Positions 1 to 64,000 of a stretch of DNA of 64,000 nucleotides are shown piece by piece. The translations under genes were made by a program, and so were the position numbers. The notes below the pieces were generated by a model that made no database searches, had not been told where the DNA came from, and saw only the letters and a list, made by a program, of their open reading frames with translations. The DNA is from an uncultured Acidobacteriaceae bacterium. Lineage in GTDB: Bacteria; Acidobacteriota; Terriglobia; Terriglobales; Acidobacteriaceae. The stretch covers positions 282,845 through 346,844 of the forward strand of contig CAWKMZ010000007.1 of the NCBI GenBank assembly GCA_963850865.1. Reading direction: 5' to 3'. How positions within the stretch are numbered: the first letter of the stretch is position 1; every line of letters starts with the position of its first letter.

Positions 1-246
1 TGCGGATCATCCAGCTTGGCGTATGGCACAGGTGCGACTTTGGCAGACCAATCGGGCGAAAGAAACCTCCCCGTTGAACTTGAGTAGTAGCGCGCAGAGA
101 AGTAATCGTTCCCGCTCTCTGCATCCCGTTCTTTGCCGGTAGAACAGGATAGCGGAAAACAAGGTCTGAGAGCACAAGTTGTGCAGAGCGTCGTAGATGT
201 GGATCACAACCTGACCTCCATCGTAGGTGAAGCCCGTGCCGGACAT
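1..246 (-). pseudogene. Orphan Rhs core-end module, partial (continues beyond the window start), apparent 1-nt frameshift near 140
   Basis: The minus frame from 134 down to 1 reads GKERDAESGNDYFSARYYSSSTGRFLSPDWSAKVAPVPYAKLDDP. This is 37/45 identical to the core end of the rhs gene at 860-2542. The ATG at 246 (MSGTGFTYDGGQVVIHIYDAL...AILF) is in another frame. It joins the core end only if one nt (extra t at about 140) is removed. Confidence 0.6.
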
Positions 247-251
247 CCTGG

Positions 252-836
252 TCAGTGCCTGTGGGGACCTGCATCACCCGCAGACTTCTTCTTAGCGCGT
301 GCTGCGCAAATTGAATGAGTTGGACCGAACGGCTTCGATACGAACGCGATTGCTACGGCCTCATCTTCATAAAATATCACTCCAATGCCTTTATCTCGAT
401 ATTCCAAGTGTTTGATCGGTCCGTTAGGCGATTCGTAAATCGGTGCTGCCCCTCCCTCGCCGAGGCAATCATCCGTATCATATTGAACAGCGATATAGCC
501 CGAGCCGAACAGTTGGACGATCTCGCTTTTCGACAGCCGTTTCTTCAGAGAAAGCGTCATTCCGTCGAGAACTCCCTTTTGCACATAGACCGTGAGCACT
601 CCAGGTGCTGGATCGGCCACAATATAGGTCATCGTTGGAAGTCCTGTGTCCTGCTCCTTCCCAATCGTTTTGGGCTTACCAAGTACCCTGAGCACATCGT
701 CCTTTGTGCTGAGTCCAACCGTCAGGTCGTTATACATGGCTGGCGACCATGACCTATCCGCAGGTTTCTGAGGGTTGGCCTGCTGAACTACGATGGTCGC
801 CAACATGATTATTTGTAGCGCCTTCTTAATCTGCAT
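252..836 (-). CDS. Exported hypothetical protein; candidate immunity protein for the upstream Rhs M23 toxin
   Basis: 194-aa ORF starting 23 nt downstream of the rhs stop on the same strand. The N-terminus MQIKKALQIIMLATIVVQQANP looks like a Sec signal peptide. No family recognised. The immunity role is inferred from position only. Confidence 0.7.
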   Translation of the reverse strand: MQIKKALQIIMLATIVVQQANPQKPADRSWSPAMYNDLTVGLSTKDDVLRVLGKPKTIGKEQDTGLPTMTYIVADPAPGVLTVYVQKGVLDGMTLSLKKRLSKSEIVQLFGSGYIAVQYDTDDCLGEGGAAPIYESPNGPIKHLEYRDKGIGVIFYEDEAVAIAFVSKPFGPTHSICAARAKKKSAGDAGPHRH

Positions 837-859
837 AGTTCTCCTGAGCCTTCCGTTGG

Positions 860-2542
860 CTACTGGGTGGCACTATTGAGCCAAGTGGCTGGATCGACGC
901 GTTGGCCGTTGACCTGAACTTCAAAATGAACGTGAGACTCGCTCGCTGGCTGTCCCGCAGCGTTTCCAGTTTGTCCCGAAGTTCCGATCACATCGCCGCG
1001 TTGTACGGTGTCTCCCACAGAAACACCATTCTCGGAATTATGGGAATACACCGTTACAGTGCCACTACCATCGTCGACCTTGACGGTGTTTCCATAGCCG
1101 GTTGTTTGCGAGCCGCTCACGCCGCTAAACGTCACTGTTCCCCCTGTAGCTGCGTGAATATCGGAGCCAACCGGGGCGCTAATATCTTCTCCCTGGTGGG
1201 TCCGACTGCATCCCGTACCTCTGCAAGCTCCAAAATTACCGGCTCCGCCTACTCCCGGACGTTCATTGCCTGGCTGTCCTTTGGGATCACGAGAAAACAA
1301 GGTCTGTCCCGTTACTGGGTTCACTCCCTTCATCGGAGGACCGCCTGGTACAGGTGCCTGCGCTAGCTGGGGACGAGGCGTATCTACCCAGCCTTTGCCC
1401 TGAAGGGTATTCAGGACCTTATCCCAGAAGTCATGGCCGTCTGGGTCTGTTTTACCCAGAGGATTGTTCAGGACGTATGAGTAGAGGTTCAGCGACTGTG
1501 GATTGTCCAACTTCGCGTACGGTACTGGTTCGGCTTTGGCCGACCAATCCGGGCTCATAAACCGGCCCATGCTGGAGGCATAGTACCTTGCCCCGAAGTA
1601 GTCGTTTCCTGATTCGGTGTCGCGTTCTTTGCCGGTGAAGTGGTGCGGGTCGGGGATGTTGCCGGCGCAGGCGAGGCCGTCGCCGAAGGGCAGGCCAGTG
1701 CAGGTTCCCTGGAGCACGCCGGCCGAGTCAGTTGTGGCGCGCAAGGTGCCGAGCCAGTCAGTGAGCCGGAACGAGGGCAGCGGCTTGGTGGGATTGTCGG
1801 GCGAGGGGTCATAGGCAGCGAAGAGCGCGCCGGCGGCATAGACGTAGGTGCGCTGCCAGTTCATGCCGCCGTTGGAGTCCTGGGCGACTTCGCTCACCTG
1901 CTCGCCGCCGGGGCCGAGAATGTAGTCGGTTTCGTTGTTGCTCGTCATGAAGCCGTTCTGCGTCATGTCGCAGGAGAGAGTGGGCGTGCCGTTAACCATG
2001 ACCAGTTGAATCGAACTCTTGGCGACGCGGTTGCCTTCGGCGTCGTAGAGGTAGCCCATTGTGCCGCTTGGGCCGGAAACCGCGCAGATGCGCCCTTCGC
2101 CGTCGTAGGCATAGTGGTTGCCGCTGCTGGGATCGACGGTCACATCGCCCGAGGCGTCGTAGCTGGGCGTATAGTTGGCTGTTCCAACCCGTATCGACTG
2201 GATCTGGTTGCTGATTGCGGGAGTGACAGCCGTGCTGGGCGGGATGGGCGCGGTGACTTGCGCACCCTGGGCGAGTCCGAACGATTCGCTCGTGCGGTTT
2301 CCGAAGGAGTCGTAGCTCCAGGCTGCCTGCATGCCCTGGTACGGGCCACTGCTCGCCTGCGCCGCGACCAGCCGGTTTAGCGTGTCATACCCGCTGCCGC
2401 CGGCCGTCGTCATGCTCCACGTCCCCATCACGGAATCATAGTAGCTCAAGGGATTGCTGGGCAGGGTCGGCCCTTGACAGGAAAAAGAGGGGGCGAGGGA
2501 ATGTTCCGTCGGTCCCTGGGGTTGTGGTTCGTGGTCTCCCAC
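860..2542 (-). CDS. RHS repeat-associated core protein (N-terminally truncated) with C-terminal M23 (LytM-type) metallopeptidase domain
   Basis: YD-repeat-like segments (YAYDGEGR, YLYDAEGNR) are present. The core-end motif is FTGKERDTESGNDYFGARYYASSMGRFMSPD...NPLGKTDPDGH. It is followed by a 190-aa tail with M23 motifs HQGED (HxxxD) and HVHFEV (HxH). The GTG start at 2542 is immediately preceded by an in-frame TGA. Confidence 0.9.
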   Translation of the reverse strand: MGDHEPQPQGPTEHSLAPSFSCQGPTLPSNPLSYYDSVMGTWSMTTAGGSGYDTLNRLVAAQASSGPYQGMQAAWSYDSFGNRTSESFGLAQGAQVTAPIPPSTAVTPAISNQIQSIRVGTANYTPSYDASGDVTVDPSSGNHYAYDGEGRICAVSGPSGTMGYLYDAEGNRVAKSSIQLVMVNGTPTLSCDMTQNGFMTSNNETDYILGPGGEQVSEVAQDSNGGMNWQRTYVYAAGALFAAYDPSPDNPTKPLPSFRLTDWLGTLRATTDSAGVLQGTCTGLPFGDGLACAGNIPDPHHFTGKERDTESGNDYFGARYYASSMGRFMSPDWSAKAEPVPYAKLDNPQSLNLYSYVLNNPLGKTDPDGHDFWDKVLNTLQGKGWVDTPRPQLAQAPVPGGPPMKGVNPVTGQTLFSRDPKGQPGNERPGVGGAGNFGACRGTGCSRTHQGEDISAPVGSDIHAATGGTVTFSGVSGSQTTGYGNTVKVDDGSGTVTVYSHNSENGVSVGDTVQRGDVIGTSGQTGNAAGQPASESHVHFEVQVNGQRVDPATWLNSATQ

Positions 2543-2545
2543 TCA

Positions 2546-2640
2546 TCCACGATAAAACCGTGGATGAATGGGGCACAGAGGTTTTTGGTTATTTGATGAC
2601 CGGGCCACCTGCCCACCTGCCAACGGCAGAAAAGTCAGGA
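2546..2640 (+). repeat. Short spacer resembling a dispersed acidobacterial intergenic repeat
   Basis: The plus strand reads HDKTVDEWGTEVFGYLMTGPPA. From memory this resembles short dispersed repeats in Terriglobia genomes. There is only one copy in this window, so repeat status cannot be shown here. Confidence 0.25.
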
Positions 2641-2645
2641 CCCCC

Positions 2646-3430
2646 TCAACTCAGGATCCGCGCAATGATGGGGCCCCAGAAAGAAAGATCGGGTTTGCGG
2701 AACGGCTGATTGTGGCCGATAGCCAGGCACGATCACGACTTCAGCGGGTACGGGGCACAGGCGGCGAGTCGCGCGCCATTTGAACGGGGAAGAGGCGATC
2801 GTTTTCGCAGTGGACGACCAGTACAGAGACACGTGCAATCGCGGAGGGACTCTTGCGCCGGCCATAAGGGCGGAACGAGAGGGCTGAATCTGGCAGGGAG
2901 CCCGATGGCGCAAACGGCATCGCGAAAAGACGTGAACGCGGCGCAGAGAAAAAGGTGATCGGGCGCGGCCGTATTCACGATTGCGGCGGCGGGACCGCTC
3001 CCAAGAGAAAAACCAAGGAGTGGCGGTTGGCGGCGGGTGCGTGAGACGCTGAAGCTGGAAGGCGGAGATGCCGTCGTGATCGAATTGCGCGCCAGCTGGG
3101 GCGTCCGGTGCTGCGGCCATAGCCCGAGTAATCGAAAAGAGCGACGAAACGCCGTATGCGGCGAAGAGGCTGCTGCACGGGAAACCAATGCTGAACGGTT
3201 TCGCCGATGCCGTGGCAGAGAAGCATTGAGGCTCGTGCAGGGTTTGCGGCGGGCTGACGAACACCGCATCGAGAGGATTTTGCCGCTGGAGATTTAGGGC
3301 GTCGCGGCAAGTAGATTTGGCGCCTCCAGCGGCGACGCTGGGGTGACCGCCCGAGAGAGCCGGTCATAGAGCAAATGAATGCGACTGGCGCATGCAAGGT
3401 AAACGGAGCGAGGCCGGTGAAAGACGACAT
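2646..3430 (-). pseudogene. Alpha/beta-hydrolase pseudogene with multiple frameshifts
   Basis: Hydrolase motifs are scattered over three minus frames. These are LLCHGIGE...FDYSGYGRSTGRPS (frame of ORF 2975-3430), the nucleophile elbow LLGFSLGSGPAAA...FTSFRDA (frame of ORF 2733-3269), and VVIVPG followed after a shift by GHNQPFRKPDLSFWGPIIARILS-stop (stop at 2646-2648). The 5' boundary is uncertain. Confidence 0.6.
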
Positions 3431-3485
3431 CCAGGGGTGCTCCGCAAACTGATTGCGCGGAGGCCAGAGTAAGCGATCTGCAGCG

Positions 3486-4922
3486 CTATTGCGTCGGCGC
3501 GATGAGGTACTGCTCGAGCTTGCCGTCGGGGTAGGTGTAGGTTGTGAGCCGGAGACGGCGGCCGGGATAAACGATGTCGAATGCGCGGAAGGTCATGCCG
3601 CCGCGAAGTTCTTCGCTGGTTTGGCGCAGGCTGAGCGGCTCGCCGAGCGGCGCAAGACTGGACTGGAAGTCGGCGATGGCCTGGGGCGTGAAGTAGTCGT
3701 TGAGGTTCGGCGCGAGGAGTGATCGGTCGATGCGCCCTTGCTGCAGGCCGCGGTAGATGTCGAGGGCTTGCTGCTCAGGAGCGCTGAGTGGATAGCCGGC
3801 GATGAGAGGCGCGGCGAGATTGGCAATGGTGCTGGCCGCGCCGACGGCATCCTGGTTGGTGAGGACGGCTACGGCCACGCCGTCATCGATGAGTACTTGG
3901 TTGTCGGCGACGAATCCTGAGACCTCGCCCGAGTGCTCGATGGAGCGATGGCCATCGCGATCGCGCACCTCGACGCCGAGGCCGTATTCGGTGCCCTTCC
4001 CGTTTTTCAGCTTGACCTCAGTGAACATTTGTTTGTAGCTCTCGGACGAAAGAATTGACTGGGCGGCAATGCTTTGGTCCCAAAGAGCGAGGTCGTGCGC
4101 GGTCATGGCGAGCTCGCCGGCGGCGAACATCCAGCCTGCACCCTCTTTGGGCGCGAGCCGCAGTGGACCGAGCGCGTGGCGATAGTACGCCGTGGCGTCG
4201 GGAGGCATGAGCTGGCTCGCGTCGGAGTTCCAGACAGAAGTCATACCGAGCGGGCGAAAGATGTGCTCGGTGAGGAAGTCGAAGAGAGGCTGGCCGGAGA
4301 CGATCTCGACGATGCGGCCGGCGATGACGAAGTTGGTGTTCGAATATTGCCACTGGGTGCCGGGATCGAAGTCGAGCGGCTTTTTGGCCCAGGTGTCGAG
4401 GATCTGCTGGGCGGTTTCGGGCTGGAGCATGGGAGTCATGACGTAATCTTCGGGCCAGTAATCCTGATAGCCGGAGGTGTGGGAGAGAATCTGGCGGATG
4501 GTGATTTCGTTGCCGCGCGTGAGGCCGGGAATGTATTTGCCGACGGTGTCGTCCAAGGAGAGCTTGCCTTGTTCCTGAAGCAGGAGGATTGCGGCGGCCG
4601 TGAATTGCTTGGAGATGGAGCCGATGGAGTAGCGCATGGCGGGCGTGGCAGGGACGGCAGGAGCGGAGGCTGAGGCCAGGTGGGCGAAACCGTAGGCGTG
4701 GGTGTAGACGAGCTTGCCGTGCTGGACGACGGCGATGGAGGCCGAAGGCACGCCGGTGGCTCCGAGCACCTGCGCGGCGATGCGGTCGATGCGCGATTGG
4801 AGGTCAGGTGAGAGGGCGTCGACGGTTTGGTTGGGGGCTTGAGCGGGCGCGTGAGGAGCCAGGAAACACAGCGCGAGAATCGACAGGATTAAAGAGCGCG
4901 GAGATTTTATTCGGCAGTGCAT
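3486..4922 (-). CDS. Serine hydrolase, beta-lactamase/transpeptidase-like (class C family), secreted
   Basis: Has the SxxK motif (SISKQF) and YxN motif (YSNTNF). The start is placed at the internal ATG 4922, giving the signal peptide MHCRIKSPRSLILSILALCFLAPHAPAQA. The ORF is open to 5099. Confidence 0.9.
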   Translation of the reverse strand: MHCRIKSPRSLILSILALCFLAPHAPAQAPNQTVDALSPDLQSRIDRIAAQVLGATGVPSASIAVVQHGKLVYTHAYGFAHLASASAPAVPATPAMRYSIGSISKQFTAAAILLLQEQGKLSLDDTVGKYIPGLTRGNEITIRQILSHTSGYQDYWPEDYVMTPMLQPETAQQILDTWAKKPLDFDPGTQWQYSNTNFVIAGRIVEIVSGQPLFDFLTEHIFRPLGMTSVWNSDASQLMPPDATAYYRHALGPLRLAPKEGAGWMFAAGELAMTAHDLALWDQSIAAQSILSSESYKQMFTEVKLKNGKGTEYGLGVEVRDRDGHRSIEHSGEVSGFVADNQVLIDDGVAVAVLTNQDAVGAASTIANLAAPLIAGYPLSAPEQQALDIYRGLQQGRIDRSLLAPNLNDYFTPQAIADFQSSLAPLGEPLSLRQTSEELRGGMTFRAFDIVYPGRRLRLTTYTYPDGKLEQYLIAPTQ

Positions 4923-5101
4923 AGGCGCCGTTCCCTCTCGTTCAGGATAGACGCATGGGCTCAATGGGGCGATACGATCCGCGCGCATACGATAGCCTGT
5001 CGAGAGGCAAGTGATGCGCGAGTCAAAATGCGGATCAACGGGCCCGGATGACGGGGCGCAGATGAATTCGCCAACGACGAGACTGGGATGGCTGGGCAAA
5101 A

Positions 5102-5719
5102 ATGCAAAAGCTGATTGAGGGACATAAGAAGTTTCTTGCCGAGGTGTTCCCGGCGAAGAAGAGCCACTTTCATTTGCTGGCGGAGGGACAGTCGCCGGAG
5201 TGGCTGTTCATTACCTGCGCGGATTCGCGCGTGCTGCCGGACCTGATTCTGGGGACGGAGCCGGGGGACCTGTTTATCTCGCGCAGCATCGGCAACGTGG
5301 TGCCGGTGACGAGCCACGACGTGGACGGCGTGACGGCCACGATCGAGTACGCGGTGGAAGTGCTGAAGGTGCGGCACATCATCGTGTGCGGGCACTCGGA
5401 CTGCGGAGCGCTGAAGGCCGCGCTCGACCGAAAGAGCCTGGAGAACCTGCCCAAGGCGCGGCGTTGGCTGGAGCATGTGGAAGCGGCCTTCGCTTACAGG
5501 CAGCCGCTGAATCCTGCCGATGGCGAGAGCGCCGAACTGGCGTCGTTGATCCGCGGCAACGTGGTGGCACAGCTCAAGAACCTGCAGGCACAGATGCCGG
5601 TGCGTAACGCGATGGCCGAGGGCCGGCTGACGGTGCACGGGTGGTACTACGACATTTTGACGGGGCGGATTGAGGAGTACGACGAAGGGGAGAAGAAGTT
5701 TGTGGGGTTGGCGGGGTAG
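5102..5719 (+). CDS. can: Beta-class carbonic anhydrase
   Basis: Zinc-ligand motifs CADSRV and HSDCGA are present. The length is typical at 205 aa. Confidence 0.93.
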   Translation: MQKLIEGHKKFLAEVFPAKKSHFHLLAEGQSPEWLFITCADSRVLPDLILGTEPGDLFISRSIGNVVPVTSHDVDGVTATIEYAVEVLKVRHIIVCGHSDCGALKAALDRKSLENLPKARRWLEHVEAAFAYRQPLNPADGESAELASLIRGNVVAQLKNLQAQMPVRNAMAEGRLTVHGWYYDILTGRIEEYDEGEKKFVGLAG

Positions 5720-5805
5720 GTCGGAAAGCAGCGGCGGCCTTATTGGACATTTGACCCCATTTTGAATAGACTAGATGATTAACTAGTTGGTTGATGGAGG
5801 GAGCT

Positions 5806-6066
5806 ATGCCGGCGACAGATACCCGATACACCGAAATTGGCGCATTCGACGCCAAGACGAGGCTCTCCGAGATCTTGCGCAAAGTGAAACGGGGAGAACG
5901 ATTCACGATCACGGTACGGGGAAGAGCGGTAGCCAACCTGGTGCCGAGTGAACAGCGCGACCAGCGCCGCGTGAAAGAAGCGGTCGAGGCATTGCGAAAT
6001 TTTCCCCGGATCACCGGCGTTTCGGGCGACGAAGTTCTTGCGTGGATTCGGGAAGGCCGAAAGTAA
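5806..6066 (+). CDS. Type II antitoxin, Phd/YefM-like
   Basis: The N-terminus IGAFDAKTRLSEILRKVKRGERFTITVRGRAVANLVP is typical of Phd/YefM. A GGAGGG RBS lies 5 nt upstream of ATG 5806. The gene ends 9 nt before the PIN gene. Confidence 0.8.
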   Translation: MPATDTRYTEIGAFDAKTRLSEILRKVKRGERFTITVRGRAVANLVPSEQRDQRRVKEAVEALRNFPRITGVSGDEVLAWIREGRK

Positions 6067-6075
6067 GGTCAGCCT

Positions 6076-6504
6076 ATGGGATTGGTTCTCGACGCTTCAT
6101 CTGTGCTCGCATGGTTCGTTCAGCGAATGGATCGGCGCGAAGCGGCCATGGCTGAAGAGATCCTGGCGAGCGTCGAGCGGGACGAAGCCGTGGTGCCGGC
6201 TCTATGGTTCACTGAGGTGGTGAACGGGCTTCTCGTCGCGGAACGCCTCCGCCGCAACGGTCCTTCAAAGGCTCCACAATTCCTGGCTGAGCTTGCTGCA
6301 CTGCCCATTGAGGAAGATCGCGTCAGGCCATCCGTTACACAGGGAGAGGTTTTGGCGCTTTCACGCAGGCATGGACTTTCGGCCTATGACGCCGTCTACA
6401 TGGAACTCTCGTTGCGAACGGGCAGAGCGCTTGCGACTTTCGACAAGCAGCTTGCCAAGGCGTTGCGCAAGGCGGGTGGGCGGGTGTTTGGAGATGCGGC
6501 GTAA
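6076..6504 (+). CDS. vapC: PIN-domain ribonuclease toxin, VapC family
   Basis: Begins MGLVLDASSVLAWF with the conserved acidic D. It also has SAYDAVYMELS. 142 aa, directly downstream of the antitoxin. Confidence 0.85.
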   Translation: MGLVLDASSVLAWFVQRMDRREAAMAEEILASVERDEAVVPALWFTEVVNGLLVAERLRRNGPSKAPQFLAELAALPIEEDRVRPSVTQGEVLALSRRHGLSAYDAVYMELSLRTGRALATFDKQLAKALRKAGGRVFGDAA

Positions 6505-6780
6505 GGGTGCCAAGGATCGCTTCCCATTTGATTTTTGAGCCCTCTTCTTTACTTCGACTCCAAAGGTGTTTCTTTTCGGCTTCGGGTGATCCATCTTGAT
6601 TGCCGGCAGATGCAGGCAGGGTCCGGCGGCTGCCATTGCGGTTCTTCTTGGCCGCCGGCAAGCCGGGGAAATCGTGAAAACCCAACTCCTCTGCCCGACC
6701 GTTGAGCGCCGGAACCTGCGAGTGCAGATATGGGCGTTCACAGCATATGAGGCCTCTGAATAGCATGCGGTTGCTTTCGC

Positions 6781-8361
6781 CTAGTGCGCGCCGGGCGGGG
6801 CTTCAGTGTGGGCGGGCGGCTTGGTGAAGAGCCATGCGCAGGCAGCGCAGATGAGGGCGAGGACGGCGGTCCAGCGGAAGACATCGACATAGGCAAGCTG
6901 CGCGGCCTGCTGCTGCATGAGGCCGTAGATGAGGCCGTAGGAGCCGGGGCGCGCGTTTGCCGGGCCGATGCGATGGCCAAGATATGTGGCGATGATGGCG
7001 GACTTCTGCTGAAGCACGGCAGAGCTGGGCGAGAGGTTCGCGCCCAATTCGGTCTGATGCAGGGCCGCGCGGCGAATGATCGCTGTGGTGGCCATGGCGA
7101 TGCCGATTGAACCGCCTATGTTGCGCAGCATGTTGAAGAGGCCGGTGGCGTTGCCCATCTCATTCCTGGAGATGGTGCGGGTGGATAAAGTGGCCAGCGG
7201 CACGAAGACGAAGCTGAGCGCGAAGCCGGTAAGCATGATGGGAAAGAGCAGCGTGTAAGGGCCGATGTCGAGGTTGACCTCGCCAAAGATGAAGGCGCAC
7301 ACGGCGAAGCCGAGGAATCCGGCACAGAGCAGCTTGCGGTTGTCGATGCGGGAACCGAGGATGCCGATGATGGGCGAGCCGATGAAGGAGCCGACGCCGC
7401 GGGGAAAGACGACGAGGCCCGCGGTGAACGCGGTGTAGCCGAGAATCTCCTGATAGTAGAGCGGGAGGATGGCAATGGTGATGTAAATGCACATGCCGAG
7501 CATGGCGATCATCAGGCAGCCGGTTCGGAAGTTGGGATTTTTGAGGATGTGCAGATCGACAAGGCCCTTGGGATGGGTCCAGGAGTGCCAGATCCACAGC
7601 AAGAGCGCAATGACGAGCGCCGCTACCGCCCAGCGCACCCAGATGGCGCCGAACCAATCGTCCTCCTGACCTTTGTCGAGGACGATCTGCAGGCAGCCGG
7701 TCCAGACAATCAACAAGCCGAAGCCGATGTTGTCAAAGGCGCCCACCTTGGCGTTCTTGATGTAAGGGGGATCGTGGACGAAGCGGCTGATCATGATGAC
7801 GGCCAGAATGCCGACGGGAATGTTGATGTAGAAGGCGTAGCGCCAGCTGAATGTGTCAGTGAGCCAGCCGCCGAGAGTGGGGCCGAGGACTGGGGCACAA
7901 ACGATTCCGAGTCCGTATGCGGCCATGGCTTTGGAGCGGTCCCGGAGGGAAAAGCTCTCGAGCAGAATGGATTGCGAGAGCGGCTGCAATGCGCCGCCGC
8001 CCGCCCCTTGCAGGATGCGGGCCAGGAGGATGACGGCCAGCGATGGGGCAGCACCGCAAAAGAAACTTGCGATCGTGAAGAGAATGACGCAGGTGAGCAG
8101 GAAGCGCTTGCGGCCGAAGCGGCGCGCAAACCAATTGGAAGCGGGCAGAATGACCGCGTTGGCGACAAGGTAGCTGGTGAGCACCCAGGTGGCTTCGGAG
8201 TTGGAGGCTGAGAGCGAGCCGGCGATGTAGGGCAGGGCCACCGAGGCGATGGCGGTGTCAAGCACTTCCATGAAGGTGGGAAGCATGACCGACACTGTGA
8301 CCAGCCACGGGTTAACGCCCTGGGTGAGCGGGTAGCGAGCTTGAGCGGCAGCCGTGGTCAT
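6781..8361 (-). CDS. MFS transporter, DHA2 (EmrB/QacA) drug-efflux family
   Basis: 526 aa with about 14 hydrophobic segments. Has typical DHA2 N-terminal motifs (LDTAIASVALPYIAGSL, GRKRFLL). Confidence 0.9.
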   Translation of the reverse strand: MTTAAAQARYPLTQGVNPWLVTVSVMLPTFMEVLDTAIASVALPYIAGSLSASNSEATWVLTSYLVANAVILPASNWFARRFGRKRFLLTCVILFTIASFFCGAAPSLAVILLARILQGAGGGALQPLSQSILLESFSLRDRSKAMAAYGLGIVCAPVLGPTLGGWLTDTFSWRYAFYINIPVGILAVIMISRFVHDPPYIKNAKVGAFDNIGFGLLIVWTGCLQIVLDKGQEDDWFGAIWVRWAVAALVIALLLWIWHSWTHPKGLVDLHILKNPNFRTGCLMIAMLGMCIYITIAILPLYYQEILGYTAFTAGLVVFPRGVGSFIGSPIIGILGSRIDNRKLLCAGFLGFAVCAFIFGEVNLDIGPYTLLFPIMLTGFALSFVFVPLATLSTRTISRNEMGNATGLFNMLRNIGGSIGIAMATTAIIRRAALHQTELGANLSPSSAVLQQKSAIIATYLGHRIGPANARPGSYGLIYGLMQQQAAQLAYVDVFRWTAVLALICAACAWLFTKPPAHTEAPPGAH

Positions 8362-8557
8362 GCAGGGAGACTGCTCTGAGGGTAAACGATGGGCTCATGA
8401 GCCGCTTGTGACACGGACCACGGCGAGGATGGCGGCGATCACGTTAGCTTTGGAATGCGGGCTGTGTGATCTGGCTCAGCTTGACACAATCGGCCCGGCC
8501 CTTGATGCTGGTCAGTTCCGCTATTTTAGGCGACGGCTCGAGGAGGGCTCCCCGGTG

Positions 8558-9548
8558 ATGCAGGTTCGCGTCTTTTATCACGACAAGTGCTTTGACGGAG
8601 CTTGTTCGGCCTCGCTGTTCACGCGCTTCCATCAAGAGTGCATTACTCGGGACGCGAGCTACGAGTATCACGGGCTGGTTCACCGCGCCGGCGCGCTGTT
8701 CGACGAGAGCGAATTTACCGGCGACGAGAACGCGATTGTCGACTTCAAGTATTCTCCTTCACCGCGCATTACATGGTGGTTCGATCACCACCAATCGGCA
8801 TTCCTGACTCCCGCGGACCACGAGAATTTTCTGGCGTGCCAGCGCGATCCGAGTTGCGCGGCGCGGAAGTTCTTCGATCCGAACTACACCTCGTGCACGA
8901 GCTTTCTGGCGCATATCGCCAAGACGAAGTATGGATTCGACACAGCGCCCGTGGCGGAGCTGATTCACTGGGCCGACATTGTGGACGGCGCAAAGTATGA
9001 CAGCCCCGAAGCGGCAGTAGAGATGGCCGCGCCGGCGATGAAGCTGACGTTGATCATCGAGGCCACCGAGGATCCAGAGTTCATTCCGAGGCTGATTCCG
9101 CTGTTGACGGAAATGCCACTGGCGGAGATTCTGAAACAGCCGTTTGTGGCGCCGTTGTTGCCGCCACTTGATGAAGCGCCATGAAGAGGCGCTGGAACTG
9201 ATTCGCAGCCGGGCGGAATACCGCGATGGAACCATCTTCTTCGACATCACCGACCACCCGACGGAGGGGTTCAACAAATTCATCCCGTACTACCTTTATC
9301 CGCAAGCGATTTATTCGATCGGGCTATCGAAGTCGAGCTTCAGGACGAAGGTGGCCGTGGGATCGAATCCGTGGACGAAGATGGACCCCGCAAAGATGGT
9401 GAACCTGGCGCAGATTTGCGAGCGGTACGGCGGGGGTGGGCACGCGCGCGTGGGGGCGATCAGTTTTCCGCCGGACAAGGAAGCGGAGGCTCGGGCGGCG
9501 GCGCAGGAGATTGTGGCGGAGCTGCGACTGCAGGGAACAAGGGAATAA
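8558..9548 (+). pseudogene. DHH/DHHA1-family phosphoesterase split by a 1-nt frameshift near 9168
   Basis: The N-terminal part (8558-9184) reads MQVRVFYHDKCFDGACSA...DHH. The C-terminal part (ORF 9144-9548, other frame) carries the DHHA1-like GGGGHARVGAISF. The two read through as ...PLLPPL/MKRHEEAL if one g is removed. An AGGAGGG RBS lies before ATG 8558. Confidence 0.6.
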
Positions 9549-9562
9549 GGGAACAATGGGAC
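9531..9562 (+). repeat. 8-nt tandem repeat, 4 units (cagggaac aagggaat aagggaac aatgggac)
   Basis: Read directly from the sequence. It overlaps the stop codon (9546-9548) of the DHH gene. The unit is the same as in the array at 16909-16980. Confidence 0.85.
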
Positions 9563-9620
9563 GAAACAACAGCGGACATAGCGCATAGGCATTCGGTCGG
9601 GCGCTCTCCAACGAACCACA

Positions 9621-10021
9621 ATGAGGCAATACCTTTTTGCGTACGGGACGCTGCAGCCGGGGCTTGCGCCGACGAAGATTGCGCGCGTGGCGGCGAAGTT
9701 GCGGCCAGTGGGCGAAGGATTTATGCGCGGTGTGCTCTACGATCTCGGTGGCTATCCGGGCGCGGTGGCCGATCCGAGCGCAATGGGCAAAATTGCAGGG
9801 ACCGTGATGGAGCTGCCGGAAGAGGAAGGCGTGCTCGAGCGGCTCGATCGGTACGAGGGATTCGATCCGCAGGCGCCGGAGACGAGCGAGTATATCCGCG
9901 AGAAGCAATTGTGGAGTTAAAGACGGGCGGCACGGTGGAGTGCTGGTTCTACGGTACAACCGGAAGGCGCGGGATTCTCAGCGAGTCCAGAGCGGGGCGT
10001 GGGGGAGATAAACCGCGATGA
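9621..10021 (+). pseudogene. Gamma-glutamylcyclotransferase (GGACT/AIG2-like), C-terminus shifted by a 1-nt deletion near 9897
   Basis: MRQYLFAYGTLQPG...LDRYEG...SEYIRE stops at 9920. The expected last strands, AIVELKTGGTVECWFY, continue in the -1 frame. That frame ends at 10021 in an ATGA overlap with the next gene. Confidence 0.55.
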
Positions 10022-10428
10022 TAGGTCTCACAACTCCGCTGATGCTTCTGACCCTCGCTCTTTTGCTCTTGGGCTTTGTTACGATTGGGCTCTCGTTCTC
10101 CGGGGCGACAATCGTGGCGAGGCGGCGAGGGAATTCTGAGTTTACGGCAGAGGAATCACACGCGAAGATCGACATGTCCACAGCTCTCCTCGCGGTTTCG
10201 GCGCTGCTGCCGCTTTTGGCGGGTGTCCTCTCCCGCTTTGGCGCGTCCACTGCAGGGCTCATGCTTTTGCCGATTGGACCCCTGCTTCTATGGCCTATCA
10301 GTGCAGTACTCGCTATCCGGGGAAAAGGCGCCGGCCGTCGGGTTCTGCTTGTGGGGCACGGACTAATCGCCCTATTGGTGGCGTTATTAATTCTGATCCT
10401 AGTTTTTGCTTATATTCGTCGAAGCTAA
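10018..10428 (+). CDS. Hypothetical integral membrane protein
   Basis: 136 aa with four hydrophobic segments. No family recognised. Confidence 0.55.
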   Translation: MIGLTTPLMLLTLALLLLGFVTIGLSFSGATIVARRRGNSEFTAEESHAKIDMSTALLAVSALLPLLAGVLSRFGASTAGLMLLPIGPLLLWPISAVLAIRGKGAGRRVLLVGHGLIALLVALLILILVFAYIRRS

Positions 10429-10435
10429 TGTAAAG

Positions 10436-10560
10436 GGTGGCCAGGAGCCATGATTCGATTCGCCCCGCCCTTACGGGGCTGGCTACCATCTTTGTGGGCG
10501 CTTTCCCAGGAGTGCGCTGCGCTTCTCCTGGGCTATTTTCGATTCGTCCCTCCGGGACGA
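10436..10560. repeat. Hairpin-rich REP-like intergenic element
   Basis: Three stem-loops lie within about 100 nt. They are gccccg/cggggc (10462-10479), cccaggag/ctcctggg (10505-10532) and tcgtccc/gggacga (10544-10560). The motif ttcgattcg occurs twice. The element lies between convergent genes. Confidence 0.45.
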
Positions 10561-10659
10561 AGAGCGACGGCTGATCGAACCTGTTCTGTCAACAAATGAT
10601 TTCTAAGGGCCTATCTCAATTCTTCGGATCGCCAAGAGCGCGGTGCGTGATGGTGACTT

Positions 10660-11275
10660 TCACAGCCCAAGCTCGCTGGCGCGCTTTTTCATGGCCTCGA
10701 TGCAAAACGCGATATGAGCGTCGAGATCGACGCCGAGCTCGGCTGCGCCCTGCACGATGTCCTCACGGTGGACGCCGCGGGCGAAGGCTTTGTCCTTCAT
10801 TTTCTTCTTCACGCTCGAAACTTCGACGTCGGCGATGGCTTTGGTGGGCTTGACCAGGGCGCAGGCGGTGAGGAAGCCGGCCAGCTCGTCGCAGGCGAAG
10901 AGGACTTTTGCGAGATGAGTTGTGCGCGGTACGCCGGAGTAGAGTGCGTGGCCGAGGATGGCCGTGCGGAGTTCCTCGGGCCAGCCCAGCCGCTCCAATT
11001 CGCGGACGCCGAAGAAGGGATGCTCTTCGGGCGTTGGGTGGCGTTCGTAGTCGAAGTCGTGGAGCAAGGCTGTGGTTGAGTAGAGCTGGATGAGCGCGAG
11101 CTCGTGCGTCGCCATCGAGCGCGAGCCGGTTCGCTTCCTGCTCGCCGTAGGAGACGACGCATGCTTCCACAGCCAACGCGTGCTTGCGCAAACTTTCGCT
11201 CTGGGTCCATTCGGCGAGGAGCTGCCAAGCGTGGTCTCGATTGAAGCTGGGGCTAAAGCTCAAGTTGCCTGCCAT
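10660..11275 (-). pseudogene. HD-domain metal-dependent phosphohydrolase, frameshifted near 11100-11170
   Basis: The N-terminal 55 aa (ATG 11275: ...SLRKHALAVEACVVSYGEQEA) is in one frame. The HD core (ALLHDFDYERHP...AILGHA...ACDELAGF) is in another (ORF 10660-11115). Together they give the typical length of about 200 aa. Confidence 0.65.
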
Positions 11276-11459
11276 TTAGAACTCCTGTTGATGAGTGTGG
11301 TTCGCGTTTTGTCGGGTTTCCTGGGGGTCTGATGCTGCTTTTTTCGGTTTGACCCTGAATTTCTACTTGACAATTATGGTTCATTCGTAGAAAGTAGCAC
11401 CAATCAAGGTGCAGCGATGCATCTGGAGTCCCACGCTCTGGCACTCCGCGCATCCCTAA

Positions 11460-11996
11460 ATGGCAACTTCAATCGTTAGCGTGGAATCACGCGAAGTGGT
11501 GCGGTGTGAGTACTGCAGATTGATGCAGTATAGGACCAGCAACTCTCTATGCCGAAAATGCCACAGGCCTCTCGATATTGAGGAGCCTGTCTATCTGGCG
11601 CCAAGGCTCGTGACAAGCGAGCCCGTGCCGGTTAGTGGCGGCGCCGGCATGCAGGTGGCCTCGCAAGTGCGCGAATTGCGCAGGGCGCGCCATCTGAGCC
11701 AGCGGCAATTGGCGGGGAGGATGCAGGTACCGCGCACCTACATCTCGAAGATCGAGAACGGCAAGGCGATTCCCACGCTGGGCTCGCTGGAACGTTTGGC
11801 TACGGCGCTGGGCGTAGAGATACGCCAACTGGTTCGCGATGAGCGCAGCCGCCGCGACGAAGAGGTCACGTCGATTCTGAGCGACCCATTCCTGGCCGAA
11901 GTTGCCGAACTGCTGCCGCATCTGGACTCGTTGCACCGTACGCTGTTCTTCGGTGCAGTGAGGGATGCGTCAACGGGCCGCCGCCGCACCGCGTAG
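11460..11996 (+). CDS. XRE-family HTH transcriptional regulator with N-terminal zinc-ribbon
   Basis: Has a CEYC...CRKC four-Cys motif. This is followed by the HTH LRRARHLSQRQLAGRMQVPRTYISKIENGKAIPTLGSLERLATAL. Confidence 0.85.
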   Translation: MATSIVSVESREVVRCEYCRLMQYRTSNSLCRKCHRPLDIEEPVYLAPRLVTSEPVPVSGGAGMQVASQVRELRRARHLSQRQLAGRMQVPRTYISKIENGKAIPTLGSLERLATALGVEIRQLVRDERSRRDEEVTSILSDPFLAEVAELLPHLDSLHRTLFFGAVRDASTGRRRTA

Positions 11997-12338
11997 ACCA
12001 TAGCCCCTGCAGGCCTCCCCATCGCGCGTGAAAGCTCGCGCGCGGTTCCTCGCGCGGGCAGCATCCGGCGTAGCGCATCCTCGTTATCCCCTCCGGGGTC
12101 CCGTTTCGGCGGGACTCCGGACCATTTCGACGCCCGGGGCTAAAGGTGCCGTGGCGCTGCGTTGCAGAATTCACTAAAATGCTTTACGGTCGATGGTGTG
12201 ACTCCCGAATCCGGCCGCACGCGTCGCGCAAGCCGGCAGATATTTCGTTCGCGCAATCAGCGGCATCTAACCCCCCGAGCGTGAACTCCGCAGGCGACCC
12301 TTCGGGATGCTGCCCGGGTCTTGGCGTGGAAAGCACAA

Positions 12339-13178
12339 ATGCGATCGACAGTCACTCCTCCATTGCGCATCGATGAGCTAAGCCCGGAGGAGCGCGCCGT
12401 CTATGCGACGCTGAAGCCGGAGTGCCTGCCGAGGCATGTCGCGATCATCATGGATGGCAATGGCCGATGGGCGGGCCGCCGATCGCTCAAGCGCTTTGTG
12501 GGGCATCAGCAAGGGGCCAAATCGGTGCAACTGGTGACGGAAACGGCATCCCGCATCGGCTTGCCATGGCTGACACTCTACGCGTTCTCTCTCGAAAACA
12601 ACCTGCGACGGCCCCGCGCCGAGGTCAGCTTCCTGATGCGCTTGTTGAAGACCTACCTGGAGAGCAACGTGGAGCGGATGAACAACAACAACGTTCGCTT
12701 CAGGACGATTGGGCGGACGCACGAGTTGGCGCCCGACGTCCAGGACAAGATTCGCTGGGTCGAGGAAGAGACAGCCAATAACACGGGCACCACGCTGACG
12801 CTGGCCCTGAACTACGGCGGACGGTCGGAGCTGCTGGATGCCTTTCGCGGGCTGACGGCGGAGCTGAAACACAAGCATCTGAGCACCGAAAATGTCACGG
12901 AAGAAGACATTCACCGCCATCTCTACACGGCGCACATGCCCGACCCCGATCTGCTCATCCGCACCTCGGGCGAGCAACGGATTTCGAATTTCCTGCTGTG
13001 GCAGATCGCTTACACAGAGATTTTCGTGACCGAGCGATACTGGCCGGACTTCAAGGGCATCCATCTGCTCGAGGCCATCGCGGACTTTCAGCGGCGGGAA
13101 CGCCGCTATGGCGGGATCGGCGAAGATGGCGGCGAAGTGGAAGAGAATCCCGACCAGATCAGGATTGCGGTAAGCTGA
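12339..13178 (+). CDS. uppS: Isoprenyl transferase (undecaprenyl-diphosphate synthase)
   Basis: HVAIIMDGNGRWA and RTSGEQRISNFLLWQ motifs are present. The ORF is open from TTG 12321; ATG 12339 was chosen as start. Confidence 0.93.
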   Translation: MRSTVTPPLRIDELSPEERAVYATLKPECLPRHVAIIMDGNGRWAGRRSLKRFVGHQQGAKSVQLVTETASRIGLPWLTLYAFSLENNLRRPRAEVSFLMRLLKTYLESNVERMNNNNVRFRTIGRTHELAPDVQDKIRWVEEETANNTGTTLTLALNYGGRSELLDAFRGLTAELKHKHLSTENVTEEDIHRHLYTAHMPDPDLLIRTSGEQRISNFLLWQIAYTEIFVTERYWPDFKGIHLLEAIADFQRRERRYGGIGEDGGEVEENPDQIRIAVS

Positions 13179-13302
13179 CTGCGCGCTGGCGTTCAGGCGA
13201 TTTAGTTCCGCGCAAATCAGATCCCGAGGGGCGGCGCAATCGCGCCTGGAAATCTTCCGTAACCAAGGCGTTTCGACCCCGGCGGTGTATTCTCAACGCT
13301 GA

Positions 13303-14172
13303 ATGAAACGCGTCCTTACCGCTCTCGTTCTGATTCCGATTGTTCTGGTTCTGGTATTTCTTGGACCGCGATGGCAATGGCTGTTCACGCTGGCCGTGGC
13401 GGCGGTTGCAGCCATGGCAGGGTGGGAGTACATGGCCCTGAGCCGGCGGTGCGGAGCGAACCCGCCGCGCGTTGCGACCATGGTGGCGCTGCTGGCGCTT
13501 TTTGCGGTGAACTTTGAGTGGCCTGACCTGACGCCCGCCCTGTTTGGAATTCTGGGCCTTGGCCTGCTGGTTTACTGCACCTTCTTCAAGCCGGTAGCGG
13601 AGACGATTGCCGATGCGTCGGCCTCGATCTTCTGCCTGCTCTACACCGGCCTTACCTTGATTGCTCTGCCGTCGCTACGCGAGCAGGCTAATGGTCCTTC
13701 GCTCCTGGTGTTCCTGCTTTGCGTTGTGTGGTCTGGAGACACGGCGGCTTACTACGCAGGGCGCGCGTGGGGCCGGCACAAGATGGCGCCCTCGCTGAGC
13801 CCTGGCAAGACCTGGGAAGGCGCGATTGCGTCGGTGGCGGGGAGCGCGGTGATTGCCGCGGTGCTTGTGAGCCTGGCAATGATCATGCAGGAGCCATCGA
13901 ATTCGGCGGTCCTGTCGTGGCTGGAACGCACGTTTCCTTCCGCGGTCCTTTCGTATCCCGACGAAATGCTTTACTGGCTGGTTTTGGCGGTGGTGATCAA
14001 TGTGGCCGCCCAGGTTGGGGACCTGGCGGAGTCAGCACTGAAGCGGTCAGCCGGAGTGAAGGATTCCGGCAACCTGCTGCCAGGACACGGAGGGGTGCTG
14101 GACCGCATTGACGCGCTGCTTCTGGCCGGTCCGGTGCTGTGGTACGCACAGGTGATTCACCAGAGGTTCTGA
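13303..14172 (+). CDS. cdsA: Phosphatidate cytidylyltransferase
   Basis: Multi-TM protein with SALKRSAGVKDSGNLLPGHGGVLDRID, the CdsA signature. It occupies the conserved position after uppS. Confidence 0.93.
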   Translation: MKRVLTALVLIPIVLVLVFLGPRWQWLFTLAVAAVAAMAGWEYMALSRRCGANPPRVATMVALLALFAVNFEWPDLTPALFGILGLGLLVYCTFFKPVAETIADASASIFCLLYTGLTLIALPSLREQANGPSLLVFLLCVVWSGDTAAYYAGRAWGRHKMAPSLSPGKTWEGAIASVAGSAVIAAVLVSLAMIMQEPSNSAVLSWLERTFPSAVLSYPDEMLYWLVLAVVINVAAQVGDLAESALKRSAGVKDSGNLLPGHGGVLDRIDALLLAGPVLWYAQVIHQRF

Positions 14173-14174
14173 AA

Positions 14175-14209
14175 CAGCTCTCAGCCGTCAGCCGTCAGCT
14201 GTCAGCTTT
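14175..14209 (+). repeat. 7-nt tandem repeat, 5 units (cagctct cagccgt cagccgt cagctgt cagcttt)
   Basis: Read directly. It starts 3 nt after the cdsA stop. Confidence 0.85.
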
Positions 14210-14285
14210 GGGGCGCAATCGCCGCCCTGAAACCGATAAAATGAAAAAAACGAATCGGCCAACATCCAGCGCATTGCAAACGCAG

Positions 14286-14308
14286 GCTGAAAGCTGAGAG
14301 CTGAAGGC
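14286..14308 (-). repeat. Inverted partner array of the 7-nt repeat (gctgaaa gctgaga gctgaag gc)
   Basis: gctgagagctg (14293-14303) is the exact reverse complement of cagctctcagc (14175-14185). The array ends 5 nt before the dxr TTG start. Confidence 0.8.
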
Positions 14309-14312
14309 TTCA

Positions 14313-15467
14313 TTGAAACGACTCACCATTCTCGGATCGACCGGCTCCATCGGGCAGAGCACCCTCTCCATCGTTGAGCAGTTTCCGGAGCGCTACCAAG
14401 TGGCCGCGCTGGCTGCGGGCCGCAATGTGGATGAGGCCTTTGCGCAAACTGTGCGCTGGAAGCCGCGCATGGTTTCGCTCGCAACTGCCGAGCTGGCGGC
14501 TGAACTGACGGCCCGGCTGCGCAAGGCAGGCGTGAGCGGGGTCGATGTAGTGGACGGGACGGCGGGCACGATTGCCTGCGCGACGTTGCCTGAGGCCGAC
14601 TTTGTGGTTTCGGCCATTGTGGGCGTGGCCGGGCTTGAGGCGACGCACGCGGCGATTCTGGCCGGAAAGCCGGTGGGCCTGGCCAACAAGGAGTGCATGG
14701 TGGCGGCCGGGGAGATCCTGACCGCGGCGGCACGCGAGCGCAATGTGCCCATTCTGCCCATCGACAGTGAGCACAACGCGGTGCATCAGTGCTTGCGCGT
14801 TGGCGCGCACGACGAAGTGAAGTCGATCTGGCTCACCGCATCGGGAGGACCGTTTAGGCAACTCCCGCTGGACCAGTTCGCGAACATCACGCCCGAGCAG
14901 GCGCTGAAGCATCCAACATGGGTGATGGGCCGGCGCATCACGATCGACTCGGCGACGATGCTGAACAAAGGGCTCGAGGTGATTGAGGCCTGCCGGCTGT
15001 TCGAAGTGACGCCCGCGCAAGTGCGGGTGACCATTCATCCCCAATCGACCGTGCACTCAATGGTGGAGTATGTTGACGGGTCAATCCTGGCGCAGATTTC
15101 GGTGACGGATATGCGGCTGCCGATTCTTTACGCGCTGGCTTGGCCGGAGCGGCCAAAGTCCACACTCACCTTCGACCTGGCGGCGCTGAGGCACCTCGAT
15201 TTTGAGGAGCCGGATTTGGAACGCTTCCCTTGCCTGAGGCTTTCTTTCGAAGCGGCTGAAAAGGGCGGCGCGCATTGCATTGCCCTGAACGCGGCCGACG
15301 AAGTGGCCGTGGGAGCCTTCCTCGAACGACGTATCCCCTTTACCGGCATCCCGGATACAATTGAAAAAGTGCTCGCAGCAACCCCGGAGGCCCACCCCGC
15401 AACTATTGCGGAGGTGCTCGCAGCCGATCAGGAGGCGCGAGAACGGGCCCGGGCATTGCTTGCGTAG
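14313..15467 (+). CDS. dxr: 1-deoxy-D-xylulose 5-phosphate reductoisomerase
   Basis: Begins LTILGSTGSIGQSTL (NADPH site) and has LANKE, DSEH and HPNW-like motifs. TTG start. Confidence 0.95.
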   Translation: MKRLTILGSTGSIGQSTLSIVEQFPERYQVAALAAGRNVDEAFAQTVRWKPRMVSLATAELAAELTARLRKAGVSGVDVVDGTAGTIACATLPEADFVVSAIVGVAGLEATHAAILAGKPVGLANKECMVAAGEILTAAARERNVPILPIDSEHNAVHQCLRVGAHDEVKSIWLTASGGPFRQLPLDQFANITPEQALKHPTWVMGRRITIDSATMLNKGLEVIEACRLFEVTPAQVRVTIHPQSTVHSMVEYVDGSILAQISVTDMRLPILYALAWPERPKSTLTFDLAALRHLDFEEPDLERFPCLRLSFEAAEKGGAHCIALNAADEVAVGAFLERRIPFTGIPDTIEKVLAATPEAHPATIAEVLAADQEARERARALLA

Positions 15468-15524
15468 GCCTAACGAGCCGAAGCCAGCAGGCCCCGCTTT
15501 GCCGAAGGAAATAATCGCACAAAC

Positions 15525-16904
15525 ATGCATGATTTTCTGGTTTCTGCCGCAGCATTTATCGTCCTGATCGGCGTAATGGTGATTGTGCACGAGTTGGGGC
15601 ACTTCACCGTAGCCAAGCTCTGCAATGTGCGCGTCGAGGCGTTCTCGTTCGGCTTTGGTCCGCGCCTGTTTGGCTTCAAGATCGGTGAGACGGACTACAA
15701 AGTTTGCCTGCTGCCGCTGGGCGGCTTTGTGAAGATGACCGGGGAGACTGAGTCAGGGCTCACCGGCAGCCCTTCGGAATCGGACGGCGATGCGGCGGCA
15801 AACGACCCCAGGGCATTCACAGCGCGCCCCCGCTGGCAGCGCATGCTGATCGGGCTTGCCGGCCCATTCTTCAACTTTCTGCTGACGCTGGGGCTGATGG
15901 GTTTTTACTTCGCCTTCATCAACGAAGTTCCGTCGGTCACGGTAAAAACAACCACCGTGGAGTGGGTAACTCCGGGCTCGGACGCAGCCACGGCGGGGCT
16001 CGAGCCCGGCGACCTAATTGTGAGCTTCGACAACGTCAAGAATCCCGACTGGGAGGGCGTATACGACCACTCGCGGTTGAATGCCAATCAGACGGTGCAA
16101 ATGGCGGTGGATCGCGGTGGGAAGACGATCCCAATGAGCCTGTTTGTGCCGGCCAGCGCAAAGAGCGACAGTTTTGACTTGAGCGATATGGGAATATCGC
16201 CGCAGTATCTGCCGGGCCCGATTGCGGTGGCGGAGGTGCAACCGGGCATGCCTGCGGCGCAGGCCGGGCTGCATGGCGGCGACGCCATCGAAGCGGTCGA
16301 TGGCCATGCATTTCATTCCGTGAATACCTTACTGGCCTACATGCAGGCGGGGAAGGGCACCCCAATGACCCTGACCTTGCTGCGCAATGGCGCAACGCTG
16401 CAAGTGGTGGCAACGCCGGAAAAGCTGGATACGAGATGGATGCTCGGATTCTCAACGTCGCCGACTCCCATTCGTGATGAGCCCTTGTCGCTGCTTTCCG
16501 CCGCCGGCAAATCGCTGGGATTTTTCAGAGACAATGCGCTGCTTGTGGGCGAAGTGCTGGACCGGCTGTTTACGCACCGGCTCTCAATGACTCAGATGAT
16601 GGGACCGGTGGGAATTGCGAAGGCCGCGGGCGAAGCAGCCCAGATGGACGGTTGGTACCCCAAATTCGGCCTGGCAGCGGAGATCAGCCTGCAACTGGGA
16701 ATGCTGAATCTATTTCCCTTCCCCATTCTCGACGGCGGTATGATCCTGCTGCTTTTGATTGAGAGCGTGCTGCGCCACGACATCAGCCTGATCATCAAAG
16801 AGCGAATCTATACGGCAGCCTTTGTGGTGCTGATGGCGTTCATCGCGTTCACCATCTTCAACGACGTGAGCAAGCTGCAAGTGTTCATGCACGTCAAGCC
16901 GTAA
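15525..16904 (+). CDS. rseP: RIP zinc metalloprotease RseP (site-2 protease, M50) with PDZ domains
   Basis: Has the HELGH motif near the N-terminus and LNLFPFPILDGG near the C-terminus. It occupies the conserved position after dxr. Confidence 0.95.
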   Translation: MHDFLVSAAAFIVLIGVMVIVHELGHFTVAKLCNVRVEAFSFGFGPRLFGFKIGETDYKVCLLPLGGFVKMTGETESGLTGSPSESDGDAAANDPRAFTARPRWQRMLIGLAGPFFNFLLTLGLMGFYFAFINEVPSVTVKTTTVEWVTPGSDAATAGLEPGDLIVSFDNVKNPDWEGVYDHSRLNANQTVQMAVDRGGKTIPMSLFVPASAKSDSFDLSDMGISPQYLPGPIAVAEVQPGMPAAQAGLHGGDAIEAVDGHAFHSVNTLLAYMQAGKGTPMTLTLLRNGATLQVVATPEKLDTRWMLGFSTSPTPIRDEPLSLLSAAGKSLGFFRDNALLVGEVLDRLFTHRLSMTQMMGPVGIAKAAGEAAQMDGWYPKFGLAAEISLQLGMLNLFPFPILDGGMILLLLIESVLRHDISLIIKERIYTAAFVVLMAFIAFTIFNDVSKLQVFMHVKP

Positions 16905-16908
16905 AAGG

Positions 16909-16980
16909 CAGGGACCAAGGGAACAAGGGAACAAGGGACCAAGGGAACAAGGGACCGAGGGAACAAGGGACCGAGGGACC
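16909..16980 (+). repeat. 8-nt tandem repeat, 9 units (RAGGGAMC)
   Basis: The units are cagggacc aagggaac aagggaac aagggacc aagggaac aagggacc gagggaac aagggacc gagggacc. The array starts 5 nt after the rseP stop. It contains nine GGG tracts separated by 5 nt. Confidence 0.9.
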
Positions 16981-17034
16981 TACCGGCTTGACCGCAAGAT
17001 TGAAATCAATTGAAGAGATGAGAGAGCGCGGCAC

Positions 17035-17466
17035 ATGCCGGTGACCACCGAAGTCCGTGTGCGGTATGCCGAGACCGATCAGATGGGCATTGTTTACTAT
17101 GCCAACTACCTGGTCTGGTTTGAGATTGGCCGCGTCGAGCTGTTGCGGTCAGTTGGGCTGGAATACAGCTGCCTGGAGACCGATCACGGATGCATTCTGC
17201 CGGTGATCGACGTATCCTGCCGCTATAAATCGCCGGCACGCTACGACGACGAAATCCTGATTGAAACGCGGCCAGCGATGCTGCGCGGCACAGTTCTCAA
17301 ATTTGCCTATCGCATCCTGCGCAAAGCCGCCGATGGCGGAGAACACACACTCCTGGCCGAAGGCGAGACGGTGCATGTGGTCTGCGACGATCAGCTGAAC
17401 CGGAAACCATTGCCGGAAAAGTACACAGCGGCATTGAAGGCGCTGATGCAGAAGGACGCAGTTTAG
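17035..17466 (+). CDS. ybgC: Acyl-CoA thioesterase, YbgC/4HBT family
   Basis: VRYAETDQMGIVYYANYLVWFEIGR is the hot-dog fold signature. 143 aa. Confidence 0.88.
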   Translation: MPVTTEVRVRYAETDQMGIVYYANYLVWFEIGRVELLRSVGLEYSCLETDHGCILPVIDVSCRYKSPARYDDEILIETRPAMLRGTVLKFAYRILRKAADGGEHTLLAEGETVHVVCDDQLNRKPLPEKYTAALKALMQKDAV

Positions 17467-17506
17467 CTAGCGCTGCGAAATCGGCTCTACAAAATCCTCT
17501 AGAAGA

Positions 17507-17998
17507 TCACCCGATCTCGATTCCCGACGACGGGAATTTCAGTTGCTGGTTATCGGCCAGGCGCTCAACGCGATATTTCCGGCAGGCTTCAATCTCGTCC
17601 GGAATCATGACGCGGTAGAGTGTGCCGTCGCGATTGGGTTCGCCCTCTTTGCGGATGGCGCCGATCGATTCAAGAGCGCGCAGGGTGTCCTGGACCTTGC
17701 CCAGCGAGACTGGGTTGTCGTCGAGCTGCGAATAGGATGATTTGACGACGGCAGTCTGCAAGTGGCGCGAACTCACGCGAAGATGAGGGTCGCCGTCCTT
17801 GGCAATCGAATGGCGGAAGAGAAACCAGTAAAACGCGGCGTCGTAGGGGGAGAGCTGGGGCTGTAAATCGTCAACGATTTGCTGAATGATGAGGGACAGT
17901 TCCGAGGCGGAGAGGTCGCGGTCGCTCGCGGATTGCGTGCCGGGCTCTGACTCAAGTTCATTGAGGAGCTGGCGTATCTTGTCGATCCTCTGATTCAT
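17507..17998 (-). CDS. Hypothetical protein with probable winged-helix C-terminal domain
   Basis: 163-aa ORF, 51 nt downstream of the O-methyltransferase gene on the same strand. Composition is protein-like and the C-terminal half looks wHTH-like (LGKVQDTLRALESIGAIRKEGEPNRDGTLYRV). No family recognised. Confidence 0.65.
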   Translation of the reverse strand: MNQRIDKIRQLLNELESEPGTQSASDRDLSASELSLIIQQIVDDLQPQLSPYDAAFYWFLFRHSIAKDGDPHLRVSSRHLQTAVVKSSYSQLDDNPVSLGKVQDTLRALESIGAIRKEGEPNRDGTLYRVMIPDEIEACRKYRVERLADNQQLKFPSSGIEIG

Positions 17999-18049
17999 GT
18001 TGGAGAGAATTCTACGCCGAATTCCCGGACGCAGGCCCAGGTTTGACGA

Positions 18050-18733
18050 TCAGCGCAGGACGACGGCCAGTGCGAAGCCATCGAGGCCCTTGACTCCCAC
18101 CGTTTGCAGGGCGACGGCGCTCAGGCGCGGCTCACGGGCCATCATCTCCAGGCATCGGCGGGTGCCGACAATGTCGGGCTCGGAGCTTTTGGCCTCGATG
18201 ACACCGCCGTGGCGGGCAATGTTATCGACAACGATCACGGTTCCGCGGCGGGAGAGCTTCAGAGCCCACTGAAGATAGTGCGGATTGTTTTCCTTATCGG
18301 CGTCGATGAAGATCAAGTCGAACGGACCGGCGCCCGACGCTTTTAAGGCGGGAAGGCTTTCGAGGGCTGGTCCAACGCGAATCTCAACACGGCTGAGCAA
18401 GCCGGCGCAATGCAGATTGGCGCGAGCGATTTCAGCGTGCCGGGGGCTGAATTCGAGCGAGATAATACGCCCGCCTTTGGGCAATGCGCGGGCCATCCAG
18501 ATGGTGGAGTAGCCGCCGAGCGTGCCGATCTCAAGAACTCGCCGCGCTCGCGTCATGTGCACAAGGACTTGCAGAAACTTGCCCTGGAGCGGAGAGACAT
18601 CGATGGCTGGAAGGCGGGCCTTTCGATTAGCCTTGACGGCGGCTTCAAGCTTGTCGTCGGAAGGGGCAAGCAGATCGCCAAGATAGCGGTCAACGGAGGT
18701 CCAGAGCGGCGCTGTGATGGGTTTGCGCGGCAT
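18050..18733 (-). CDS. Class I SAM-dependent O-methyltransferase (family 3, caffeoyl-CoA OMT/YrrM-like)
   Basis: Has VLEIGTLGGYSTIWMA (SAM site) and FDLIFIDADKENN. Its start abuts the ispB stop (18733/18734). Confidence 0.9.
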   Translation of the reverse strand: MPRKPITAPLWTSVDRYLGDLLAPSDDKLEAAVKANRKARLPAIDVSPLQGKFLQVLVHMTRARRVLEIGTLGGYSTIWMARALPKGGRIISLEFSPRHAEIARANLHCAGLLSRVEIRVGPALESLPALKASGAGPFDLIFIDADKENNPHYLQWALKLSRRGTVIVVDNIARHGGVIEAKSSEPDIVGTRRCLEMMAREPRLSAVALQTVGVKGLDGFALAVVLR

Positions 18734-19723
18734 TTACTTCTCCCGCGCCACCACAAAATCCGGGACCCAGAGAAGAGCGCGCTTAAAGTCGCTGTCGGCG
18801 AGCGGCGCCAGAGCCTGACGGGACTGCTCGGCGTAGCGATCGGCGGCAGCCATGGCGTACTCGACCGAGCCGTTGCGCACCAGAATCTCGCGGATCTGCT
18901 GGCGGCTGACATTCTCAAAGCTGCGATCGTCAAGGACGCGCCGGATGGCTTTGCGGTCGGAGGCGGTTCCGTGATCGGCCGCATGGACGACGGCCAGCGT
19001 GGCCTTGCCTTCGCGAAGGTCGCTGGCCACAGGCTTGCCCAAAACTTCTTCGGTCGCAGTGAGGTCGAGGACGTCGTCGACGATCTGGAAAGCCAGGCCA
19101 ACGGCGCGGCCAAAGGCGCCCAGGCCCGATTCCTCGGCCTCGGTAGCGCCAGCCAAAACCGCTCCGAGACGCATGGAAACTGAGAACAGGCATGCGGTTT
19201 TGCGGAAGATCAGGTCGTAGTATTCGGCTTCAGAGACCATCTTGCCGAGCTTCTGAATCTGAAGGAGCTCGCCCTCGACCATCTGCTGGGTGAGGTTGAT
19301 GAGCAGGTCGAGCACGCGCAGGTTGCGCTCCTCGAGCGCTACTTTGAAGGCCTGCATGTAAAGCCAGTCGCCGGCGAGGACGCACTTTTCATTGCCCCAG
19401 GTGGTGTTGGCGGAAGGGCGGCCGCGGCGGGTGTCGGCGCCGTCAATGATGTCGTCGTGGACGAGCGTGGCCGTGTGCAGCATCTCAACGACCGCGCCGA
19501 GGCGGATGGCGCTGTGGCCAAAGAAATCCAATTGATGAGCGGCCAGCAGCAGGAGCGTTGGCCGGATTCGCTTGCCTCCGCCTTCACGAAGGTACTCGGC
19601 AATTTCGGTGATGGTGCTGACGCTGGACGCGGCGTCGCGGCCGAGTTCCTGCTCTACTGCGACGAGGTCCTCCCTCAGCAGCTCAAAGACCTCCCGCGCC
19701 GAGACTATGGAGGATGTGCTCAA
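18734..19723 (-). CDS. ispB: Polyprenyl-diphosphate synthase (long-chain, IspB-like)
   Basis: Has the two Asp-rich motifs LVHDDIIDGADTRRG and FQIVDDVLD. Confidence 0.9.
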   Translation of the reverse strand: MSTSSIVSAREVFELLREDLVAVEQELGRDAASSVSTITEIAEYLREGGGKRIRPTLLLLAAHQLDFFGHSAIRLGAVVEMLHTATLVHDDIIDGADTRRGRPSANTTWGNEKCVLAGDWLYMQAFKVALEERNLRVLDLLINLTQQMVEGELLQIQKLGKMVSEAEYYDLIFRKTACLFSVSMRLGAVLAGATEAEESGLGAFGRAVGLAFQIVDDVLDLTATEEVLGKPVASDLREGKATLAVVHAADHGTASDRKAIRRVLDDRSFENVSRQQIREILVRNGSVEYAMAAADRYAEQSRQALAPLADSDFKRALLWVPDFVVAREK

Positions 19724-19795
19724 AGTGCTCCGATTTTAAAGCATAGACAGGGGAAATGGCGATTTCTTCTGAAGATTGGATCTGGCACTGAAGAC

Positions 19796-20176
19796 CTAAG
19801 CCTCGGCAATGGCCGCAATGGACACCTTCATGCCGGGGATTCTAACGGGTAACTTTGCTCCCTGTCGCGCGGGCGGATTTGCTGGAAACCACTTGACCCA
19901 CTCTTCATTCATCCCGGCGAAGTCTGCCTCTTCAAGAAGGATAACGGTGGCACTCACGACACGATCAAGCGAAGTACCCGCTGCCTTGAGGATGGCCGAC
20001 ACATTCTGGAGGCACTGCCTGGTCTGCTCCTGGATCGTATCCCCGACGACCTTTCCGGTGGCGGGGTCAAGAGGCCCGGTTCCTGAGACAAACACCAGAC
20101 CAGCGGCTCGTACCGCCTGGCTGTAAGCCGGCGGTGGAGACGGAGCGTTCGGCGTCAGAATGATCTCCCTTGCCAA
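19796..20176 (-). CDS. ridA: RidA/YjgF family reactive-intermediate deaminase
   Basis: 126 aa. Has the typical PAYSQAV...GLVFVSG...ARQGAKLP pattern. Confidence 0.9.
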   Translation of the reverse strand: MAREIILTPNAPSPPPAYSQAVRAAGLVFVSGTGPLDPATGKVVGDTIQEQTRQCLQNVSAILKAAGTSLDRVVSATVILLEEADFAGMNEEWVKWFPANPPARQGAKLPVRIPGMKVSIAAIAEA

Positions 20177-20217
20177 GATGCTCTCCGTTCAAGACCCATC
20201 CGGGTGCGCTGGAGCGG

Positions 20218-20718
20218 TTAGTTCGTGCGATAGTTGGTGAACTGCAATTCCAGGCCGAGATCCTTAGCGCGCAGCAGGGCAATGATGGCCTGCAATTCGT
20301 CCCGGTCCTTACTGGAGATTCTTACGGTATCGCCCTGGATGCTGGCTTGAGCCTTCTTTTTCGAATCTTTTACCAGGCGCACGATTTCTTTTGCTTTTTC
20401 AACGGGGATACCCTGCTGAAGACTGATCTTCTGGCGGACGCTTTGGCCCGTCGCGGGCTCAATTTTGCCGTAGGTCAGGTTCTTGAGCGAGACGCCACGC
20501 TTGACGAGCTTCTGGCAGAGGATGTCCTTGACCGCCTCCAGCTTGTACTCGTTGCTTGAAGCCAATTGGATGGCGTCCAGGCCCTCGAGGTTGACCTCGG
20601 AGTGGGTGTCCTTGAGGTCAAAGCGCTGGCGAATCTCCTTGATTGCCTGGTCGATGGCGTTGCGCGCCTCCTGCATATCAATCTTGCTCACGACGTCAAA
20701 TGAGTTTTCCTGTGCCAT
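20218..20718 (-). CDS. yajQ: YajQ family nucleotide-binding protein (UPF0234)
   Basis: Begins SFDVVSKIDMQEARNAIDQA. About 165 aa, typical of YajQ. Confidence 0.9.
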   Translation of the reverse strand: MAQENSFDVVSKIDMQEARNAIDQAIKEIRQRFDLKDTHSEVNLEGLDAIQLASSNEYKLEAVKDILCQKLVKRGVSLKNLTYGKIEPATGQSVRQKISLQQGIPVEKAKEIVRLVKDSKKKAQASIQGDTVRISSKDRDELQAIIALLRAKDLGLELQFTNYRTN

Positions 20719-20769
20719 GGCTGTCTCGTCCTCAAAATGCTCGGCGGGCTGCCGCCGACTATGCCTTTA

Positions 20770-21609
20770 TCAGTTTCCCACGTCCGGTTGGAGATGGAAC
20801 AACCGGCAGAAGTTTGCCGTGGTCGCGGCAGCGATTTCATCAGGTGTGACGTTGAGGAGTCCGGCCAGAACTTGAGCCGTTTGCGCGACCATGGCCGGCT
20901 CATTGCGCTCTCCGCGATGGGGTGCGGGCGCGAGCCAAGGAGCGTCCGTTTCAACGAGGATTCGGTCGAGAGGCAGGCGGGCAGCTACATCGCGGAGCGG
21001 CTGCGCTTTGGGATAGGTGAGATTACCGGCAAAGGAGACCAGGAAACCAAGGTCCAGCGAGCGGCGGGCCTGCTCCCAGCCGCCGCCAAAGCAGTGCATG
21101 ACGCCGCCTAATCCGGATGGCCGCCAATGTTGCTCCAAAACGACAAAAAGATCATCCCATGCATCGGCGGACTCGTTTGTGCCGCGGCAGTGGATCAGGA
21201 TAGGCCGCTTGCGCGCGGAGGCAATCTCGAGCTGGCTGATGAGGCCGGCGCGCTGGACGTCGCGCAGAGCGCCCTCGTGATAGTAGTCGAGGCCAATTTC
21301 GCCGCAGGCGATGACTTCAGGCTCGGCGAGGAGGGTGTCGAGTTTGGCCAGAACGGCAGCATCGGCTTCCGGGGTGTTGTGGGGATAAATTCCTGCACTG
21401 GCGTAGAGCTTGGGAAGGTTCGCGCCCGCCTGGCGCCGCGCATTGAACTCGCGGCAAATGTCGAGTGCCTGATGCATTTCGGCGGGCCCTTCGCCGATGC
21501 CAATGGAGAGGACAGCGCCGACACCCGCTTCCCGTGCGCGCACGAGCATCGCCTCACGATCGTCCGCGTAGCGTGGGCTGTCAAGGTGGGCATGAGAGTC
21601 GATCAGCAA
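20770..21609 (-). CDS. tatD: TatD family metal-dependent hydrolase
   Basis: Starts MLIDSHAHLD. Has the HCR and ETDAP motifs. Confidence 0.9.
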   Translation of the reverse strand: MLIDSHAHLDSPRYADDREAMLVRAREAGVGAVLSIGIGEGPAEMHQALDICREFNARRQAGANLPKLYASAGIYPHNTPEADAAVLAKLDTLLAEPEVIACGEIGLDYYHEGALRDVQRAGLISQLEIASARKRPILIHCRGTNESADAWDDLFVVLEQHWRPSGLGGVMHCFGGGWEQARRSLDLGFLVSFAGNLTYPKAQPLRDVAARLPLDRILVETDAPWLAPAPHRGERNEPAMVAQTAQVLAGLLNVTPDEIAAATTANFCRLFHLQPDVGN

Positions 21610-21739
21610 AGGCGCCTCATGGTTTGCTTGTGGAGATTCGTGGCAGCAAGGATCAGTTTAGTGCAGCGGGATTGGCCTGGGGGAATGTTGCGGCGTGTAC
21701 GTCGGACGTGTGCCGGCTCGTCTACCATCGGAGCAGCAG

Positions 21740-22531
21740 ATGCGCAAAAAACCAAAGCTCGGGCAAAACTTTCTGGTGGACATACAGGCCGCGCACAGGA
21801 TTGCGGCGGCGTTGGGAGAGATGGCCGGTCGCACAGTGGTTGAGATCGGTCCTGGAAAGGGCGCGATTACCGGAGCCCTGGCGGCACAAGCCGGACACGT
21901 TGTGGCTGTTGAGCTGGACCGGGAGCTGGCAGCGGGGCTTCGCGAGCAATTCGATCCGGCAAGGGTGACGGTGGTCGAAGACGACGTGCTGCGATTTGAT
22001 TTTGCGGGAGCAGCGGCGCAAGCGGGAAAGCGGCTGCGCGTGGCAGGCAATCTGCCGTACGCGATTACTTCGCCGATCCTCTTGAAGCTGGCGGCCAGCC
22101 ACGCCGCGCTTGACGTCGCCGTGCTGATGGTCCAGCGCGAGGTGGCCGAGCGAGTGACTGCCGCACCGGGCTCACGCGATTATGGCCTGCTTTCGGCGAC
22201 AATGCAGATGTACGGGCCAGTGGAGCAGCTCTTCACGCTGCCGCCGTCGGCTTTCTCGCCGCCGCCGAAGGTCTATTCCACTGTTTTTCGCTGGCGATTC
22301 GCGCCGCGCTTCGCGGAGTTGGGCGTTGATGAGGCGGAATTTCTTCGATTTCTGCGCCGGATTTTTGCGCAGAAGCGCAAGACGCTGGCCAATAACCTTC
22401 GAGCCGCCGGAATTGCGCCGGAAGCAGTCACCAGAGCCCTCGCTACCGCGGGAGTCGATCCACTGGCCCGTGCCGAGGCGGTGCCCGTTGAGGCTCTCGC
22501 CCGGCTTCAGCGGCAATCAGCGGAGCGATGA
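21740..22531 (+). CDS. rsmA: 16S rRNA (adenine1518/1519-N6)-dimethyltransferase
   Basis: Has KLGQNFLVD, VVEIGPGKGAIT and GNLPYAITSPIL. ATG 21740 has GGAG upstream. The ORF is open to 21695. Confidence 0.92.
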   Translation: MRKKPKLGQNFLVDIQAAHRIAAALGEMAGRTVVEIGPGKGAITGALAAQAGHVVAVELDRELAAGLREQFDPARVTVVEDDVLRFDFAGAAAQAGKRLRVAGNLPYAITSPILLKLAASHAALDVAVLMVQREVAERVTAAPGSRDYGLLSATMQMYGPVEQLFTLPPSAFSPPPKVYSTVFRWRFAPRFAELGVDEAEFLRFLRRIFAQKRKTLANNLRAAGIAPEAVTRALATAGVDPLARAEAVPVEALARLQRQSAER

Positions 22532-22677
22532 CCGATGGTTCGCCAAAGAGGTTTTCGAGCAACGGGACCTGCGCGTAAGCTATGAGACAGGGAGCAACAA
22601 CCCTCCAGTTTCAACCTTGACTTGCCGCGAAATTCCGGAACCCGCTGGGGACCGGGGAGAGTCTAACCAAGAAAGCG

Positions 22678-23976
22678 ATGAATCCGATCGTCCAACAAGA
22701 ACCGCGGCAACAGCAGCGCGAGGACACTTTCCAGGAAACGCTGGTGAGCGCACGCCGAACCATGCTCATGAGCGAGATCCTGAAGCTGGCCGGAGACAGT
22801 TTCCGCGCCAGCAAGACGCGCTTTGCGCTCACCGCGCTGGGCATGGTGATCGGCACGGCGTCAGTAATTCTGGTGGTGACGATTGGAATGACGGGAAAGC
22901 AATACGTCCAGGAGTTAATCCAGAAGATCGGCACCAACACCGTAGAGGTTGAGTATGCGGGCGGAGGCGCCACGCCGGGCGAGCGGGTACGCTACAACGA
23001 CTTCCTGACCCGCGAGGACGAGAAGGCCGTGGACCAGCAGGTGCCCGGCGTGATGTATTCCTCGCCGGTGCTGACGATGCACAACCGCCTCAGCTTTCCC
23101 GGCGGAATCCAGAGGGACACGCTTGTACTGGGCGTCTCTCCGGAGTACCCGCAAATCCGCAATCTGATTGTCACTCAGGGCCGGTTTTTCGATGAAACGG
23201 ACGACACGACTCACTGCCATTGCGCTGTGGTGACGCAGCAATTCGCCAAGGAACAATATGGCGGCGATGACCTGGCCATCGACCAGACCTTTCAGGTTCT
23301 GGGCATTCCCTTCACCATCATCGGAGTCTTCAAAGAGAGCGTGTCGGACTTCGGGCAATCGGAGATCCAGGACGAGACCGTACTCGTCCCCTATTCGGTG
23401 GCGCGCTACTTTACGGGGACTGAGAACGTGAACCAGATCTACTTTTCACTGCAGAGCATGAACGAAGTGCCCGATGCCGCGAGAGAGATTGTGCAAGTAA
23501 TCAGGTCCAGCCCGCGGCATCGCCCGAGCTCGATCTATAAGGCACAGACGCTCAGCGAACTGCTGGTGACGGCGGCAAAGATCGCAGACGCTCTTACGGC
23601 CGTGCTGGTGATGGTAGCGGCAGTGACGCTGGCAGTGGGCGGCGTGGGCATTATGAACATTATGCTGGCCAATGTGCGCTCCCGCATTCGCGAGATCGGC
23701 ATTCGCAAGGCGCTGGGCGCCACATACCGCGAGATCAAATTGCAGTTTCTTACCGAGGCGATCCTCATCTCGATTACCGGTGGCATTGTGGGCAGCCTCG
23801 TGGGCCTCATGATTCCGTTTTCCATCCGTATTTTCAGCGGCTACGATTTTCCCATCTCGTGGCTGTCGGTGGTGATCGCCCTGACCGCGGCAACTCTGGT
23901 AGGAGTGATTTTTGGAACCGTGCCAGCGACGCGCGCCGCGCAGATGGATCCGGTGGAGTCACTGAAGTATGAATGA
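22678..23976 (+). CDS. ABC transporter permease, MacB/FtsX-like, no adjacent ATPase
   Basis: Has an N-terminal TM, a periplasmic MacB-type domain, and a C-terminal FtsX 3-TM bundle (REIGIRKALGA motif). Confidence 0.88.
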   Translation: MNPIVQQEPRQQQREDTFQETLVSARRTMLMSEILKLAGDSFRASKTRFALTALGMVIGTASVILVVTIGMTGKQYVQELIQKIGTNTVEVEYAGGGATPGERVRYNDFLTREDEKAVDQQVPGVMYSSPVLTMHNRLSFPGGIQRDTLVLGVSPEYPQIRNLIVTQGRFFDETDDTTHCHCAVVTQQFAKEQYGGDDLAIDQTFQVLGIPFTIIGVFKESVSDFGQSEIQDETVLVPYSVARYFTGTENVNQIYFSLQSMNEVPDAAREIVQVIRSSPRHRPSSIYKAQTLSELLVTAAKIADALTAVLVMVAAVTLAVGGVGIMNIMLANVRSRIREIGIRKALGATYREIKLQFLTEAILISITGGIVGSLVGLMIPFSIRIFSGYDFPISWLSVVIALTAATLVGVIFGTVPATRAAQMDPVESLKYE

Positions 23977-24133
23977 CAATCCGGATTCCGAGATCGAGCG
24001 GCAAGACGCCTCGAGCGACGAACCGGCGCAAGGACCCAATCTGGCTCTTCTCTATGGCCTGATTGCGCTCGCTTTGGCGGCAGCCATCGGCCTGGCAGCG
24101 TTGATTGTGCGGCCTTTTTATCTCCGCCGATAG
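23969..24133 (+). CDS. Possible small single-pass membrane protein (54 aa)
   Basis: Its ATG overlaps the permease stop by 8 nt. It reads MNDNPDSEIERQDASSDEPAQGPNLALLYGLIALALAAAIGLAALIVRPFYLRR. It falls below the ORF-track length cut-off. Support is only the TM helix and the coupling geometry. Confidence 0.35.
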   Translation: MNDNPDSEIERQDASSDEPAQGPNLALLYGLIALALAAAIGLAALIVRPFYLRR

Positions 24134-24231
24134 AGTGAGTTAGCCCAATCCACACATCCCTCTTTAAATAGCGCGCATCTGAATCTGCTGGATGTGTCGT
24201 GTCGTTTTGCGACCGATAGGAGAAGAAGACA

Positions 24232-24504
24232 ATGAGACGAAAAATCAAGACTTTGCGCTCATGTTTGAGACGCTTCGTTCCGATGTTCTTTGCGGCAGCC
24301 ATTGCCTTACCTATCCTCTGCACCGGCTGCACGGGAACTGTGCGGGTTTACGACCCCTACTACCACGACTATCACGGGTGGGCGGCTGAAGAGCCTTACT
24401 ACAACCAGTGGGAGCACGACACTCACCGCGACCACCAGGATTTCAACAAGCGGAATAAGGATGACCAGAAGGCCTACTGGGACTGGCGGCATAACCAGCA
24501 CTAA
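24232..24504 (+). CDS. Small secreted protein or lipoprotein rich in His/Tyr/Trp
   Basis: A GGAGAAGAAG RBS lies upstream. The signal peptide has a Cys-containing LCTGC end. The mature part is YDPYYHDYHGW...YWDWRHNQH. Confidence 0.6.
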   Translation: MRRKIKTLRSCLRRFVPMFFAAAIALPILCTGCTGTVRVYDPYYHDYHGWAAEEPYYNQWEHDTHRDHQDFNKRNKDDQKAYWDWRHNQH

Positions 24505-24525
24505 AGGTTCCGTCAATGCCGGTTC

Positions 24526-24732
24526 TCAGCGTTCTTCGCTTGGCCGTTCGGCGTGTTCGATGATCAAGACGGGAATGCCATCGGCAATGAGATAGGCGCG
24601 GCCGCATGCGGTACAAAGCAGGCGGGAGCTCTCAAGGCACAGGCCGCCGTAACAGGCGGGACACGCCAATTGCTTAAGTGTCGCCTGATCAAACGTGGGA
24701 GGACGGACTGGTTTTTCAACCATGGCAGGCAC
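24526..24732 (-). CDS. Trm112/YcaR family zinc-ribbon protein (UPF0434)
   Basis: Reads LACPACYGGL...LLCTACGRAYLIADGIPVLI. 68 aa. Confidence 0.85.
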   Translation of the reverse strand: MPAMVEKPVRPPTFDQATLKQLACPACYGGLCLESSRLLCTACGRAYLIADGIPVLIIEHAERPSEER

Positions 24733-24742
24733 CGATCACTGA

Positions 24743-25792
24743 TTAGTGAATCGTCGCGTCGGTGTCGGCGTCATGATCGGGACGCGGCTTGGGCCGGCCC
24801 GCGAAGGCCTGCTCGATGCGTTCGTTGGCGCCGGAGCGCGAGAACTCGTGGGCCACGCGGATACCGTTATAAATGGCGACTTCGTTCGACGATCCGTGAC
24901 CGATGATGCAGACGCCGCGGACGCCGAGCAGCGGCGCGCCGCCGTATTCGGTGTAGTCCAGGCGGCGGCGAAAGTCGTTAAAGGCCTTGCGCGACAGCAG
25001 CGCGCCCACCTGGGCGGTAACGGTCTTATTCAATGAGCTGCGCAGCGCATCGCGCACAAAACGCCCGATGCCTTCACTGGTCTTGAGGGCCACATTTCCC
25101 ACAAATCCGTCGCAGACGATCACATCGGCCTGGCCGTTGAAGATGTCGCGACCCTCAACGTTGCCAATGAAGTTAATGGGCAGAGCTTTGAGGAGCGGGA
25201 AGGCTTCGCGGGTAAGCTCGTTGCCCTTGGTTTCTTCCTCGCCGATGGAAAGAAGACCTACGCGCGGCCGCACGATCTTGAGCACGCTGCGGGCATACAC
25301 TTCGCCCATCACCGCGAATTGCTCGAGGTTTTGCGCTTTGCAGTCGACATTGGCGCCGACGTCGAGCAGGACGCAGGGGTTGCCCTTGGAGGTCGGCATG
25401 GGGGTGGCCAACGCCGGCCGATCGACACCGGGCAGCGCGCCCAGAACCATCTTGGCGGTCGCCATGGCCGCGCCGGTATTGCCGGCGGTCACAAAGCCAG
25501 CCGCTTTGCCCTCGCGAACGAGCTTGAGGCCCACTCGCAGCGAGCTGTCACGCTTGGAGCGGACCGCATGAGCAGCCTTTTCGTCCATCGCGATACGCTC
25601 TGAAGCGTGATGGATGACGATGGGCAGGTCTTCATCTTCAAGATGCTCATCGAGGAGGTCGCGGAGCTCCGACTCGGGACCGATCAGATGCACTCGCACA
25701 GGCAGAGTGCGGCAGGCGAGTATGGCTCCCTTAATCTCCGGCTCGGGAGCCTTATCGGTACCAACGGCGTCAAGCGCGATGTCGGTAAGCAT
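24743..25792 (-). CDS. plsX: Phosphate acyltransferase PlsX
   Basis: Reads [13 protein letters not shown]...GNTGA...VCDGFVGNV...GHGSS. The start is set at ATG 25792, avoiding overlap with rpmF. The ORF is open to 25903. Confidence 0.93.
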
Positions 25793-25803
25793 TGGGTTGA
25801 TGT

Positions 25804-25989
25804 TTACTTCGCTTCCTTCACTTCGAGCACGGAGCGGCCTTTGTAGGCCCCGCACTTGGCGCAGGCCTGATGGGGCAGCTTCTTCTCGTGGCAATTGGGG
25901 CACTCAGACAGCCCGGTGGCGGTAAGAAAGTCGTGAGAACGGCGAAGGGCGGTGCGGCGCGTTGAATGGCGCCTTTTGGGATTCGGCAT
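25804..25989 (-). CDS. rpmF: 50S ribosomal protein L32
   Basis: Begins [12 protein letters not shown] and has a CPNC...CAKCG zinc ribbon. Confidence 0.95.
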
Positions 25990-26113
25990 GGTGCAATTCC
26001 TTTCGAATTTTGCCCGCTGAAGCTGTTTGCAGGCACCGGAACAGTTGAGCGTCTGGTTTCCCTGGCCAGATTGCGGAAACGGGGGACGCGCTCTGCTCCA
26101 TACAACTGAATCA

Positions 26114-26665
26114 TCAGGACTTGATCCGACTGCGCAACCCGGTCAACCCTTCCCAGCGGGGATCGATGGGACCCTCTTCGCAGGAACAGGGCTGGGTGTT
26201 GCGATTGGCTCCGCAGCGCGGGCAAAGTCCTTTGCAGTCAGGCTTGCACAGCGTCCTGACCGGCAGGGATAAAAGCACCTGCTCGCGCAGAACATCTTCA
26301 AGCAACAGACTGTCTCCTTGATAATAACCGATTTCGGTCTCTGACGCGGTTATGGAGCGCTCGGGCGGGTCTGCATCGGCTCCAATGGGGCGGAAGATGA
26401 GGTCGAACTCGGCTGCCAGGGGAATCTCAACCGGCTCAATGCATCGGGCACAGGGAACCTGGAAATCGCCTGCGAAACGGCCCCTCAGGCGGATGTCGGC
26501 GACGATTTCCTTGGGTCCGCGGTGCTCATGAATCACTTCGGCCTGGCCGGAGGTGGCGAGATCGCCGACCTGCTCGGCTTCCTCGCCGAAATTGATCGAA
26601 CCGGGTTTCAGCACCAGGTCAAATTCGACCGGTTCGCGCTCCAGTTCTACGACTTTGAACTCCAT
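26114..26665 (-). CDS. yceD: YceD/DUF177 family protein
   Basis: It lies in the conserved position upstream of rpmF-plsX. It has the C-terminal Cys cluster CKPDCKGLCPRCG. The start is uncertain (26665, 26683 or 26836). Confidence 0.82.
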   Translation of the reverse strand: MEFKVVELEREPVEFDLVLKPGSINFGEEAEQVGDLATSGQAEVIHEHRGPKEIVADIRLRGRFAGDFQVPCARCIEPVEIPLAAEFDLIFRPIGADADPPERSITASETEIGYYQGDSLLLEDVLREQVLLSLPVRTLCKPDCKGLCPRCGANRNTQPCSCEEGPIDPRWEGLTGLRSRIKS

Positions 26666-27201
26666 GGTATGAGCGTAAAGCATTTTGAGCCCGGAGGGGA
26701 GTGACCGGCGGAGTAACCGGTAAAAGCGTGCCGAGATCAGTCGCTTAAAAGCTGAATCGGAGTGATTCCGTCGCTGCTTTCGCATCGGCTTGAGACTCAA
26801 GCCGGTGCTGCGTTTCGCCGATAATGTGAATGACATCGTTCGGGCAGCGAGAGCACTCGGAGCCGGAATCCCGTTCTTTGTTTGCGGGTGGAATTGCGCC
26901 TTTGCAGACGGCGGAATCGGGCTGCCAAGGAATCGGGCAGCAGCGGAGATTGAGCCGGCGGGAACCCAAATCTGCGGCCTCGGCTAGTGAGCGCAAGCTG
27001 CTCGCCGGGGCTCCCCGCCTATCCGAATTGGGCTGCGAGCCACTCTCCGATCGCCGGCCGAATGAAATAAGGGAGTTTTCATCTTCATTCGCGATCGCCC
27101 CTGTACAGTTATTCTGGAATGACAGCCGTCCCGGCTGAGCAGTAGCGGTGAATCCAAACGATGAGCCGTAACCCAGCAACCAACCGCGGAGAGAGATCGG
27201 C

Positions 27202-28608
27202 ATGAGCGCGCAAGAGTATGACCTGGTTGTCATCGGTTCCGGCCCGGCGGGGCAGCGCGCCGCGGTGGCCGCGGCCAAGATGGGCAAGCGCGTGGCTGTT
27301 GTCGAGGCCCGCTCGGTGGTTGGGGGCGTGTGCATCAACACCGGGACCATCCCTTCTAAAACCATGCGCGAGGCGGTGCTGCATCTCTCGGGATACAACT
27401 ACCGATCGATCTATGGCGTGAACTACAAGGTGAAAGAAAAGATCACCATGGCGGACCTGGCCTTTCGGGTTCAGGCTGTTATCAAGACGGAAGTGGACGT
27501 GACCGAGGCGCAGCTCTCGCGCAACGGCATTGACGTGGTGCACGGCATCGCGCACTTTCTCGATCCCCACCAGGTTCGCGTGGAGGGGCCGCAGGGCGAT
27601 TCAACGCTGGCGGCGAGCCAGATCATCATCGCCGTCGGCACCAAGCCCGCCATTTCAGACAAAGTGCCGGTAAACGGCAAGACCATCGTCAACAGCGACC
27701 AGATTATGGGCCTGGACGTACTTCCCAAGACGCTTATCGTCGTGGGCGGCGGCGTGATCGGCGTGGAGTATGCATGCATGTTCGCGGTGCTGGGTGTGCG
27801 CGTGACCTTGATCGAAAAACGCAACCGGCTGCTTGAGTTTGCCGATCAGGAGATTATTGAGGCGCTCAGCTATCACCTGCGCGATGCGCGGGTAACCATG
27901 CGGCTGGGCGAAGAGGTAGAAAGCGTGGAGGAACCGACGCCGGGCACGGTGGTTGCCAACCTTCAAAGCAAGAAAAAGGTGTCGGGCGACGCGCTGCTCT
28001 ACGCGGTGGGCCGCCAGGGCAACGTGGACGACCTGAACCTGGCGGCAGCCGGCCTGGAAGCGGACAAGCGCGGTCGTATCGCAGTAGACGAGCACTACCA
28101 GACCAAAGTCGGACATATTTATGCCGTAGGCGACGTGGTGGGATTTCCCTCGCTGGCGTCCGTTTCAATGGAGCAGGGACGCATCGCGGCGGTTCGCGCC
28201 TTCGGAGACAAAACGGCGAGCTCGAACCCCAGTTTTTATCCCTATGGCATCTACACCATCCCCGAGATCAGCTTCATCGGCAAGACCGAGGAGCAATTGA
28301 CCGGCGAAGATGTGCCATACGAAGTGGGCATGGCCTACTATCGCGAGGTGGCTCGCGGACAAATTCGCGGCGACACGACGGGAAGGCTCAAGCTCATCTT
28401 TCATCGCGACACGCTGAAGGTGCTGGGCGTGCACATCATCGGCGAGGGAGCCAGTGAGCTGGTGCATATCGGGCAGGCGGTGATGACGCTGGACGGCACC
28501 GTCAACTACTTCATCGACACGGTGTTTAACTACCCGACGCTCGCGGAGTGCTACAAAGTAGCGGCGTTTAATGGCCTGGGCCGGTTGCACAAATACCAGT
28601 CAGAGTAG
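27202..28608 (+). CDS. sthA: Soluble pyridine nucleotide transhydrogenase (SthA-like flavoprotein)
   Basis: Has GSGPAG at the start, GVCINTGTIPSK, and YTIPEISFIGKTEEQL...PYEVG...NYPTLAECYKVAA. These match E. coli SthA along the whole length as I recall it. Confidence 0.88.
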   Translation: MSAQEYDLVVIGSGPAGQRAAVAAAKMGKRVAVVEARSVVGGVCINTGTIPSKTMREAVLHLSGYNYRSIYGVNYKVKEKITMADLAFRVQAVIKTEVDVTEAQLSRNGIDVVHGIAHFLDPHQVRVEGPQGDSTLAASQIIIAVGTKPAISDKVPVNGKTIVNSDQIMGLDVLPKTLIVVGGGVIGVEYACMFAVLGVRVTLIEKRNRLLEFADQEIIEALSYHLRDARVTMRLGEEVESVEEPTPGTVVANLQSKKKVSGDALLYAVGRQGNVDDLNLAAAGLEADKRGRIAVDEHYQTKVGHIYAVGDVVGFPSLASVSMEQGRIAAVRAFGDKTASSNPSFYPYGIYTIPEISFIGKTEEQLTGEDVPYEVGMAYYREVARGQIRGDTTGRLKLIFHRDTLKVLGVHIIGEGASELVHIGQAVMTLDGTVNYFIDTVFNYPTLAECYKVAAFNGLGRLHKYQSE

Positions 28609-28738
28609 AAACCGGCTGTCAGCTCTTCGCTTCTTTTTCACGACATGAACGCCATTGGATTTTCCGGAATAGGGACTGTTGGCTGATTATGACCGGGCAA
28701 AATCGGAAACTTCTCTCCGCTTCCCTGAGGAGGGCGCA

Positions 28739-29650
28739 ATGACCACGGCAATCGGCGCCGTAATGACCAGCCACATTGTTATAGGCAGGCTGGAGGATCA
28801 ACGGCTGACGGGCAAGCTGCTCCGCTATCCCGAAGATCCAGAGTTGACGAATGAGCTCGACGCAGTTCCTGGCAGCGAACTCGTCGAAATCCTTGCCGAG
28901 CGGATCGACGAGCTTGCAGGCGGAAAGGCCGGCGGCGGGGCTGGGAGGGCCGATGCGATCGGCGTGGCGGTGCCGGGAATCGTGCGCTCCGGAGTCATTG
29001 AGGAGTCGCCCAATCTAAAGCAATTGAAAGGCATGCGTTTGGCCGATGAGCTGGCGGCTGCGCTCACGGCGCGCGGAATCGTGGCGCCGGTGCACATCGC
29101 CAATGATGCGGACGCCATCGCCGCCGGCGTGGCCGCGACGCGCGGAAAGCTGGATAAACTCACACGGGTATGGACGATCGGCAAAGGCATCGGCTATGGC
29201 CGCTGGCCGTATGCGGACGGTGTTTGGGAAGGCGGGCATATCACCGTGACGCTCGACCCCAAGGAGCGCTACTGCGGCTGCGGCGGCGCGGGTCACCTGG
29301 AGGGCATTATGGGCCATCGTGCCATGCGCCTGCGTTTCCTCGACCTGGAGCCGGAAGAAGTCTTCGCCAACGCCAAGCAGGGCGATACGCGCTGCCGTGA
29401 GTTTGTCGATCTATGGCATCGCGCTCTGGCAGCGGCGACTGCATCATTCATCCATCTGGCCGGGCCGGGGCGCTTCTATTTTACGGGAAGCAATGTCGGA
29501 TTTCTCGATTTGGAAAGATTGCGGAGCCACATGGAAACCATGGTGCGAATGAGCCCGCTGCAAAGCTTCTCATTGGAGATTCTGCCGCCTGACGACGAGA
29601 CGGCTTTGATCGGTGCGGGAGTGAGCGCGGTGCGAGCGCTGGCGGGGTGA
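28739..29650 (+). CDS. ROK family sugar kinase/regulator-like protein
   Basis: Has ANDADAIAAG and the zinc motif CGCGGAGHLE. A GAGGAGGG RBS precedes ATG 28739. Confidence 0.85.
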   Translation: MTTAIGAVMTSHIVIGRLEDQRLTGKLLRYPEDPELTNELDAVPGSELVEILAERIDELAGGKAGGGAGRADAIGVAVPGIVRSGVIEESPNLKQLKGMRLADELAAALTARGIVAPVHIANDADAIAAGVAATRGKLDKLTRVWTIGKGIGYGRWPYADGVWEGGHITVTLDPKERYCGCGGAGHLEGIMGHRAMRLRFLDLEPEEVFANAKQGDTRCREFVDLWHRALAAATASFIHLAGPGRFYFTGSNVGFLDLERLRSHMETMVRMSPLQSFSLEILPPDDETALIGAGVSAVRALAG

Positions 29651-29692
29651 AGTTGATCAACGGCAGCGCCTGAGTCAGATTTCGATATTGAG

Positions 29693-30094
29693 CTAAGCCC
29701 AATTTTCCACTTTCAGTCCTGGCACGCGGAGGTATTCTCGCGTGTTGTTGGTTACGAGCGTCAATCCCAGGAAGCGGGCGTGGGCAGCGATGAGCAAATC
29801 GTTCGCACCGATTAACCTCCCACGCACCTTGAGAAATGCGCGAATCTGGGCATAATCGATGGCCGCGTCGCTTGGATAATCTAACACCTCAATATGGCGC
29901 AGAAAAGTTTCGAGAGCGCGCCTGTCCTTATCCCGCCGCGGCGACACTTCGACACCATACTCAAGTTCGGATCGGCTGATCACGGAAATGCACACATCAC
30001 CAACGGCTTCCGATTGCAGCCTCCGGATTGCGTGCAGGCTGGATCGATTCATGATGTAAGAAGACGTGTCCGTATCGAGCATGTAACGGAGCAT
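29693..30094 (-). CDS. vapC: PIN-domain toxin VapC
   Basis: Begins MLRYMLDTDTSSYIM and has ...LVTNNTREY. 133 aa. Its ATG overlaps the vapB stop (taATG). Confidence 0.9.
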   Translation of the reverse strand: MLRYMLDTDTSSYIMNRSSLHAIRRLQSEAVGDVCISVISRSELEYGVEVSPRRDKDRRALETFLRHIEVLDYPSDAAIDYAQIRAFLKVRGRLIGANDLLIAAHARFLGLTLVTNNTREYLRVPGLKVENWA

Positions 30095-30321
30095 TAGAAT
30101 TTACGCTCCTGGACGGGCAGCTTCTCCACGTTTTTCATAAATTCTTCGGAGGCTGCCGCATCCGGACTCAAAAGGCCCGACCAATCCGTAGGGCGCGGGG
30201 AAAGGATCACAGCATCGCCTTGTTTGCGAATGAATACTTCCTGGGTGGCGAATTGGAACTCCTTCGGAAGACGAACTGCCTGACTGCGATTGTTCATGAA
30301 GAACTTGGCAGTTTTCGGCAT
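30094..30321 (-). CDS. vapB: AbrB/SpoVT-type antitoxin VapB
   Basis: Begins MPKTAKFFMNNRSQAVRLPKEFQF. A GGGAGGAG RBS lies 5 nt upstream of ATG 30321. Confidence 0.85.
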   Translation of the reverse strand: MPKTAKFFMNNRSQAVRLPKEFQFATQEVFIRKQGDAVILSPRPTDWSGLLSPDAAASEEFMKNVEKLPVQERKF

Positions 30322-30337
30322 ACGCTCCTCCCGCTGG

Positions 30338-30367
30338 CATATACATTTTATCTTCAATCGGTTTCAA
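30338..30367 (-). promoter_or_regulatory. Candidate sigma-70-like promoter for vapBC
   Basis: On the minus strand: TTGAAA (30367-30362), an 18-nt spacer, then TATATG (30343-30338). This is an AT-rich patch in a GC-rich context, identified by motif only. Confidence 0.3.
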
Positions 30368-30770
30368 GTCTGAAAACCTATTCGAAGTCTCCGGAATTTC
30401 GAAATCAATTAGGGCAATCTCGCGGGAAAGTTTGCCCCGGATGCTCCTGAGTGTGTCGAGGAGCTTTTTCATCCTCGTCGGTTTGTCATCATCTGGCCAG
30501 TATTTGGTGGTTTTGCCCACTTTGTACGGCAGCCGATAGCGTTCTCCCATTAACGAAAGCAGCGCAGGGTGTGGATAGGTCTCAATGAGGGCGGGACCCC
30601 CAGGGCATCAATGCTTGTTGCCAGACGGAAGCCACGCACCTCGAACCCTTCCCGAAGGTGCTCGCTCAGAGGCCCCGGTCGTTCCGGCGACGGGCGACGT
30701 GACGTCGACGAGCCCTGACCGCCGAAGGCTTTCGAGAGGAGGCACTTGCGACTATCGGCGCAAGGCATCG
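30358..30770 (-). pseudogene. Remnant of a DUF429-like gene, frameshifted and 3'-truncated at the vapBC cassette
   Basis: One frame reads PALIETYPHPALLSLMGERYRLPYKVGKTTKYWPDDD...LKPIEDK. The upstream part, ...HLREGFEVRGFRLATSIDALGVP, is in another frame. Protein-like sequence stops where the vapB RBS begins. The family call is from memory and tentative. Confidence 0.35.
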
Positions 30771-31196
30771 GCCGAGAATGCGCCCTCGTGCAAGGACGGT
30801 ATATCGCAGCTTGCTGACCACAAGAAGGTGCGACCTGGGAAGCTCTGTGAGTCGCCGGTGCGGCGCGCGGGTCATTTCAGCAGATCTTTGGCCGTCTTGC
30901 CCTATGGGAGTGTGCGATGTCTGCGCGGGAAGGATTCGCAAAACTCGGTGAGCGCGCCTACCAGTGAATCCGGCTTGGGCCTAGCCCGCGCTTCCCGCTC
31001 CCGGTGGACGCATTCCCATGAGTTCCAGAATCAGGCAGTCGTCGACCCAGCCACTCGGCTCGAGCCTTCCTTCCAGAAGCTGCGTTCCGATCCCATGGTC
31101 AGATCATTGCATCGATTTTTCATCAACCGACGTCAGGAGCCATGGTTTTCCGGGATGACCGGTGATTTCATGTTGCAAGCTTTTTGGGGAAGGACG

Positions 31197-32429
31197 CTAC
31201 CGCATTCGCAAATAGGTCTTCGAGAGGCGATCGTGGCCCATGAGACGGTCGTCGTCGAAGAGGGCCCAGACCAACCCTAACCCCAGCGGCAAAACCGAAA
31301 GAAGGAGCGCGGCGAAACGCATGCACCGTTGCCTGCGGCTGGGAAGTCGTCCTTCAAAGGTGCAGATCGCGATGCCTGCGTATCTCATGCCCGGCGTGGA
31401 ACGGTCGAGACCGGCAAACAGCACCTGATAGGCGGCGCCGATGACCAGCACGGCGAGCCCGGTGGCAAGCTCGGCAGTGCGCAGGCCGGGTAAGTGGCCG
31501 GTGCGCGGGACGAACAAGAACGCAAGCGACAGAAAAGCCGCGAGGGTCAGGCTGGCATCGACCACAAGAGCCATCAGGCGAGGGTTCAGTGGCGCGAGTT
31601 TTATGGAACTTTGCTTTGCCCGTGGCGCGTTTTCTTCCCGAAGACTCTCGACTCGTTGGGGCTCGATTTCGGTGCTCGACTCCTCCGCTCGCATCCACAC
31701 CGGCGCGGCAGGTTCGTCGACGGCGGGCGCGGCCTCGGTCGAAATACTCGCTGGATCGACTTCAAAGATGCTCAGCTGAGATTGAGCCGGCGCGTCGGCC
31801 AAGGGGCCTTCGGCGCGCCGCGGACGCATTCTGCGCGTGGCGACCATCAGCCGCGGGAACTGAATGAGATTGGCATAAATGGGCACGCCGGCGTCGTCGG
31901 CGCGAGAGTCGTCGAGCGCCTCCGCCAAGACCTCCGACGGCGCCGGGGCTTCGCGCTCATCGGCTCGTTCTTCAAGCCGGCGCGCCTGCTCAGCCCTCTT
32001 CGCAGCAGAAAACGGTGAACGTTCATCCGGAACGCGCGGTGCGGCCTCTTCATGCGATGCGGGCGCGCTCGATGCTTCAAATTCGGAGTACGATTCCTGC
32101 TCAGGAGCGGCCGCGGCCTCAAGACCGTCGAGCACATACTGTACGGCGGCATGCGCTTGCCGGGCTGCTTCTGATGCCGCTTCAGCCGCACGCATTGCGT
32201 TCCGGGCCTCATCGGCGAGCAGTTCGCTGTAGCTGGGGGCCTGGGCGTATCGTTCGGCCACGCGCGCGGCGGCCTGTGCGGCGCGGCTGCCGTGCATTGG
32301 ACGGCCACCCTGGGCCGGCGCGGACTCGCTTGCAAAGGTCGTCTTGCGGCTCAGGTGCGCGGCGACGCGCCGATTGACCTCCTGCTTCCAGGCCGGAAAA
32401 AGAGTTGCCGTGCTGGCCGATTTACTCAA
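31197..32429 (-). CDS. RDD-domain membrane protein with long Ala/Glu-rich N-terminal region
   Basis: The C-terminal 3-TM RDD domain reads LMALVVDASL...TPGMRYAGI...LFDDDRLMGHDRLSKTYL. Confidence 0.85.
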   Translation of the reverse strand: MSKSASTATLFPAWKQEVNRRVAAHLSRKTTFASESAPAQGGRPMHGSRAAQAAARVAERYAQAPSYSELLADEARNAMRAAEAASEAARQAHAAVQYVLDGLEAAAAPEQESYSEFEASSAPASHEEAAPRVPDERSPFSAAKRAEQARRLEERADEREAPAPSEVLAEALDDSRADDAGVPIYANLIQFPRLMVATRRMRPRRAEGPLADAPAQSQLSIFEVDPASISTEAAPAVDEPAAPVWMRAEESSTEIEPQRVESLREENAPRAKQSSIKLAPLNPRLMALVVDASLTLAAFLSLAFLFVPRTGHLPGLRTAELATGLAVLVIGAAYQVLFAGLDRSTPGMRYAGIAICTFEGRLPSRRQRCMRFAALLLSVLPLGLGLVWALFDDDRLMGHDRLSKTYLRMR

Positions 32430-32685
32430 CGCTCACTTTTCCCTTCCGCCGCGGTGGTTCCTGCGTGCCGGCTCACGCTGCCGGTTCCACTCGCGCACGA
32501 GCACGAGATCTGCATGGAACGGCAAAGGAGATTGTTTTTGAACCAAGGAGGAGAATTGCGGATTGATAAAGGCGTCACCGCGATATTTGGCCCCGTCTTC
32601 GTGGAATCAACCCGATTTTTTTCTAAGTTACCAGTGCTTCAAGATCACATCCCAATCCACGCAGCCGGCTTTGCTATGCTGAGCC

Positions 32686-35259
32686 TTGCACCGTTCATGG
32701 ACTTGGATGTGCCCTCGTAACTTAGTATGTATCACGCTGCTTGCTGTCTGTCACCTGCGACTGGGCGCACAGACCGCCCCAGTGTTGACTAAAGCGATAC
32801 CTGCCTCGCAAAGTGAGACAAGCGTCGCCCATGAGAGCGTCGCGTCCCCTGCTTCGGTTGCATTGCCAAACGATCCTGGACAGGAACTTATCCCTTTAGC
32901 GCAGCCGGAGCCAGTCCCCGCTAACGGGACTCCGGTCGAGTGGGACGCCAAGCACCAGGAGTGGGCCGGGGATACCTTGACGCTGACCGGCGATGTGGTC
33001 GTCCACTACGAGGACTACGTTCTTCAAGCGGACAGCGTGGTCTACAACAGGAAGACAACCGAGCTTGAGGCGGATGGCCACCTGCAGTTGTCGGGCGGAC
33101 CCAACGATGTACTCATCCACGCCACGCACGGCGACATGCGGCTGAATATGCATACCGCGCGCTTCTACGACGTGAGCGGCTCGCAGGGCGTGCGCACGAT
33201 GGGGCACGCGGTGGTGTATTCGACCCCGACACCGCTGCTGTTTTCCGGCAGGGTACTGCTCGAGACGGGCGAAGGCAAATTCAGAGTGATCGATGGCTCG
33301 ATCACGAATTGCCAGCTTCCGCACCCCGATTGGCGAATCATTGCGCATACCATCGCACTGGATAACGACAGGGCTTCGACGTCGAATGCGTTCTTTGAGT
33401 TTCTCGGCATCCCGATCTTCTACATACCTTATCTGCAGCATGCGGCGAACGAGACGGGACGCGTGACCGGGTTTATGATCCCGTTCGTCGGCAACTCTTC
33501 CATCAAGGGCTACGTGCTGGGCGAACAGGTGTACTGGGCAATCAACCGCAGCATGGACGCATCGGTAGGCGTGGAGTACTACAGCAAGCGCGGATGGGCG
33601 CCCAATGGCGACTTCCGTTACAAGGGAGCGGGGCTTGACCACCTGACCGCGCGCTGGAGCGCGCTCATCGACCGCGGAATTGAAGAGCCAACCACCAACA
33701 CGCAAACCGGCCAGGTCAGCGACCAGCTCGTCAACCAGGGCGGCGTCGACATAGGGCTGACGGGACGAAAAGATTGGTCGCCTTCGACTCGAGTTGCGGG
33801 GACCGTCGAGTACTTGTCGAGCTACGTCTACCGGCTGGTCTTCAATGACAACTACTCGCAGGCCACCAGCTCCGAGGTCGCGAGCGACGTTGTGCTGACG
33901 CATAATCACGACGGCGCGATACCCGCTGCCTGGCTGGACCGCTTCCAATCGTTCGCCGGGACGGCAAATGGAGACGAGGTAAAGATTCTTCGCTTGCCTC
34001 TGCTCCGCTACGACGTGCTGGATCGGCCGCTTGGAGATTCGCGTCTCAACTGGGGATTGGGATCTTCGCTGGGCTATTTAAATCGCTCCGAGCCGTTCTT
34101 TCATTCCCGGAACGTGGTTCGAGCCGACGTCTACCCTCATCTTTCCATGCCGTTCACTGCGGGAGGATGGAGCTTCGTTCCCGAGGTCGCCCTGCGCGAC
34201 ACTGCGTATACCATCAGCCAGACGCCAACGCTGACGGGTCCTTTTACGGTTCCGCAGATTAGTCACAGCGCACTGAACCGCGCCGACCTTGAAGCATCTG
34301 TTGACATCCGGCCACCCGCGCTGGAGCGCGACTTTCAGCTTCCGATGGGTCACCGCGAGCTGCGACATGTGATTGAACCTGAGCTGACCTACCACTATGT
34401 CGGCGGAATCGGGGCGCAGGCCCGCAACGTGCTTCTCTTCGATACGACCGACATCGCCACCGACGTGAACGAAGCGGGATTCTCGCTGACGCAGAGGTTC
34501 TACCTGCGGCCGACCGAAGAACGGCCCTGCAAGACGGATGATGACGATGACTCCACGAGCGACGGAAAATCACAGGCTTGCCCCGATGCGCGGCGTGAAT
34601 GGGCGACGTGGCAAATTGCGCAGGAGTTTTTCATCGACCCCAACTTCGGCGGCGCGGTGATTTCGGGGAGGCGCAATGTTTTCGACGCGACACTGGATCT
34701 GATGGCGCCGACTTTTCTGACTTCGCCGCGCAACATTGCGCCCGTAGTTTCGCGCATGCGTTTTGAAGCGATTGATAACCTGCGCGTCGAATGGGATCTG
34801 GATTACGATTCGATCGCGGGACGCATCGCCGCCAATAATCTTTTTGCGGGATATAGCTTTGGCCGGACAACCCTGGGGATTGGCCACGCTCTGCTCAACG
34901 CACCTGACGAACAAACGAGCAGCGTCAGCAACGTCACCTCCGTCATCAAGAGCCAGCAGTTGCAGCCTTTCCTGGAGTTCGGCAAACAGAGCGGCAAGGG
35001 ATTCAACCTGGCGGCGAACGGCGGCTACGATTTCGTCCAGCACGAGATACAGTACGCCGGCGTGCAGGCGGTCTACAACTGGAACTGCTGCGGCTTGACG
35101 GCCGGTTACAGACGCTACGAGCTGGGCACGGTGGGATCAACAAGTCGCGACGAAACGCAGTGGCTCTACAGCTTCACGCTGGCTAACTTCGGCTCGGTGG
35201 GCGACATCCGGCGCGCCAACTCAGTCTTCCGCGATTCGACGCTGCCGCCGGCGTATTAG
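32686..35259 (+). CDS. lptD: LPS-assembly outer-membrane protein LptD
   Basis: 857 aa with a signal peptide, an OstA-like N-terminal domain and a large beta-barrel ending in an aromatic residue (PPAY). A surA-like gene lies downstream. Confidence 0.88.
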   Translation: MHRSWTWMCPRNLVCITLLAVCHLRLGAQTAPVLTKAIPASQSETSVAHESVASPASVALPNDPGQELIPLAQPEPVPANGTPVEWDAKHQEWAGDTLTLTGDVVVHYEDYVLQADSVVYNRKTTELEADGHLQLSGGPNDVLIHATHGDMRLNMHTARFYDVSGSQGVRTMGHAVVYSTPTPLLFSGRVLLETGEGKFRVIDGSITNCQLPHPDWRIIAHTIALDNDRASTSNAFFEFLGIPIFYIPYLQHAANETGRVTGFMIPFVGNSSIKGYVLGEQVYWAINRSMDASVGVEYYSKRGWAPNGDFRYKGAGLDHLTARWSALIDRGIEEPTTNTQTGQVSDQLVNQGGVDIGLTGRKDWSPSTRVAGTVEYLSSYVYRLVFNDNYSQATSSEVASDVVLTHNHDGAIPAAWLDRFQSFAGTANGDEVKILRLPLLRYDVLDRPLGDSRLNWGLGSSLGYLNRSEPFFHSRNVVRADVYPHLSMPFTAGGWSFVPEVALRDTAYTISQTPTLTGPFTVPQISHSALNRADLEASVDIRPPALERDFQLPMGHRELRHVIEPELTYHYVGGIGAQARNVLLFDTTDIATDVNEAGFSLTQRFYLRPTEERPCKTDDDDDSTSDGKSQACPDARREWATWQIAQEFFIDPNFGGAVISGRRNVFDATLDLMAPTFLTSPRNIAPVVSRMRFEAIDNLRVEWDLDYDSIAGRIAANNLFAGYSFGRTTLGIGHALLNAPDEQTSSVSNVTSVIKSQQLQPFLEFGKQSGKGFNLAANGGYDFVQHEIQYAGVQAVYNWNCCGLTAGYRRYELGTVGSTSRDETQWLYSFTLANFGSVGDIRRANSVFRDSTLPPAY

Positions 35260-35458
35260 AGAGCGTACTTCATGATTAGCGGCTCGTGCATTGTGGCCAT
35301 GGATCAGTTGTCGGCAGCAGGCGTGAAGGCCGTTCGCTACCTGCATGGTTGTGGTTGCTTTTTGCTAAGTGGAGCGTCCTTCTATTACCTCGACGTAATC
35401 GAGCGCAGAGGGTCGCCAAGTGCCCTGCTGGAGTATCCTTTGCTGAGAGGAAAAACCA

Positions 35459-36400
35459 TTGTTACGCTTTCGTTTTCTGGCGGGCCTGCTTGTTCTGGGC
35501 CTGACCGCGGGTTGCAGAGCCCAAAGCACGACGCCTGCCGGGCCCGACCCTGCCCTTAACCGGCGCATTGAGATTCTGGTCCGTTCTCAATACGAGATGC
35601 CGCCGGACGTGACAATCAGCCTTGGCGCCCGAACTCCCAGCCAGTTCACCGGTTATGAGACGCTGCCGGTCACCATCACACGCGGCTCCAAGTCTCAGGT
35701 CGTCAACTTCCTCATCTCTGCCGACGGCACAAAGCTCGTCCATCTGGATACATTCGACCTGACAAAGGATCCTGCTGACGCCATTCCGATCGCGGGACGC
35801 CCGATTCGAGGCAACCCCACCGCGAAGGTGACTGTAATCAACTTCGACGACCTGGAGTGTCCGTATTGCGCGCGGCTGCACGAGGAGCTGTTTCCGGCAA
35901 CGCTTGAGCGTTACAAAGACCTGGTGCGGTTTGTTTACAAGGACGATCCGCTGAGTGAGATACACCCGTGGGCCATGCATGCGGCGGTGGATGCCAATTG
36001 CCTGGCAGCGGAGAGCACCGATGTTTACTGGACCTACGTGGATTACCTTCACGCACATGGGGACGAGGTCACGGGCGACGATCGGGATTTGAAAAAAAGC
36101 TTCGCCGCGCTTGATCGCATCGCCCATCAGGAGGCGACATTGGGCAAGCTCGACGAGACCACTCTCAATGCCTGCCTGGCCAAGCAGGACGAAACACAGA
36201 TTCGCGCGTCGGCCAAGCTGGCCGAGGACCTGGGAATCGATGGGACGCCGGCGGTCTACGTGAACGGGGAGCGTGTGAACGGCGGCGCGGTTCCCCAGAA
36301 CGAGCTTTGGATGGCAATTGACCGCGCTGTGGTGGCCGCAGGCGAGCAACCCCCGCCAACCCAGGCGGCGTCGACGCCGACGCCGGCCGGAGCTAACTGA
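35459..36400 (+). CDS. DsbA-family thioredoxin-fold lipoprotein
   Basis: Has the lipobox LGLTAGC and the CPYC active site (ECPYCARLH). TTG start with GAGAGG upstream. Confidence 0.85.
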   Translation: MLRFRFLAGLLVLGLTAGCRAQSTTPAGPDPALNRRIEILVRSQYEMPPDVTISLGARTPSQFTGYETLPVTITRGSKSQVVNFLISADGTKLVHLDTFDLTKDPADAIPIAGRPIRGNPTAKVTVINFDDLECPYCARLHEELFPATLERYKDLVRFVYKDDPLSEIHPWAMHAAVDANCLAAESTDVYWTYVDYLHAHGDEVTGDDRDLKKSFAALDRIAHQEATLGKLDETTLNACLAKQDETQIRASAKLAEDLGIDGTPAVYVNGERVNGGAVPQNELWMAIDRAVVAAGEQPPPTQAASTPTPAGAN

Positions 36401-36473
36401 TAACGCCTTCGGGGACTATCCGCGTGCCACAGGCGGGATTTATCCTAGTAGGCCGGGGGGTTTAGTGAACCCC

Positions 36474-37565
36474 ATGGGAGAGATCAACTTGCAAGTCGCA
36501 TCGAGTTTTGGAAGGCGCACAAATTTTGCCGCGGCCGCTTTGGTCAGCGTGGCCATTTTCTCCGCCCTGTCGGGCTGCCACCGATCGCCTTCCGCAGACG
36601 TGGTGGCCACGGTAAACGGCAAGGAGATTTTGCGCGCCGAGCTCGAAAGGAACTACCAGATCACCCTCGGAGACAGCCCGCAAACGCCCTCGTCTGAAGA
36701 TGCCGATATTCGGCGGATGAGCGTTCTGGACCAGATGATCCGGGACGAGATTCTGCAGCAGCAAGCCGCCAAGCTGAATCTGACGGCGAGCGACGAAGAC
36801 GTCAACGGTAAGCTGGCGGAGATCAAGGCCCCTTACACGGACGAGCAATTCAACGCCATGCTGAAGCAGCGCAATCTGTCGCTGGACGACTTCAAGCGCG
36901 ATATTCGGCGCGGCTTGACTGAAACCAAGCTGATGAACAAGGAGATCGAATCCAAGATCAACATAACCGACGCGCAAATTGCCGCTTTCTATGCGGCGCA
37001 CAAGGCGGACTTTAACCTGATCGAGCCGCAATATCATCTGGCGCGGATTGTCGTCACGACAACGTCTGCTCAGCAGTCGCCGAACCTGCAAGGCGAGAAG
37101 CCGGCGAGCGACGCTGACGCTAAGCGGAAGATCGACGCGGCATATAGCCAGCTCGAAAGCGGGGTAGATTTCGCGACCGTGGCGATGAACGCCTCAGAGG
37201 ATCCGAACACGGCTTCGAACGGCGGCGACATGGGCTTTGCGCGCGAATCGCAGCTCAAGGCCGATGCGGAGCTCTACAACGCGATCAACAATCTCAAGCC
37301 GGATCAGTTCACCGATGTTATTCCCGTCTACGACGACTCGGCGCCCGGACACAGGATCGCCGGTTATGCCATCTACAAGCTGATTTCCCGAGAGCCTGCC
37401 GGACAGCGGGAGTTAGGCGATCCGCGGGTGCAGCAGGCCATTCACCAGTCGCTCCACGACAGCCAGAAGCAACTGCTGCAGACCGCATATCTTGAGACGC
37501 TGACGGATGGCGCCAAGGTGCGCAACTATCTCGCCGAACAGATTCTGAAGCGGGGCGGGCAATAA
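36474..37565 (+). CDS. SurA-like periplasmic chaperone / PpiC-type peptidyl-prolyl isomerase lipoprotein
   Basis: Has the lipobox ALSGC, a SurA N-domain-like region and a parvulin motif (SNGGDMGF). The start is set at ATG 36474. The ORF is open to 36318 and overlaps dsbA. Confidence 0.82.
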   Translation: MGEINLQVASSFGRRTNFAAAALVSVAIFSALSGCHRSPSADVVATVNGKEILRAELERNYQITLGDSPQTPSSEDADIRRMSVLDQMIRDEILQQQAAKLNLTASDEDVNGKLAEIKAPYTDEQFNAMLKQRNLSLDDFKRDIRRGLTETKLMNKEIESKINITDAQIAAFYAAHKADFNLIEPQYHLARIVVTTTSAQQSPNLQGEKPASDADAKRKIDAAYSQLESGVDFATVAMNASEDPNTASNGGDMGFARESQLKADAELYNAINNLKPDQFTDVIPVYDDSAPGHRIAGYAIYKLISREPAGQRELGDPRVQQAIHQSLHDSQKQLLQTAYLETLTDGAKVRNYLAEQILKRGGQ

Positions 37566-37755
37566 AGCGCATCCACTCCTTTACCTGTTAGAACTCGGCC
37601 TCTATCTTCGATGCGGCGTAGTGGACCGCCTTGCCGGGGCCAGCAGTCACAACCGAGCCAACCCCCGTGAATTGAATAGACCACGACACTGAAAGTGTGT
37701 TCGGAGGTCATGCCGGGGAAGCTACCCTGGCACAACGGAGATTGGATTGCCAAGA

Positions 37756-37788
37756 AAAACGGCCTCCGAACAAGGCGGAGGCCGTTTT
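37756..37788. terminator. Bidirectional intrinsic terminator
   Basis: A perfect 13-bp stem aaaacggcctccg / cggaggccgtttt with loop aacaagg. A/T tracts lie on both sides. It sits between convergent genes. Confidence 0.75.
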
Positions 37789-37817
37789 GATACCGATGCC
37801 GGATGAAGCCGTAATGG

Positions 37818-38675
37818 CTAGTGCATCTGGCCGCTGTTGTCGATGGTAATGCCGCCAGGACCCTGATTCTTCTTCGCTTCATTGGCCTTGCGCGTATCCA
37901 TCGCCTTGGTGGTCCATTGGTCTGCCTGCGCCAGATCCTCGGTGACGGCGGCAGCGTTGCCGTAGTCCACGTCGGCCTTGTTGCGGTAGATCAGATTCAG
38001 GTACTGCATGGCGTCGTCATAATTGGGACGATCGTTGACCGCCATGGTGAGGTACTTCAGACCTTCGTCAACCAGCGGCGCGTTCTGCTGAGCCAACTGC
38101 TGCATGACATTTTTCGGGGCCTTCACGTTGCCCTTGCCGTCGTCGTTGAGGCCAACAGCCTGCAACGCATTCAGCTTGTTCTGGTGAGCCTTTTTCCAGT
38201 CAATGACGCCGATCGTATAAGCTGCCTCGGGGTCGTTGGGATCGACATCCAGAACCTTCTTTTGCCAGGACTCTGCATCTTCCAACTGGTTAATGCTGAA
38301 ATAAATGCCCGCGATCTTCTTCATGCTGTCGACATCGTTGGGCTTTTCGCTCAAGACGTCCTTGAACATGTCGATGGCCTGGTTGGCGATCTTCAGGTTG
38401 TCGGGTGTTGTAACCCCTGGGGCCACATCCTGCTCGAGCGCAGTGGCCAGGTAGGTCTTTGCCATGGGCAGCTTGGGGTCAAGTTCGGTGGCTTTCTGGA
38501 AGTGCTCGATGGCCTCATCGTAGTGACCGTTCTTGTAGGCATCGACTCCCTTGTTCAACTGATCGCGGGCCATGAGCTGGTTGCAGCCGCTCATGCCAAG
38601 GACCATGCCGGTTAAGGTCGCCGCGAGCGCCCAAAAACGTGCGGTTCCAATCATTTTCTTATCCTTCTCCTTCAA
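37818..38675 (-). CDS. Tetratricopeptide-repeat lipoprotein
   Basis: Has the lipobox GMSGC and several TPR-like units (AIEHFQKATELDP..., AESWQKKVLDVDPNDPEA...). It is the last gene of the tonB-exbBD string. Confidence 0.8.
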   Translation of the reverse strand: MKEKDKKMIGTARFWALAATLTGMVLGMSGCNQLMARDQLNKGVDAYKNGHYDEAIEHFQKATELDPKLPMAKTYLATALEQDVAPGVTTPDNLKIANQAIDMFKDVLSEKPNDVDSMKKIAGIYFSINQLEDAESWQKKVLDVDPNDPEAAYTIGVIDWKKAHQNKLNALQAVGLNDDGKGNVKAPKNVMQQLAQQNAPLVDEGLKYLTMAVNDRPNYDDAMQYLNLIYRNKADVDYGNAAAVTEDLAQADQWTTKAMDTRKANEAKKNQGPGGITIDNSGQMH

Positions 38676-38801
38676 GCTTGGGCCTGCAGGCCTCGCCTGG
38701 AAAACTCAGCAGCCGGGTGCGGCTAAGACATCCCGCAGCCAGGGCAAAAAAAATTGTACTCTTCCTCGCACCCGGATCAAGTGTCTCCGGACACAGCCAG
38801 C

Positions 38802-39239
38802 CTACTGGCCAGCCTGAATCTTTGGCGTCATCAACCCGATGTGGTCTACGTTCGCTGCCTTGCCGATATCAATCACGTCCGCGATATAAGCAAAGTTCAC
38901 ATCGTCGTCGCCCCTAACGAACATCACGCGCTCGGCCCGATTGGCATAAATGTCAGTCAGCTTGGCCAGAAGATCGGCGTGATTCACATCGGTGTCGTTA
39001 ATTTTGTACGCCGGAGCCTGACCTGGGCGATAAAGAACCTGAACAACGATGGTGCGATCGTTCTGCTGTTGCTGCTGTTGCGGGTTCTTGGGAGGCTGGG
39101 GCACCAGCGCATCCAGACCTTTGGGGGTTACCGGCACAATGACCATGAAAATAATCAGCAGAACCAGAAGAATATCGATCATGGGCGTGACATTGATCTC
39201 GCCCATCGCTCCGCCGCCGCCGCCAGTGGAAAATGCCAT
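38802..39239 (-). CDS. exbD: Biopolymer transport protein ExbD/TolR
   Basis: EINVTPMIDILLVLLIIFMV is the signature N-terminal TM. Confidence 0.9.
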   Translation of the reverse strand: MAFSTGGGGGAMGEINVTPMIDILLVLLIIFMVIVPVTPKGLDALVPQPPKNPQQQQQQNDRTIVVQVLYRPGQAPAYKINDTDVNHADLLAKLTDIYANRAERVMFVRGDDDVNFAYIADVIDIGKAANVDHIGLMTPKIQAGQ

Positions 39240-39292
39240 GGTTCAAACTCCTCGTTTCTGAATATCGTTGAACAAGACAATCCGGCTACGAA

Positions 39293-39733
39293 CTACTCGC
39301 CGCCGATCTGATTGCCTTCCCGTCTTTGCGTCAGCAGGCCGACTTCTTCAACACCCGCGGTGCGCACATCGTCGATGGCGTCTTCCACCACCCTGTACTG
39401 CGCGCGCGCGTCGGCGCGAACGTAAATTGTCTTATCGGTCTTGTCTTCGAGCTTATCCCGCACCAGGCTGCCGAGCTCGGAGGGATCGACCTTGTTCTGG
39501 CCGAGGTAGACCGCTCCATCCCGCGTGACAGCAACGACGATAGCGTCTTCTTTGTCGGCGTCGGGCATGTTGGTGGGATTCTCCACCGTGGCCAAGGTGA
39601 TGGCCACCTTGTTCTGCAACATGGGGGTAATGACCATGAAAATGATGAGAAGCACCAGCATCACATCCACCATGGGAGTGACATTGATGTTGGAATTGAC
39701 CTTCTTGCCTTCGTCGCGAACTGCAACTGCCAT
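39293..39733 (-). CDS. exbD: Biopolymer transport protein ExbD/TolR (second copy)
   Basis: Has the INVTPMVDVMLVLLIIFMV signature. The start is set at ATG 39733. Confidence 0.9.
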   Translation of the reverse strand: MAVAVRDEGKKVNSNINVTPMVDVMLVLLIIFMVITPMLQNKVAITLATVENPTNMPDADKEDAIVVAVTRDGAVYLGQNKVDPSELGSLVRDKLEDKTDKTIYVRADARAQYRVVEDAIDDVRTAGVEEVGLLTQRREGNQIGGE

Positions 39734-39887
39734 AATCGGGACTCCGTACGTCTGAATTTTTCTTCCCGGATCCGGTCCAGCTTTGACCGAACTCAAGCAA
39801 CCTCAGGCGGTCATCAAACCGCCGGGCAGAAGAGCTATCCATCCTCTGCCCGGCGAAAATTCTCGCCCAAAAGAAGCCACAGCGCGC

Positions 39888-40631
39888 CTAGCGCTTGTGG
39901 CTCTGCTTGATGAAGTAATCGATCAACTCACTTGAGGAGTTGTCCATCTCCACGTCAAATGCCTCGACGCGTCCGGTGAAATAGTTGAATGCCATAACGG
40001 CAGGAATGGCCACGAGCAGGCCGAATGCCGTGGTGACCAGAGCCTCAGAGATGCCGCCCGCGACCGCGCCGATGCCAGCGATCTTCTGGGTGGCAATGGC
40101 GTCAAACGCGTGCAGAATGCCGACGACGGTGCCGAACAGGCCGACGAAGGGCGCCGTGGAGCCGATGGTGGCCAGAACCGACAGGCCCCTCTTGAGCTTC
40201 GCGTGCACGATGGCTTCAGCCCGATCCAGGGCGCGGCCAGCGCTGGCGATGGTATCCTCGGTCGCCTGACCAGACGATGCGCGGAACTCCTGCAAGCCGG
40301 CCGTAACCACTTCAGCCAGATGCGACTTCTTGTTCCGGTCCGCAATCTTGATGGCTTCTTCCAGCTTGCTCTCTTTGAGCGCGCCGGCAACCTTGGGCGC
40401 GAACTCCCGCGACTGCTTGCGGGCAGCAGAGAAATACAGATAGCGGTCGATCATGACGGCCAGCGACCAAACCGACTCGATGAACAGGACGATGGCCACG
40501 GTGCGGGCCATCCATGCCATGTGTTCCCACAGTTGCATGGGGCTGAAGCCGACTGTCTGCCCTTCATCCTGAAGGAATGCAAGACTGTTGACCGTGTGCG
40601 AAGCGAAATGTGTGAGCTGAGCGAGAATCAC
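39888..40631 (-). CDS. exbB: MotA/TolQ/ExbB proton-channel protein
   Basis: 3 TM. Reads LATIGSTAPFVGLFGTVVGI...ALVTTAFGLLVAIPA. Confidence 0.9.
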   Translation of the reverse strand: MILAQLTHFASHTVNSLAFLQDEGQTVGFSPMQLWEHMAWMARTVAIVLFIESVWSLAVMIDRYLYFSAARKQSREFAPKVAGALKESKLEEAIKIADRNKKSHLAEVVTAGLQEFRASSGQATEDTIASAGRALDRAEAIVHAKLKRGLSVLATIGSTAPFVGLFGTVVGILHAFDAIATQKIAGIGAVAGGISEALVTTAFGLLVAIPAVMAFNYFTGRVEAFDVEMDNSSSELIDYFIKQSHKR

Positions 40632-40782
40632 TGAATCGTTCCTCCTAAGGAGATTCTTTGTACTGAATTAAACCCGACGCGGCGGGCACCTGAGTTCCAT
40701 GGAATGCGGCCCTACGGGAATGCACATTCCGGTCAAAAGCGATGCGCCCTGCCAAAGAAGCGGCAGGGCGCCGGAAATTTCA

Positions 40783-41499
40783 TCACCCACCCAGGGTGAA
40801 GATCACGTTGACGGTGGTTTCGACCTCGACCGGCTCATTGTTGAGCAGGTACGGCCGATAACGCCATTGTCTGACCGCATCGAGCGCCGCCTGCTGCAAC
40901 ATTGCGGGGCCGCTAATGACGCGGAGATCCTCAATGGTTCCCGCCTTGGAGATGGTCGCTTGCAGGACCACGGTTCCCTGGACGCGGGCGGCTTTGGCGA
41001 TGGGCGGATAGGTCGGTGAGGTCTTGTTCAGCAGGAAGCCCACTGCCACGCCGGCCGAGATGTTGACCTTCTTGGGCGGCGCAGCCTTTACTTGCGGACC
41101 GCTGCCACTGCCGAACAAGCTGCCCATGACGCCGTTGCTGTTTCCCATGCCTTCCATGCCGGCAACACCGAAGTTCGATGGCGGCGCTTCCTTGGTGTTC
41201 ACCATCTCAATGTTCTTCGGGATCTTGGTCGGCGCGGTCAGCTGATTGTTCATCATCTCCGACTGCACATGGACGACATGAACTTCAGGAGGCGGAGGCG
41301 GCGGTGGTGGCGGAGGCGGCGGCGGTGGCACAGTCAAAATTGTTGCCATCAGCGCGCTCGGCAGCGCCTCGGGATAGATCAGCGGAATCAGAATCAGCAT
41401 GATAAGAATCCCGAGGTTGATGCCGCCGGTTACCAACATCCACCGGCCGCTCTTCGTCTTGATTCTTTTGCTGGATTCGAACGTGGAATCTTCAAACAT
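40783..41499 (-). CDS. tonB: TonB-family energy transducer
   Basis: Has an N-terminal TM, a run of consecutive prolines, and a C-terminal TonB domain (YPPIAKAARVQGTVVLQATISKAGTIEDLRVISG). Confidence 0.9.
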   Translation of the reverse strand: MFEDSTFESSKRIKTKSGRWMLVTGGINLGILIMLILIPLIYPEALPSALMATILTVPPPPPPPPPPPPPPEVHVVHVQSEMMNNQLTAPTKIPKNIEMVNTKEAPPSNFGVAGMEGMGNSNGVMGSLFGSGSGPQVKAAPPKKVNISAGVAVGFLLNKTSPTYPPIAKAARVQGTVVLQATISKAGTIEDLRVISGPAMLQQAALDAVRQWRYRPYLLNNEPVEVETTVNVIFTLGG

Positions 41500-41671
41500 G
41501 GCCAGCCTCTTAGATCGGGTATCGTTACTCCTATTTTAGACACCACGGGAGGGGGAATTGTTCCCGACTGGAAAATCCACACAAAGGAGCGAGTAAACCT
41601 TATCAGAACTTTGCTCCCACTGCCAAGGGTGCTGCAAAACTGGTGCAATTCAGTTGTCCAAAGTCCTTCTG

Positions 41672-41688
41672 AAAACGGCCCTCGGCCG
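41672..41688 (-). terminator. Weak candidate intrinsic terminator after secF
   Basis: The minus strand reads cggccgagggccgtttt: a 5-bp GC stem, a 3-nt loop and a T4 tract. Confidence 0.35.
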
Positions 41689-41760
41689 CCGCTGCAAGCC
41701 TCTCAGGAATGGTTCCCCGCTGAGAATGAATGCGAAAATCGAGCCGCACGGCCATTGGAT

Positions 41761-42732
41761 TCAGGCCTTCGACTTTCTGGCTGCCGGGAGCGAGGCGGAT
41801 TTGCCTTTTCCGGCCCGCCAGTCTTGCCAGGCCACCAGCATCGGGGCCGCTACGGCGATGGAAGAATACGTCCCGATGAGGATGCCCACCACTAAGGCGA
41901 ATGAAAAATCGTTGAGCACCGGGCCGCCGAAGATGAACAGAGCGAGGACGGTGAGAAAGGTAAGACCCGAGGTAAGCACGGTCCGGCTTAGTGTCTGGTT
42001 GATGCTGCGATTCACCACGTCCGTCAAACCCTCACGCCGGCTGGTGCGAAGATTCTCGCGGATGCGGTCGAAGACAACGATGGTGTCGTTCATCGAATAG
42101 CCGACCAGCGTCAGGATGGCCGCGATGACGGTCAGGCTGATCTCCCGGCCGGTCAGGGCGAAGGCGCCGACAGTAATGAGCGTGTCATGGAAGCATGCCA
42201 CCACCGCAGCCACGCCGTAGATCAACTGGAAGCGGAACCAGAGATAGATGAGCATACCGAGCATGGAATAGAGCGTGGCCAGCGTGGCTTGCTTCTCCAA
42301 CTGGTGGCCCACTGTCGGTCCCACCACGTCCACCTTCACCCCGGTGTTGGGGTTGAAGGAGTTGTTGTAGTGGTTCTGGAGCGCCGATTCGATCTCCTGG
42401 CGGCCGGTATCAAGCGCCGCCTCGTTGGATTCCACGGGCAGGCTGATGAGCACCCGGTGATCGGCTGCCGGTCCGAAGGTGGTAATGGTCGAGTCCTTCA
42501 CGCCTGCCGCTTCAATTGCGTGCCGGATGGCATCGATGTCCGGCGGGTTGGCGAATTGAACATCCACCTGCGTGCCGCCTTGAAAATCCACTCCCAGGGG
42601 AACCGGGCTGCCGATGTGCGACCAGTTCCAACTCATCTTTGCGATGCCGGCCACGCTGAAGATCATGGAAAAGGCGAGGAAATACCACTTCCATCCCAGC
42701 CAGTTCACATTCGGATTGCGAAAGAATTCCAC
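41761..42732 (-). CDS. secF: Protein translocase subunit SecF
   Basis: Reads GVDFQGGT...; 6 TM. GTG start with an AGGAGA RBS. Follows secD. Confidence 0.95.
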   Translation of the reverse strand: MEFFRNPNVNWLGWKWYFLAFSMIFSVAGIAKMSWNWSHIGSPVPLGVDFQGGTQVDVQFANPPDIDAIRHAIEAAGVKDSTITTFGPAADHRVLISLPVESNEAALDTGRQEIESALQNHYNNSFNPNTGVKVDVVGPTVGHQLEKQATLATLYSMLGMLIYLWFRFQLIYGVAAVVACFHDTLITVGAFALTGREISLTVIAAILTLVGYSMNDTIVVFDRIRENLRTSRREGLTDVVNRSINQTLSRTVLTSGLTFLTVLALFIFGGPVLNDFSFALVVGILIGTYSSIAVAAPMLVAWQDWRAGKGKSASLPAARKSKA

Positions 42733-42744
42733 TTTTTTCTCCTG

Positions 42745-42780
42745 GCTTTTAGCTCTGCTTTTAGCTTTTAGCTTTTAGCC
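42745..42780 (+). repeat. 7-nt tandem repeat array (gctttta x4 with one irregular unit) in the secD-secF spacer
   Basis: Reads ggctttta gctct gctttta gctttta gctttta gcc. Read directly. Confidence 0.85.
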
Positions 42781-42815
42781 GGTATCTCCGAGAGCCAGGC
42801 TCGGTTCTTCCCCGG

Positions 42816-42852
42816 AAAAGCTAAGAGCTAGCGGCTAATGGCTAAAAGCTGC
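42816..42852 (-). repeat. Inverted partner array (aaaagct aagagct agcggct aatggct aaaagct gc)
   Basis: Five 7-nt units. ggctaaaagct (42840-42850) is the exact reverse complement of agcttttagcc (42770-42780). The array ends 3 nt from the secD stop. Confidence 0.85.
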
Positions 42853-42855
42853 TTT

Positions 42856-44508
42856 CTAAATCGAAACCATTTCGCCGGCTTTCAATTTGTTCAAATGCGC
42901 CTCGAAGATAACTCGCGAGACAAAGACGGCTGTGAAAAGATTGGCCGCAAGACCGACGGTCAGTGTGGTGGCAAAGCCCTTCACCGGACCGGTGCCAAAG
43001 ATGAAGAGAATCGCCGCCGATACGATGGTCGTAACGTGGGTATCGACGATCGTCAGCCACGCCCGCGCAAAACCCTGATCCACAGCGGCCGAAGCTGCCT
43101 TGCCGGCGCGAATTTCCTCGCGGATGCGCTCGAAGATCAGCACATTCGAGTCCACACCCATACCGATGGTGAGGATGACTCCCGCGATACCGGGCAGAGT
43201 AAGGGTCAGCACCAGGCCGCCGCCGCCGGAAGCGCTCGAAATCGCGGCAGAAAGTCCCATGATGCCCAACAGAATAATCAGGTTAAAGATCAGCGCGAGA
43301 TCGGCGTTGATGCCCGATCCCTTGTAATAGACGAGCATGAAGGCCATGACGACCACAATGCCGACAATGGCTGCCGTGACGCCCTCGCGGATGGAATCGG
43401 CGCCCAGCGTGGCGCCCACCGTACTGGCCTCAATGTAGTTGAGTGAGGCCGGCAGCGCGCCTGTCCGCAAGAGCTTGGAAAGCTCCATCACTTCGTTCTG
43501 GGTGAAAGATCCTTCGATCAGGCCCTGATCGCGGATTGCGCCCTTGATGACCGCGACGCTCCGCACCGAACCGCCCATCACCACGGCCATATCCTTGCCG
43601 ATGTTGGCGCTGGTGTAGTCCCAGAACTTGTCGCCAGCTTCATCGGTCAGGGTGAAATTCACTTGTTGTTGCCCCGTGTTCGAATTCACGCCCGGCTCGG
43701 CGGAGCGAAAATCGCTGCCGGCCACGATCGCGGAGCGCTCGAGAATGTAGTAGGTGGCGCCACTTGCACCGGCCAGATCTCCCGAGCTCTGGAGAATCTC
43801 CTGGTCGGGCGGGAGAGCGCCGTTCACGCTTTGCAGCGCCGCATCCTCGGTTGGAAACGGGCCGCCATCCACGGCATGAATTTCAAGGCGGGCCGTGGAC
43901 TTGATGACGTTCTTCACCTGGTCGAGGTCGCTGATGCCGGGCAGCTCCACCAGAATCTGGTTCGCGCCCAGGCCATACTCCTGAATCAGCGGCTCGCTCA
44001 CACCGAGTGCGTCCACGCGATCGCGAATGGTCTCAATGGCCTCATCGACCGTGCGCTTATCGAGATCGTTCTCGAAAGGCGCTTTCATGGTCAGCGTCCA
44101 GTTGTTGTCGGATCCGCCGGAGACGTCATACTCGTTGGCATATTTATTGCCGGTAAGTAACGTATCGACGGTTTCGGACTGCGCCTGACTTGCCCCCTCA
44201 ATGCGAATGACGTCCGGTTTGTTCGGATCGGGTTTGTAGATCTGGGAGAACGTCAGGTTGGCCTTCTTCAGATCCTGCTGAATCTCCTGCACGGTGTTGT
44301 CGGTTTCGGCATTCACCGCTTCCGACACCTGCACTTGCAGGATCAGGTGCGCCCCGCCCTGCAAATCGAGGCCCATGTGAATGCGGCTGGAAATGGCGCT
44401 CAGCAGCGCCTTCCCGCTGATTCCGGACGGAATTCCAAAGATGCCATACAGGCAGATCAAAAGAACGGCAACGATCAGGGCAATCTTGTTTCTGAGATTC
44501 TTCTTCAT
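42856..44508 (-). CDS. secD: Protein translocase subunit SecD
   Basis: 550 aa. Reads GLDLQGGAHL... with a periplasmic domain and a C-terminal 5-TM bundle. Confidence 0.95.
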   Translation of the reverse strand: MKKNLRNKIALIVAVLLICLYGIFGIPSGISGKALLSAISSRIHMGLDLQGGAHLILQVQVSEAVNAETDNTVQEIQQDLKKANLTFSQIYKPDPNKPDVIRIEGASQAQSETVDTLLTGNKYANEYDVSGGSDNNWTLTMKAPFENDLDKRTVDEAIETIRDRVDALGVSEPLIQEYGLGANQILVELPGISDLDQVKNVIKSTARLEIHAVDGGPFPTEDAALQSVNGALPPDQEILQSSGDLAGASGATYYILERSAIVAGSDFRSAEPGVNSNTGQQQVNFTLTDEAGDKFWDYTSANIGKDMAVVMGGSVRSVAVIKGAIRDQGLIEGSFTQNEVMELSKLLRTGALPASLNYIEASTVGATLGADSIREGVTAAIVGIVVVMAFMLVYYKGSGINADLALIFNLIILLGIMGLSAAISSASGGGGLVLTLTLPGIAGVILTIGMGVDSNVLIFERIREEIRAGKAASAAVDQGFARAWLTIVDTHVTTIVSAAILFIFGTGPVKGFATTLTVGLAANLFTAVFVSRVIFEAHLNKLKAGEMVSI

Positions 44509-44548
44509 CGGTTCGTTTCTCTAGTCCAAAAGATCAAAGCCCGGAGGG

Positions 44549-44884
44549 CTAGGATTTCGAAGCCTCGTCTTGCGTGACTGAAGCAATCGCGTTCTTGGCA
44601 ATTTCAAGCTTGAGGTTATCGGGGGCGACTCGAATTACGAACGAATCGTCCTTGATCGAGATAATGGTGCCGCGAATCCCACCGGTCGTTGTAATCCGGT
44701 CTCCAGACTTGATTCCTGCGAGCATCTCCTGCCATTGCTTTTGCCGCTTCTGCTGCGGACGGATCATGATCATGTAAAGCAGGGGAATAAAAAGCAGGAT
44801 GGGAAGCAGCATGGAAAGGCCGCCGCCGGCTCCGCCCGAGATGGGGCCAGCCGCCCAAAATGCAAAGCTTATCGGTCCGTTCAT
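44549..44884 (-). CDS. yajC: Preprotein translocase subunit YajC
   Basis: Reads PLLYMIMIRPQQKRQKQWQEML..GDRITTTGGIRGTI. Confidence 0.9.
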   Translation of the reverse strand: MNGPISFAFWAAGPISGGAGGGLSMLLPILLFIPLLYMIMIRPQQKRQKQWQEMLAGIKSGDRITTTGGIRGTIISIKDDSFVIRVAPDNLKLEIAKNAIASVTQDEASKS

Positions 44885-45533
44885 GTTCGCTCGCGTCCTT
44901 CACTGCCCTCGCGGCCGCCGTTCGCCGACTTCGGGCGCAGGCTCACCCGGCCATTGCCGCCGGCGCCTGACAAGAAATTTGTCTCCGGGAAAGGTTCTTG
45001 AGGCCTCAGTCTTCTCCGGCCCAAGCTTTGGAAGGAGGGTCTAATCACGGGGCTGGAAACGAGTTCCGGTCCTGCCCACACGCACAACGTAACCCTACCG
45101 CCGCATACTTCCTGTTCGACACAGCATCCCAATGGAATCCAGGCACAAGGAAAGCGGTTCCCCGTTACATGGGTCCCGCCCGGATAGCCAGAAAGAATAC
45201 CTAATAGAGATAAGAAATGCGCGGCGGGTTCGGTGTCAAGGCGAAGGGCGCCCGGGGGTGACGGCAAGCACACATACCGCTCTTTATAGACCTCTTACGA
45301 ATCGACTACTCGTTCTTTACAGAAAAGGGCGTCATCTGGGCTCATGGGGTCTTCCGGGCGTGCGTGAGATGAACTTCAGACGGTGCGCCGGGGGACGGAA
45401 AGAGGTATCGTCCCATGACTCTGGAAATTCATGAGCAGACGCTGTGGCTGATTCCCGTTGGTCTTGCTGTCAGTTTCATGGTCTGGGTGTTTTTGAACTG
45501 GTGGCGTGAAGAGCGGCACCCGAGCCACGTGGG

Positions 45534-46139
45534 TCAGACCGGTCCTTCCGGCGCTGAAGCGTTCCAGTATCGAAGTTCCGGACGGGCGCAGGAGAGGCAA
45601 AGCGACTCGCCATTCACAAGAGAGAACCGGCCGAAGTTCACGCCTTCGCCGCAGCGCTGACACACGATGCGATCGCCTGAGCTGCCGGGCAGATCGGCGG
45701 GATCGATGGTGACGCGGACCCATTGTTCGCGAAAAAGCTGTTCATCTGGCAGTTCACGATAGGCGTGAAGCTGCCGGAGCTTTGTTGTTTCAAGATGCGG
45801 AAAAAGTTGCTCCGCGAGTTCGCGGGTGTTTTCGAGAGCCACGACTCGAATGGCGCGGCCTGATGCAAGATCGACAAAGGTCGCCGCCATCTTGCCCCAG
45901 TCTCTGAACTTGAGAGCGCGCTTGCCGAGACGGCATCCGGTAACGAGCGCGATGGCGTCGGTTGCGCAGCGATCGATTTCAACGTAAGTTACGAGACGCT
46001 TGCGGTCTGCGCCGCGCGGATCGGCAATGCCAAGCCGGGCGAGGCCGAGCAGAGCCATGCGCACACCGAGAACCTGCCCCGCGCACAGGTGACCGTGCGC
46101 GGCTTCAGCCTGCCGCAAAAGCTCGTTGAGCGATTCCAT
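45534..46139 (-). CDS. FmdE-family protein with C-terminal zinc ribbon
   Basis: Reads HGHLCAGQVLGVRMA...DRCATDAIALVTGCRLGKR. The C-terminus is CQRCGE...CLSC. Confidence 0.8.
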   Translation of the reverse strand: MESLNELLRQAEAAHGHLCAGQVLGVRMALLGLARLGIADPRGADRKRLVTYVEIDRCATDAIALVTGCRLGKRALKFRDWGKMAATFVDLASGRAIRVVALENTRELAEQLFPHLETTKLRQLHAYRELPDEQLFREQWVRVTIDPADLPGSSGDRIVCQRCGEGVNFGRFSLVNGESLCLSCARPELRYWNASAPEGPV

Positions 46140-46186
46140 GCTGTTGTGCCGACCTGCCGGTTCGTCCCGAGCGGTGAATTGACGTG

Positions 46187-46912
46187 CTATTTCGCGGGGA
46201 CCGCGGCGGGCGTTTCATCTTCGTCGCCCGTGTCTTCCACCAGCACGGCCGAGCCGGGGACGATGTCGTAGCTTACCGCATCCGTGCCCGCGGGATGAAA
46301 TGTGATTCGGAGAGGCTCGCGCTGCCAGTCGGGAGGCGCGCAAACGGGGTCGGGGTGATTTTCAGGGTCGAAAGCCGCGAGCTTTTTGGCCAGGACCGGC
46401 TTGCGGGCGGCGATTTGCGCGACCACGGCATAAAGGCTCTTGCGGGTGGGAGTGACGCCGCAGTAGGCAGCGTAGTCGCGGAACCAGCTCACCTGGCTCG
46501 CGCCGGGGTCGTAGTCGGGCAGGCGGAGCGCGGTCTCGCGACCAGTAACACGGTCGACCAGCAACCACGGCCCGCGCTGCCACACCCAGTGCTCCTTTTG
46601 AGCCGCGGGCTTGTCAGTGGGCAACGCGTCGTTGAGCCGGATGACGCGCCGCACCACGAAGCTGCGATCGGTCACATCGTGCGCGTCACCGGTGGTCCAC
46701 TCTTTCAGGACTCCGTCGACGAAGAGGGCGCGGATCTTCAAAGCGTCTTCGCCCGCGGAGGCGGCGGCCGGGTCACCGGCTTTGGAGTACGGCACGCTTT
46801 TGGTTGCGCCGAGAACGACGATATGTTTTTTCCGTTCCGCTGCGTGCGTAAGAGGCGCGATGCTTAATGTTGCCAACAGTGCCAAAGCCGAAAAAACGGC
46901 AGTCTTGCTCAT
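46187..46912 (-). CDS. Secreted hypothetical protein
   Basis: Has the signal peptide MSKTAVFSALALLATLSIAPLTHA. 241 aa. Its start is 12 nt after the gatA stop. No family recognised. Confidence 0.7.
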   Translation of the reverse strand: MSKTAVFSALALLATLSIAPLTHAAERKKHIVVLGATKSVPYSKAGDPAAASAGEDALKIRALFVDGVLKEWTTGDAHDVTDRSFVVRRVIRLNDALPTDKPAAQKEHWVWQRGPWLLVDRVTGRETALRLPDYDPGASQVSWFRDYAAYCGVTPTRKSLYAVVAQIAARKPVLAKKLAAFDPENHPDPVCAPPDWQREPLRITFHPAGTDAVSYDIVPGSAVLVEDTGDEDETPAAVPAK

Positions 46913-46924
46913 GGCCCTTGCTCC

Positions 46925-48391
46925 TCAAATTCCCGCAGCCTCCACGGCGCGCGCCACGCGGAATGCGGTGCTCTCGCCCATGGGCCGGGCAAGCACCTGC
47001 ATCCCTACGGGCAGGCCGGTTCGGGTCGCGCCGCATGGAACCGAAACACCGCAGATGCCGGCCAGGCTGGCGGTGACGGTGTAGATGTCGGCGAGATACA
47101 TGGCGAGCGGATCGCCGGTTTTCTCGCCGAGCTTGAACGCGGGGAAGGGCGAGGTGGGCGTAACGATGGCGTCGACCTGAGCAAAGGCGCGCAGGAATTC
47201 TTCGGCCAGAAGGCGGCGAACCTGCTGCGCCTTGAGGTAGTACGCGTCATAATACCCGGCCGAAAGCGCGTAGGTTCCGAGGAAGATGCGGCGCTTGACC
47301 TCGGCGCCGAAGCCCTCGTCGCGAGAATGCGAGTACATGGCGGAGAGCGTGGCAGAGTTGGCCGAGCGGTAGCCGTATCGCACTCCGTCAAAGCGGGCGA
47401 GGTTGGCGCTGGCCTCGGCCGTGGCCACCAGATAGTAGGTGGGTACGGCGTATTTGGTGTGCGGCAGCGAGATGGGCTTGATGGCGCACCCGGCGGCCTC
47501 GATCGCGGCAATTCCCTTTTCGACAGCGGCGCGGACCTCGGGATCGAGTCCTTCGGCGAAGTATTCGGCCGGCACGCCGATGCGCAGGCCCGCAGGAGGC
47601 TTGTCGCTTTCCGCGGCAAAGTCCGGCACCGGAGCCGGGGAACTGGTTGCGTCGCAAGGGTCATGGCCGGCAATGACGCCCAGCAGCGTGGCGGCATCGT
47701 GAACGTTCGCGGCAAGGGGGCCGATGCGGTCGAGCGAAGAGGCAAAGGCGATAAGGCCGTAGCGCGAAACGCGGCCGTAGGTGGGCAGCACGCCGACCAC
47801 ACCGCAAAAGCTTGCCGGCTGGCGAATGGAGCCGCCCGTGTCGGTTCCCAGCGTGGCCACGGCCAGGTTGGCTGCTACGGCCGCCGCCGAGCCGCCGCTG
47901 GAGCCGCCCGGAACGCGCTCCGGATCGACGGGATTGCGCACTGGCCCGTAGGCGGAGTTCTCGTTTGAGGAGCCCATGGCAAACTCGTCGCAATTCGTCT
48001 TGCCCAGAAGCACCGCGCCGGCGGCCTCGAGCCTGGCGACTGCCGTGCAATCGTAGGGCGGGCGATAGCCTTGAAGGATTTTGGAGCCAGCCGTCGACGG
48101 CGCTCCCTGCGTGACGAGAACGTCCTTAATGCCCACGGGAATGCCGGCGAGCGGCGGGAGCGGGTCGCCCTTGGCGGCCATCGCGTCAATGCGCGTGGCC
48201 TGCTCGAATGCGCGCTCTTTGGTGAGGCTCAGGAAGACGTTCAGCCGCGGGTTGAGCTTCTCAATGCGCTCGTAATATCCGGCGGCGAGATCGGCGGCCT
48301 TGGTGCGGCCGGCGGAGATCTCCGCGCGGAGAGCGGCAAGCGTTTTGGGCCGTTCGACAAAACTCTCAGCGGTCATGATCTCGCTCGGCAA
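46925..48391 (-). CDS. gatA: Glutamyl/aspartyl-tRNA amidotransferase subunit A
   Basis: Has the amidase signature GGSSGGSAAAVAA, plus DTGGSIRQPA. Confidence 0.95.
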   Translation of the reverse strand: MPSEIMTAESFVERPKTLAALRAEISAGRTKAADLAAGYYERIEKLNPRLNVFLSLTKERAFEQATRIDAMAAKGDPLPPLAGIPVGIKDVLVTQGAPSTAGSKILQGYRPPYDCTAVARLEAAGAVLLGKTNCDEFAMGSSNENSAYGPVRNPVDPERVPGGSSGGSAAAVAANLAVATLGTDTGGSIRQPASFCGVVGVLPTYGRVSRYGLIAFASSLDRIGPLAANVHDAATLLGVIAGHDPCDATSSPAPVPDFAAESDKPPAGLRIGVPAEYFAEGLDPEVRAAVEKGIAAIEAAGCAIKPISLPHTKYAVPTYYLVATAEASANLARFDGVRYGYRSANSATLSAMYSHSRDEGFGAEVKRRIFLGTYALSAGYYDAYYLKAQQVRRLLAEEFLRAFAQVDAIVTPTSPFPAFKLGEKTGDPLAMYLADIYTVTASLAGICGVSVPCGATRTGLPVGMQVLARPMGESTAFRVARAVEAAGI

Positions 48392-48456
48392 TTCGGATTT
48401 CCCTGTTCGGATCGATGTTCGTTCTGGGGGCCCGTTCCGGTGGACGGGGCTCTGTT

Positions 48457-48765
48457 TTATCGTTCGATGACTTTGGGTACCTTGAAAAAAGCCTGGTCGG
48501 TCTCCGGCGCCTGCTGCATGACAACTGCGCGATTGAGCGAAGGCCGCACATGGTCGGGGCGGAGAGCGGCGATGCCATCGCCTGTAACCTCGCTCATCTG
48601 GGCGAGGGGCAAGACGTTCGATGTATCCAGCTCATTCAGCTCGGCCACATAGTCGAGGATGGCATTCAGGTCGCGTACCATCGGCCCCGTCTCCTCAGGC
48701 GCGAGTTCCAGATGAGCCAATTCGGCCACGCGTTGCACGTCTTCGACGGTTACTTTTTCAGACAT
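48457..48765 (-). CDS. gatC: Glutamyl/aspartyl-tRNA amidotransferase subunit C
   Basis: Reads MSEKVTVEDVQRVAELAHLEL...LNAILDYV. The start is set at ATG 48765. Confidence 0.9.
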   Translation of the reverse strand: MSEKVTVEDVQRVAELAHLELAPEETGPMVRDLNAILDYVAELNELDTSNVLPLAQMSEVTGDGIAALRPDHVRPSLNRAVVMQQAPETDQAFFKVPKVIER

Positions 48766-48824
48766 TTTGATTTTCGTCTCGAAACTCAAGTATAGCGGTT
48801 TGATGATCGCGAAATGCACGGTTT

Positions 48825-51800
48825 TCAGTCGACTGTCAGAGTCAGATTCACCGATTGCGAGATGCCCATGGAGGTGACGCTGACCGGAATTGTGTATGTC
48901 CCCGGCGCCGTATTGGAGCCGCCGCCGCTGCCGCTTGAACCACCGCCCGTGCCTCCACCGGAACTGGTGCAGCTGGAGACGCCGCCCACAAAAAAAGCAG
49001 CCAGCGGGACGAGCAAGAATAGATTGCGGCGCCTGCGAACCGCAAAAGGAAGCACGAACAACCCGCAGGCCAGCGGCAGCGCGAACCCGAAGCCGAGCCC
49101 GTTGAATCCGGGCTTCGCGGTCTTCGGTCTGGCGATGCCGGATTTTTCGAGACCAGCCGTCGGTGCGTGGCCCGTGGAGATTTCGACCGCGACGTCGCCC
49201 AGGACGCCGGCGCTGAGCGTCTCGTTGGCGGGACTAAAGAGGCAAAGCGCGTTTGTGGGCAGCGTGCCGCAGGAAAAAGCAAAGGTGGCGCCGGAGCCGA
49301 CGGGCGAAATGACCAGTGTGTAGGTGGCCTGCTGCCCGCTTGCGACGGTCTGGCTCGTTGAGCCGGTAATCGCCACAGTGAAATCGAATCCGGTTCCTGA
49401 AAGCGCCACGGTGGCTGGCGTGGAAACGGCGGAAGAAGTGACGGTGAGCGATCCCAAAGCGGAGCCGCCTGCGCCGGGCTGAAAGACAACCGACGCGGAA
49501 CAGTTATCGCCCGCTGCAAGGGCGCCCGTGCACGAATTTTGCGAGATGCTGAACGGCGCAGGAGCGGCGAGCGCGATAGAAGCGATGGCGTAATTGGAGG
49601 AATTTGTGATGGTCACTGGCTGAGCGGTGCTGGACTGACCCGCTGCAACTACGGGAAATGCGATCTGAGAGGGATTTGTGGCCAGGCCGGCTGCGAGCTG
49701 GCCCGAACCATTGAGCGGCACCGAAGCTGGAGCAACTCCCAAAGTGGAAGAAGAGACAGCAAGCGTGGCCGCGATGACGCCCGTCGCGCTCGGCGTGAAG
49801 ACGATCTGCAAGGTGCAACTACTTCCGTTATTGAGCAACGCTCCGCAAGTGGTCCCGGCGATGGAGTAGCTGGACGCCGCGGCGCCGGTGATGGAAAAAC
49901 CGACATTGGCCAAAGACGAGCCGCCGATGTTGCCAATGGTGAGCGTTTGCGGGGCACTGGGTACGCCAGGCTGCTGGTTGGTGAAGGTCAGGCTGGAAGG
50001 GCTGACGCTGAAAACGGCCGGCGAAAGCCCTGAGCCGCTCAAGGCCACGGTCTGCGTGCGTAGCGCGTCGGTAATCGTCAGCGAGCCGGTGACCGCGCCT
50101 ACCTGGGAGGGAGCAAAGATGACGCTGATGGTGCAGACCGCGCCCGCCGCCAGTTGCGCTCCGCATGTGCCCGACACCTGGAATTGGGGGCTGGCCGAGA
50201 TGGAAATCGAGGTCAGCGGCAAGCCGCCGGAGTTTGTCAGCGTCACATTCTCCGCGGCGGAGAGCTGGCCCTCCGAGGTTGGCGGAAACGAAAGCGATAT
50301 GGGATTGAGGACGTCGGCGGGAGGAGCGATTCCCGTTCCGGTCAGTTCCACGGTTTGCGTGCCCGCACCATCCGTAAAGGTCAGCAGTCCGGACGCGGGG
50401 CCATCCTGCGTCGGCGCAAATTCTACTTCCAACTGGCAGACGGAGTTTGCGGTCAGGCTGGATGTGCCACACGAGTTGGCAGTGAGGATGAACGGCGGGG
50501 TGATGGAGATGCTGCTCAAGAGAATCGCCGTCGCACTGCTGTTCGCCGCGGAGATCTGGAGCGGCGCCGACACGGTTCCAACTTCCACCTGGCCGAAGGG
50601 TACGGACGCGGGGATGAGGCTTACGACGCCTGCGGGCGAGCCGGTTCCGGTCAGGTCGATCACAAGCTGCCCACCGTAGACGTTGGCGTAGATGGTCATT
50701 TCCCCGCTCAGCGGGCCCGTGGCTTGCGGCGTAAATGTCACCTGGAGGTCGCAGGTCGCGCCCACCGCGACGGACGCATTCACACAGTTGTCAGTTTCGC
50801 TGAAATCTACACTCATCGAAATGGAGGAGACCGTGAGCGCGAGATTGCCGGTGTTGTTGAGCGCAATGGTCAGCGGACTACTGGAGGTGTCAAAGACCTG
50901 ACTGGGAAAAGCGAGAGTCGAGGGGCTGGCGGCGGCGACAGTAAGGCCCGTCCCTGCGCTCCATAGCGGGGCTTGCCAGAGTCCGCGCCCGTAGGTGGCT
51001 GCCACCAGAACTTGCGCGGAAGAAGAACTGGGAGCGGCGTTTAGTGCAACGACCGGAGAGCTGGGTAAGCCGGAGCCAAACACTGACCAGCAGTTGGAAA
51101 GGGATTGCGCACAGCTCGCAACTTCGGTTGTGAAGTACACTCCCTGGTCAGTGGCGACATATACCGTGTTCGCATTCTGGGGGTCGACGGCAAGGCTGTT
51201 GGCAGGCGCGATTGGCAAATTCGCTGAAATGCTGTTCCAGGTGGCTCCTCCATTCGTCGAGCGGTACACCACCTGGAGTCTTTCGTAAGGATTATCGGTG
51301 CCTTCCACCGTTACGTAGACGGTGTTGCCTGTGGGGTCGTGCGTGTCGATGACAATGCTGGAAATGTCAAAGTTTTCGAAGTTCAACGGATGGGGGTTGT
51401 TGAGAACGGGATTCAGCGTGAGATCGTGCCACACGGGCGCAACGCGGGAGGTCAGATCGAGGGTCGCGCTCAGAATGTGGCCCGGCAAGTTGCCGCCATT
51501 GCTGGCTGCGCCATACATACCGGCGTAGATGACCTCGCCGCTGGGAGGGAGCGGCAGGGCAGCGATCGACCGTATAAGGCCATCGCCATTGCATGGAACG
51601 CCGGTAGCTCCGCTCGAGAGGATCGGGCTAATGGCGTTGCTTGCGCTCCAACTGCCGCTATTGGCCGGCCCGCGCCACACGCGACAAGTTGCGATGAGCA
51701 ATTGAGAGTCGTCCAGCGGGTCGACCAGAAACGGCGCTGCTGTCGGCATCGCATTGCCGTCGCCGCCGACGTCCGCGTCCGCGATCACCGGGCTCGTGCC

Positions 51801-53846
51801 AAATGAGCTGGGCGTGCAGGGGGCCGATTGCGAGCAACGATAGATGGCCACTCCAGGCTGATTGTTTACATACCAATTCGTGTCATTCGCAAGGTCGATG
51901 GCGACGGGGCCGCCGTAACCGGAGAGAATCTGCGGCCAGTCCGAGGTCTGCGAGGAACTCTTCACGCCCGCGGTTCCGTTGACGCCCAGGCCAGCCATCA
52001 GCTTGTATGGCGAGTCTGTAACGGGCGACAGGCTGACGGTCTCGGCAAGCGATCCCAAGCTTCCGTTGAGGTTCTGGTAGTGCGTGGCATCCGTTGCCGC
52101 GCAGGGCGATCCTGATTCGCCAATTGCGTCCGTCGAGCGCCAGAGCCCGCTGTCGTTGCCGAGAAAAACCTCCAACGGGTTGGCCGCGTTCCAAGCGAGC
52201 GAGTGCTGGTATTCAGCCACCTGTGCGCTCATGCAGGTGGTGGAGTTGGTGGTGTTGCGCCAAACGCAACCCATGGCGAGGCTGCACTTCCACAGATCAT
52301 TGGCGCCGGCCAGCACAAATGTGTCCTGCTGATTCGGAACCGCAGCAAGGGCGAGGTTATAGTCGCCGTCGAGAATGGTGGCAGCACCCTCGAGAGTGCT
52401 GGCTTCAAGAGGTGCAGTATTCCACTGCGTGGCAAAGGAGATGGTCGGATTGCTGCAAGTCCCCGCGACGATCGCGCATCGATCCTGCCATAACCCCTGA
52501 TCCTGATTGTTCAGGTCCACGGTCCACGCAAACGTGTCCCCGGTTTGCGGATTGACCGCGAGCGCGCCGCGATAGATGGGACAGGCGATGGATCCAGCCT
52601 GTCCGGCATTGGCTGGACACATTTGGGTGGTGAGGCCGGTGCCTGGTTGCGCGGTCATGCGCGTCCAGGTAACGCCGTCTGGCGACTGATAGTAACCGTG
52701 ATAGCGCATCGCAGCCACAAACAACTGACGCACGGGGTTCCACACCACTGCGGTAGCAGCGATGCCCAGCGCGGGAGGACTCGTTGCTGGCCCCTGGAGG
52801 ATTTCTCCGCTGCCGTCGGTGATCGTGCTCAGGTGCCAGGTCGCGCCGCTATCCGCGGAGTAATACAAGCCCTGGTATGTGGTGAGCGGCCAATCGGCAT
52901 CGACCAAAGTGCCTTCATAGGCTTCGGAAACTGCCGCTACAACAAGTTGCGGATTCACAGTACTCCAGGCGAAACCGGCAAAGCCCTCGCCGATGAATCT
53001 GGCATCCGTGAGGCTCATGCCCTCTTCCTGATCGACGGTCTCCTGGATCAGACTCCACGTGTTGCCGCCGTCTGTGGAGCGTAGAATGCCGGCGCCGTAG
53101 TACGAATCGAGGACGTCGTTAGGGTCGCCGGTGCCGGCCAGGATGACGCCGGTTCCACCCGGCTGCACAGTGAGAGCGCCGATGCTGATGGACGCATCGG
53201 AGGCTCCGGCGAGCACAGCCAGCGAGTCAGTGAGCGGAGTGAAGACGATGGACGAGGGCGTGGACGCCGCGGCGTTGTTGGCCACCCAAACGCCGCCGCC
53301 GGTGGTGCCTGCGTAAAGGCGGTTGCCGGTCACGTCAGAAGGATCGAGAGCCAGCGCGGAGATGCGTCCGGTGACGAGGCCAAAGTTTGGCGTCTGGACC
53401 GCCGCGGGTCCGAGGGGCTGCCAGGTACTGACCGACGCGGTACTGGCAACGCTCTGGATACGCGGCACGGCGCCGCTCGGCGATGCGCCGAAAGTTGGAG
53501 GGCCCATATGGCGGACGGCGCCCGCCCGTGGCGCCAATCGATGACCCGGCGTCCACCCGCGCTCCCGAAGAAAACGCTGAGCTTCAAGAACGCGAGGCGG
53601 GACGCGAACAGACCGGGTTGCTTGGTGGCCCGACGGTTTGGCTGGCACGATGGGAGCTGGCGATTGGGCTGCGGTTGGGACGGCCGGCAGATGCGCCAGA
53701 AGGCATGCGGCGAGCACAGCGCGGGCCCACGCGCCACGGATCGAGTGTTGGCGATAGGTACGTCGCTCGGGCCGCCGGACTCGATTCCCTGCACTCCCCT
53801 TTCGGGCGGTGCGCTTCGATTTCGGATCGAACATTGGATTCGTCAC
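48825..53846 (-). CDS. Giant secreted protein: tandem BNR/Asp-box beta-propellers (sortilin/GH74-like), about 7-8 Ig-like repeats, and a C-terminal membrane hairpin with terminal beta domain
   Basis: 1673-aa uninterrupted ORF. Has Asp-boxes STDGGNTWS, SADSGATWH, SPDGVTWT and STNGGATWN. Repeated units of about 95 aa follow the pattern L.F....G..S....VTL.N.G...L.I.S....F....C...LA.G..C...V.F.P. Has an N-terminal signal-like segment. GTG start. Confidence 0.9.
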   Translation of the reverse strand: MTNPMFDPKSKRTARKGSAGNRVRRPERRTYRQHSIRGAWARAVLAACLLAHLPAVPTAAQSPAPIVPAKPSGHQATRSVRVPPRVLEAQRFLRERGWTPGHRLAPRAGAVRHMGPPTFGASPSGAVPRIQSVASTASVSTWQPLGPAAVQTPNFGLVTGRISALALDPSDVTGNRLYAGTTGGGVWVANNAAASTPSSIVFTPLTDSLAVLAGASDASISIGALTVQPGGTGVILAGTGDPNDVLDSYYGAGILRSTDGGNTWSLIQETVDQEEGMSLTDARFIGEGFAGFAWSTVNPQLVVAAVSEAYEGTLVDADWPLTTYQGLYYSADSGATWHLSTITDGSGEILQGPATSPPALGIAATAVVWNPVRQLFVAAMRYHGYYQSPDGVTWTRMTAQPGTGLTTQMCPANAGQAGSIACPIYRGALAVNPQTGDTFAWTVDLNNQDQGLWQDRCAIVAGTCSNPTISFATQWNTAPLEASTLEGAATILDGDYNLALAAVPNQQDTFVLAGANDLWKCSLAMGCVWRNTTNSTTCMSAQVAEYQHSLAWNAANPLEVFLGNDSGLWRSTDAIGESGSPCAATDATHYQNLNGSLGSLAETVSLSPVTDSPYKLMAGLGVNGTAGVKSSSQTSDWPQILSGYGGPVAIDLANDTNWYVNNQPGVAIYRCSQSAPCTPSSFGTSPVIADADVGGDGNAMPTAAPFLVDPLDDSQLLIATCRVWRGPANSGSWSASNAISPILSSGATGVPCNGDGLIRSIAALPLPPSGEVIYAGMYGAASNGGNLPGHILSATLDLTSRVAPVWHDLTLNPVLNNPHPLNFENFDISSIVIDTHDPTGNTVYVTVEGTDNPYERLQVVYRSTNGGATWNSISANLPIAPANSLAVDPQNANTVYVATDQGVYFTTEVASCAQSLSNCWSVFGSGLPSSPVVALNAAPSSSSAQVLVAATYGRGLWQAPLWSAGTGLTVAAASPSTLAFPSQVFDTSSSPLTIALNNTGNLALTVSSISMSVDFSETDNCVNASVAVGATCDLQVTFTPQATGPLSGEMTIYANVYGGQLVIDLTGTGSPAGVVSLIPASVPFGQVEVGTVSAPLQISAANSSATAILLSSISITPPFILTANSCGTSSLTANSVCQLEVEFAPTQDGPASGLLTFTDGAGTQTVELTGTGIAPPADVLNPISLSFPPTSEGQLSAAENVTLTNSGGLPLTSISISASPQFQVSGTCGAQLAAGAVCTISVIFAPSQVGAVTGSLTITDALRTQTVALSGSGLSPAVFSVSPSSLTFTNQQPGVPSAPQTLTIGNIGGSSLANVGFSITGAAASSYSIAGTTCGALLNNGSSCTLQIVFTPSATGVIAATLAVSSSTLGVAPASVPLNGSGQLAAGLATNPSQIAFPVVAAGQSSTAQPVTITNSSNYAIASIALAAPAPFSISQNSCTGALAAGDNCSASVVFQPGAGGSALGSLTVTSSAVSTPATVALSGTGFDFTVAITGSTSQTVASGQQATYTLVISPVGSGATFAFSCGTLPTNALCLFSPANETLSAGVLGDVAVEISTGHAPTAGLEKSGIARPKTAKPGFNGLGFGFALPLACGLFVLPFAVRRRRNLFLLVPLAAFFVGGVSSCTSSGGGTGGGSSGSGGGSNTAPGTYTIPVSVTSMGISQSVNLTLTVD

Positions 53847-54025
53847 GCGCTTCGCGACTTTGATTCCGCCTTCCCCTATTCTGAAAATCTTCCAATGGGG
53901 ATGAGCGCGGAATCGATCGGATAACGCTCAACGAAACACGCAATTTCCGGGAATGAGAATGTGGCCCATTATAGGACGATGACGACAGCGGCCAAATGTG
54001 ATCGCCGATACAACTGGGGACTGGA

Positions 54026-55438
54026 TCAGCGGTCAGCCTCACCGGAATGCAAACGGAGATTGCCGAATTTGCGAATGTATGCCTCGGAGTTGAATTTGCG
54101 GGAAAACGATGCAGCGGTCATCGGCCGCACCAAGCCGAATACCGGTCGATTGAACCAAGGGCGATCGAATTTGCCAACGATGGCCCAGGCGATCCCCGCG
54201 TAGCCGTTGGGGTCGCGGCCGTCGAGTTCGTATCGGTCATTCAGGATGACCGCCCAATCGAAGGCGGTCGCCGGGTCCGGCGCCCACTCGAGGATCTTCT
54301 TGGCCCAGTACATCCGCATATAGTTGTGCATCCAGCCTGTGGAGACCATCTGGCACTGCGCGGCATTCCAAAGATCGTCGTGCGTTTCGGCGTGCTCGAA
54401 TTGCTCCAGGGAATAACGAAATGGGCGCGGGTCGGAGGCATGCTCGAGAAGCGTCTTGCGTGCCCATGGCGCGGCGCATTCCCAGTTGTCGTAGTTCACT
54501 TCATGACGAACGAACAGTACAGCCAGTTCCCGCCAGCCGATGAGTTGCTCAAGGAATCTTTCACTGCTCTCGGATGAGATTCCCGACTCGCGCACGGCCT
54601 TCTGCACTGCGAGAGCAATCGTCAATGGTGAAATGTTGCCGAAATGCAGATACGGCGACAGGCAGCTCGTGCCTGCGGCCTCGGGGTGGTTGCGCATTTC
54701 ATCGTAGGACGCAAGGTCGTTTCTGATAAAAGTCCGCAGCCGTTTCAGAGCGGCGTGGGTTCCGCCGGTAAACGTGTCGACGGGACCGACCGAGCGGTCA
54801 AGCTTGGCGAATCCGGCGGTGATGTCGCCCGTGAGCGCGAAGGACGCGACAGGCTTTGGGGGTTGCCAGCGATAAAGGGGCTCTGCCTTCTTTGGAGCAA
54901 CGAGGAAATTGGGCAGCTCGGCCTTGAGTCTCGGGCGAAAATGATGCAACAGCACAAAACTGCGATTGAAGACGCGCGAAGGAACTACGACGTCGGCATC
55001 GACCGTCCAGTAGGGGATTCTGAGGCGGCGGGCGAGCACCTTGCGCGAGCGCTCCGGTTCGCGGCAGGGATTCTCGTCGCCAATGAGGAGCGCGGCCTGG
55101 ACCTCTTCAAGAAATGCCTCCAGCGAGGCTTCATGCGGCCGGCGCACGATAAACCCTACGCCCCGCTCCGCTGCATCCTGGGCGGCGTCGAGCAGTCCCT
55201 GCTGGAGGAAGTGGTAATGGCGGAGATTAGCGCCGGGGTAGTTGGAAACGACGCCGAAATAGACGACCACGGGCAGGCCGAGAATGTTGGCCGCGTCGAT
55301 GGCAATATCGAGGGCAGGGTTGTCCACAATGCGCACGGCTCGTTGCATCCAGTAAACGACCGAGCGCGCTGCCTTGAGGGGCGCACCGGCGCGGCGCACC
55401 AAAACGCGCGGCTGATCAGCCAACCGGGCGAGTTGCAT
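54026..55438 (-). CDS. phr: Deoxyribodipyrimidine photolyase, class II-like
   Basis: Reads RAVRIVDNPAL...; GWRELA; WMHNYMRMYWAKKILEW. The start is set at ATG 55438. The ORF is open to 55522. Confidence 0.9.
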   Translation of the reverse strand: MQLARLADQPRVLVRRAGAPLKAARSVVYWMQRAVRIVDNPALDIAIDAANILGLPVVVYFGVVSNYPGANLRHYHFLQQGLLDAAQDAAERGVGFIVRRPHEASLEAFLEEVQAALLIGDENPCREPERSRKVLARRLRIPYWTVDADVVVPSRVFNRSFVLLHHFRPRLKAELPNFLVAPKKAEPLYRWQPPKPVASFALTGDITAGFAKLDRSVGPVDTFTGGTHAALKRLRTFIRNDLASYDEMRNHPEAAGTSCLSPYLHFGNISPLTIALAVQKAVRESGISSESSERFLEQLIGWRELAVLFVRHEVNYDNWECAAPWARKTLLEHASDPRPFRYSLEQFEHAETHDDLWNAAQCQMVSTGWMHNYMRMYWAKKILEWAPDPATAFDWAVILNDRYELDGRDPNGYAGIAWAIVGKFDRPWFNRPVFGLVRPMTAASFSRKFNSEAYIRKFGNLRLHSGEADR

Positions 55439-55643
55439 TGGAATCTGGTCGTCTTCGAGCCTGGAACTCACCGTGCCTGTCTCCTGAAACCTGCTGCAAG
55501 GGCTGCCCAATTCCATCGGCACAGTCCTCGCAGAATCATCATGCTAAGGGTTGGCCGCCCCGGTTAGGATGAGTTGATTGCGCCTGATCTGTGCAAGACA
55601 GGCCTCTTTTCCATGCAGTTCATCTCAAGACTTGGGGTTTTTG

Positions 55644-57470
55644 ATGAGACGAATTCTGCTCGCGCTGTTGCTGGTTTTCGCAGGTGCCGCCGTCCACGCG
55701 GAGGACTACACCCTCGGCCCAGATTCCGAACCGCACGACGGCGTGCCCAAGGGCACGGTGACCCAATTCGTGCTGACGCCGGGCAAGGATTATCCCGGCA
55801 CACCGCATAACTGCGCCGTGTATGTGCCGGCCCAGTACGACGCGAGCAAGCCGACGCCGTTCATGATTTTTCTCGACGGCAGCCAGGCGCTCGGCAACAG
55901 CATGCGCGTGCCGGTGGTTCTTGACAACCTGATCGCCAAGCACGATTTGCCGCCGATGATCGCCATCTTTGTTGATCCAGGGATCTTGCCCGTAGTTTCG
56001 GATGCCGACCAGAACCGCTACAACCGCATCTTTGAATACGACTCGCTGACGCCGCGCTTCGCGGATTTTCTGCTGAACGAGCTGATCCCGGAAGTCGCGA
56101 AACAGTACAACCTGTCGAAGAATCCCGACGACCGCGCGCTGAGCGGCGTGAGCACGGGGGCGGTGGGCGCATTCATGGCGGCGTGGAACCGGCCCGACCA
56201 GTTTCACCGCGTGCTCTCACTCATCGGCACATACGTTGCGATGAAGGGGGCGGATGCCCTGCCGGCTCTGGTTCGCAGGACCGAGCCCAAGCCGATTCGA
56301 ATCTTCATGCAGGACGGGACGGCGGATCATATTTCCGCCGCAGAGCCTTACGGAACGCACTTCTCAGGAAGCTGGCCCATCAACAACCAGGTGATGTACG
56401 AGGCGCTGGAGTTCGCCGGCTACGACGCGAAGCTGGTGATGGGGACAGACGGGCACAGCACCAAGCAGGGCGGAGCGATTCTGCCCGATGCGCTGCGCTG
56501 GCTGTGGCGGGATTATCCCGCGCCGATCGTGGTGCGCGAGCCGGCGGCCGCGCAGCAGCCGGGATACGATGCGACGGACCGCGTGTTTTCGACGATCTAC
56601 GTCGACAAACCGTGGCAACAGGTTGGCGGCGATCACATGATCGACCGTGATTACGGGCAAGTTTGGAGCCTTACCTCCGATGCCAAGGGAAACGTATATA
56701 TTTGCGCCGGAAATGCCGTCGAGCGCGTCGATGCAGATGGAAACGTGACGCAATTTCTCCAATTGAAAGGTGGCGTGCAGCGCCTCAGATTCGGTGCGGA
56801 CGGCCGCCTGTACGCATCCTTGGGAACTGACGAAATCGTCTCGTTTCATAAAACTACCGGTCCGCCAAATGATCTAAAGATCATAGCCCGAGGCCTTGGC
56901 ATCTACGATTTTGTCGTCGCGCAGAATGGCACGATTTACTTTAGCGGGAGCGGGAGAACTCCATCAGGCCGAATCGATGCTTCAGGCAAAGTTGAAACGC
57001 AGGAGATGGACCGGTCAATTGTCGCGCCCATGGGGCTGGCATTCTCGCCCGATCAATCGATGCTCGTGGTGACCGACGCGATCGGACGCTATAGCTGGTC
57101 GTTCCAGATTGCAGCCGATGGCTCTCTTATCAACGGCGAGCCTTTTTATCGACTGGAATTGCCGGAGACGACGGAATCGAGCTTGCTAGGCGACCGCATA
57201 TGGAGCGTAGCCGAGGACACCAATGGCAACGTCTATTTCGCCACGCCGATTGGAATCCAGGTCGCCATGCAAAACGGCCGAATCATGCAGATTCTGAATC
57301 CGCCGGACCCAAGCACACCCGGCGCTCCCATCGCTGCCCTCGCATTTGCCACCACCGGCGATACAAACTGGCTCTACGCCGTCGAGAACGGCAAGCTCTA
57401 CCGCCGTCCTGTGAAAGTGACCGGCGCGAATGCGTGGACGGTGGTGAAGCCGCCGAAGCCGGCGCTGTAG
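55644..57470 (+). CDS. Secreted esterase (enterochelin-esterase-like alpha/beta fold) fused to a beta-propeller (SMP-30/NHL-like) domain
   Basis: Has the signal peptide MRRILLALLLVFAGAAVHA. The esterase part has the nucleophile context LSGVSTGAVGAF. The C-terminal half has repeated blade-like motifs (GNVYI, DGRLYAS, NGTIYFS, GNVYFAT). Confidence 0.78.
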   Translation: MRRILLALLLVFAGAAVHAEDYTLGPDSEPHDGVPKGTVTQFVLTPGKDYPGTPHNCAVYVPAQYDASKPTPFMIFLDGSQALGNSMRVPVVLDNLIAKHDLPPMIAIFVDPGILPVVSDADQNRYNRIFEYDSLTPRFADFLLNELIPEVAKQYNLSKNPDDRALSGVSTGAVGAFMAAWNRPDQFHRVLSLIGTYVAMKGADALPALVRRTEPKPIRIFMQDGTADHISAAEPYGTHFSGSWPINNQVMYEALEFAGYDAKLVMGTDGHSTKQGGAILPDALRWLWRDYPAPIVVREPAAAQQPGYDATDRVFSTIYVDKPWQQVGGDHMIDRDYGQVWSLTSDAKGNVYICAGNAVERVDADGNVTQFLQLKGGVQRLRFGADGRLYASLGTDEIVSFHKTTGPPNDLKIIARGLGIYDFVVAQNGTIYFSGSGRTPSGRIDASGKVETQEMDRSIVAPMGLAFSPDQSMLVVTDAIGRYSWSFQIAADGSLINGEPFYRLELPETTESSLLGDRIWSVAEDTNGNVYFATPIGIQVAMQNGRIMQILNPPDPSTPGAPIAALAFATTGDTNWLYAVENGKLYRRPVKVTGANAWTVVKPPKPAL

Positions 57471-57774
57471 AAGGTTCAGGACTCGTCCTCCACATGAAGC
57501 CGGAATTCCCCTGGGGGCAAATCCCATTGACTTTATGGTATTTATTTGCAGTTTTAAACCCTTGTCCCCCGAGGCATCCGTTCTTTGCGGGCTCATCCAA
57601 ACGCGGTGCTTGTAATTTCCCAATTCGAAACTGTTTTGAAAGCTGTACGGCTCCCGCCGCTCTGGGCGTTGCACTTCTGTCGTGCCGCACTGCGCCTTCA
57701 GTTGAAAAGAGGGTATAGTGCGTGTGTCCCGGAATCCGATGAGGATAGGGAACAAGACGAAGTGCGGAGGCACG

Positions 57775-58278
57775 ATGAAGCGCATTTTGATGTTTTCATT
57801 CCTGACATTAGGGGTATTCATCCTGGTCGCGGCCGTGGCCGCAAAAAACACCGAGGCGAAGTACAAATTCGCCGTCGTAGAGCCGTTCACGATTGCGGAT
57901 GGGGTCCAGTTTCCGCCAGATAATATCAGCCCGAAAGACCACCTCGACTCTCTGTATAGCCACCTCAGCGAAGCGCTGGTGAAGGAAAAGGTCGTCGAGC
58001 AGGTAGTTGCCGCCGGCGGAGCGATTCCCGATGCGGACGCCGCGAACTCGGTTGTTATAGAAGGCAAGATCACCGATTTTGCCAAGAACGGCCGGAACAT
58101 GGCGCACCCACCGGAGTTGACCCTGCGCATCGATATCTACCGGCAAAGCGACCATACGCTGATCGCTTCGCTCACACCGAAGTTCAAATTGGCATGGGAG
58201 ACTTGTACCAATCAGAAGTATTTTGGGAATGCGGTGGGCATTTGGGCCGTACAGGAAATCAAGAAAGCCTTGAAATGA
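57775..58278 (+). CDS. Secreted hypothetical protein
   Basis: A GGAGG RBS precedes ATG 57775. Has the signal peptide MKRILMFSFLTLGVFILVAAVAA. No family recognised. Confidence 0.65.
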   Translation: MKRILMFSFLTLGVFILVAAVAAKNTEAKYKFAVVEPFTIADGVQFPPDNISPKDHLDSLYSHLSEALVKEKVVEQVVAAGGAIPDADAANSVVIEGKITDFAKNGRNMAHPPELTLRIDIYRQSDHTLIASLTPKFKLAWETCTNQKYFGNAVGIWAVQEIKKALK

Positions 58279-58305
58279 TGGTGGTGGCTCCGTTTGCAGC
58301 AACGT

Positions 58306-58328
58306 AAAGGGCCGCCGTGAGGCGGCCC
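58306..58328. terminator. Intrinsic terminator between convergent genes (U-tract on the cox-operon side)
   Basis: aaa gggccgcc gtga ggcggccc: an 8-bp GC stem with a tetraloop. Confidence 0.65.
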
Positions 58329-58332
58329 GACG

Positions 58333-58365
58333 AGCTAAAGGCTAAAAAGCTAACGGCTAGTAGCC
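58333..58365 (-). repeat. 7-nt tandem repeat (agctaaa ggctaaa aagctaa cggctag tagcc), same family as the 42816 array
   Basis: Read directly. It lies between the coxIV stop (58372) and the terminator hairpin. Confidence 0.75.
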
Positions 58366-58371
58366 GTCTCA

Positions 58372-58758
58372 CTACCACCGTCCCCAGGCGCGCGTGAAGT
58401 AGTCGGTCATGGTCATTCCGATCAGGACTATGAAGACGAAGAATCCTGAAGCCACGGTCAGCTTGGTCAACCTGGTGCTGTATTTCACATGCATGAAGAA
58501 AAGCACCACCAGGGTCATCTTGGTGCAGGCGATGGCCAGCGCAACGACCGGATTCCAGAAGAGGGTGCCCCCGATTTGCCATCCAAAAAGATTGATGGCG
58601 ATGTGCCACTCGCCGAGATCGATGAACGACATCCAGACCGTCAGACCCGTAAAAATCAGCAGGGCCAGCAGAATCGTTCCGTAGACCACCGGGCTGACGA
58701 TGTGGTGTTCATGCTCGGCTTCTTCGTTGTGCGCGGGCTGCCCGTTGTGTTCGCTCAT
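58372..58758 (-). CDS. Cytochrome c oxidase subunit IV (bacterial caa3-type small subunit)
   Basis: Has 3-4 TM helices and an N-terminal His-rich tail. It is the last gene after cox subunit III. Confidence 0.8.
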   Translation of the reverse strand: MSEHNGQPAHNEEAEHEHHIVSPVVYGTILLALLIFTGLTVWMSFIDLGEWHIAINLFGWQIGGTLFWNPVVALAIACTKMTLVVLFFMHVKYSTRLTKLTVASGFFVFIVLIGMTMTDYFTRAWGRW

Positions 58759-58771
58759 TGCAATTTTCCCC

Positions 58772-59548
58772 TCAATACCGGCTGATCAAATAAAGCAGCG
58801 GGAACAGAAAGATCCAGACGATGTCAACAAAGTGCCAGTACAAGCCGAAGTTTTCGACATAGGTCACGTGCCCAGTTGTGTAAGCCCCTTGTCGCGCCCG
58901 GTAGATCATGAATGTCAGGAGCGAGATGCCGATGATCATGTGCAGCGCGTGCATGCCGGTCATTGCGAAATAGAGGAAGAAGTACATCCCGGTCTTTTCT
59001 GCCATGTCGGGCGCCAACGGCTTGTCGTGGTACTCCTTGTAGACCTCGGGGTCCGAGGCCGGGTTCACGAACGACGAGTCGCTCCAGTGCAGTCCGGGGA
59101 CGTGGTGCTTCACCCACTTCTCGTGATATTCGATGGACTTGATGCCCAGGAATGCCATGCCCAGGATCCAGGTGAGCGAGAGGAAGAGAACCAGCATCCC
59201 TTTCTTGCGCATCTCGGCCGACCAGACTCCCATGGCCATGGTGAAGCTGGAGAGGATCAGAACTCCCGTGTTCGCCGTGCCCCATCCGACGTTCAACTGG
59301 TGCGACGCCTCAACGAACGCCGGATAGTACCAATTGCGCATGATCAGATAGGCGGTGAAGAGCCCGCCAAAGAACATGATTTCGGTGAGCAGAAAGAGCC
59401 ACATGGCGAAGTTCGTCGTGTCCGCCTGCTGCTCGACGGATTCGAAATGATGGCGCTGATACGGCGGATGCTCGTGATGAACCTCCGCTACGGCGCTGCT
59501 GGCGGTTGCGGTGCTATCCGACACTCGCCACCTCTTTCTGCTGCTCAC
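58772..59548 (-). CDS. ctaE: Cytochrome c oxidase subunit III
   Basis: Multi-TM protein with the conserved ...[18 protein letters not shown]-terminus. Confidence 0.93.
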
Positions 59549-61181
59549 GCTCGAGCCAGTCGTAGTCGTAGGCCTCGTGGTCCATGATGGGGATCGATGG
59601 AAAGTTCTCGGTCAACGGCGGCGATTGCGTTTGCCACTCGAGGCCCGTTGCCTGCCAGGGATTGTTGCCGGCGACGGCTCCATACTTCAGAGACCAGGTA
59701 AGGTAAAGAATCGGCAGCAGGTAGCCCACGCCAAGGATGGTCGCGCCCGCGGTAGAAAAGACGTTCAGCGCCTGAAACTCAGGCGGGTAGGCGGCGTAGC
59801 GCCGAGGCATGCCCAGTGTGCCCAGGATGAATTGTGGGAAGAACGTGAAATTGAAGCCGATAAAGGTCACGACCGCTGCAAACTGTGAAATCTTTTCCGG
59901 ATACATGCGCCCGGTCCACTTGGGCCACCAGAAGTGAATGCCGGACAGAAACGCCATCAACATGCCGCCCACCATGACGAAGTGGAAGTGGGCAACGATG
60001 AAGTACGTCTCGGTCAGGTGAATGTCGGTGCCTGTAGTGCCAAGGAAGACGCCCGTCATGCCGCCGATGGTGAACAGGCCCATGAAGCCGAAGGCGTAGA
60101 GCATGGGTGTCTCAAACGTGATGGAGCCTTTGTAAAGAGTGAAGGCCCAATTGAATATCTTGATGGCCGAGGGCACCGCGACGAGCATGGTGAGCAGCGA
60201 GAAGACCAGCGCTGCGTAGTTGGAGATGCCCATGATGAACATGTGATGCGCCCAGACGAAGAAGCCGAAGACGGCGATGGCGACAGAAGAGAACGCGACC
60301 GCCGTGTAGCCGAAGACGCGCTTGCGGCTGAAAGTGGAGACGACCTCGGAGATGACCCCCATGCCGGGCAGAATCATGATGTAGACGGCGGGGTGTGAAT
60401 AAAACCAGAACAAATGCTGGAAGAGAATGGGGTCACCGCCATAGGCGGGATCGAAAACACCGATGTGCACGGTGCGCTCGAGCACAACCAGCACCAGCGT
60501 GATGGCCAGCACCGGCGTTCCCAGCACCATCAGAATACTGGCCGCATAATTCGACCAGACGAAGAGAGGCAACCGGAACCATGTCATGCCCGGGCAGCGC
60601 ATCTTGTGGATGGTGACGATGAAGTTGAGCCCGGTAAAGATGGAGCTGAATCCGGCCACGAAGATAGCCAGGCCAGTGGAAATGACATGGGTATTCAGAT
60701 AATGCGTTGAGAGCGGACTGGTGAAGGTCCATCCCGTATCGACGCCGCCCGCGGCCATGGTATAGATGACCATGCAGCCGGCGATGATATAGAGATACCA
60801 ACTGAGTAGATTGATTTTGGGCAGCGCCAGATCCTTGGCCCCAACCATCATGGGAATCACGAAATTCCCGATCGTTGCGGGCACAGAAGGCACGAGGAAC
60901 AAGAACACCATGATGACGCCGTGCATGGTGAAGACCTTGTTATAGGTGTCGGCGGCCATCAGTGAGGTCTGCGGCGTCAGCAATTCAAGGCGAATGAGTC
61001 CGGCCAGCGACCCGCCGATAAAGAAGAAAAATGTAATCGAAATCAGGTATAGCGTGGCGATCCGCTTGTGGTCGCCAGTGAGCAGCCAACTGAGCAGGCC
61101 GTTTTCCTTGGTCAGGAAGTTCATCTTCGGAACCCTGGCCGTGGACTGATCGGGAAGAACAACGATGGTGGCAGCACTCAT
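59514..61181 (-). CDS. ctaD: Cytochrome c oxidase subunit I
   Basis: Has DHKRIATLY, the [20 protein letters not shown] signature and HFHFVM. Confidence 0.96.
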
Positions 61182-62257
61182 GGCTTGACCTCCTTCTGCG
61201 CCGCGGGCACCTTGCCCGCTGGCGCTGCTTTGCCGCCTGCACTCTCAGGAACGAGATCGGTGGTGTTGAGAGTTTGCTGAACGCGGTAATCGGAATCGAG
61301 ATTCTTGATGTATTCGACCAGTGCGATCACGCCTTCTTCGCTGACCTGGCCCTGGTAAGTGGGCATGATGGGCGCATAGCCCTGCGTAATGTGCTGCGAC
61401 GGATTCAGGATCGCCTGGCGCAGATAAGCATCGTCGGCGGTGATGGTCTCTCCCGTTGAAAGCGTGAGCCTGGAGTTGTAGACGTTTGCCAGGCTGGGCC
61501 CGCGGGCGTCTGGCCTTGTGTTGTGGCACGCGCTGCAGCTCAGGCTGGTGAAGAGCCGCTCGCCGTCCTGCGCCAGCGAGTTGCCGCTGGTTGAACCGTC
61601 GAGCCACTTCTTGAAGTCGTCGGGCGTCATCACCACTACGTCGCCGATCATCTGTGAGTGGTTAGTGCCGCAATATTGCGTGCAGAAGAGGTGATACGTA
61701 CCGGGCGTTGTGGCTTCAAACCAGACCGTCGTGTAGCGGCCCGGAATCGCCTCGCGCTTGACGCGGAAGGCGGGAATGGAGAAGCTGTGAAACACATCCT
61801 GCGAGATGAGCGTCAACTGCACTGGACGGCCCATGGGAATGTGCAGAGCGTTGATCTCGTGCTGCCCGCCCGCATGCTCGACCTTCCACATCCACTGCTT
61901 GCCGACGACGTAGATGTTCATGGCGTTCGCGGGCGGCGTGTAAATGCGGAAGTACAGCAGCGCTCCCCACACGAACATGATCAGAAACAGGCCGAGCGGG
62001 ATGATCGTCCAGGTGGCCTCGAGCACCGTCGAGCCTTCGATCTGCACCGCGTGCGGATGGCGCGTCTTGCTGTAAAGGATCGAAAATCCGACAATCAGCA
62101 GAACCACAATCGTCAGCCCCACCAGGCTGACCAGCACCATGAAGAAATAGAGCGCGTCCATTTCGGGCGCAATTTTGGATGCTTCGGGCGGAAAGAGCGC
62201 GAAGTGCGTCAACCATTTGACGAGAAACTGCCACAGTACTGGGCTGATGTGGTCCAT
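61178..62257 (-). CDS. ctaC: Cytochrome c oxidase subunit II with fused C-terminal cytochrome c domain
   Basis: Has the CuA site HSFSIP...[12 protein letters not shown] and the haem motif CSACHN. Confidence 0.95.
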
Positions 62258-62261
62258 TCCC

Positions 62262-63191
62262 TTATCCGTTCACTTTCTTTGCCGTCCCCAGAGTCCCTGG
62301 TCCCGAGGGGTGATCGTGCTTGTAATCGCGACGGAACATGACCAGCATGAATCCGCCCAAAAGCACCACTGTGAGGAATCCTCCCAACTGAATCACGCGC
62401 GCGATGATCAGGTCGTGAGTGTTGGTGGTGGGATCGTAGTGGTAGCAGTAAGTAAGAATGTTGTCTACCGGCGATCCGATGCGATTCGACGAAGCCTCGT
62501 CCAGTCCCAGGAGCAAGTCCTTGGGCGAGTACTCAACGCCCATGTAGTACTGCGCCAGCTTGCCCTCCGGGGTGACGATCTGGATCGAGCTGGCGTGCGC
62601 AAACTGAACCAGGTTGCTGCCCGGCACAGTGAGCTTGACGTAGCGGAAGCCGACTGCCTGAGTGAGCGCATCGATGTTCGGCTGCGTGCCGGTGAGGAAA
62701 TGCCACCCGTTCGCGGTTTCGGGACGGCCGTAGCGCTTCACGTATTCACGCTTCTTTTGAGCGGCCAAATCGGTGCCTTCGGTGGGATCGATGCTGACGA
62801 CGATAATGTTGAAGTCCTTGCCGGGGACATAGCGAACCATCTCGAGCGCGCTGGTAAGGCCGTCGAGTTCTTCGGAGCAGAGCATGGGGCAGCGATAGTA
62901 AACCAGCGCCAGAATTGCCGGTCGCTTGCCGAGGTAGCCAGCCAGTGTCACCTGCTTGCCGGCATCGTCAGTGAAGGCGAGGTTGAGCGGCAACTGCGTG
63001 TTGAGATGCTGATCGATACCCACGCCATTGAGCAGTGTGGGCGGCCTGTCGTTGGTTGGGCCGGCCTGTTTGTCGCCGTAACTGGAAACCTGCGCGCCAA
63101 GGAGCGGAGCGCCGAGCGAAAGCACAATCGCGCCGACGGCCACCTGAGCCGTCTCGCGCCAATGTTTCCGAATTGTGCTTCCCGATTGCAT
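62262..63191 (-). CDS. SCO1/SenC copper chaperone with extra C-terminal TM segment
   Basis: Thioredoxin-fold protein with the CPMLC (CxxxC) motif and a downstream His. Confidence 0.88.
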   Translation of the reverse strand: MQSGSTIRKHWRETAQVAVGAIVLSLGAPLLGAQVSSYGDKQAGPTNDRPPTLLNGVGIDQHLNTQLPLNLAFTDDAGKQVTLAGYLGKRPAILALVYYRCPMLCSEELDGLTSALEMVRYVPGKDFNIIVVSIDPTEGTDLAAQKKREYVKRYGRPETANGWHFLTGTQPNIDALTQAVGFRYVKLTVPGSNLVQFAHASSIQIVTPEGKLAQYYMGVEYSPKDLLLGLDEASSNRIGSPVDNILTYCYHYDPTTNTHDLIIARVIQLGGFLTVVLLGGFMLVMFRRDYKHDHPSGPGTLGTAKKVNG

Positions 63192-63193
63192 CG

Positions 63194-63832
63194 CTATTTC
63201 TGCCCTTCCTGCTCTTGCTTGGCGGCAGCCTGCTCCGCCTGTTCCTGCTCATAGCTGGTACGCGCAAATCCGTTGGTCAGCGGTGTGGGCACGGTGGGAA
63301 CGCTGTCGCCGGTCATTAACTGCTGGGGGGGCGTCTGGGTGTTCACCGCCGTCGCCACGGGCAACCCGCGCTGCGCAATCAACTGCATAGCCTGCTCGAT
63401 GGGAATTCTGACTGTCCCCTTCGACTGATCGACCCAACTGTAGTTCAAGAGCAGCAAGTCTTCGCGCGCGTGCAGGTCGGCCACATCCTGGTCGCCGTCA
63501 TCGGTCAGCAATCGCGGCGTTGGAAAGGTCTGCGTGATTTCCGCAATCTTGTTCTGAAGTTCGGGGCTGGAGGGCAAATTGCCCAGTTGCCGCACATCCA
63601 CCGTCTTGGTCCACTTGCTGTTCGGCCCGTCTTCCCGGTTCATGCGGGCGTTGAACCATGCGCCGATGCCGTAGCAGAGCAATCCGACCACCGCAACGAA
63701 GATAAGGAGCGAGGTCATGAACACGGCGATCCCCGTTACGCTGGCATCGCTGCGCTCATAGCCCGCCGAGGCATCGACTTTCTCCGGCTCGCCATGATCC
63801 GGCTCGGGCTCGAATAGGTTATGCGTGGGCAT
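63194..63832 (-). CDS. Membrane-anchored hypothetical protein of the respiratory cluster
   Basis: 212 aa with one TM (IAVFMTSLLIFVAVVGLLCYGIGAWF) and a soluble domain ending in a Gln/Glu/Ala-rich tail. Its start overlaps the upstream gene by 14 nt and its stop is 2 nt from the SCO start. Confidence 0.7.
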   Translation of the reverse strand: MPTHNLFEPEPDHGEPEKVDASAGYERSDASVTGIAVFMTSLLIFVAVVGLLCYGIGAWFNARMNREDGPNSKWTKTVDVRQLGNLPSSPELQNKIAEITQTFPTPRLLTDDGDQDVADLHAREDLLLLNYSWVDQSKGTVRIPIEQAMQLIAQRGLPVATAVNTQTPPQQLMTGDSVPTVPTPLTNGFARTSYEQEQAEQAAAKQEQEGQK

Positions 63833-64000
63833 GTTCAGGCTCCAGAATCTCCGCCAAATGCGGATCGTTCACTTGCACCAGCGACCGCGTCTTGAGCCGC
63901 GTGCAGAAATAGGCCACCCAGAAGGCGAACATGGCCACGGGCACCGCAATATATTCAAGCATTCCCCAACTGAAGTGCAGGTTGCGGGCGGCGTCCTTGA
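63819..64000 (-). CDS. C-terminal fragment of a membrane protein (gene start outside the window); possibly a quinol-oxidising complex subunit
   Basis: The open minus frame reads KDAARNLHFSWGMLEYIAVPVAMFAFWVAYFCTRLKTRSLVQVNDPHLAEILEPEHAHA-stop. It is not in the ORF track because there is no start in the window. Function is guessed from context only. Confidence 0.5.
   Translation of the reverse strand, partial: KDAARNLHFSWGMLEYIAVPVAMFAFWVAYFCTRLKTRSLVQVNDPHLAEILEPEHAHA

Follow-up and report, generated by a model that had tools for sequence, protein, structure and literature searches.

What is left of a toxin system when its gene has lost the 5′ half and the sequences around it vary from strain to strain? 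The question is raised by the left end of a 64-kb window (the whole stretch of DNA analysed here) from an acidobacterial, Terracidiphilus-like contig, where a minus-strand rhs remnant, an exported 194-aa ORF and a second Rhs core end lie one after another, all co-oriented. The three elements are present where a first-pass annotation of the sequence had placed them, and its reading of them as a degenerate Rhs polymorphic-toxin locus is upheld by HMM matches and by comparison with related contigs. We consider it likely that the block is a displaced, 5′-truncated remnant of such a locus, in which the toxin is dead and the immunity gene alive.

The maximal ORF of the truncated rhs occupies nt 860..2542 of the minus strand (560 codons, GTG start), with a TGA stop directly upstream of the GTG. 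Its YD-repeat region and Rhs-associated core (1433..2457, minus strand) matched RHS_repeat (PF05593, E 1.2e-8, 35.6 bits against a cutoff of 22, in three stretches), YD_repeat_2x (TIGR01643, 27.7 bits, cutoff 15.8) and, over aa 285-370, Rhs_assc_core (TIGR03696, 65.5 bits, cutoff 32.5), the match on which the first-pass annotation had staked its interpretation. The core ends with the expected PxxxxDPxGH motif, seen here as PLGKTDPDGH (aa 361-370, nt 1462..1433), and is followed by a 190-aa tip (aa 371-560).

Truncation had only been inferred and can now be shown against a full-length homologue. Positions 1..2457 of the window align to positions 10836..8380 of a metagenomic locus, L001, with 99.76 % identity. 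The rhs gene of L001 encodes 1254 aa, and the homology begins at its residue 723, so that the window copy is missing the N-terminal 722 aa, which comprise a signal peptide, repeats and the beginning of the YD region; about 340 aa of the YD region are kept. Homology to the full-length gene is confined to 860..2457 of the window ORF, and its codons 1-28 (2542..2458) derive from a REP-like element.

The intact relative also bears on how such a toxin might leave the cell. From N- to C-terminus, the L001 protein has a signal peptide, about seven repeats of roughly 90 aa, YD repeats, the Rhs core and a Peptidase_M23 tip. Its delivery is probably Sec-dependent, given the signal peptide at its N-terminus and the lack of any Pfam match to PAAR, VgrG or another delivery domain. 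The gene ahead of it in L001 encodes a YD-repeat lipoprotein of 1245 aa that has no core end. A PDB sequence search with the N-terminal 722 aa of the L001 protein was empty, and a search of genome contigs for related loci turned up only generic M23 domains (33-50 % identity); no near relative of the rhs gene was among them.

Pfam finds no PAAR or other N-terminal delivery domain in the window ORF, which lacks a signal peptide too; nor is its YD shell complete or preceded by a delivery or plug region. Of the in-frame starts at 2542, 2449, 2431, 2428 and 2413, none has a Shine-Dalgarno sequence at a suitable distance, the sole GGAG lying 1 nt ahead of the ATG at 2413. Lacking an export signal and a convincing ribosome-binding site, and with too little of the YD shell, the remnant can most likely not be delivered as a toxin. 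It may still be expressed, as the frame stays open across all 560 codons. The counts from a promoter and terminator scan matched those expected by chance. The earlier statement that the window holds no PAAR or T6SS module stands for the rhs ORF and for the ten large window ORFs (of many) that were scanned, all of which are housekeeping genes and none a T6SS gene; the delivery route, left blank at that stage, can be refined to the probable Sec dependence of the intact relative. The claim that this is the only conflict-system-like locus in the window has to be withdrawn, as a PhD/YefM-PIN pair is also present at about 5.8-6.5 kb.

The tip itself (863..1432, minus strand) consists of a linker and a Peptidase_M23 domain (PF01551, E 3.7e-26, 91.6 bits against a cutoff of 28.7) that spans aa 448-551 of the ORF (nt 890..1201), a match that the first-pass annotation had anticipated. 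It matches 40 M23 chains in the PDB, the top one with E 2.7e-14. The zinc and catalytic motifs are in place, namely HQGED (HxxxD) at aa 449-453, YSHNS at 499-503 and HVH (HxH) at 537-539; judged by these motifs, the tip is an M23 peptidase with its catalytic site intact.

The exported 194-aa ORF (252..836, minus strand) begins 23 nt past the rhs stop, the spacing first reported, and has an AGGAGAA Shine-Dalgarno sequence ahead of its start. GC content is 0.63 for the core, and it falls to 0.56 over the tip and to 0.51 over this gene. Its N-terminus is signal-like (MQIKK-ALQIIMLATIVV-QQA), and two cysteines, C124 and C177, are invariant in its family; together these features fit a periplasmic location. 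The family comprises about 46 sequence clusters and has no Pfam domain, and a PDB sequence search with the 194-aa protein was empty. In the AlphaFold model (pLDDT 85.6) the predicted fold resembles tandem BamE/BLIP-type domains; the best Foldseek matches of the model were DUF4309/YjgB, a putative BLIP-like protein, YfeY and OsmE, all of them weak (E at least 1.6e-3).

More telling is where relatives of this gene are found. Homologues with 90 % and 56 % identity directly follow M23-tipped core-end ORFs, with gaps of 23 nt and 6 nt. Such pairs occur as orphans on elements with integrase, primase and TrwC genes (L018-L020, L057-L061), and a third architecture, in L001, joins the M23 tip and 194-aa homologue to a full-length rhs. 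Across pairs, tips are 65-84 % and immunity proteins 56-90 % identical. The close members of the family (56-90 % identity) are thus always found after M23-tipped Rhs core ends, and it is this linkage that supports the 194-aa gene as the putative cognate immunity gene of the M23 tip. Distant members (P0022, P0036, P0044 and P0045, 45-53 % identity) stand alone in housekeeping contexts, so the family is not exclusively toxin-linked.

The leftmost element is an orphan rhs core-end fragment (1..246, minus strand) that leaves the window at its left end. Its ATG at 246 follows the TGA of the 194-aa ORF after 5 nt, not the 6 nt given before. The frame-corrected 81 aa match TIGR03696 (39.5 bits, cutoff 32.5), which bears out the description of a second core end; it is not one continuous ORF, because one extra nucleotide at about nt 141 (ttc-T-acc), at the FTGKERD motif, breaks the frame. 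The ATG-initiated frame ends at a stop at 7..9, and the FTGKERD core-end reading lies in another frame. Three independent assemblies (L001, L002 and L003) have the frameshift in common. A programmed frameshift was considered and rejected: in L004, another allele of this site, the same cassette is in frame, and the shift is located at the point of divergence between the core ends.

Beyond the window's left end, we followed the orphan in contigs L002 and L001 (100 % and 99.8 % identical to the window over the overlap). It continues there as a 227-aa ORF with DPDGH and a HEGTH-containing tip, and an exported protein of 169/189 aa with a signal peptide comes next, in agreement with the prediction of a variable tip and a partner to the left. 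The fragment is therefore an orphan rhs-CT/immunity module: a core end without an N-terminus, with a distinct tip and its own immunity candidate. Neither the tip nor this candidate gave Pfam or NCBIfam matches beyond the Rhs core, and a PDB sequence search with the tip was empty. Activation by recombination with the main gene finds little to work on here, as the frame is broken and the two core ends share only about 70 % nucleotide identity, with a longest identical run of 14 nt.

How did the remnant come to lie here? At the truncation point it abuts a REP-like structured repeat, placed by alignment at 2449..2613 of the plus strand, and the two share a 9-bp microhomology, AGGGATTGC (plus strand), at 2449..2457. 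The element folds strongly (RNA fold z-score -3.25) and has inverted ends that can be read from the sequence. The hot spot holds further copies in L004, L005 and L006; only a handful were seen, all of them there, with none elsewhere in the 64-kb window. A distant relative, L055, has a Y1_Tnp (PF01797) gene between two REP-like copies. The 30-nt junction sequence was absent from GTDB species-representative genomes and JGI metagenome contigs. Rfam gave no family match anywhere in the window, the junction repeat included. An integron attC identity of the repeat was set aside, as this region of the window lacks an integrase and the cargo is not all in one orientation. Upstream of the remnant and co-oriented with it lies an alpha/beta-hydrolase gene (2640..3430, minus strand), which is split into several frames here. 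The region 2640-3500 shows 22 gap openings against 32 mismatches, with nearly none in 3.5-12 kb, an abnormal indel density that suggests a mixed-strain consensus nearby.

Comparison across alleles shows a hot spot with different rhs-tip/immunity cassettes in sister strains. L006, from an independent sample, has the same rhs/REP junction with an unrelated tip on the same core and a different downstream gene, and tips are thus exchangeable between alleles. The site is empty in L054 and L056 and occupied by other cargo in L004, L005, L007 and L008, which shows that the block was inserted at a hot spot of variable content. Two more Rhs core-end cassettes occupy the site in L004, one of them fused in frame to the hydrolase. 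The tip and immunity gene of L006 and those of L004 had no Pfam or NCBIfam match beyond the Rhs core. The HExxH orphan and its immunity gene also occur at this hot spot in L004, with 93 % nucleotide identity, so the left part of the window array fits the site.

One caveat concerns whether the array as assembled is real. The M23 tip/immunity/orphan block joined to the truncated junction was seen solely in this assembly, and exact-protein look-ups of the window rhs from its 517-, 522- and 560-aa starts found nothing in a protein-indexed collection, so that no independent contig shows the M23 tip connected to the truncated junction. According to a SNP table, window SNPs are of the L001 type (that of the full-length M23 locus) through nt 1839 and of the L006 type (that of the truncated locus with a different tip) from nt 2089, which places a crossover in the interval 1840..2088. 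The truncated rhs at the hydrolase could thus truly carry another tip, as in L006, and the M23/immunity/orphan block could come from a full-length locus elsewhere, joined by the assembler via roughly 900 bp of common core. The short-read contigs L002 and L003 both end at about nt 1609-1618, within this common core, and the hydrolase segment, with its 22 gap openings in 860 bp, is a mosaic of L005-type and L006-type alleles. Yet tip exchange by homology in the conserved core is the usual course of Rhs evolution, and natural exchange and chimeric assembly would produce the same SNP switch. A private window SNP (nt 2078) lies within the crossover region, the hot spot holds differing rhs cassettes across strains (L004, L006), and the HExxH orphan with its immunity gene has been seen there in L004. 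We regard a chimera as unlikely, while giving it more weight than the two readings that follow.

The remnant could instead be a functional short Rhs effector of 517-560 aa, made from an internal start and delivered by unlinked machinery (for example, a T6SS) or released by lysis. Its ORF is uninterrupted, with core and M23 catalytic motifs intact, co-orientation with the upstream genes would allow read-through transcription, and L006 retains the same 5′ end with another tip. That 5′ end, however, is an accident of the join, being made of 28 codons of REP element directly behind a TGA, and the features described above speak against delivery: the missing signal peptide, PAAR or other N-terminal domain, the absence of a start with a well-spaced Shine-Dalgarno sequence, and some 340 aa of YD region where the intact relative is 722 residues longer and has a 1245-aa YD-repeat partner gene. 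The rest of the window is housekeeping, with no T6SS gene in the ten large ORFs scanned, and we think this explanation very improbable. Hardly credible is a housekeeping cell-wall hydrolase fused by chance to YD repeats beside an unrelated periplasmic protein. In its favour, most M23 domains are housekeeping enzymes, this one has NCBIfam matches to MepM, DipM, EnvC and ShyA (all far under their cutoffs), and distant relatives of the 194-aa protein sit in housekeeping contexts. Against it, the domain starts about 78 aa past the canonical DPxGH Rhs cleavage motif, lies in the segment that L006 replaces with unrelated sequence and, paired with a homologue of the 194-aa protein, forms orphan cassettes that mobile elements carry.

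We therefore return to the displaced remnant. In the intact system, the conserved core motif and the established biology of Rhs and TcC proteins suggest that the core aspartyl autoprotease would release the tip, which would then cut peptidoglycan cross-links in a competitor's periplasm, while the 194-aa protein, exported to the producer's own periplasm, would neutralise it. At this site, the first 722 codons were swapped, at the 9-bp microhomology, for the REP-like element that adjoins the hydrolase gene. The immunity gene, intact and with its own Shine-Dalgarno sequence, probably continues to shield the cell from neighbours equipped with the full-length toxin, and the orphan HExxH cassette would be silent owing to its frameshift. 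A further reading, which we offer tentatively and hold as somewhat doubtful, is that the site downstream of the hydrolase is, in Terracidiphilus-like Acidobacteria, a dedicated REP/RAYT-associated capture locus. It would gather cassettes of rhs tip and immunity gene, supplied by the main rhs locus and by integrative or conjugative elements, and would serve as an acquired defence island against other bacteria; the 194-aa protein would be the first of a new BamE/BLIP-like family of periplasmic inhibitors of M23 toxins.

The locus leaves current concepts unchanged and belongs to a known kind of system. It provides a record of Rhs-type weapons against other bacteria in Terracidiphilus-like Acidobacteriaceae, which are known here from metagenome contigs alone. 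The intact form of the weapon has an M23 peptidoglycan endopeptidase tip and seems to depend on Sec export and not on a T6SS. The candidate immunity family, with its roughly 46 clusters and no Pfam domain, is a possible proteinaceous M23 inhibitor. The locus is also a natural example of a toxin gene that decays while its immunity gene persists, with cassettes moving among chromosome, hot spot and mobile elements.

The closest counterparts are the Rhs orphan arrays of E. coli, Salmonella, Serratia and Dickeya ('C-terminal displacement'). Common to both are the YD repeats, the PxxxxDPxGH motif that closes the core, a variable tip with reduced GC, the immunity gene directly behind it and a further, orphan core end that has its own tip and immunity gene; in both, alleles differ via tip swaps in the core. 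Unlike these arrays, the window copy lacks its N-terminal 722 aa and lies away from any full-length rhs, a Sec-type signal peptide and novel repeats of roughly 90 aa take the place of PAAR/VgrG-linked domains in its L001 relative, its tip is an M23 peptidase and its orphan is frameshifted. Tc toxins form a cocoon in which TcB is the shell and TcC supplies the shell end, core and toxin. The L001 pair of 1245 and 1254 aa, outside the window, resembles TcB/TcC in gene order and domain split alone; unlike Tc toxins, it has no TcA, and each protein has its own signal peptide. The Bacteroidales AID systems are acquired interbacterial defence islands. As with these and with other orphan immunity genes, such as those of Rhs systems in Serratia (PMC10539506), an intact immunity gene sits at a strain-variable site without a deliverable cognate toxin, and related cassettes ride on integrase/relaxase elements (L018, L057-L061). 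The window differs from them in keeping toxin fragments beside the immunity genes and in having no dedicated recombinase; the repeats at the site are REP-like, and only the distant relative has a Y1 transposase. The general framework of polymorphic toxins is that of Zhang et al. (2012; PMC3482391), and neither M23 nor LytM is named in the first 300,000 characters of that catalogue. A putative T6SS M23 effector has been described in Enterobacter (PMC10763514), and a 2023 study called an M23 T6SS effector candidate unexplored. Like M23 (LytM/lysostaphin-type) effectors, the window protein has an intact HxxxD/HxH zinc site and a small putative immunity gene downstream; unlike them, it presents the domain as a putatively cleavable Rhs tip, paired with a previously unannotated family of exported proteins of about 190 aa.

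The left end of the window (nucleotides 1-2542) carries three co-oriented minus-strand elements: an rhs remnant, an ORF encoding a 194-aa protein and a second core end. This layout had been proposed in a first-pass annotation of the sequence and is borne out by the ORFs and by Pfam and NCBIfam matches. The remnant (860..2542; 560 codons, with a TGA stop immediately 5' of its GTG) matches Rhs_assc_core at residues 285-370 (NCBIfam, 65.5 bits for a cutoff of 32.5), Peptidase_M23 at residues 448-551 (Pfam, E 3.7e-26), RHS_repeat (Pfam, E 1.2e-8) and YD_repeat_2x (NCBIfam). Its core ends with PLGKTDPDGH at residues 361-370, which leaves a tip of 190 aa. In this tip, the zinc-binding and catalytic motifs of M23 peptidases (HQGED, YSHNS and HVH) are all intact, and the domain has 40 M23 matches among solved structures (best E 2.7e-14). 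GC content is 0.63 in the rhs core, 0.56 in the tip and 0.51 in the gene for the 194-aa protein, for a window average of 0.60.

Searching for exact copies of the 194-aa protein led to a near-identical metagenomic locus, L001 (ENA contig_8662), to which nucleotides 1..2457 of the window align with 99.76% identity and six differences. The rhs ORF of L001 encodes 1254 aa. Its N-terminus resembles a signal peptide (…VNRWLFVALLLSWATLTGEAYGQ) and leads into about seven ~90-aa repeats and a short segment without repeats, after which come a short YD-repeat region, the core and the M23 tip already seen in the window. Neither Pfam nor the PDB has a match for the ~90-aa repeat domain. Homology with the window stops at residue 722/723 of this protein; the predicted truncation is thus confirmed, the window copy missing the N-terminal 722 aa of its full-length counterpart. 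The 1254-aa gene is the second of a pair (L001 2307-9977), downstream of a gene for a 1245-aa lipoprotein that has many YD repeats and lacks a core end. This split between a YD lipoprotein and a core/tip protein with its own signal peptide is reminiscent of the TcB/TcC pair. Since neither L001 protein matches PAAR or another delivery domain in Pfam and the 1254-aa protein has a signal peptide, the intact toxin is probably exported through the Sec pathway, and the window copy has lost the parts predicted to be needed for this route.

To the right of nucleotide 2457 lies a structured repeat of ~165 bp (window 2449-2613), which overlaps rhs in the alignment by a 9-bp microhomology. It has inverted ends (TGGGCAGGGTCGGCCC / GGGCCACCTGCCCA), a central hairpin (CCCACTCATCCACG-ATAAAAC-CGTGGATGAATGGGG) and an RNA fold z-score of -3.25. 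It matches no Rfam family and has no further copy in the rest of the 64-kb window. Copies elsewhere (L004 4770-4937; L005 5906-6159 and 7457-7546; L006 608-771 and 3168-3332; L055 4230-4348 and 6355-6576) cluster at a single strain-variable hot spot. Sister contigs share a backbone there (beta-lactamase, carbonic anhydrase, PhD-PIN and others) and differ in cargo, with a TetR gene and others in L005, L007 and L008, and an empty site with a single repeat copy in two JGI contigs from relatives that are ~90% identical (L054 and L056). L006, from a different sample (ERZ25039454), has an identical rhs/repeat junction, down to the 28 leading codons that come from the element, followed by the core, an unrelated tip and a different 197-aa downstream protein without a signal peptide; the whole insert is bracketed by two direct copies of the repeat. 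The alternative tip of L006 appears to be split over two frames (1472-1753 versus 1696-3261, minus strand), a 93-aa ORF overlapping the 521-aa rhs ORF at its end. No family matches either part, and the split reflects either a frameshift or an assembly error.

The hot spot of the sister contig L004 holds two further Rhs core-end cassettes. One encodes a 455-aa product (6998-8365, minus strand; Rhs_assc_core at residues 207-274) that is a fusion of a housekeeping gene to an rhs tip: the 5' part of the hydrolase gene (~213 codons) is in frame with an Rhs core end (…PGKERDTESGNDYF…DSDGH) and a tip without a known family. It is followed by a 185-aa exported protein and then by an HExxH orphan with its immunity gene. 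This second cassette is an in-frame version of the orphan/immunity pair found to the left of the window (93% nucleotide identity to L001). In L055, a more distant relative, a Y1/IS200-like transposase gene (PF01797, E 4e-12) lies between two repeat copies, an arrangement that resembles REP/RAYT systems. Taken together, the junction, the alternative cargo and the empty sites indicate that the rhs remnant is one allele of a strain-variable site associated with REP-like repeats, which repeatedly holds rhs-tip/immunity cassettes.

Core SNPs in the window are of the L001 type through nucleotide 1839 and of the L006 type from nucleotide 2089, with a private change at nucleotide 2078. This switch is the pattern expected, at the sequence level, of homologous tip replacement in the truncated rhs, but it would also arise if two loci had been joined in assembly through a 900-bp repeat. 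Such a join would be in line with the absence of the exact rhs product or junction of the window from every independent contig searched, and with the state of the adjoining alpha/beta-hydrolase gene, which is broken into several frames. The hydrolase segment (2640-3500, minus strand) has 22 gap openings versus 32 mismatches relative to the sister contigs, where the remaining first 12 kb of the window (3.5-12 kb) has almost no gap openings, and it is a mosaic that alternates between alleles of the L005 and L006 types; an artefactual consensus of mixed strains is a likelier explanation than a heavily decayed pseudogene. We consider a chimera unlikely. If true, it would change which tip the truncated gene carries, and both a truncated rhs at this site (L006) and the M23/immunity/orphan array (L001-L003) would still exist.

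The 194-aa ORF (252..836, minus strand) starts 23 nt 3' of rhs, with an AGGAGAA Shine-Dalgarno sequence and a signal-peptide-like start. Its family comprises 46 homologous clusters, 45 of them from metagenome sources only and one in NCBI, none with a Pfam domain. Across the family alignment the signal peptide is conserved and two cysteines (C124 and C177) are invariant, both features fitting a periplasmic protein. The genomic context of the homologues varies with their similarity to the 194-aa protein. P0001 (90% identity; 126 blocks of the collection) lies directly 3' of a 320-aa ORF in which a leader of unrelated sequence precedes an Rhs core end and an M23 tip (84% amino-acid identity where core end and tip align). 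These arrays (L057-L061, about 7015-10154) continue with a second orphan cassette, which has a GHELEH tip and is followed by an exported protein; they adjoin integrase and primase genes, as well as a TrwC relaxase gene in L057 and L059. P0020 (56% identity), on a further integrase/primase element (L018-L020), is encoded 6 nt after a 332-aa orphan that joins a core end to an M23 tip (65% amino-acid identity across the aligned part of both). The ORFs of both groups of cassettes have unrelated leaders followed by TGKERD… core ends. These orphan arrays beside integrase and primase genes indicate traffic of rhs cassettes on mobile elements. Four members at a greater distance (45-53% identity) are solitary genes in conserved housekeeping neighborhoods (L013-L015, L062 and L063); they may be orphan immunity genes, or represent an ancestral periplasmic family out of which the immunity protein was recruited. 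The shared context in three architectures means that the M23 tip and the 194-aa protein co-occur and co-diverge, the signature expected of a cognate pair. An AlphaFold model of the 194-aa protein (pLDDT 85.6) has two tandem alpha/beta units, with weak best Foldseek matches (E ≥ 1.6e-3) to YjgB/DUF4309, a putative BLIP-like protein, YfeY and OsmE; the predicted fold is only compatible with a protein-inhibitor role.

The orphan core end is present as annotated, but it starts 5 nt rather than 6 nt after the 194-aa stop codon and its frame is broken. The ATG at 246 (minus strand, running off the left end of the window) opens a short YD-like stretch, and the FTGKERD...SPDWSAK...PYAKLDDP core-end reading is in a different frame. 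When aligned to the main core end, the orphan shows a 1-nt insertion (ttc-T-acc) at about nucleotide 141; with this base removed, the 81-aa orphan scores 39.5 bits on Rhs_assc_core. The insertion is also found in L001 and in the short-read contigs L002 and L003, and is therefore not a local sequencing error. L002, a Logan contig identical to window 1-1609 (100%), reaches ~1 kb further left, over ground that L001 also covers. There the core end continues to RFDPDGH and a ~195-aa tip containing HEGTHGVDE, without a family match, and then an ORF of 169/189 aa whose N-terminus resembles a signal peptide; the expected variable tip/immunity pair does follow the core motif. The two core ends share ~70% nucleotide identity, with a longest identical run of 14 nt, so recombinational activation of the orphan from within the locus looks inefficient.

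The contig comes from a Terracidiphilus-like Acidobacteriaceae, as judged from the membership of RseP and Dxr (window) and SRP54 (sister contig) in clusters of at least 90% identity, those members of the RseP and SRP54 clusters that carry a name being annotated as a 'Terracidiphilus sp.' MAG. Ten large ORFs scanned elsewhere in the window are housekeeping or non-conflict genes (LptD, SurA, SecDF, COX1, an amidase, a photolyase, an FtsX/MacB-type permease, a pyridine-nucleotide oxidoreductase, an esterase and a large Ig-like-repeat protein). The rhs locus is not the sole conflict-like locus, as had been thought: a PhD/YefM antitoxin and a PIN toxin form a pair at ~5791-6500 (plus strand), directly after carbonic anhydrase (Pfam, via identical neighbors in L004-L011). 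A 1673-aa ORF (48825-53846, minus strand) has many ASH/Cep192/HYDIN-type Ig-like domains and probably encodes a large repeat protein that is secreted or located at the surface.

The RHS core, the truncation relative to L001 and the tip/immunity pair support the reading of a degenerate Rhs polymorphic toxin. The locus has the repeats, core, swappable tip and downstream candidate immunity gene that define such toxins at the sequence level; lacking a complete shell and a delivery domain, it is a remnant rather than a functional member. From established Rhs/TcC and M23 biology, we propose that the intact protein would be exported by Sec, that autoproteolysis of the core would free the tip to cut peptidoglycan peptide bridges in the target periplasm, and that the exported 194-aa protein would block it. 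The window copy would not be delivered, since it lacks a signal peptide and a good ribosome-binding site and its shell is incomplete; in the cytoplasm, its M23 domain would do no harm. The immunity gene would then be the unit under selection, protecting against kin with the full-length toxin; a 99.8% identical full-length toxin is present in a related metagenome. We raise only tentatively, as a somewhat doubtful possibility, that the locus is a REP/RAYT-associated capture site acting as an acquired-immunity island and that the 194-aa proteins form a new family of M23 inhibitors.

The portion of the text of the 2012 polymorphic-toxin catalogue considered here does not mention M23 or LytM (PMC3482391), and an M23 effector candidate associated with a T6SS was called unexplored in a 2023 study (PMC10763514). 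Relative to these sources, the pairing of an M23 tip with the 194-aa candidate immunity protein is a modestly new entry. The locus matches the orphan-module layout of enterobacterial Rhs and the polymorphic-toxin framework (PMC3482391), as well as the idea of orphan immunity (PMC10539506).
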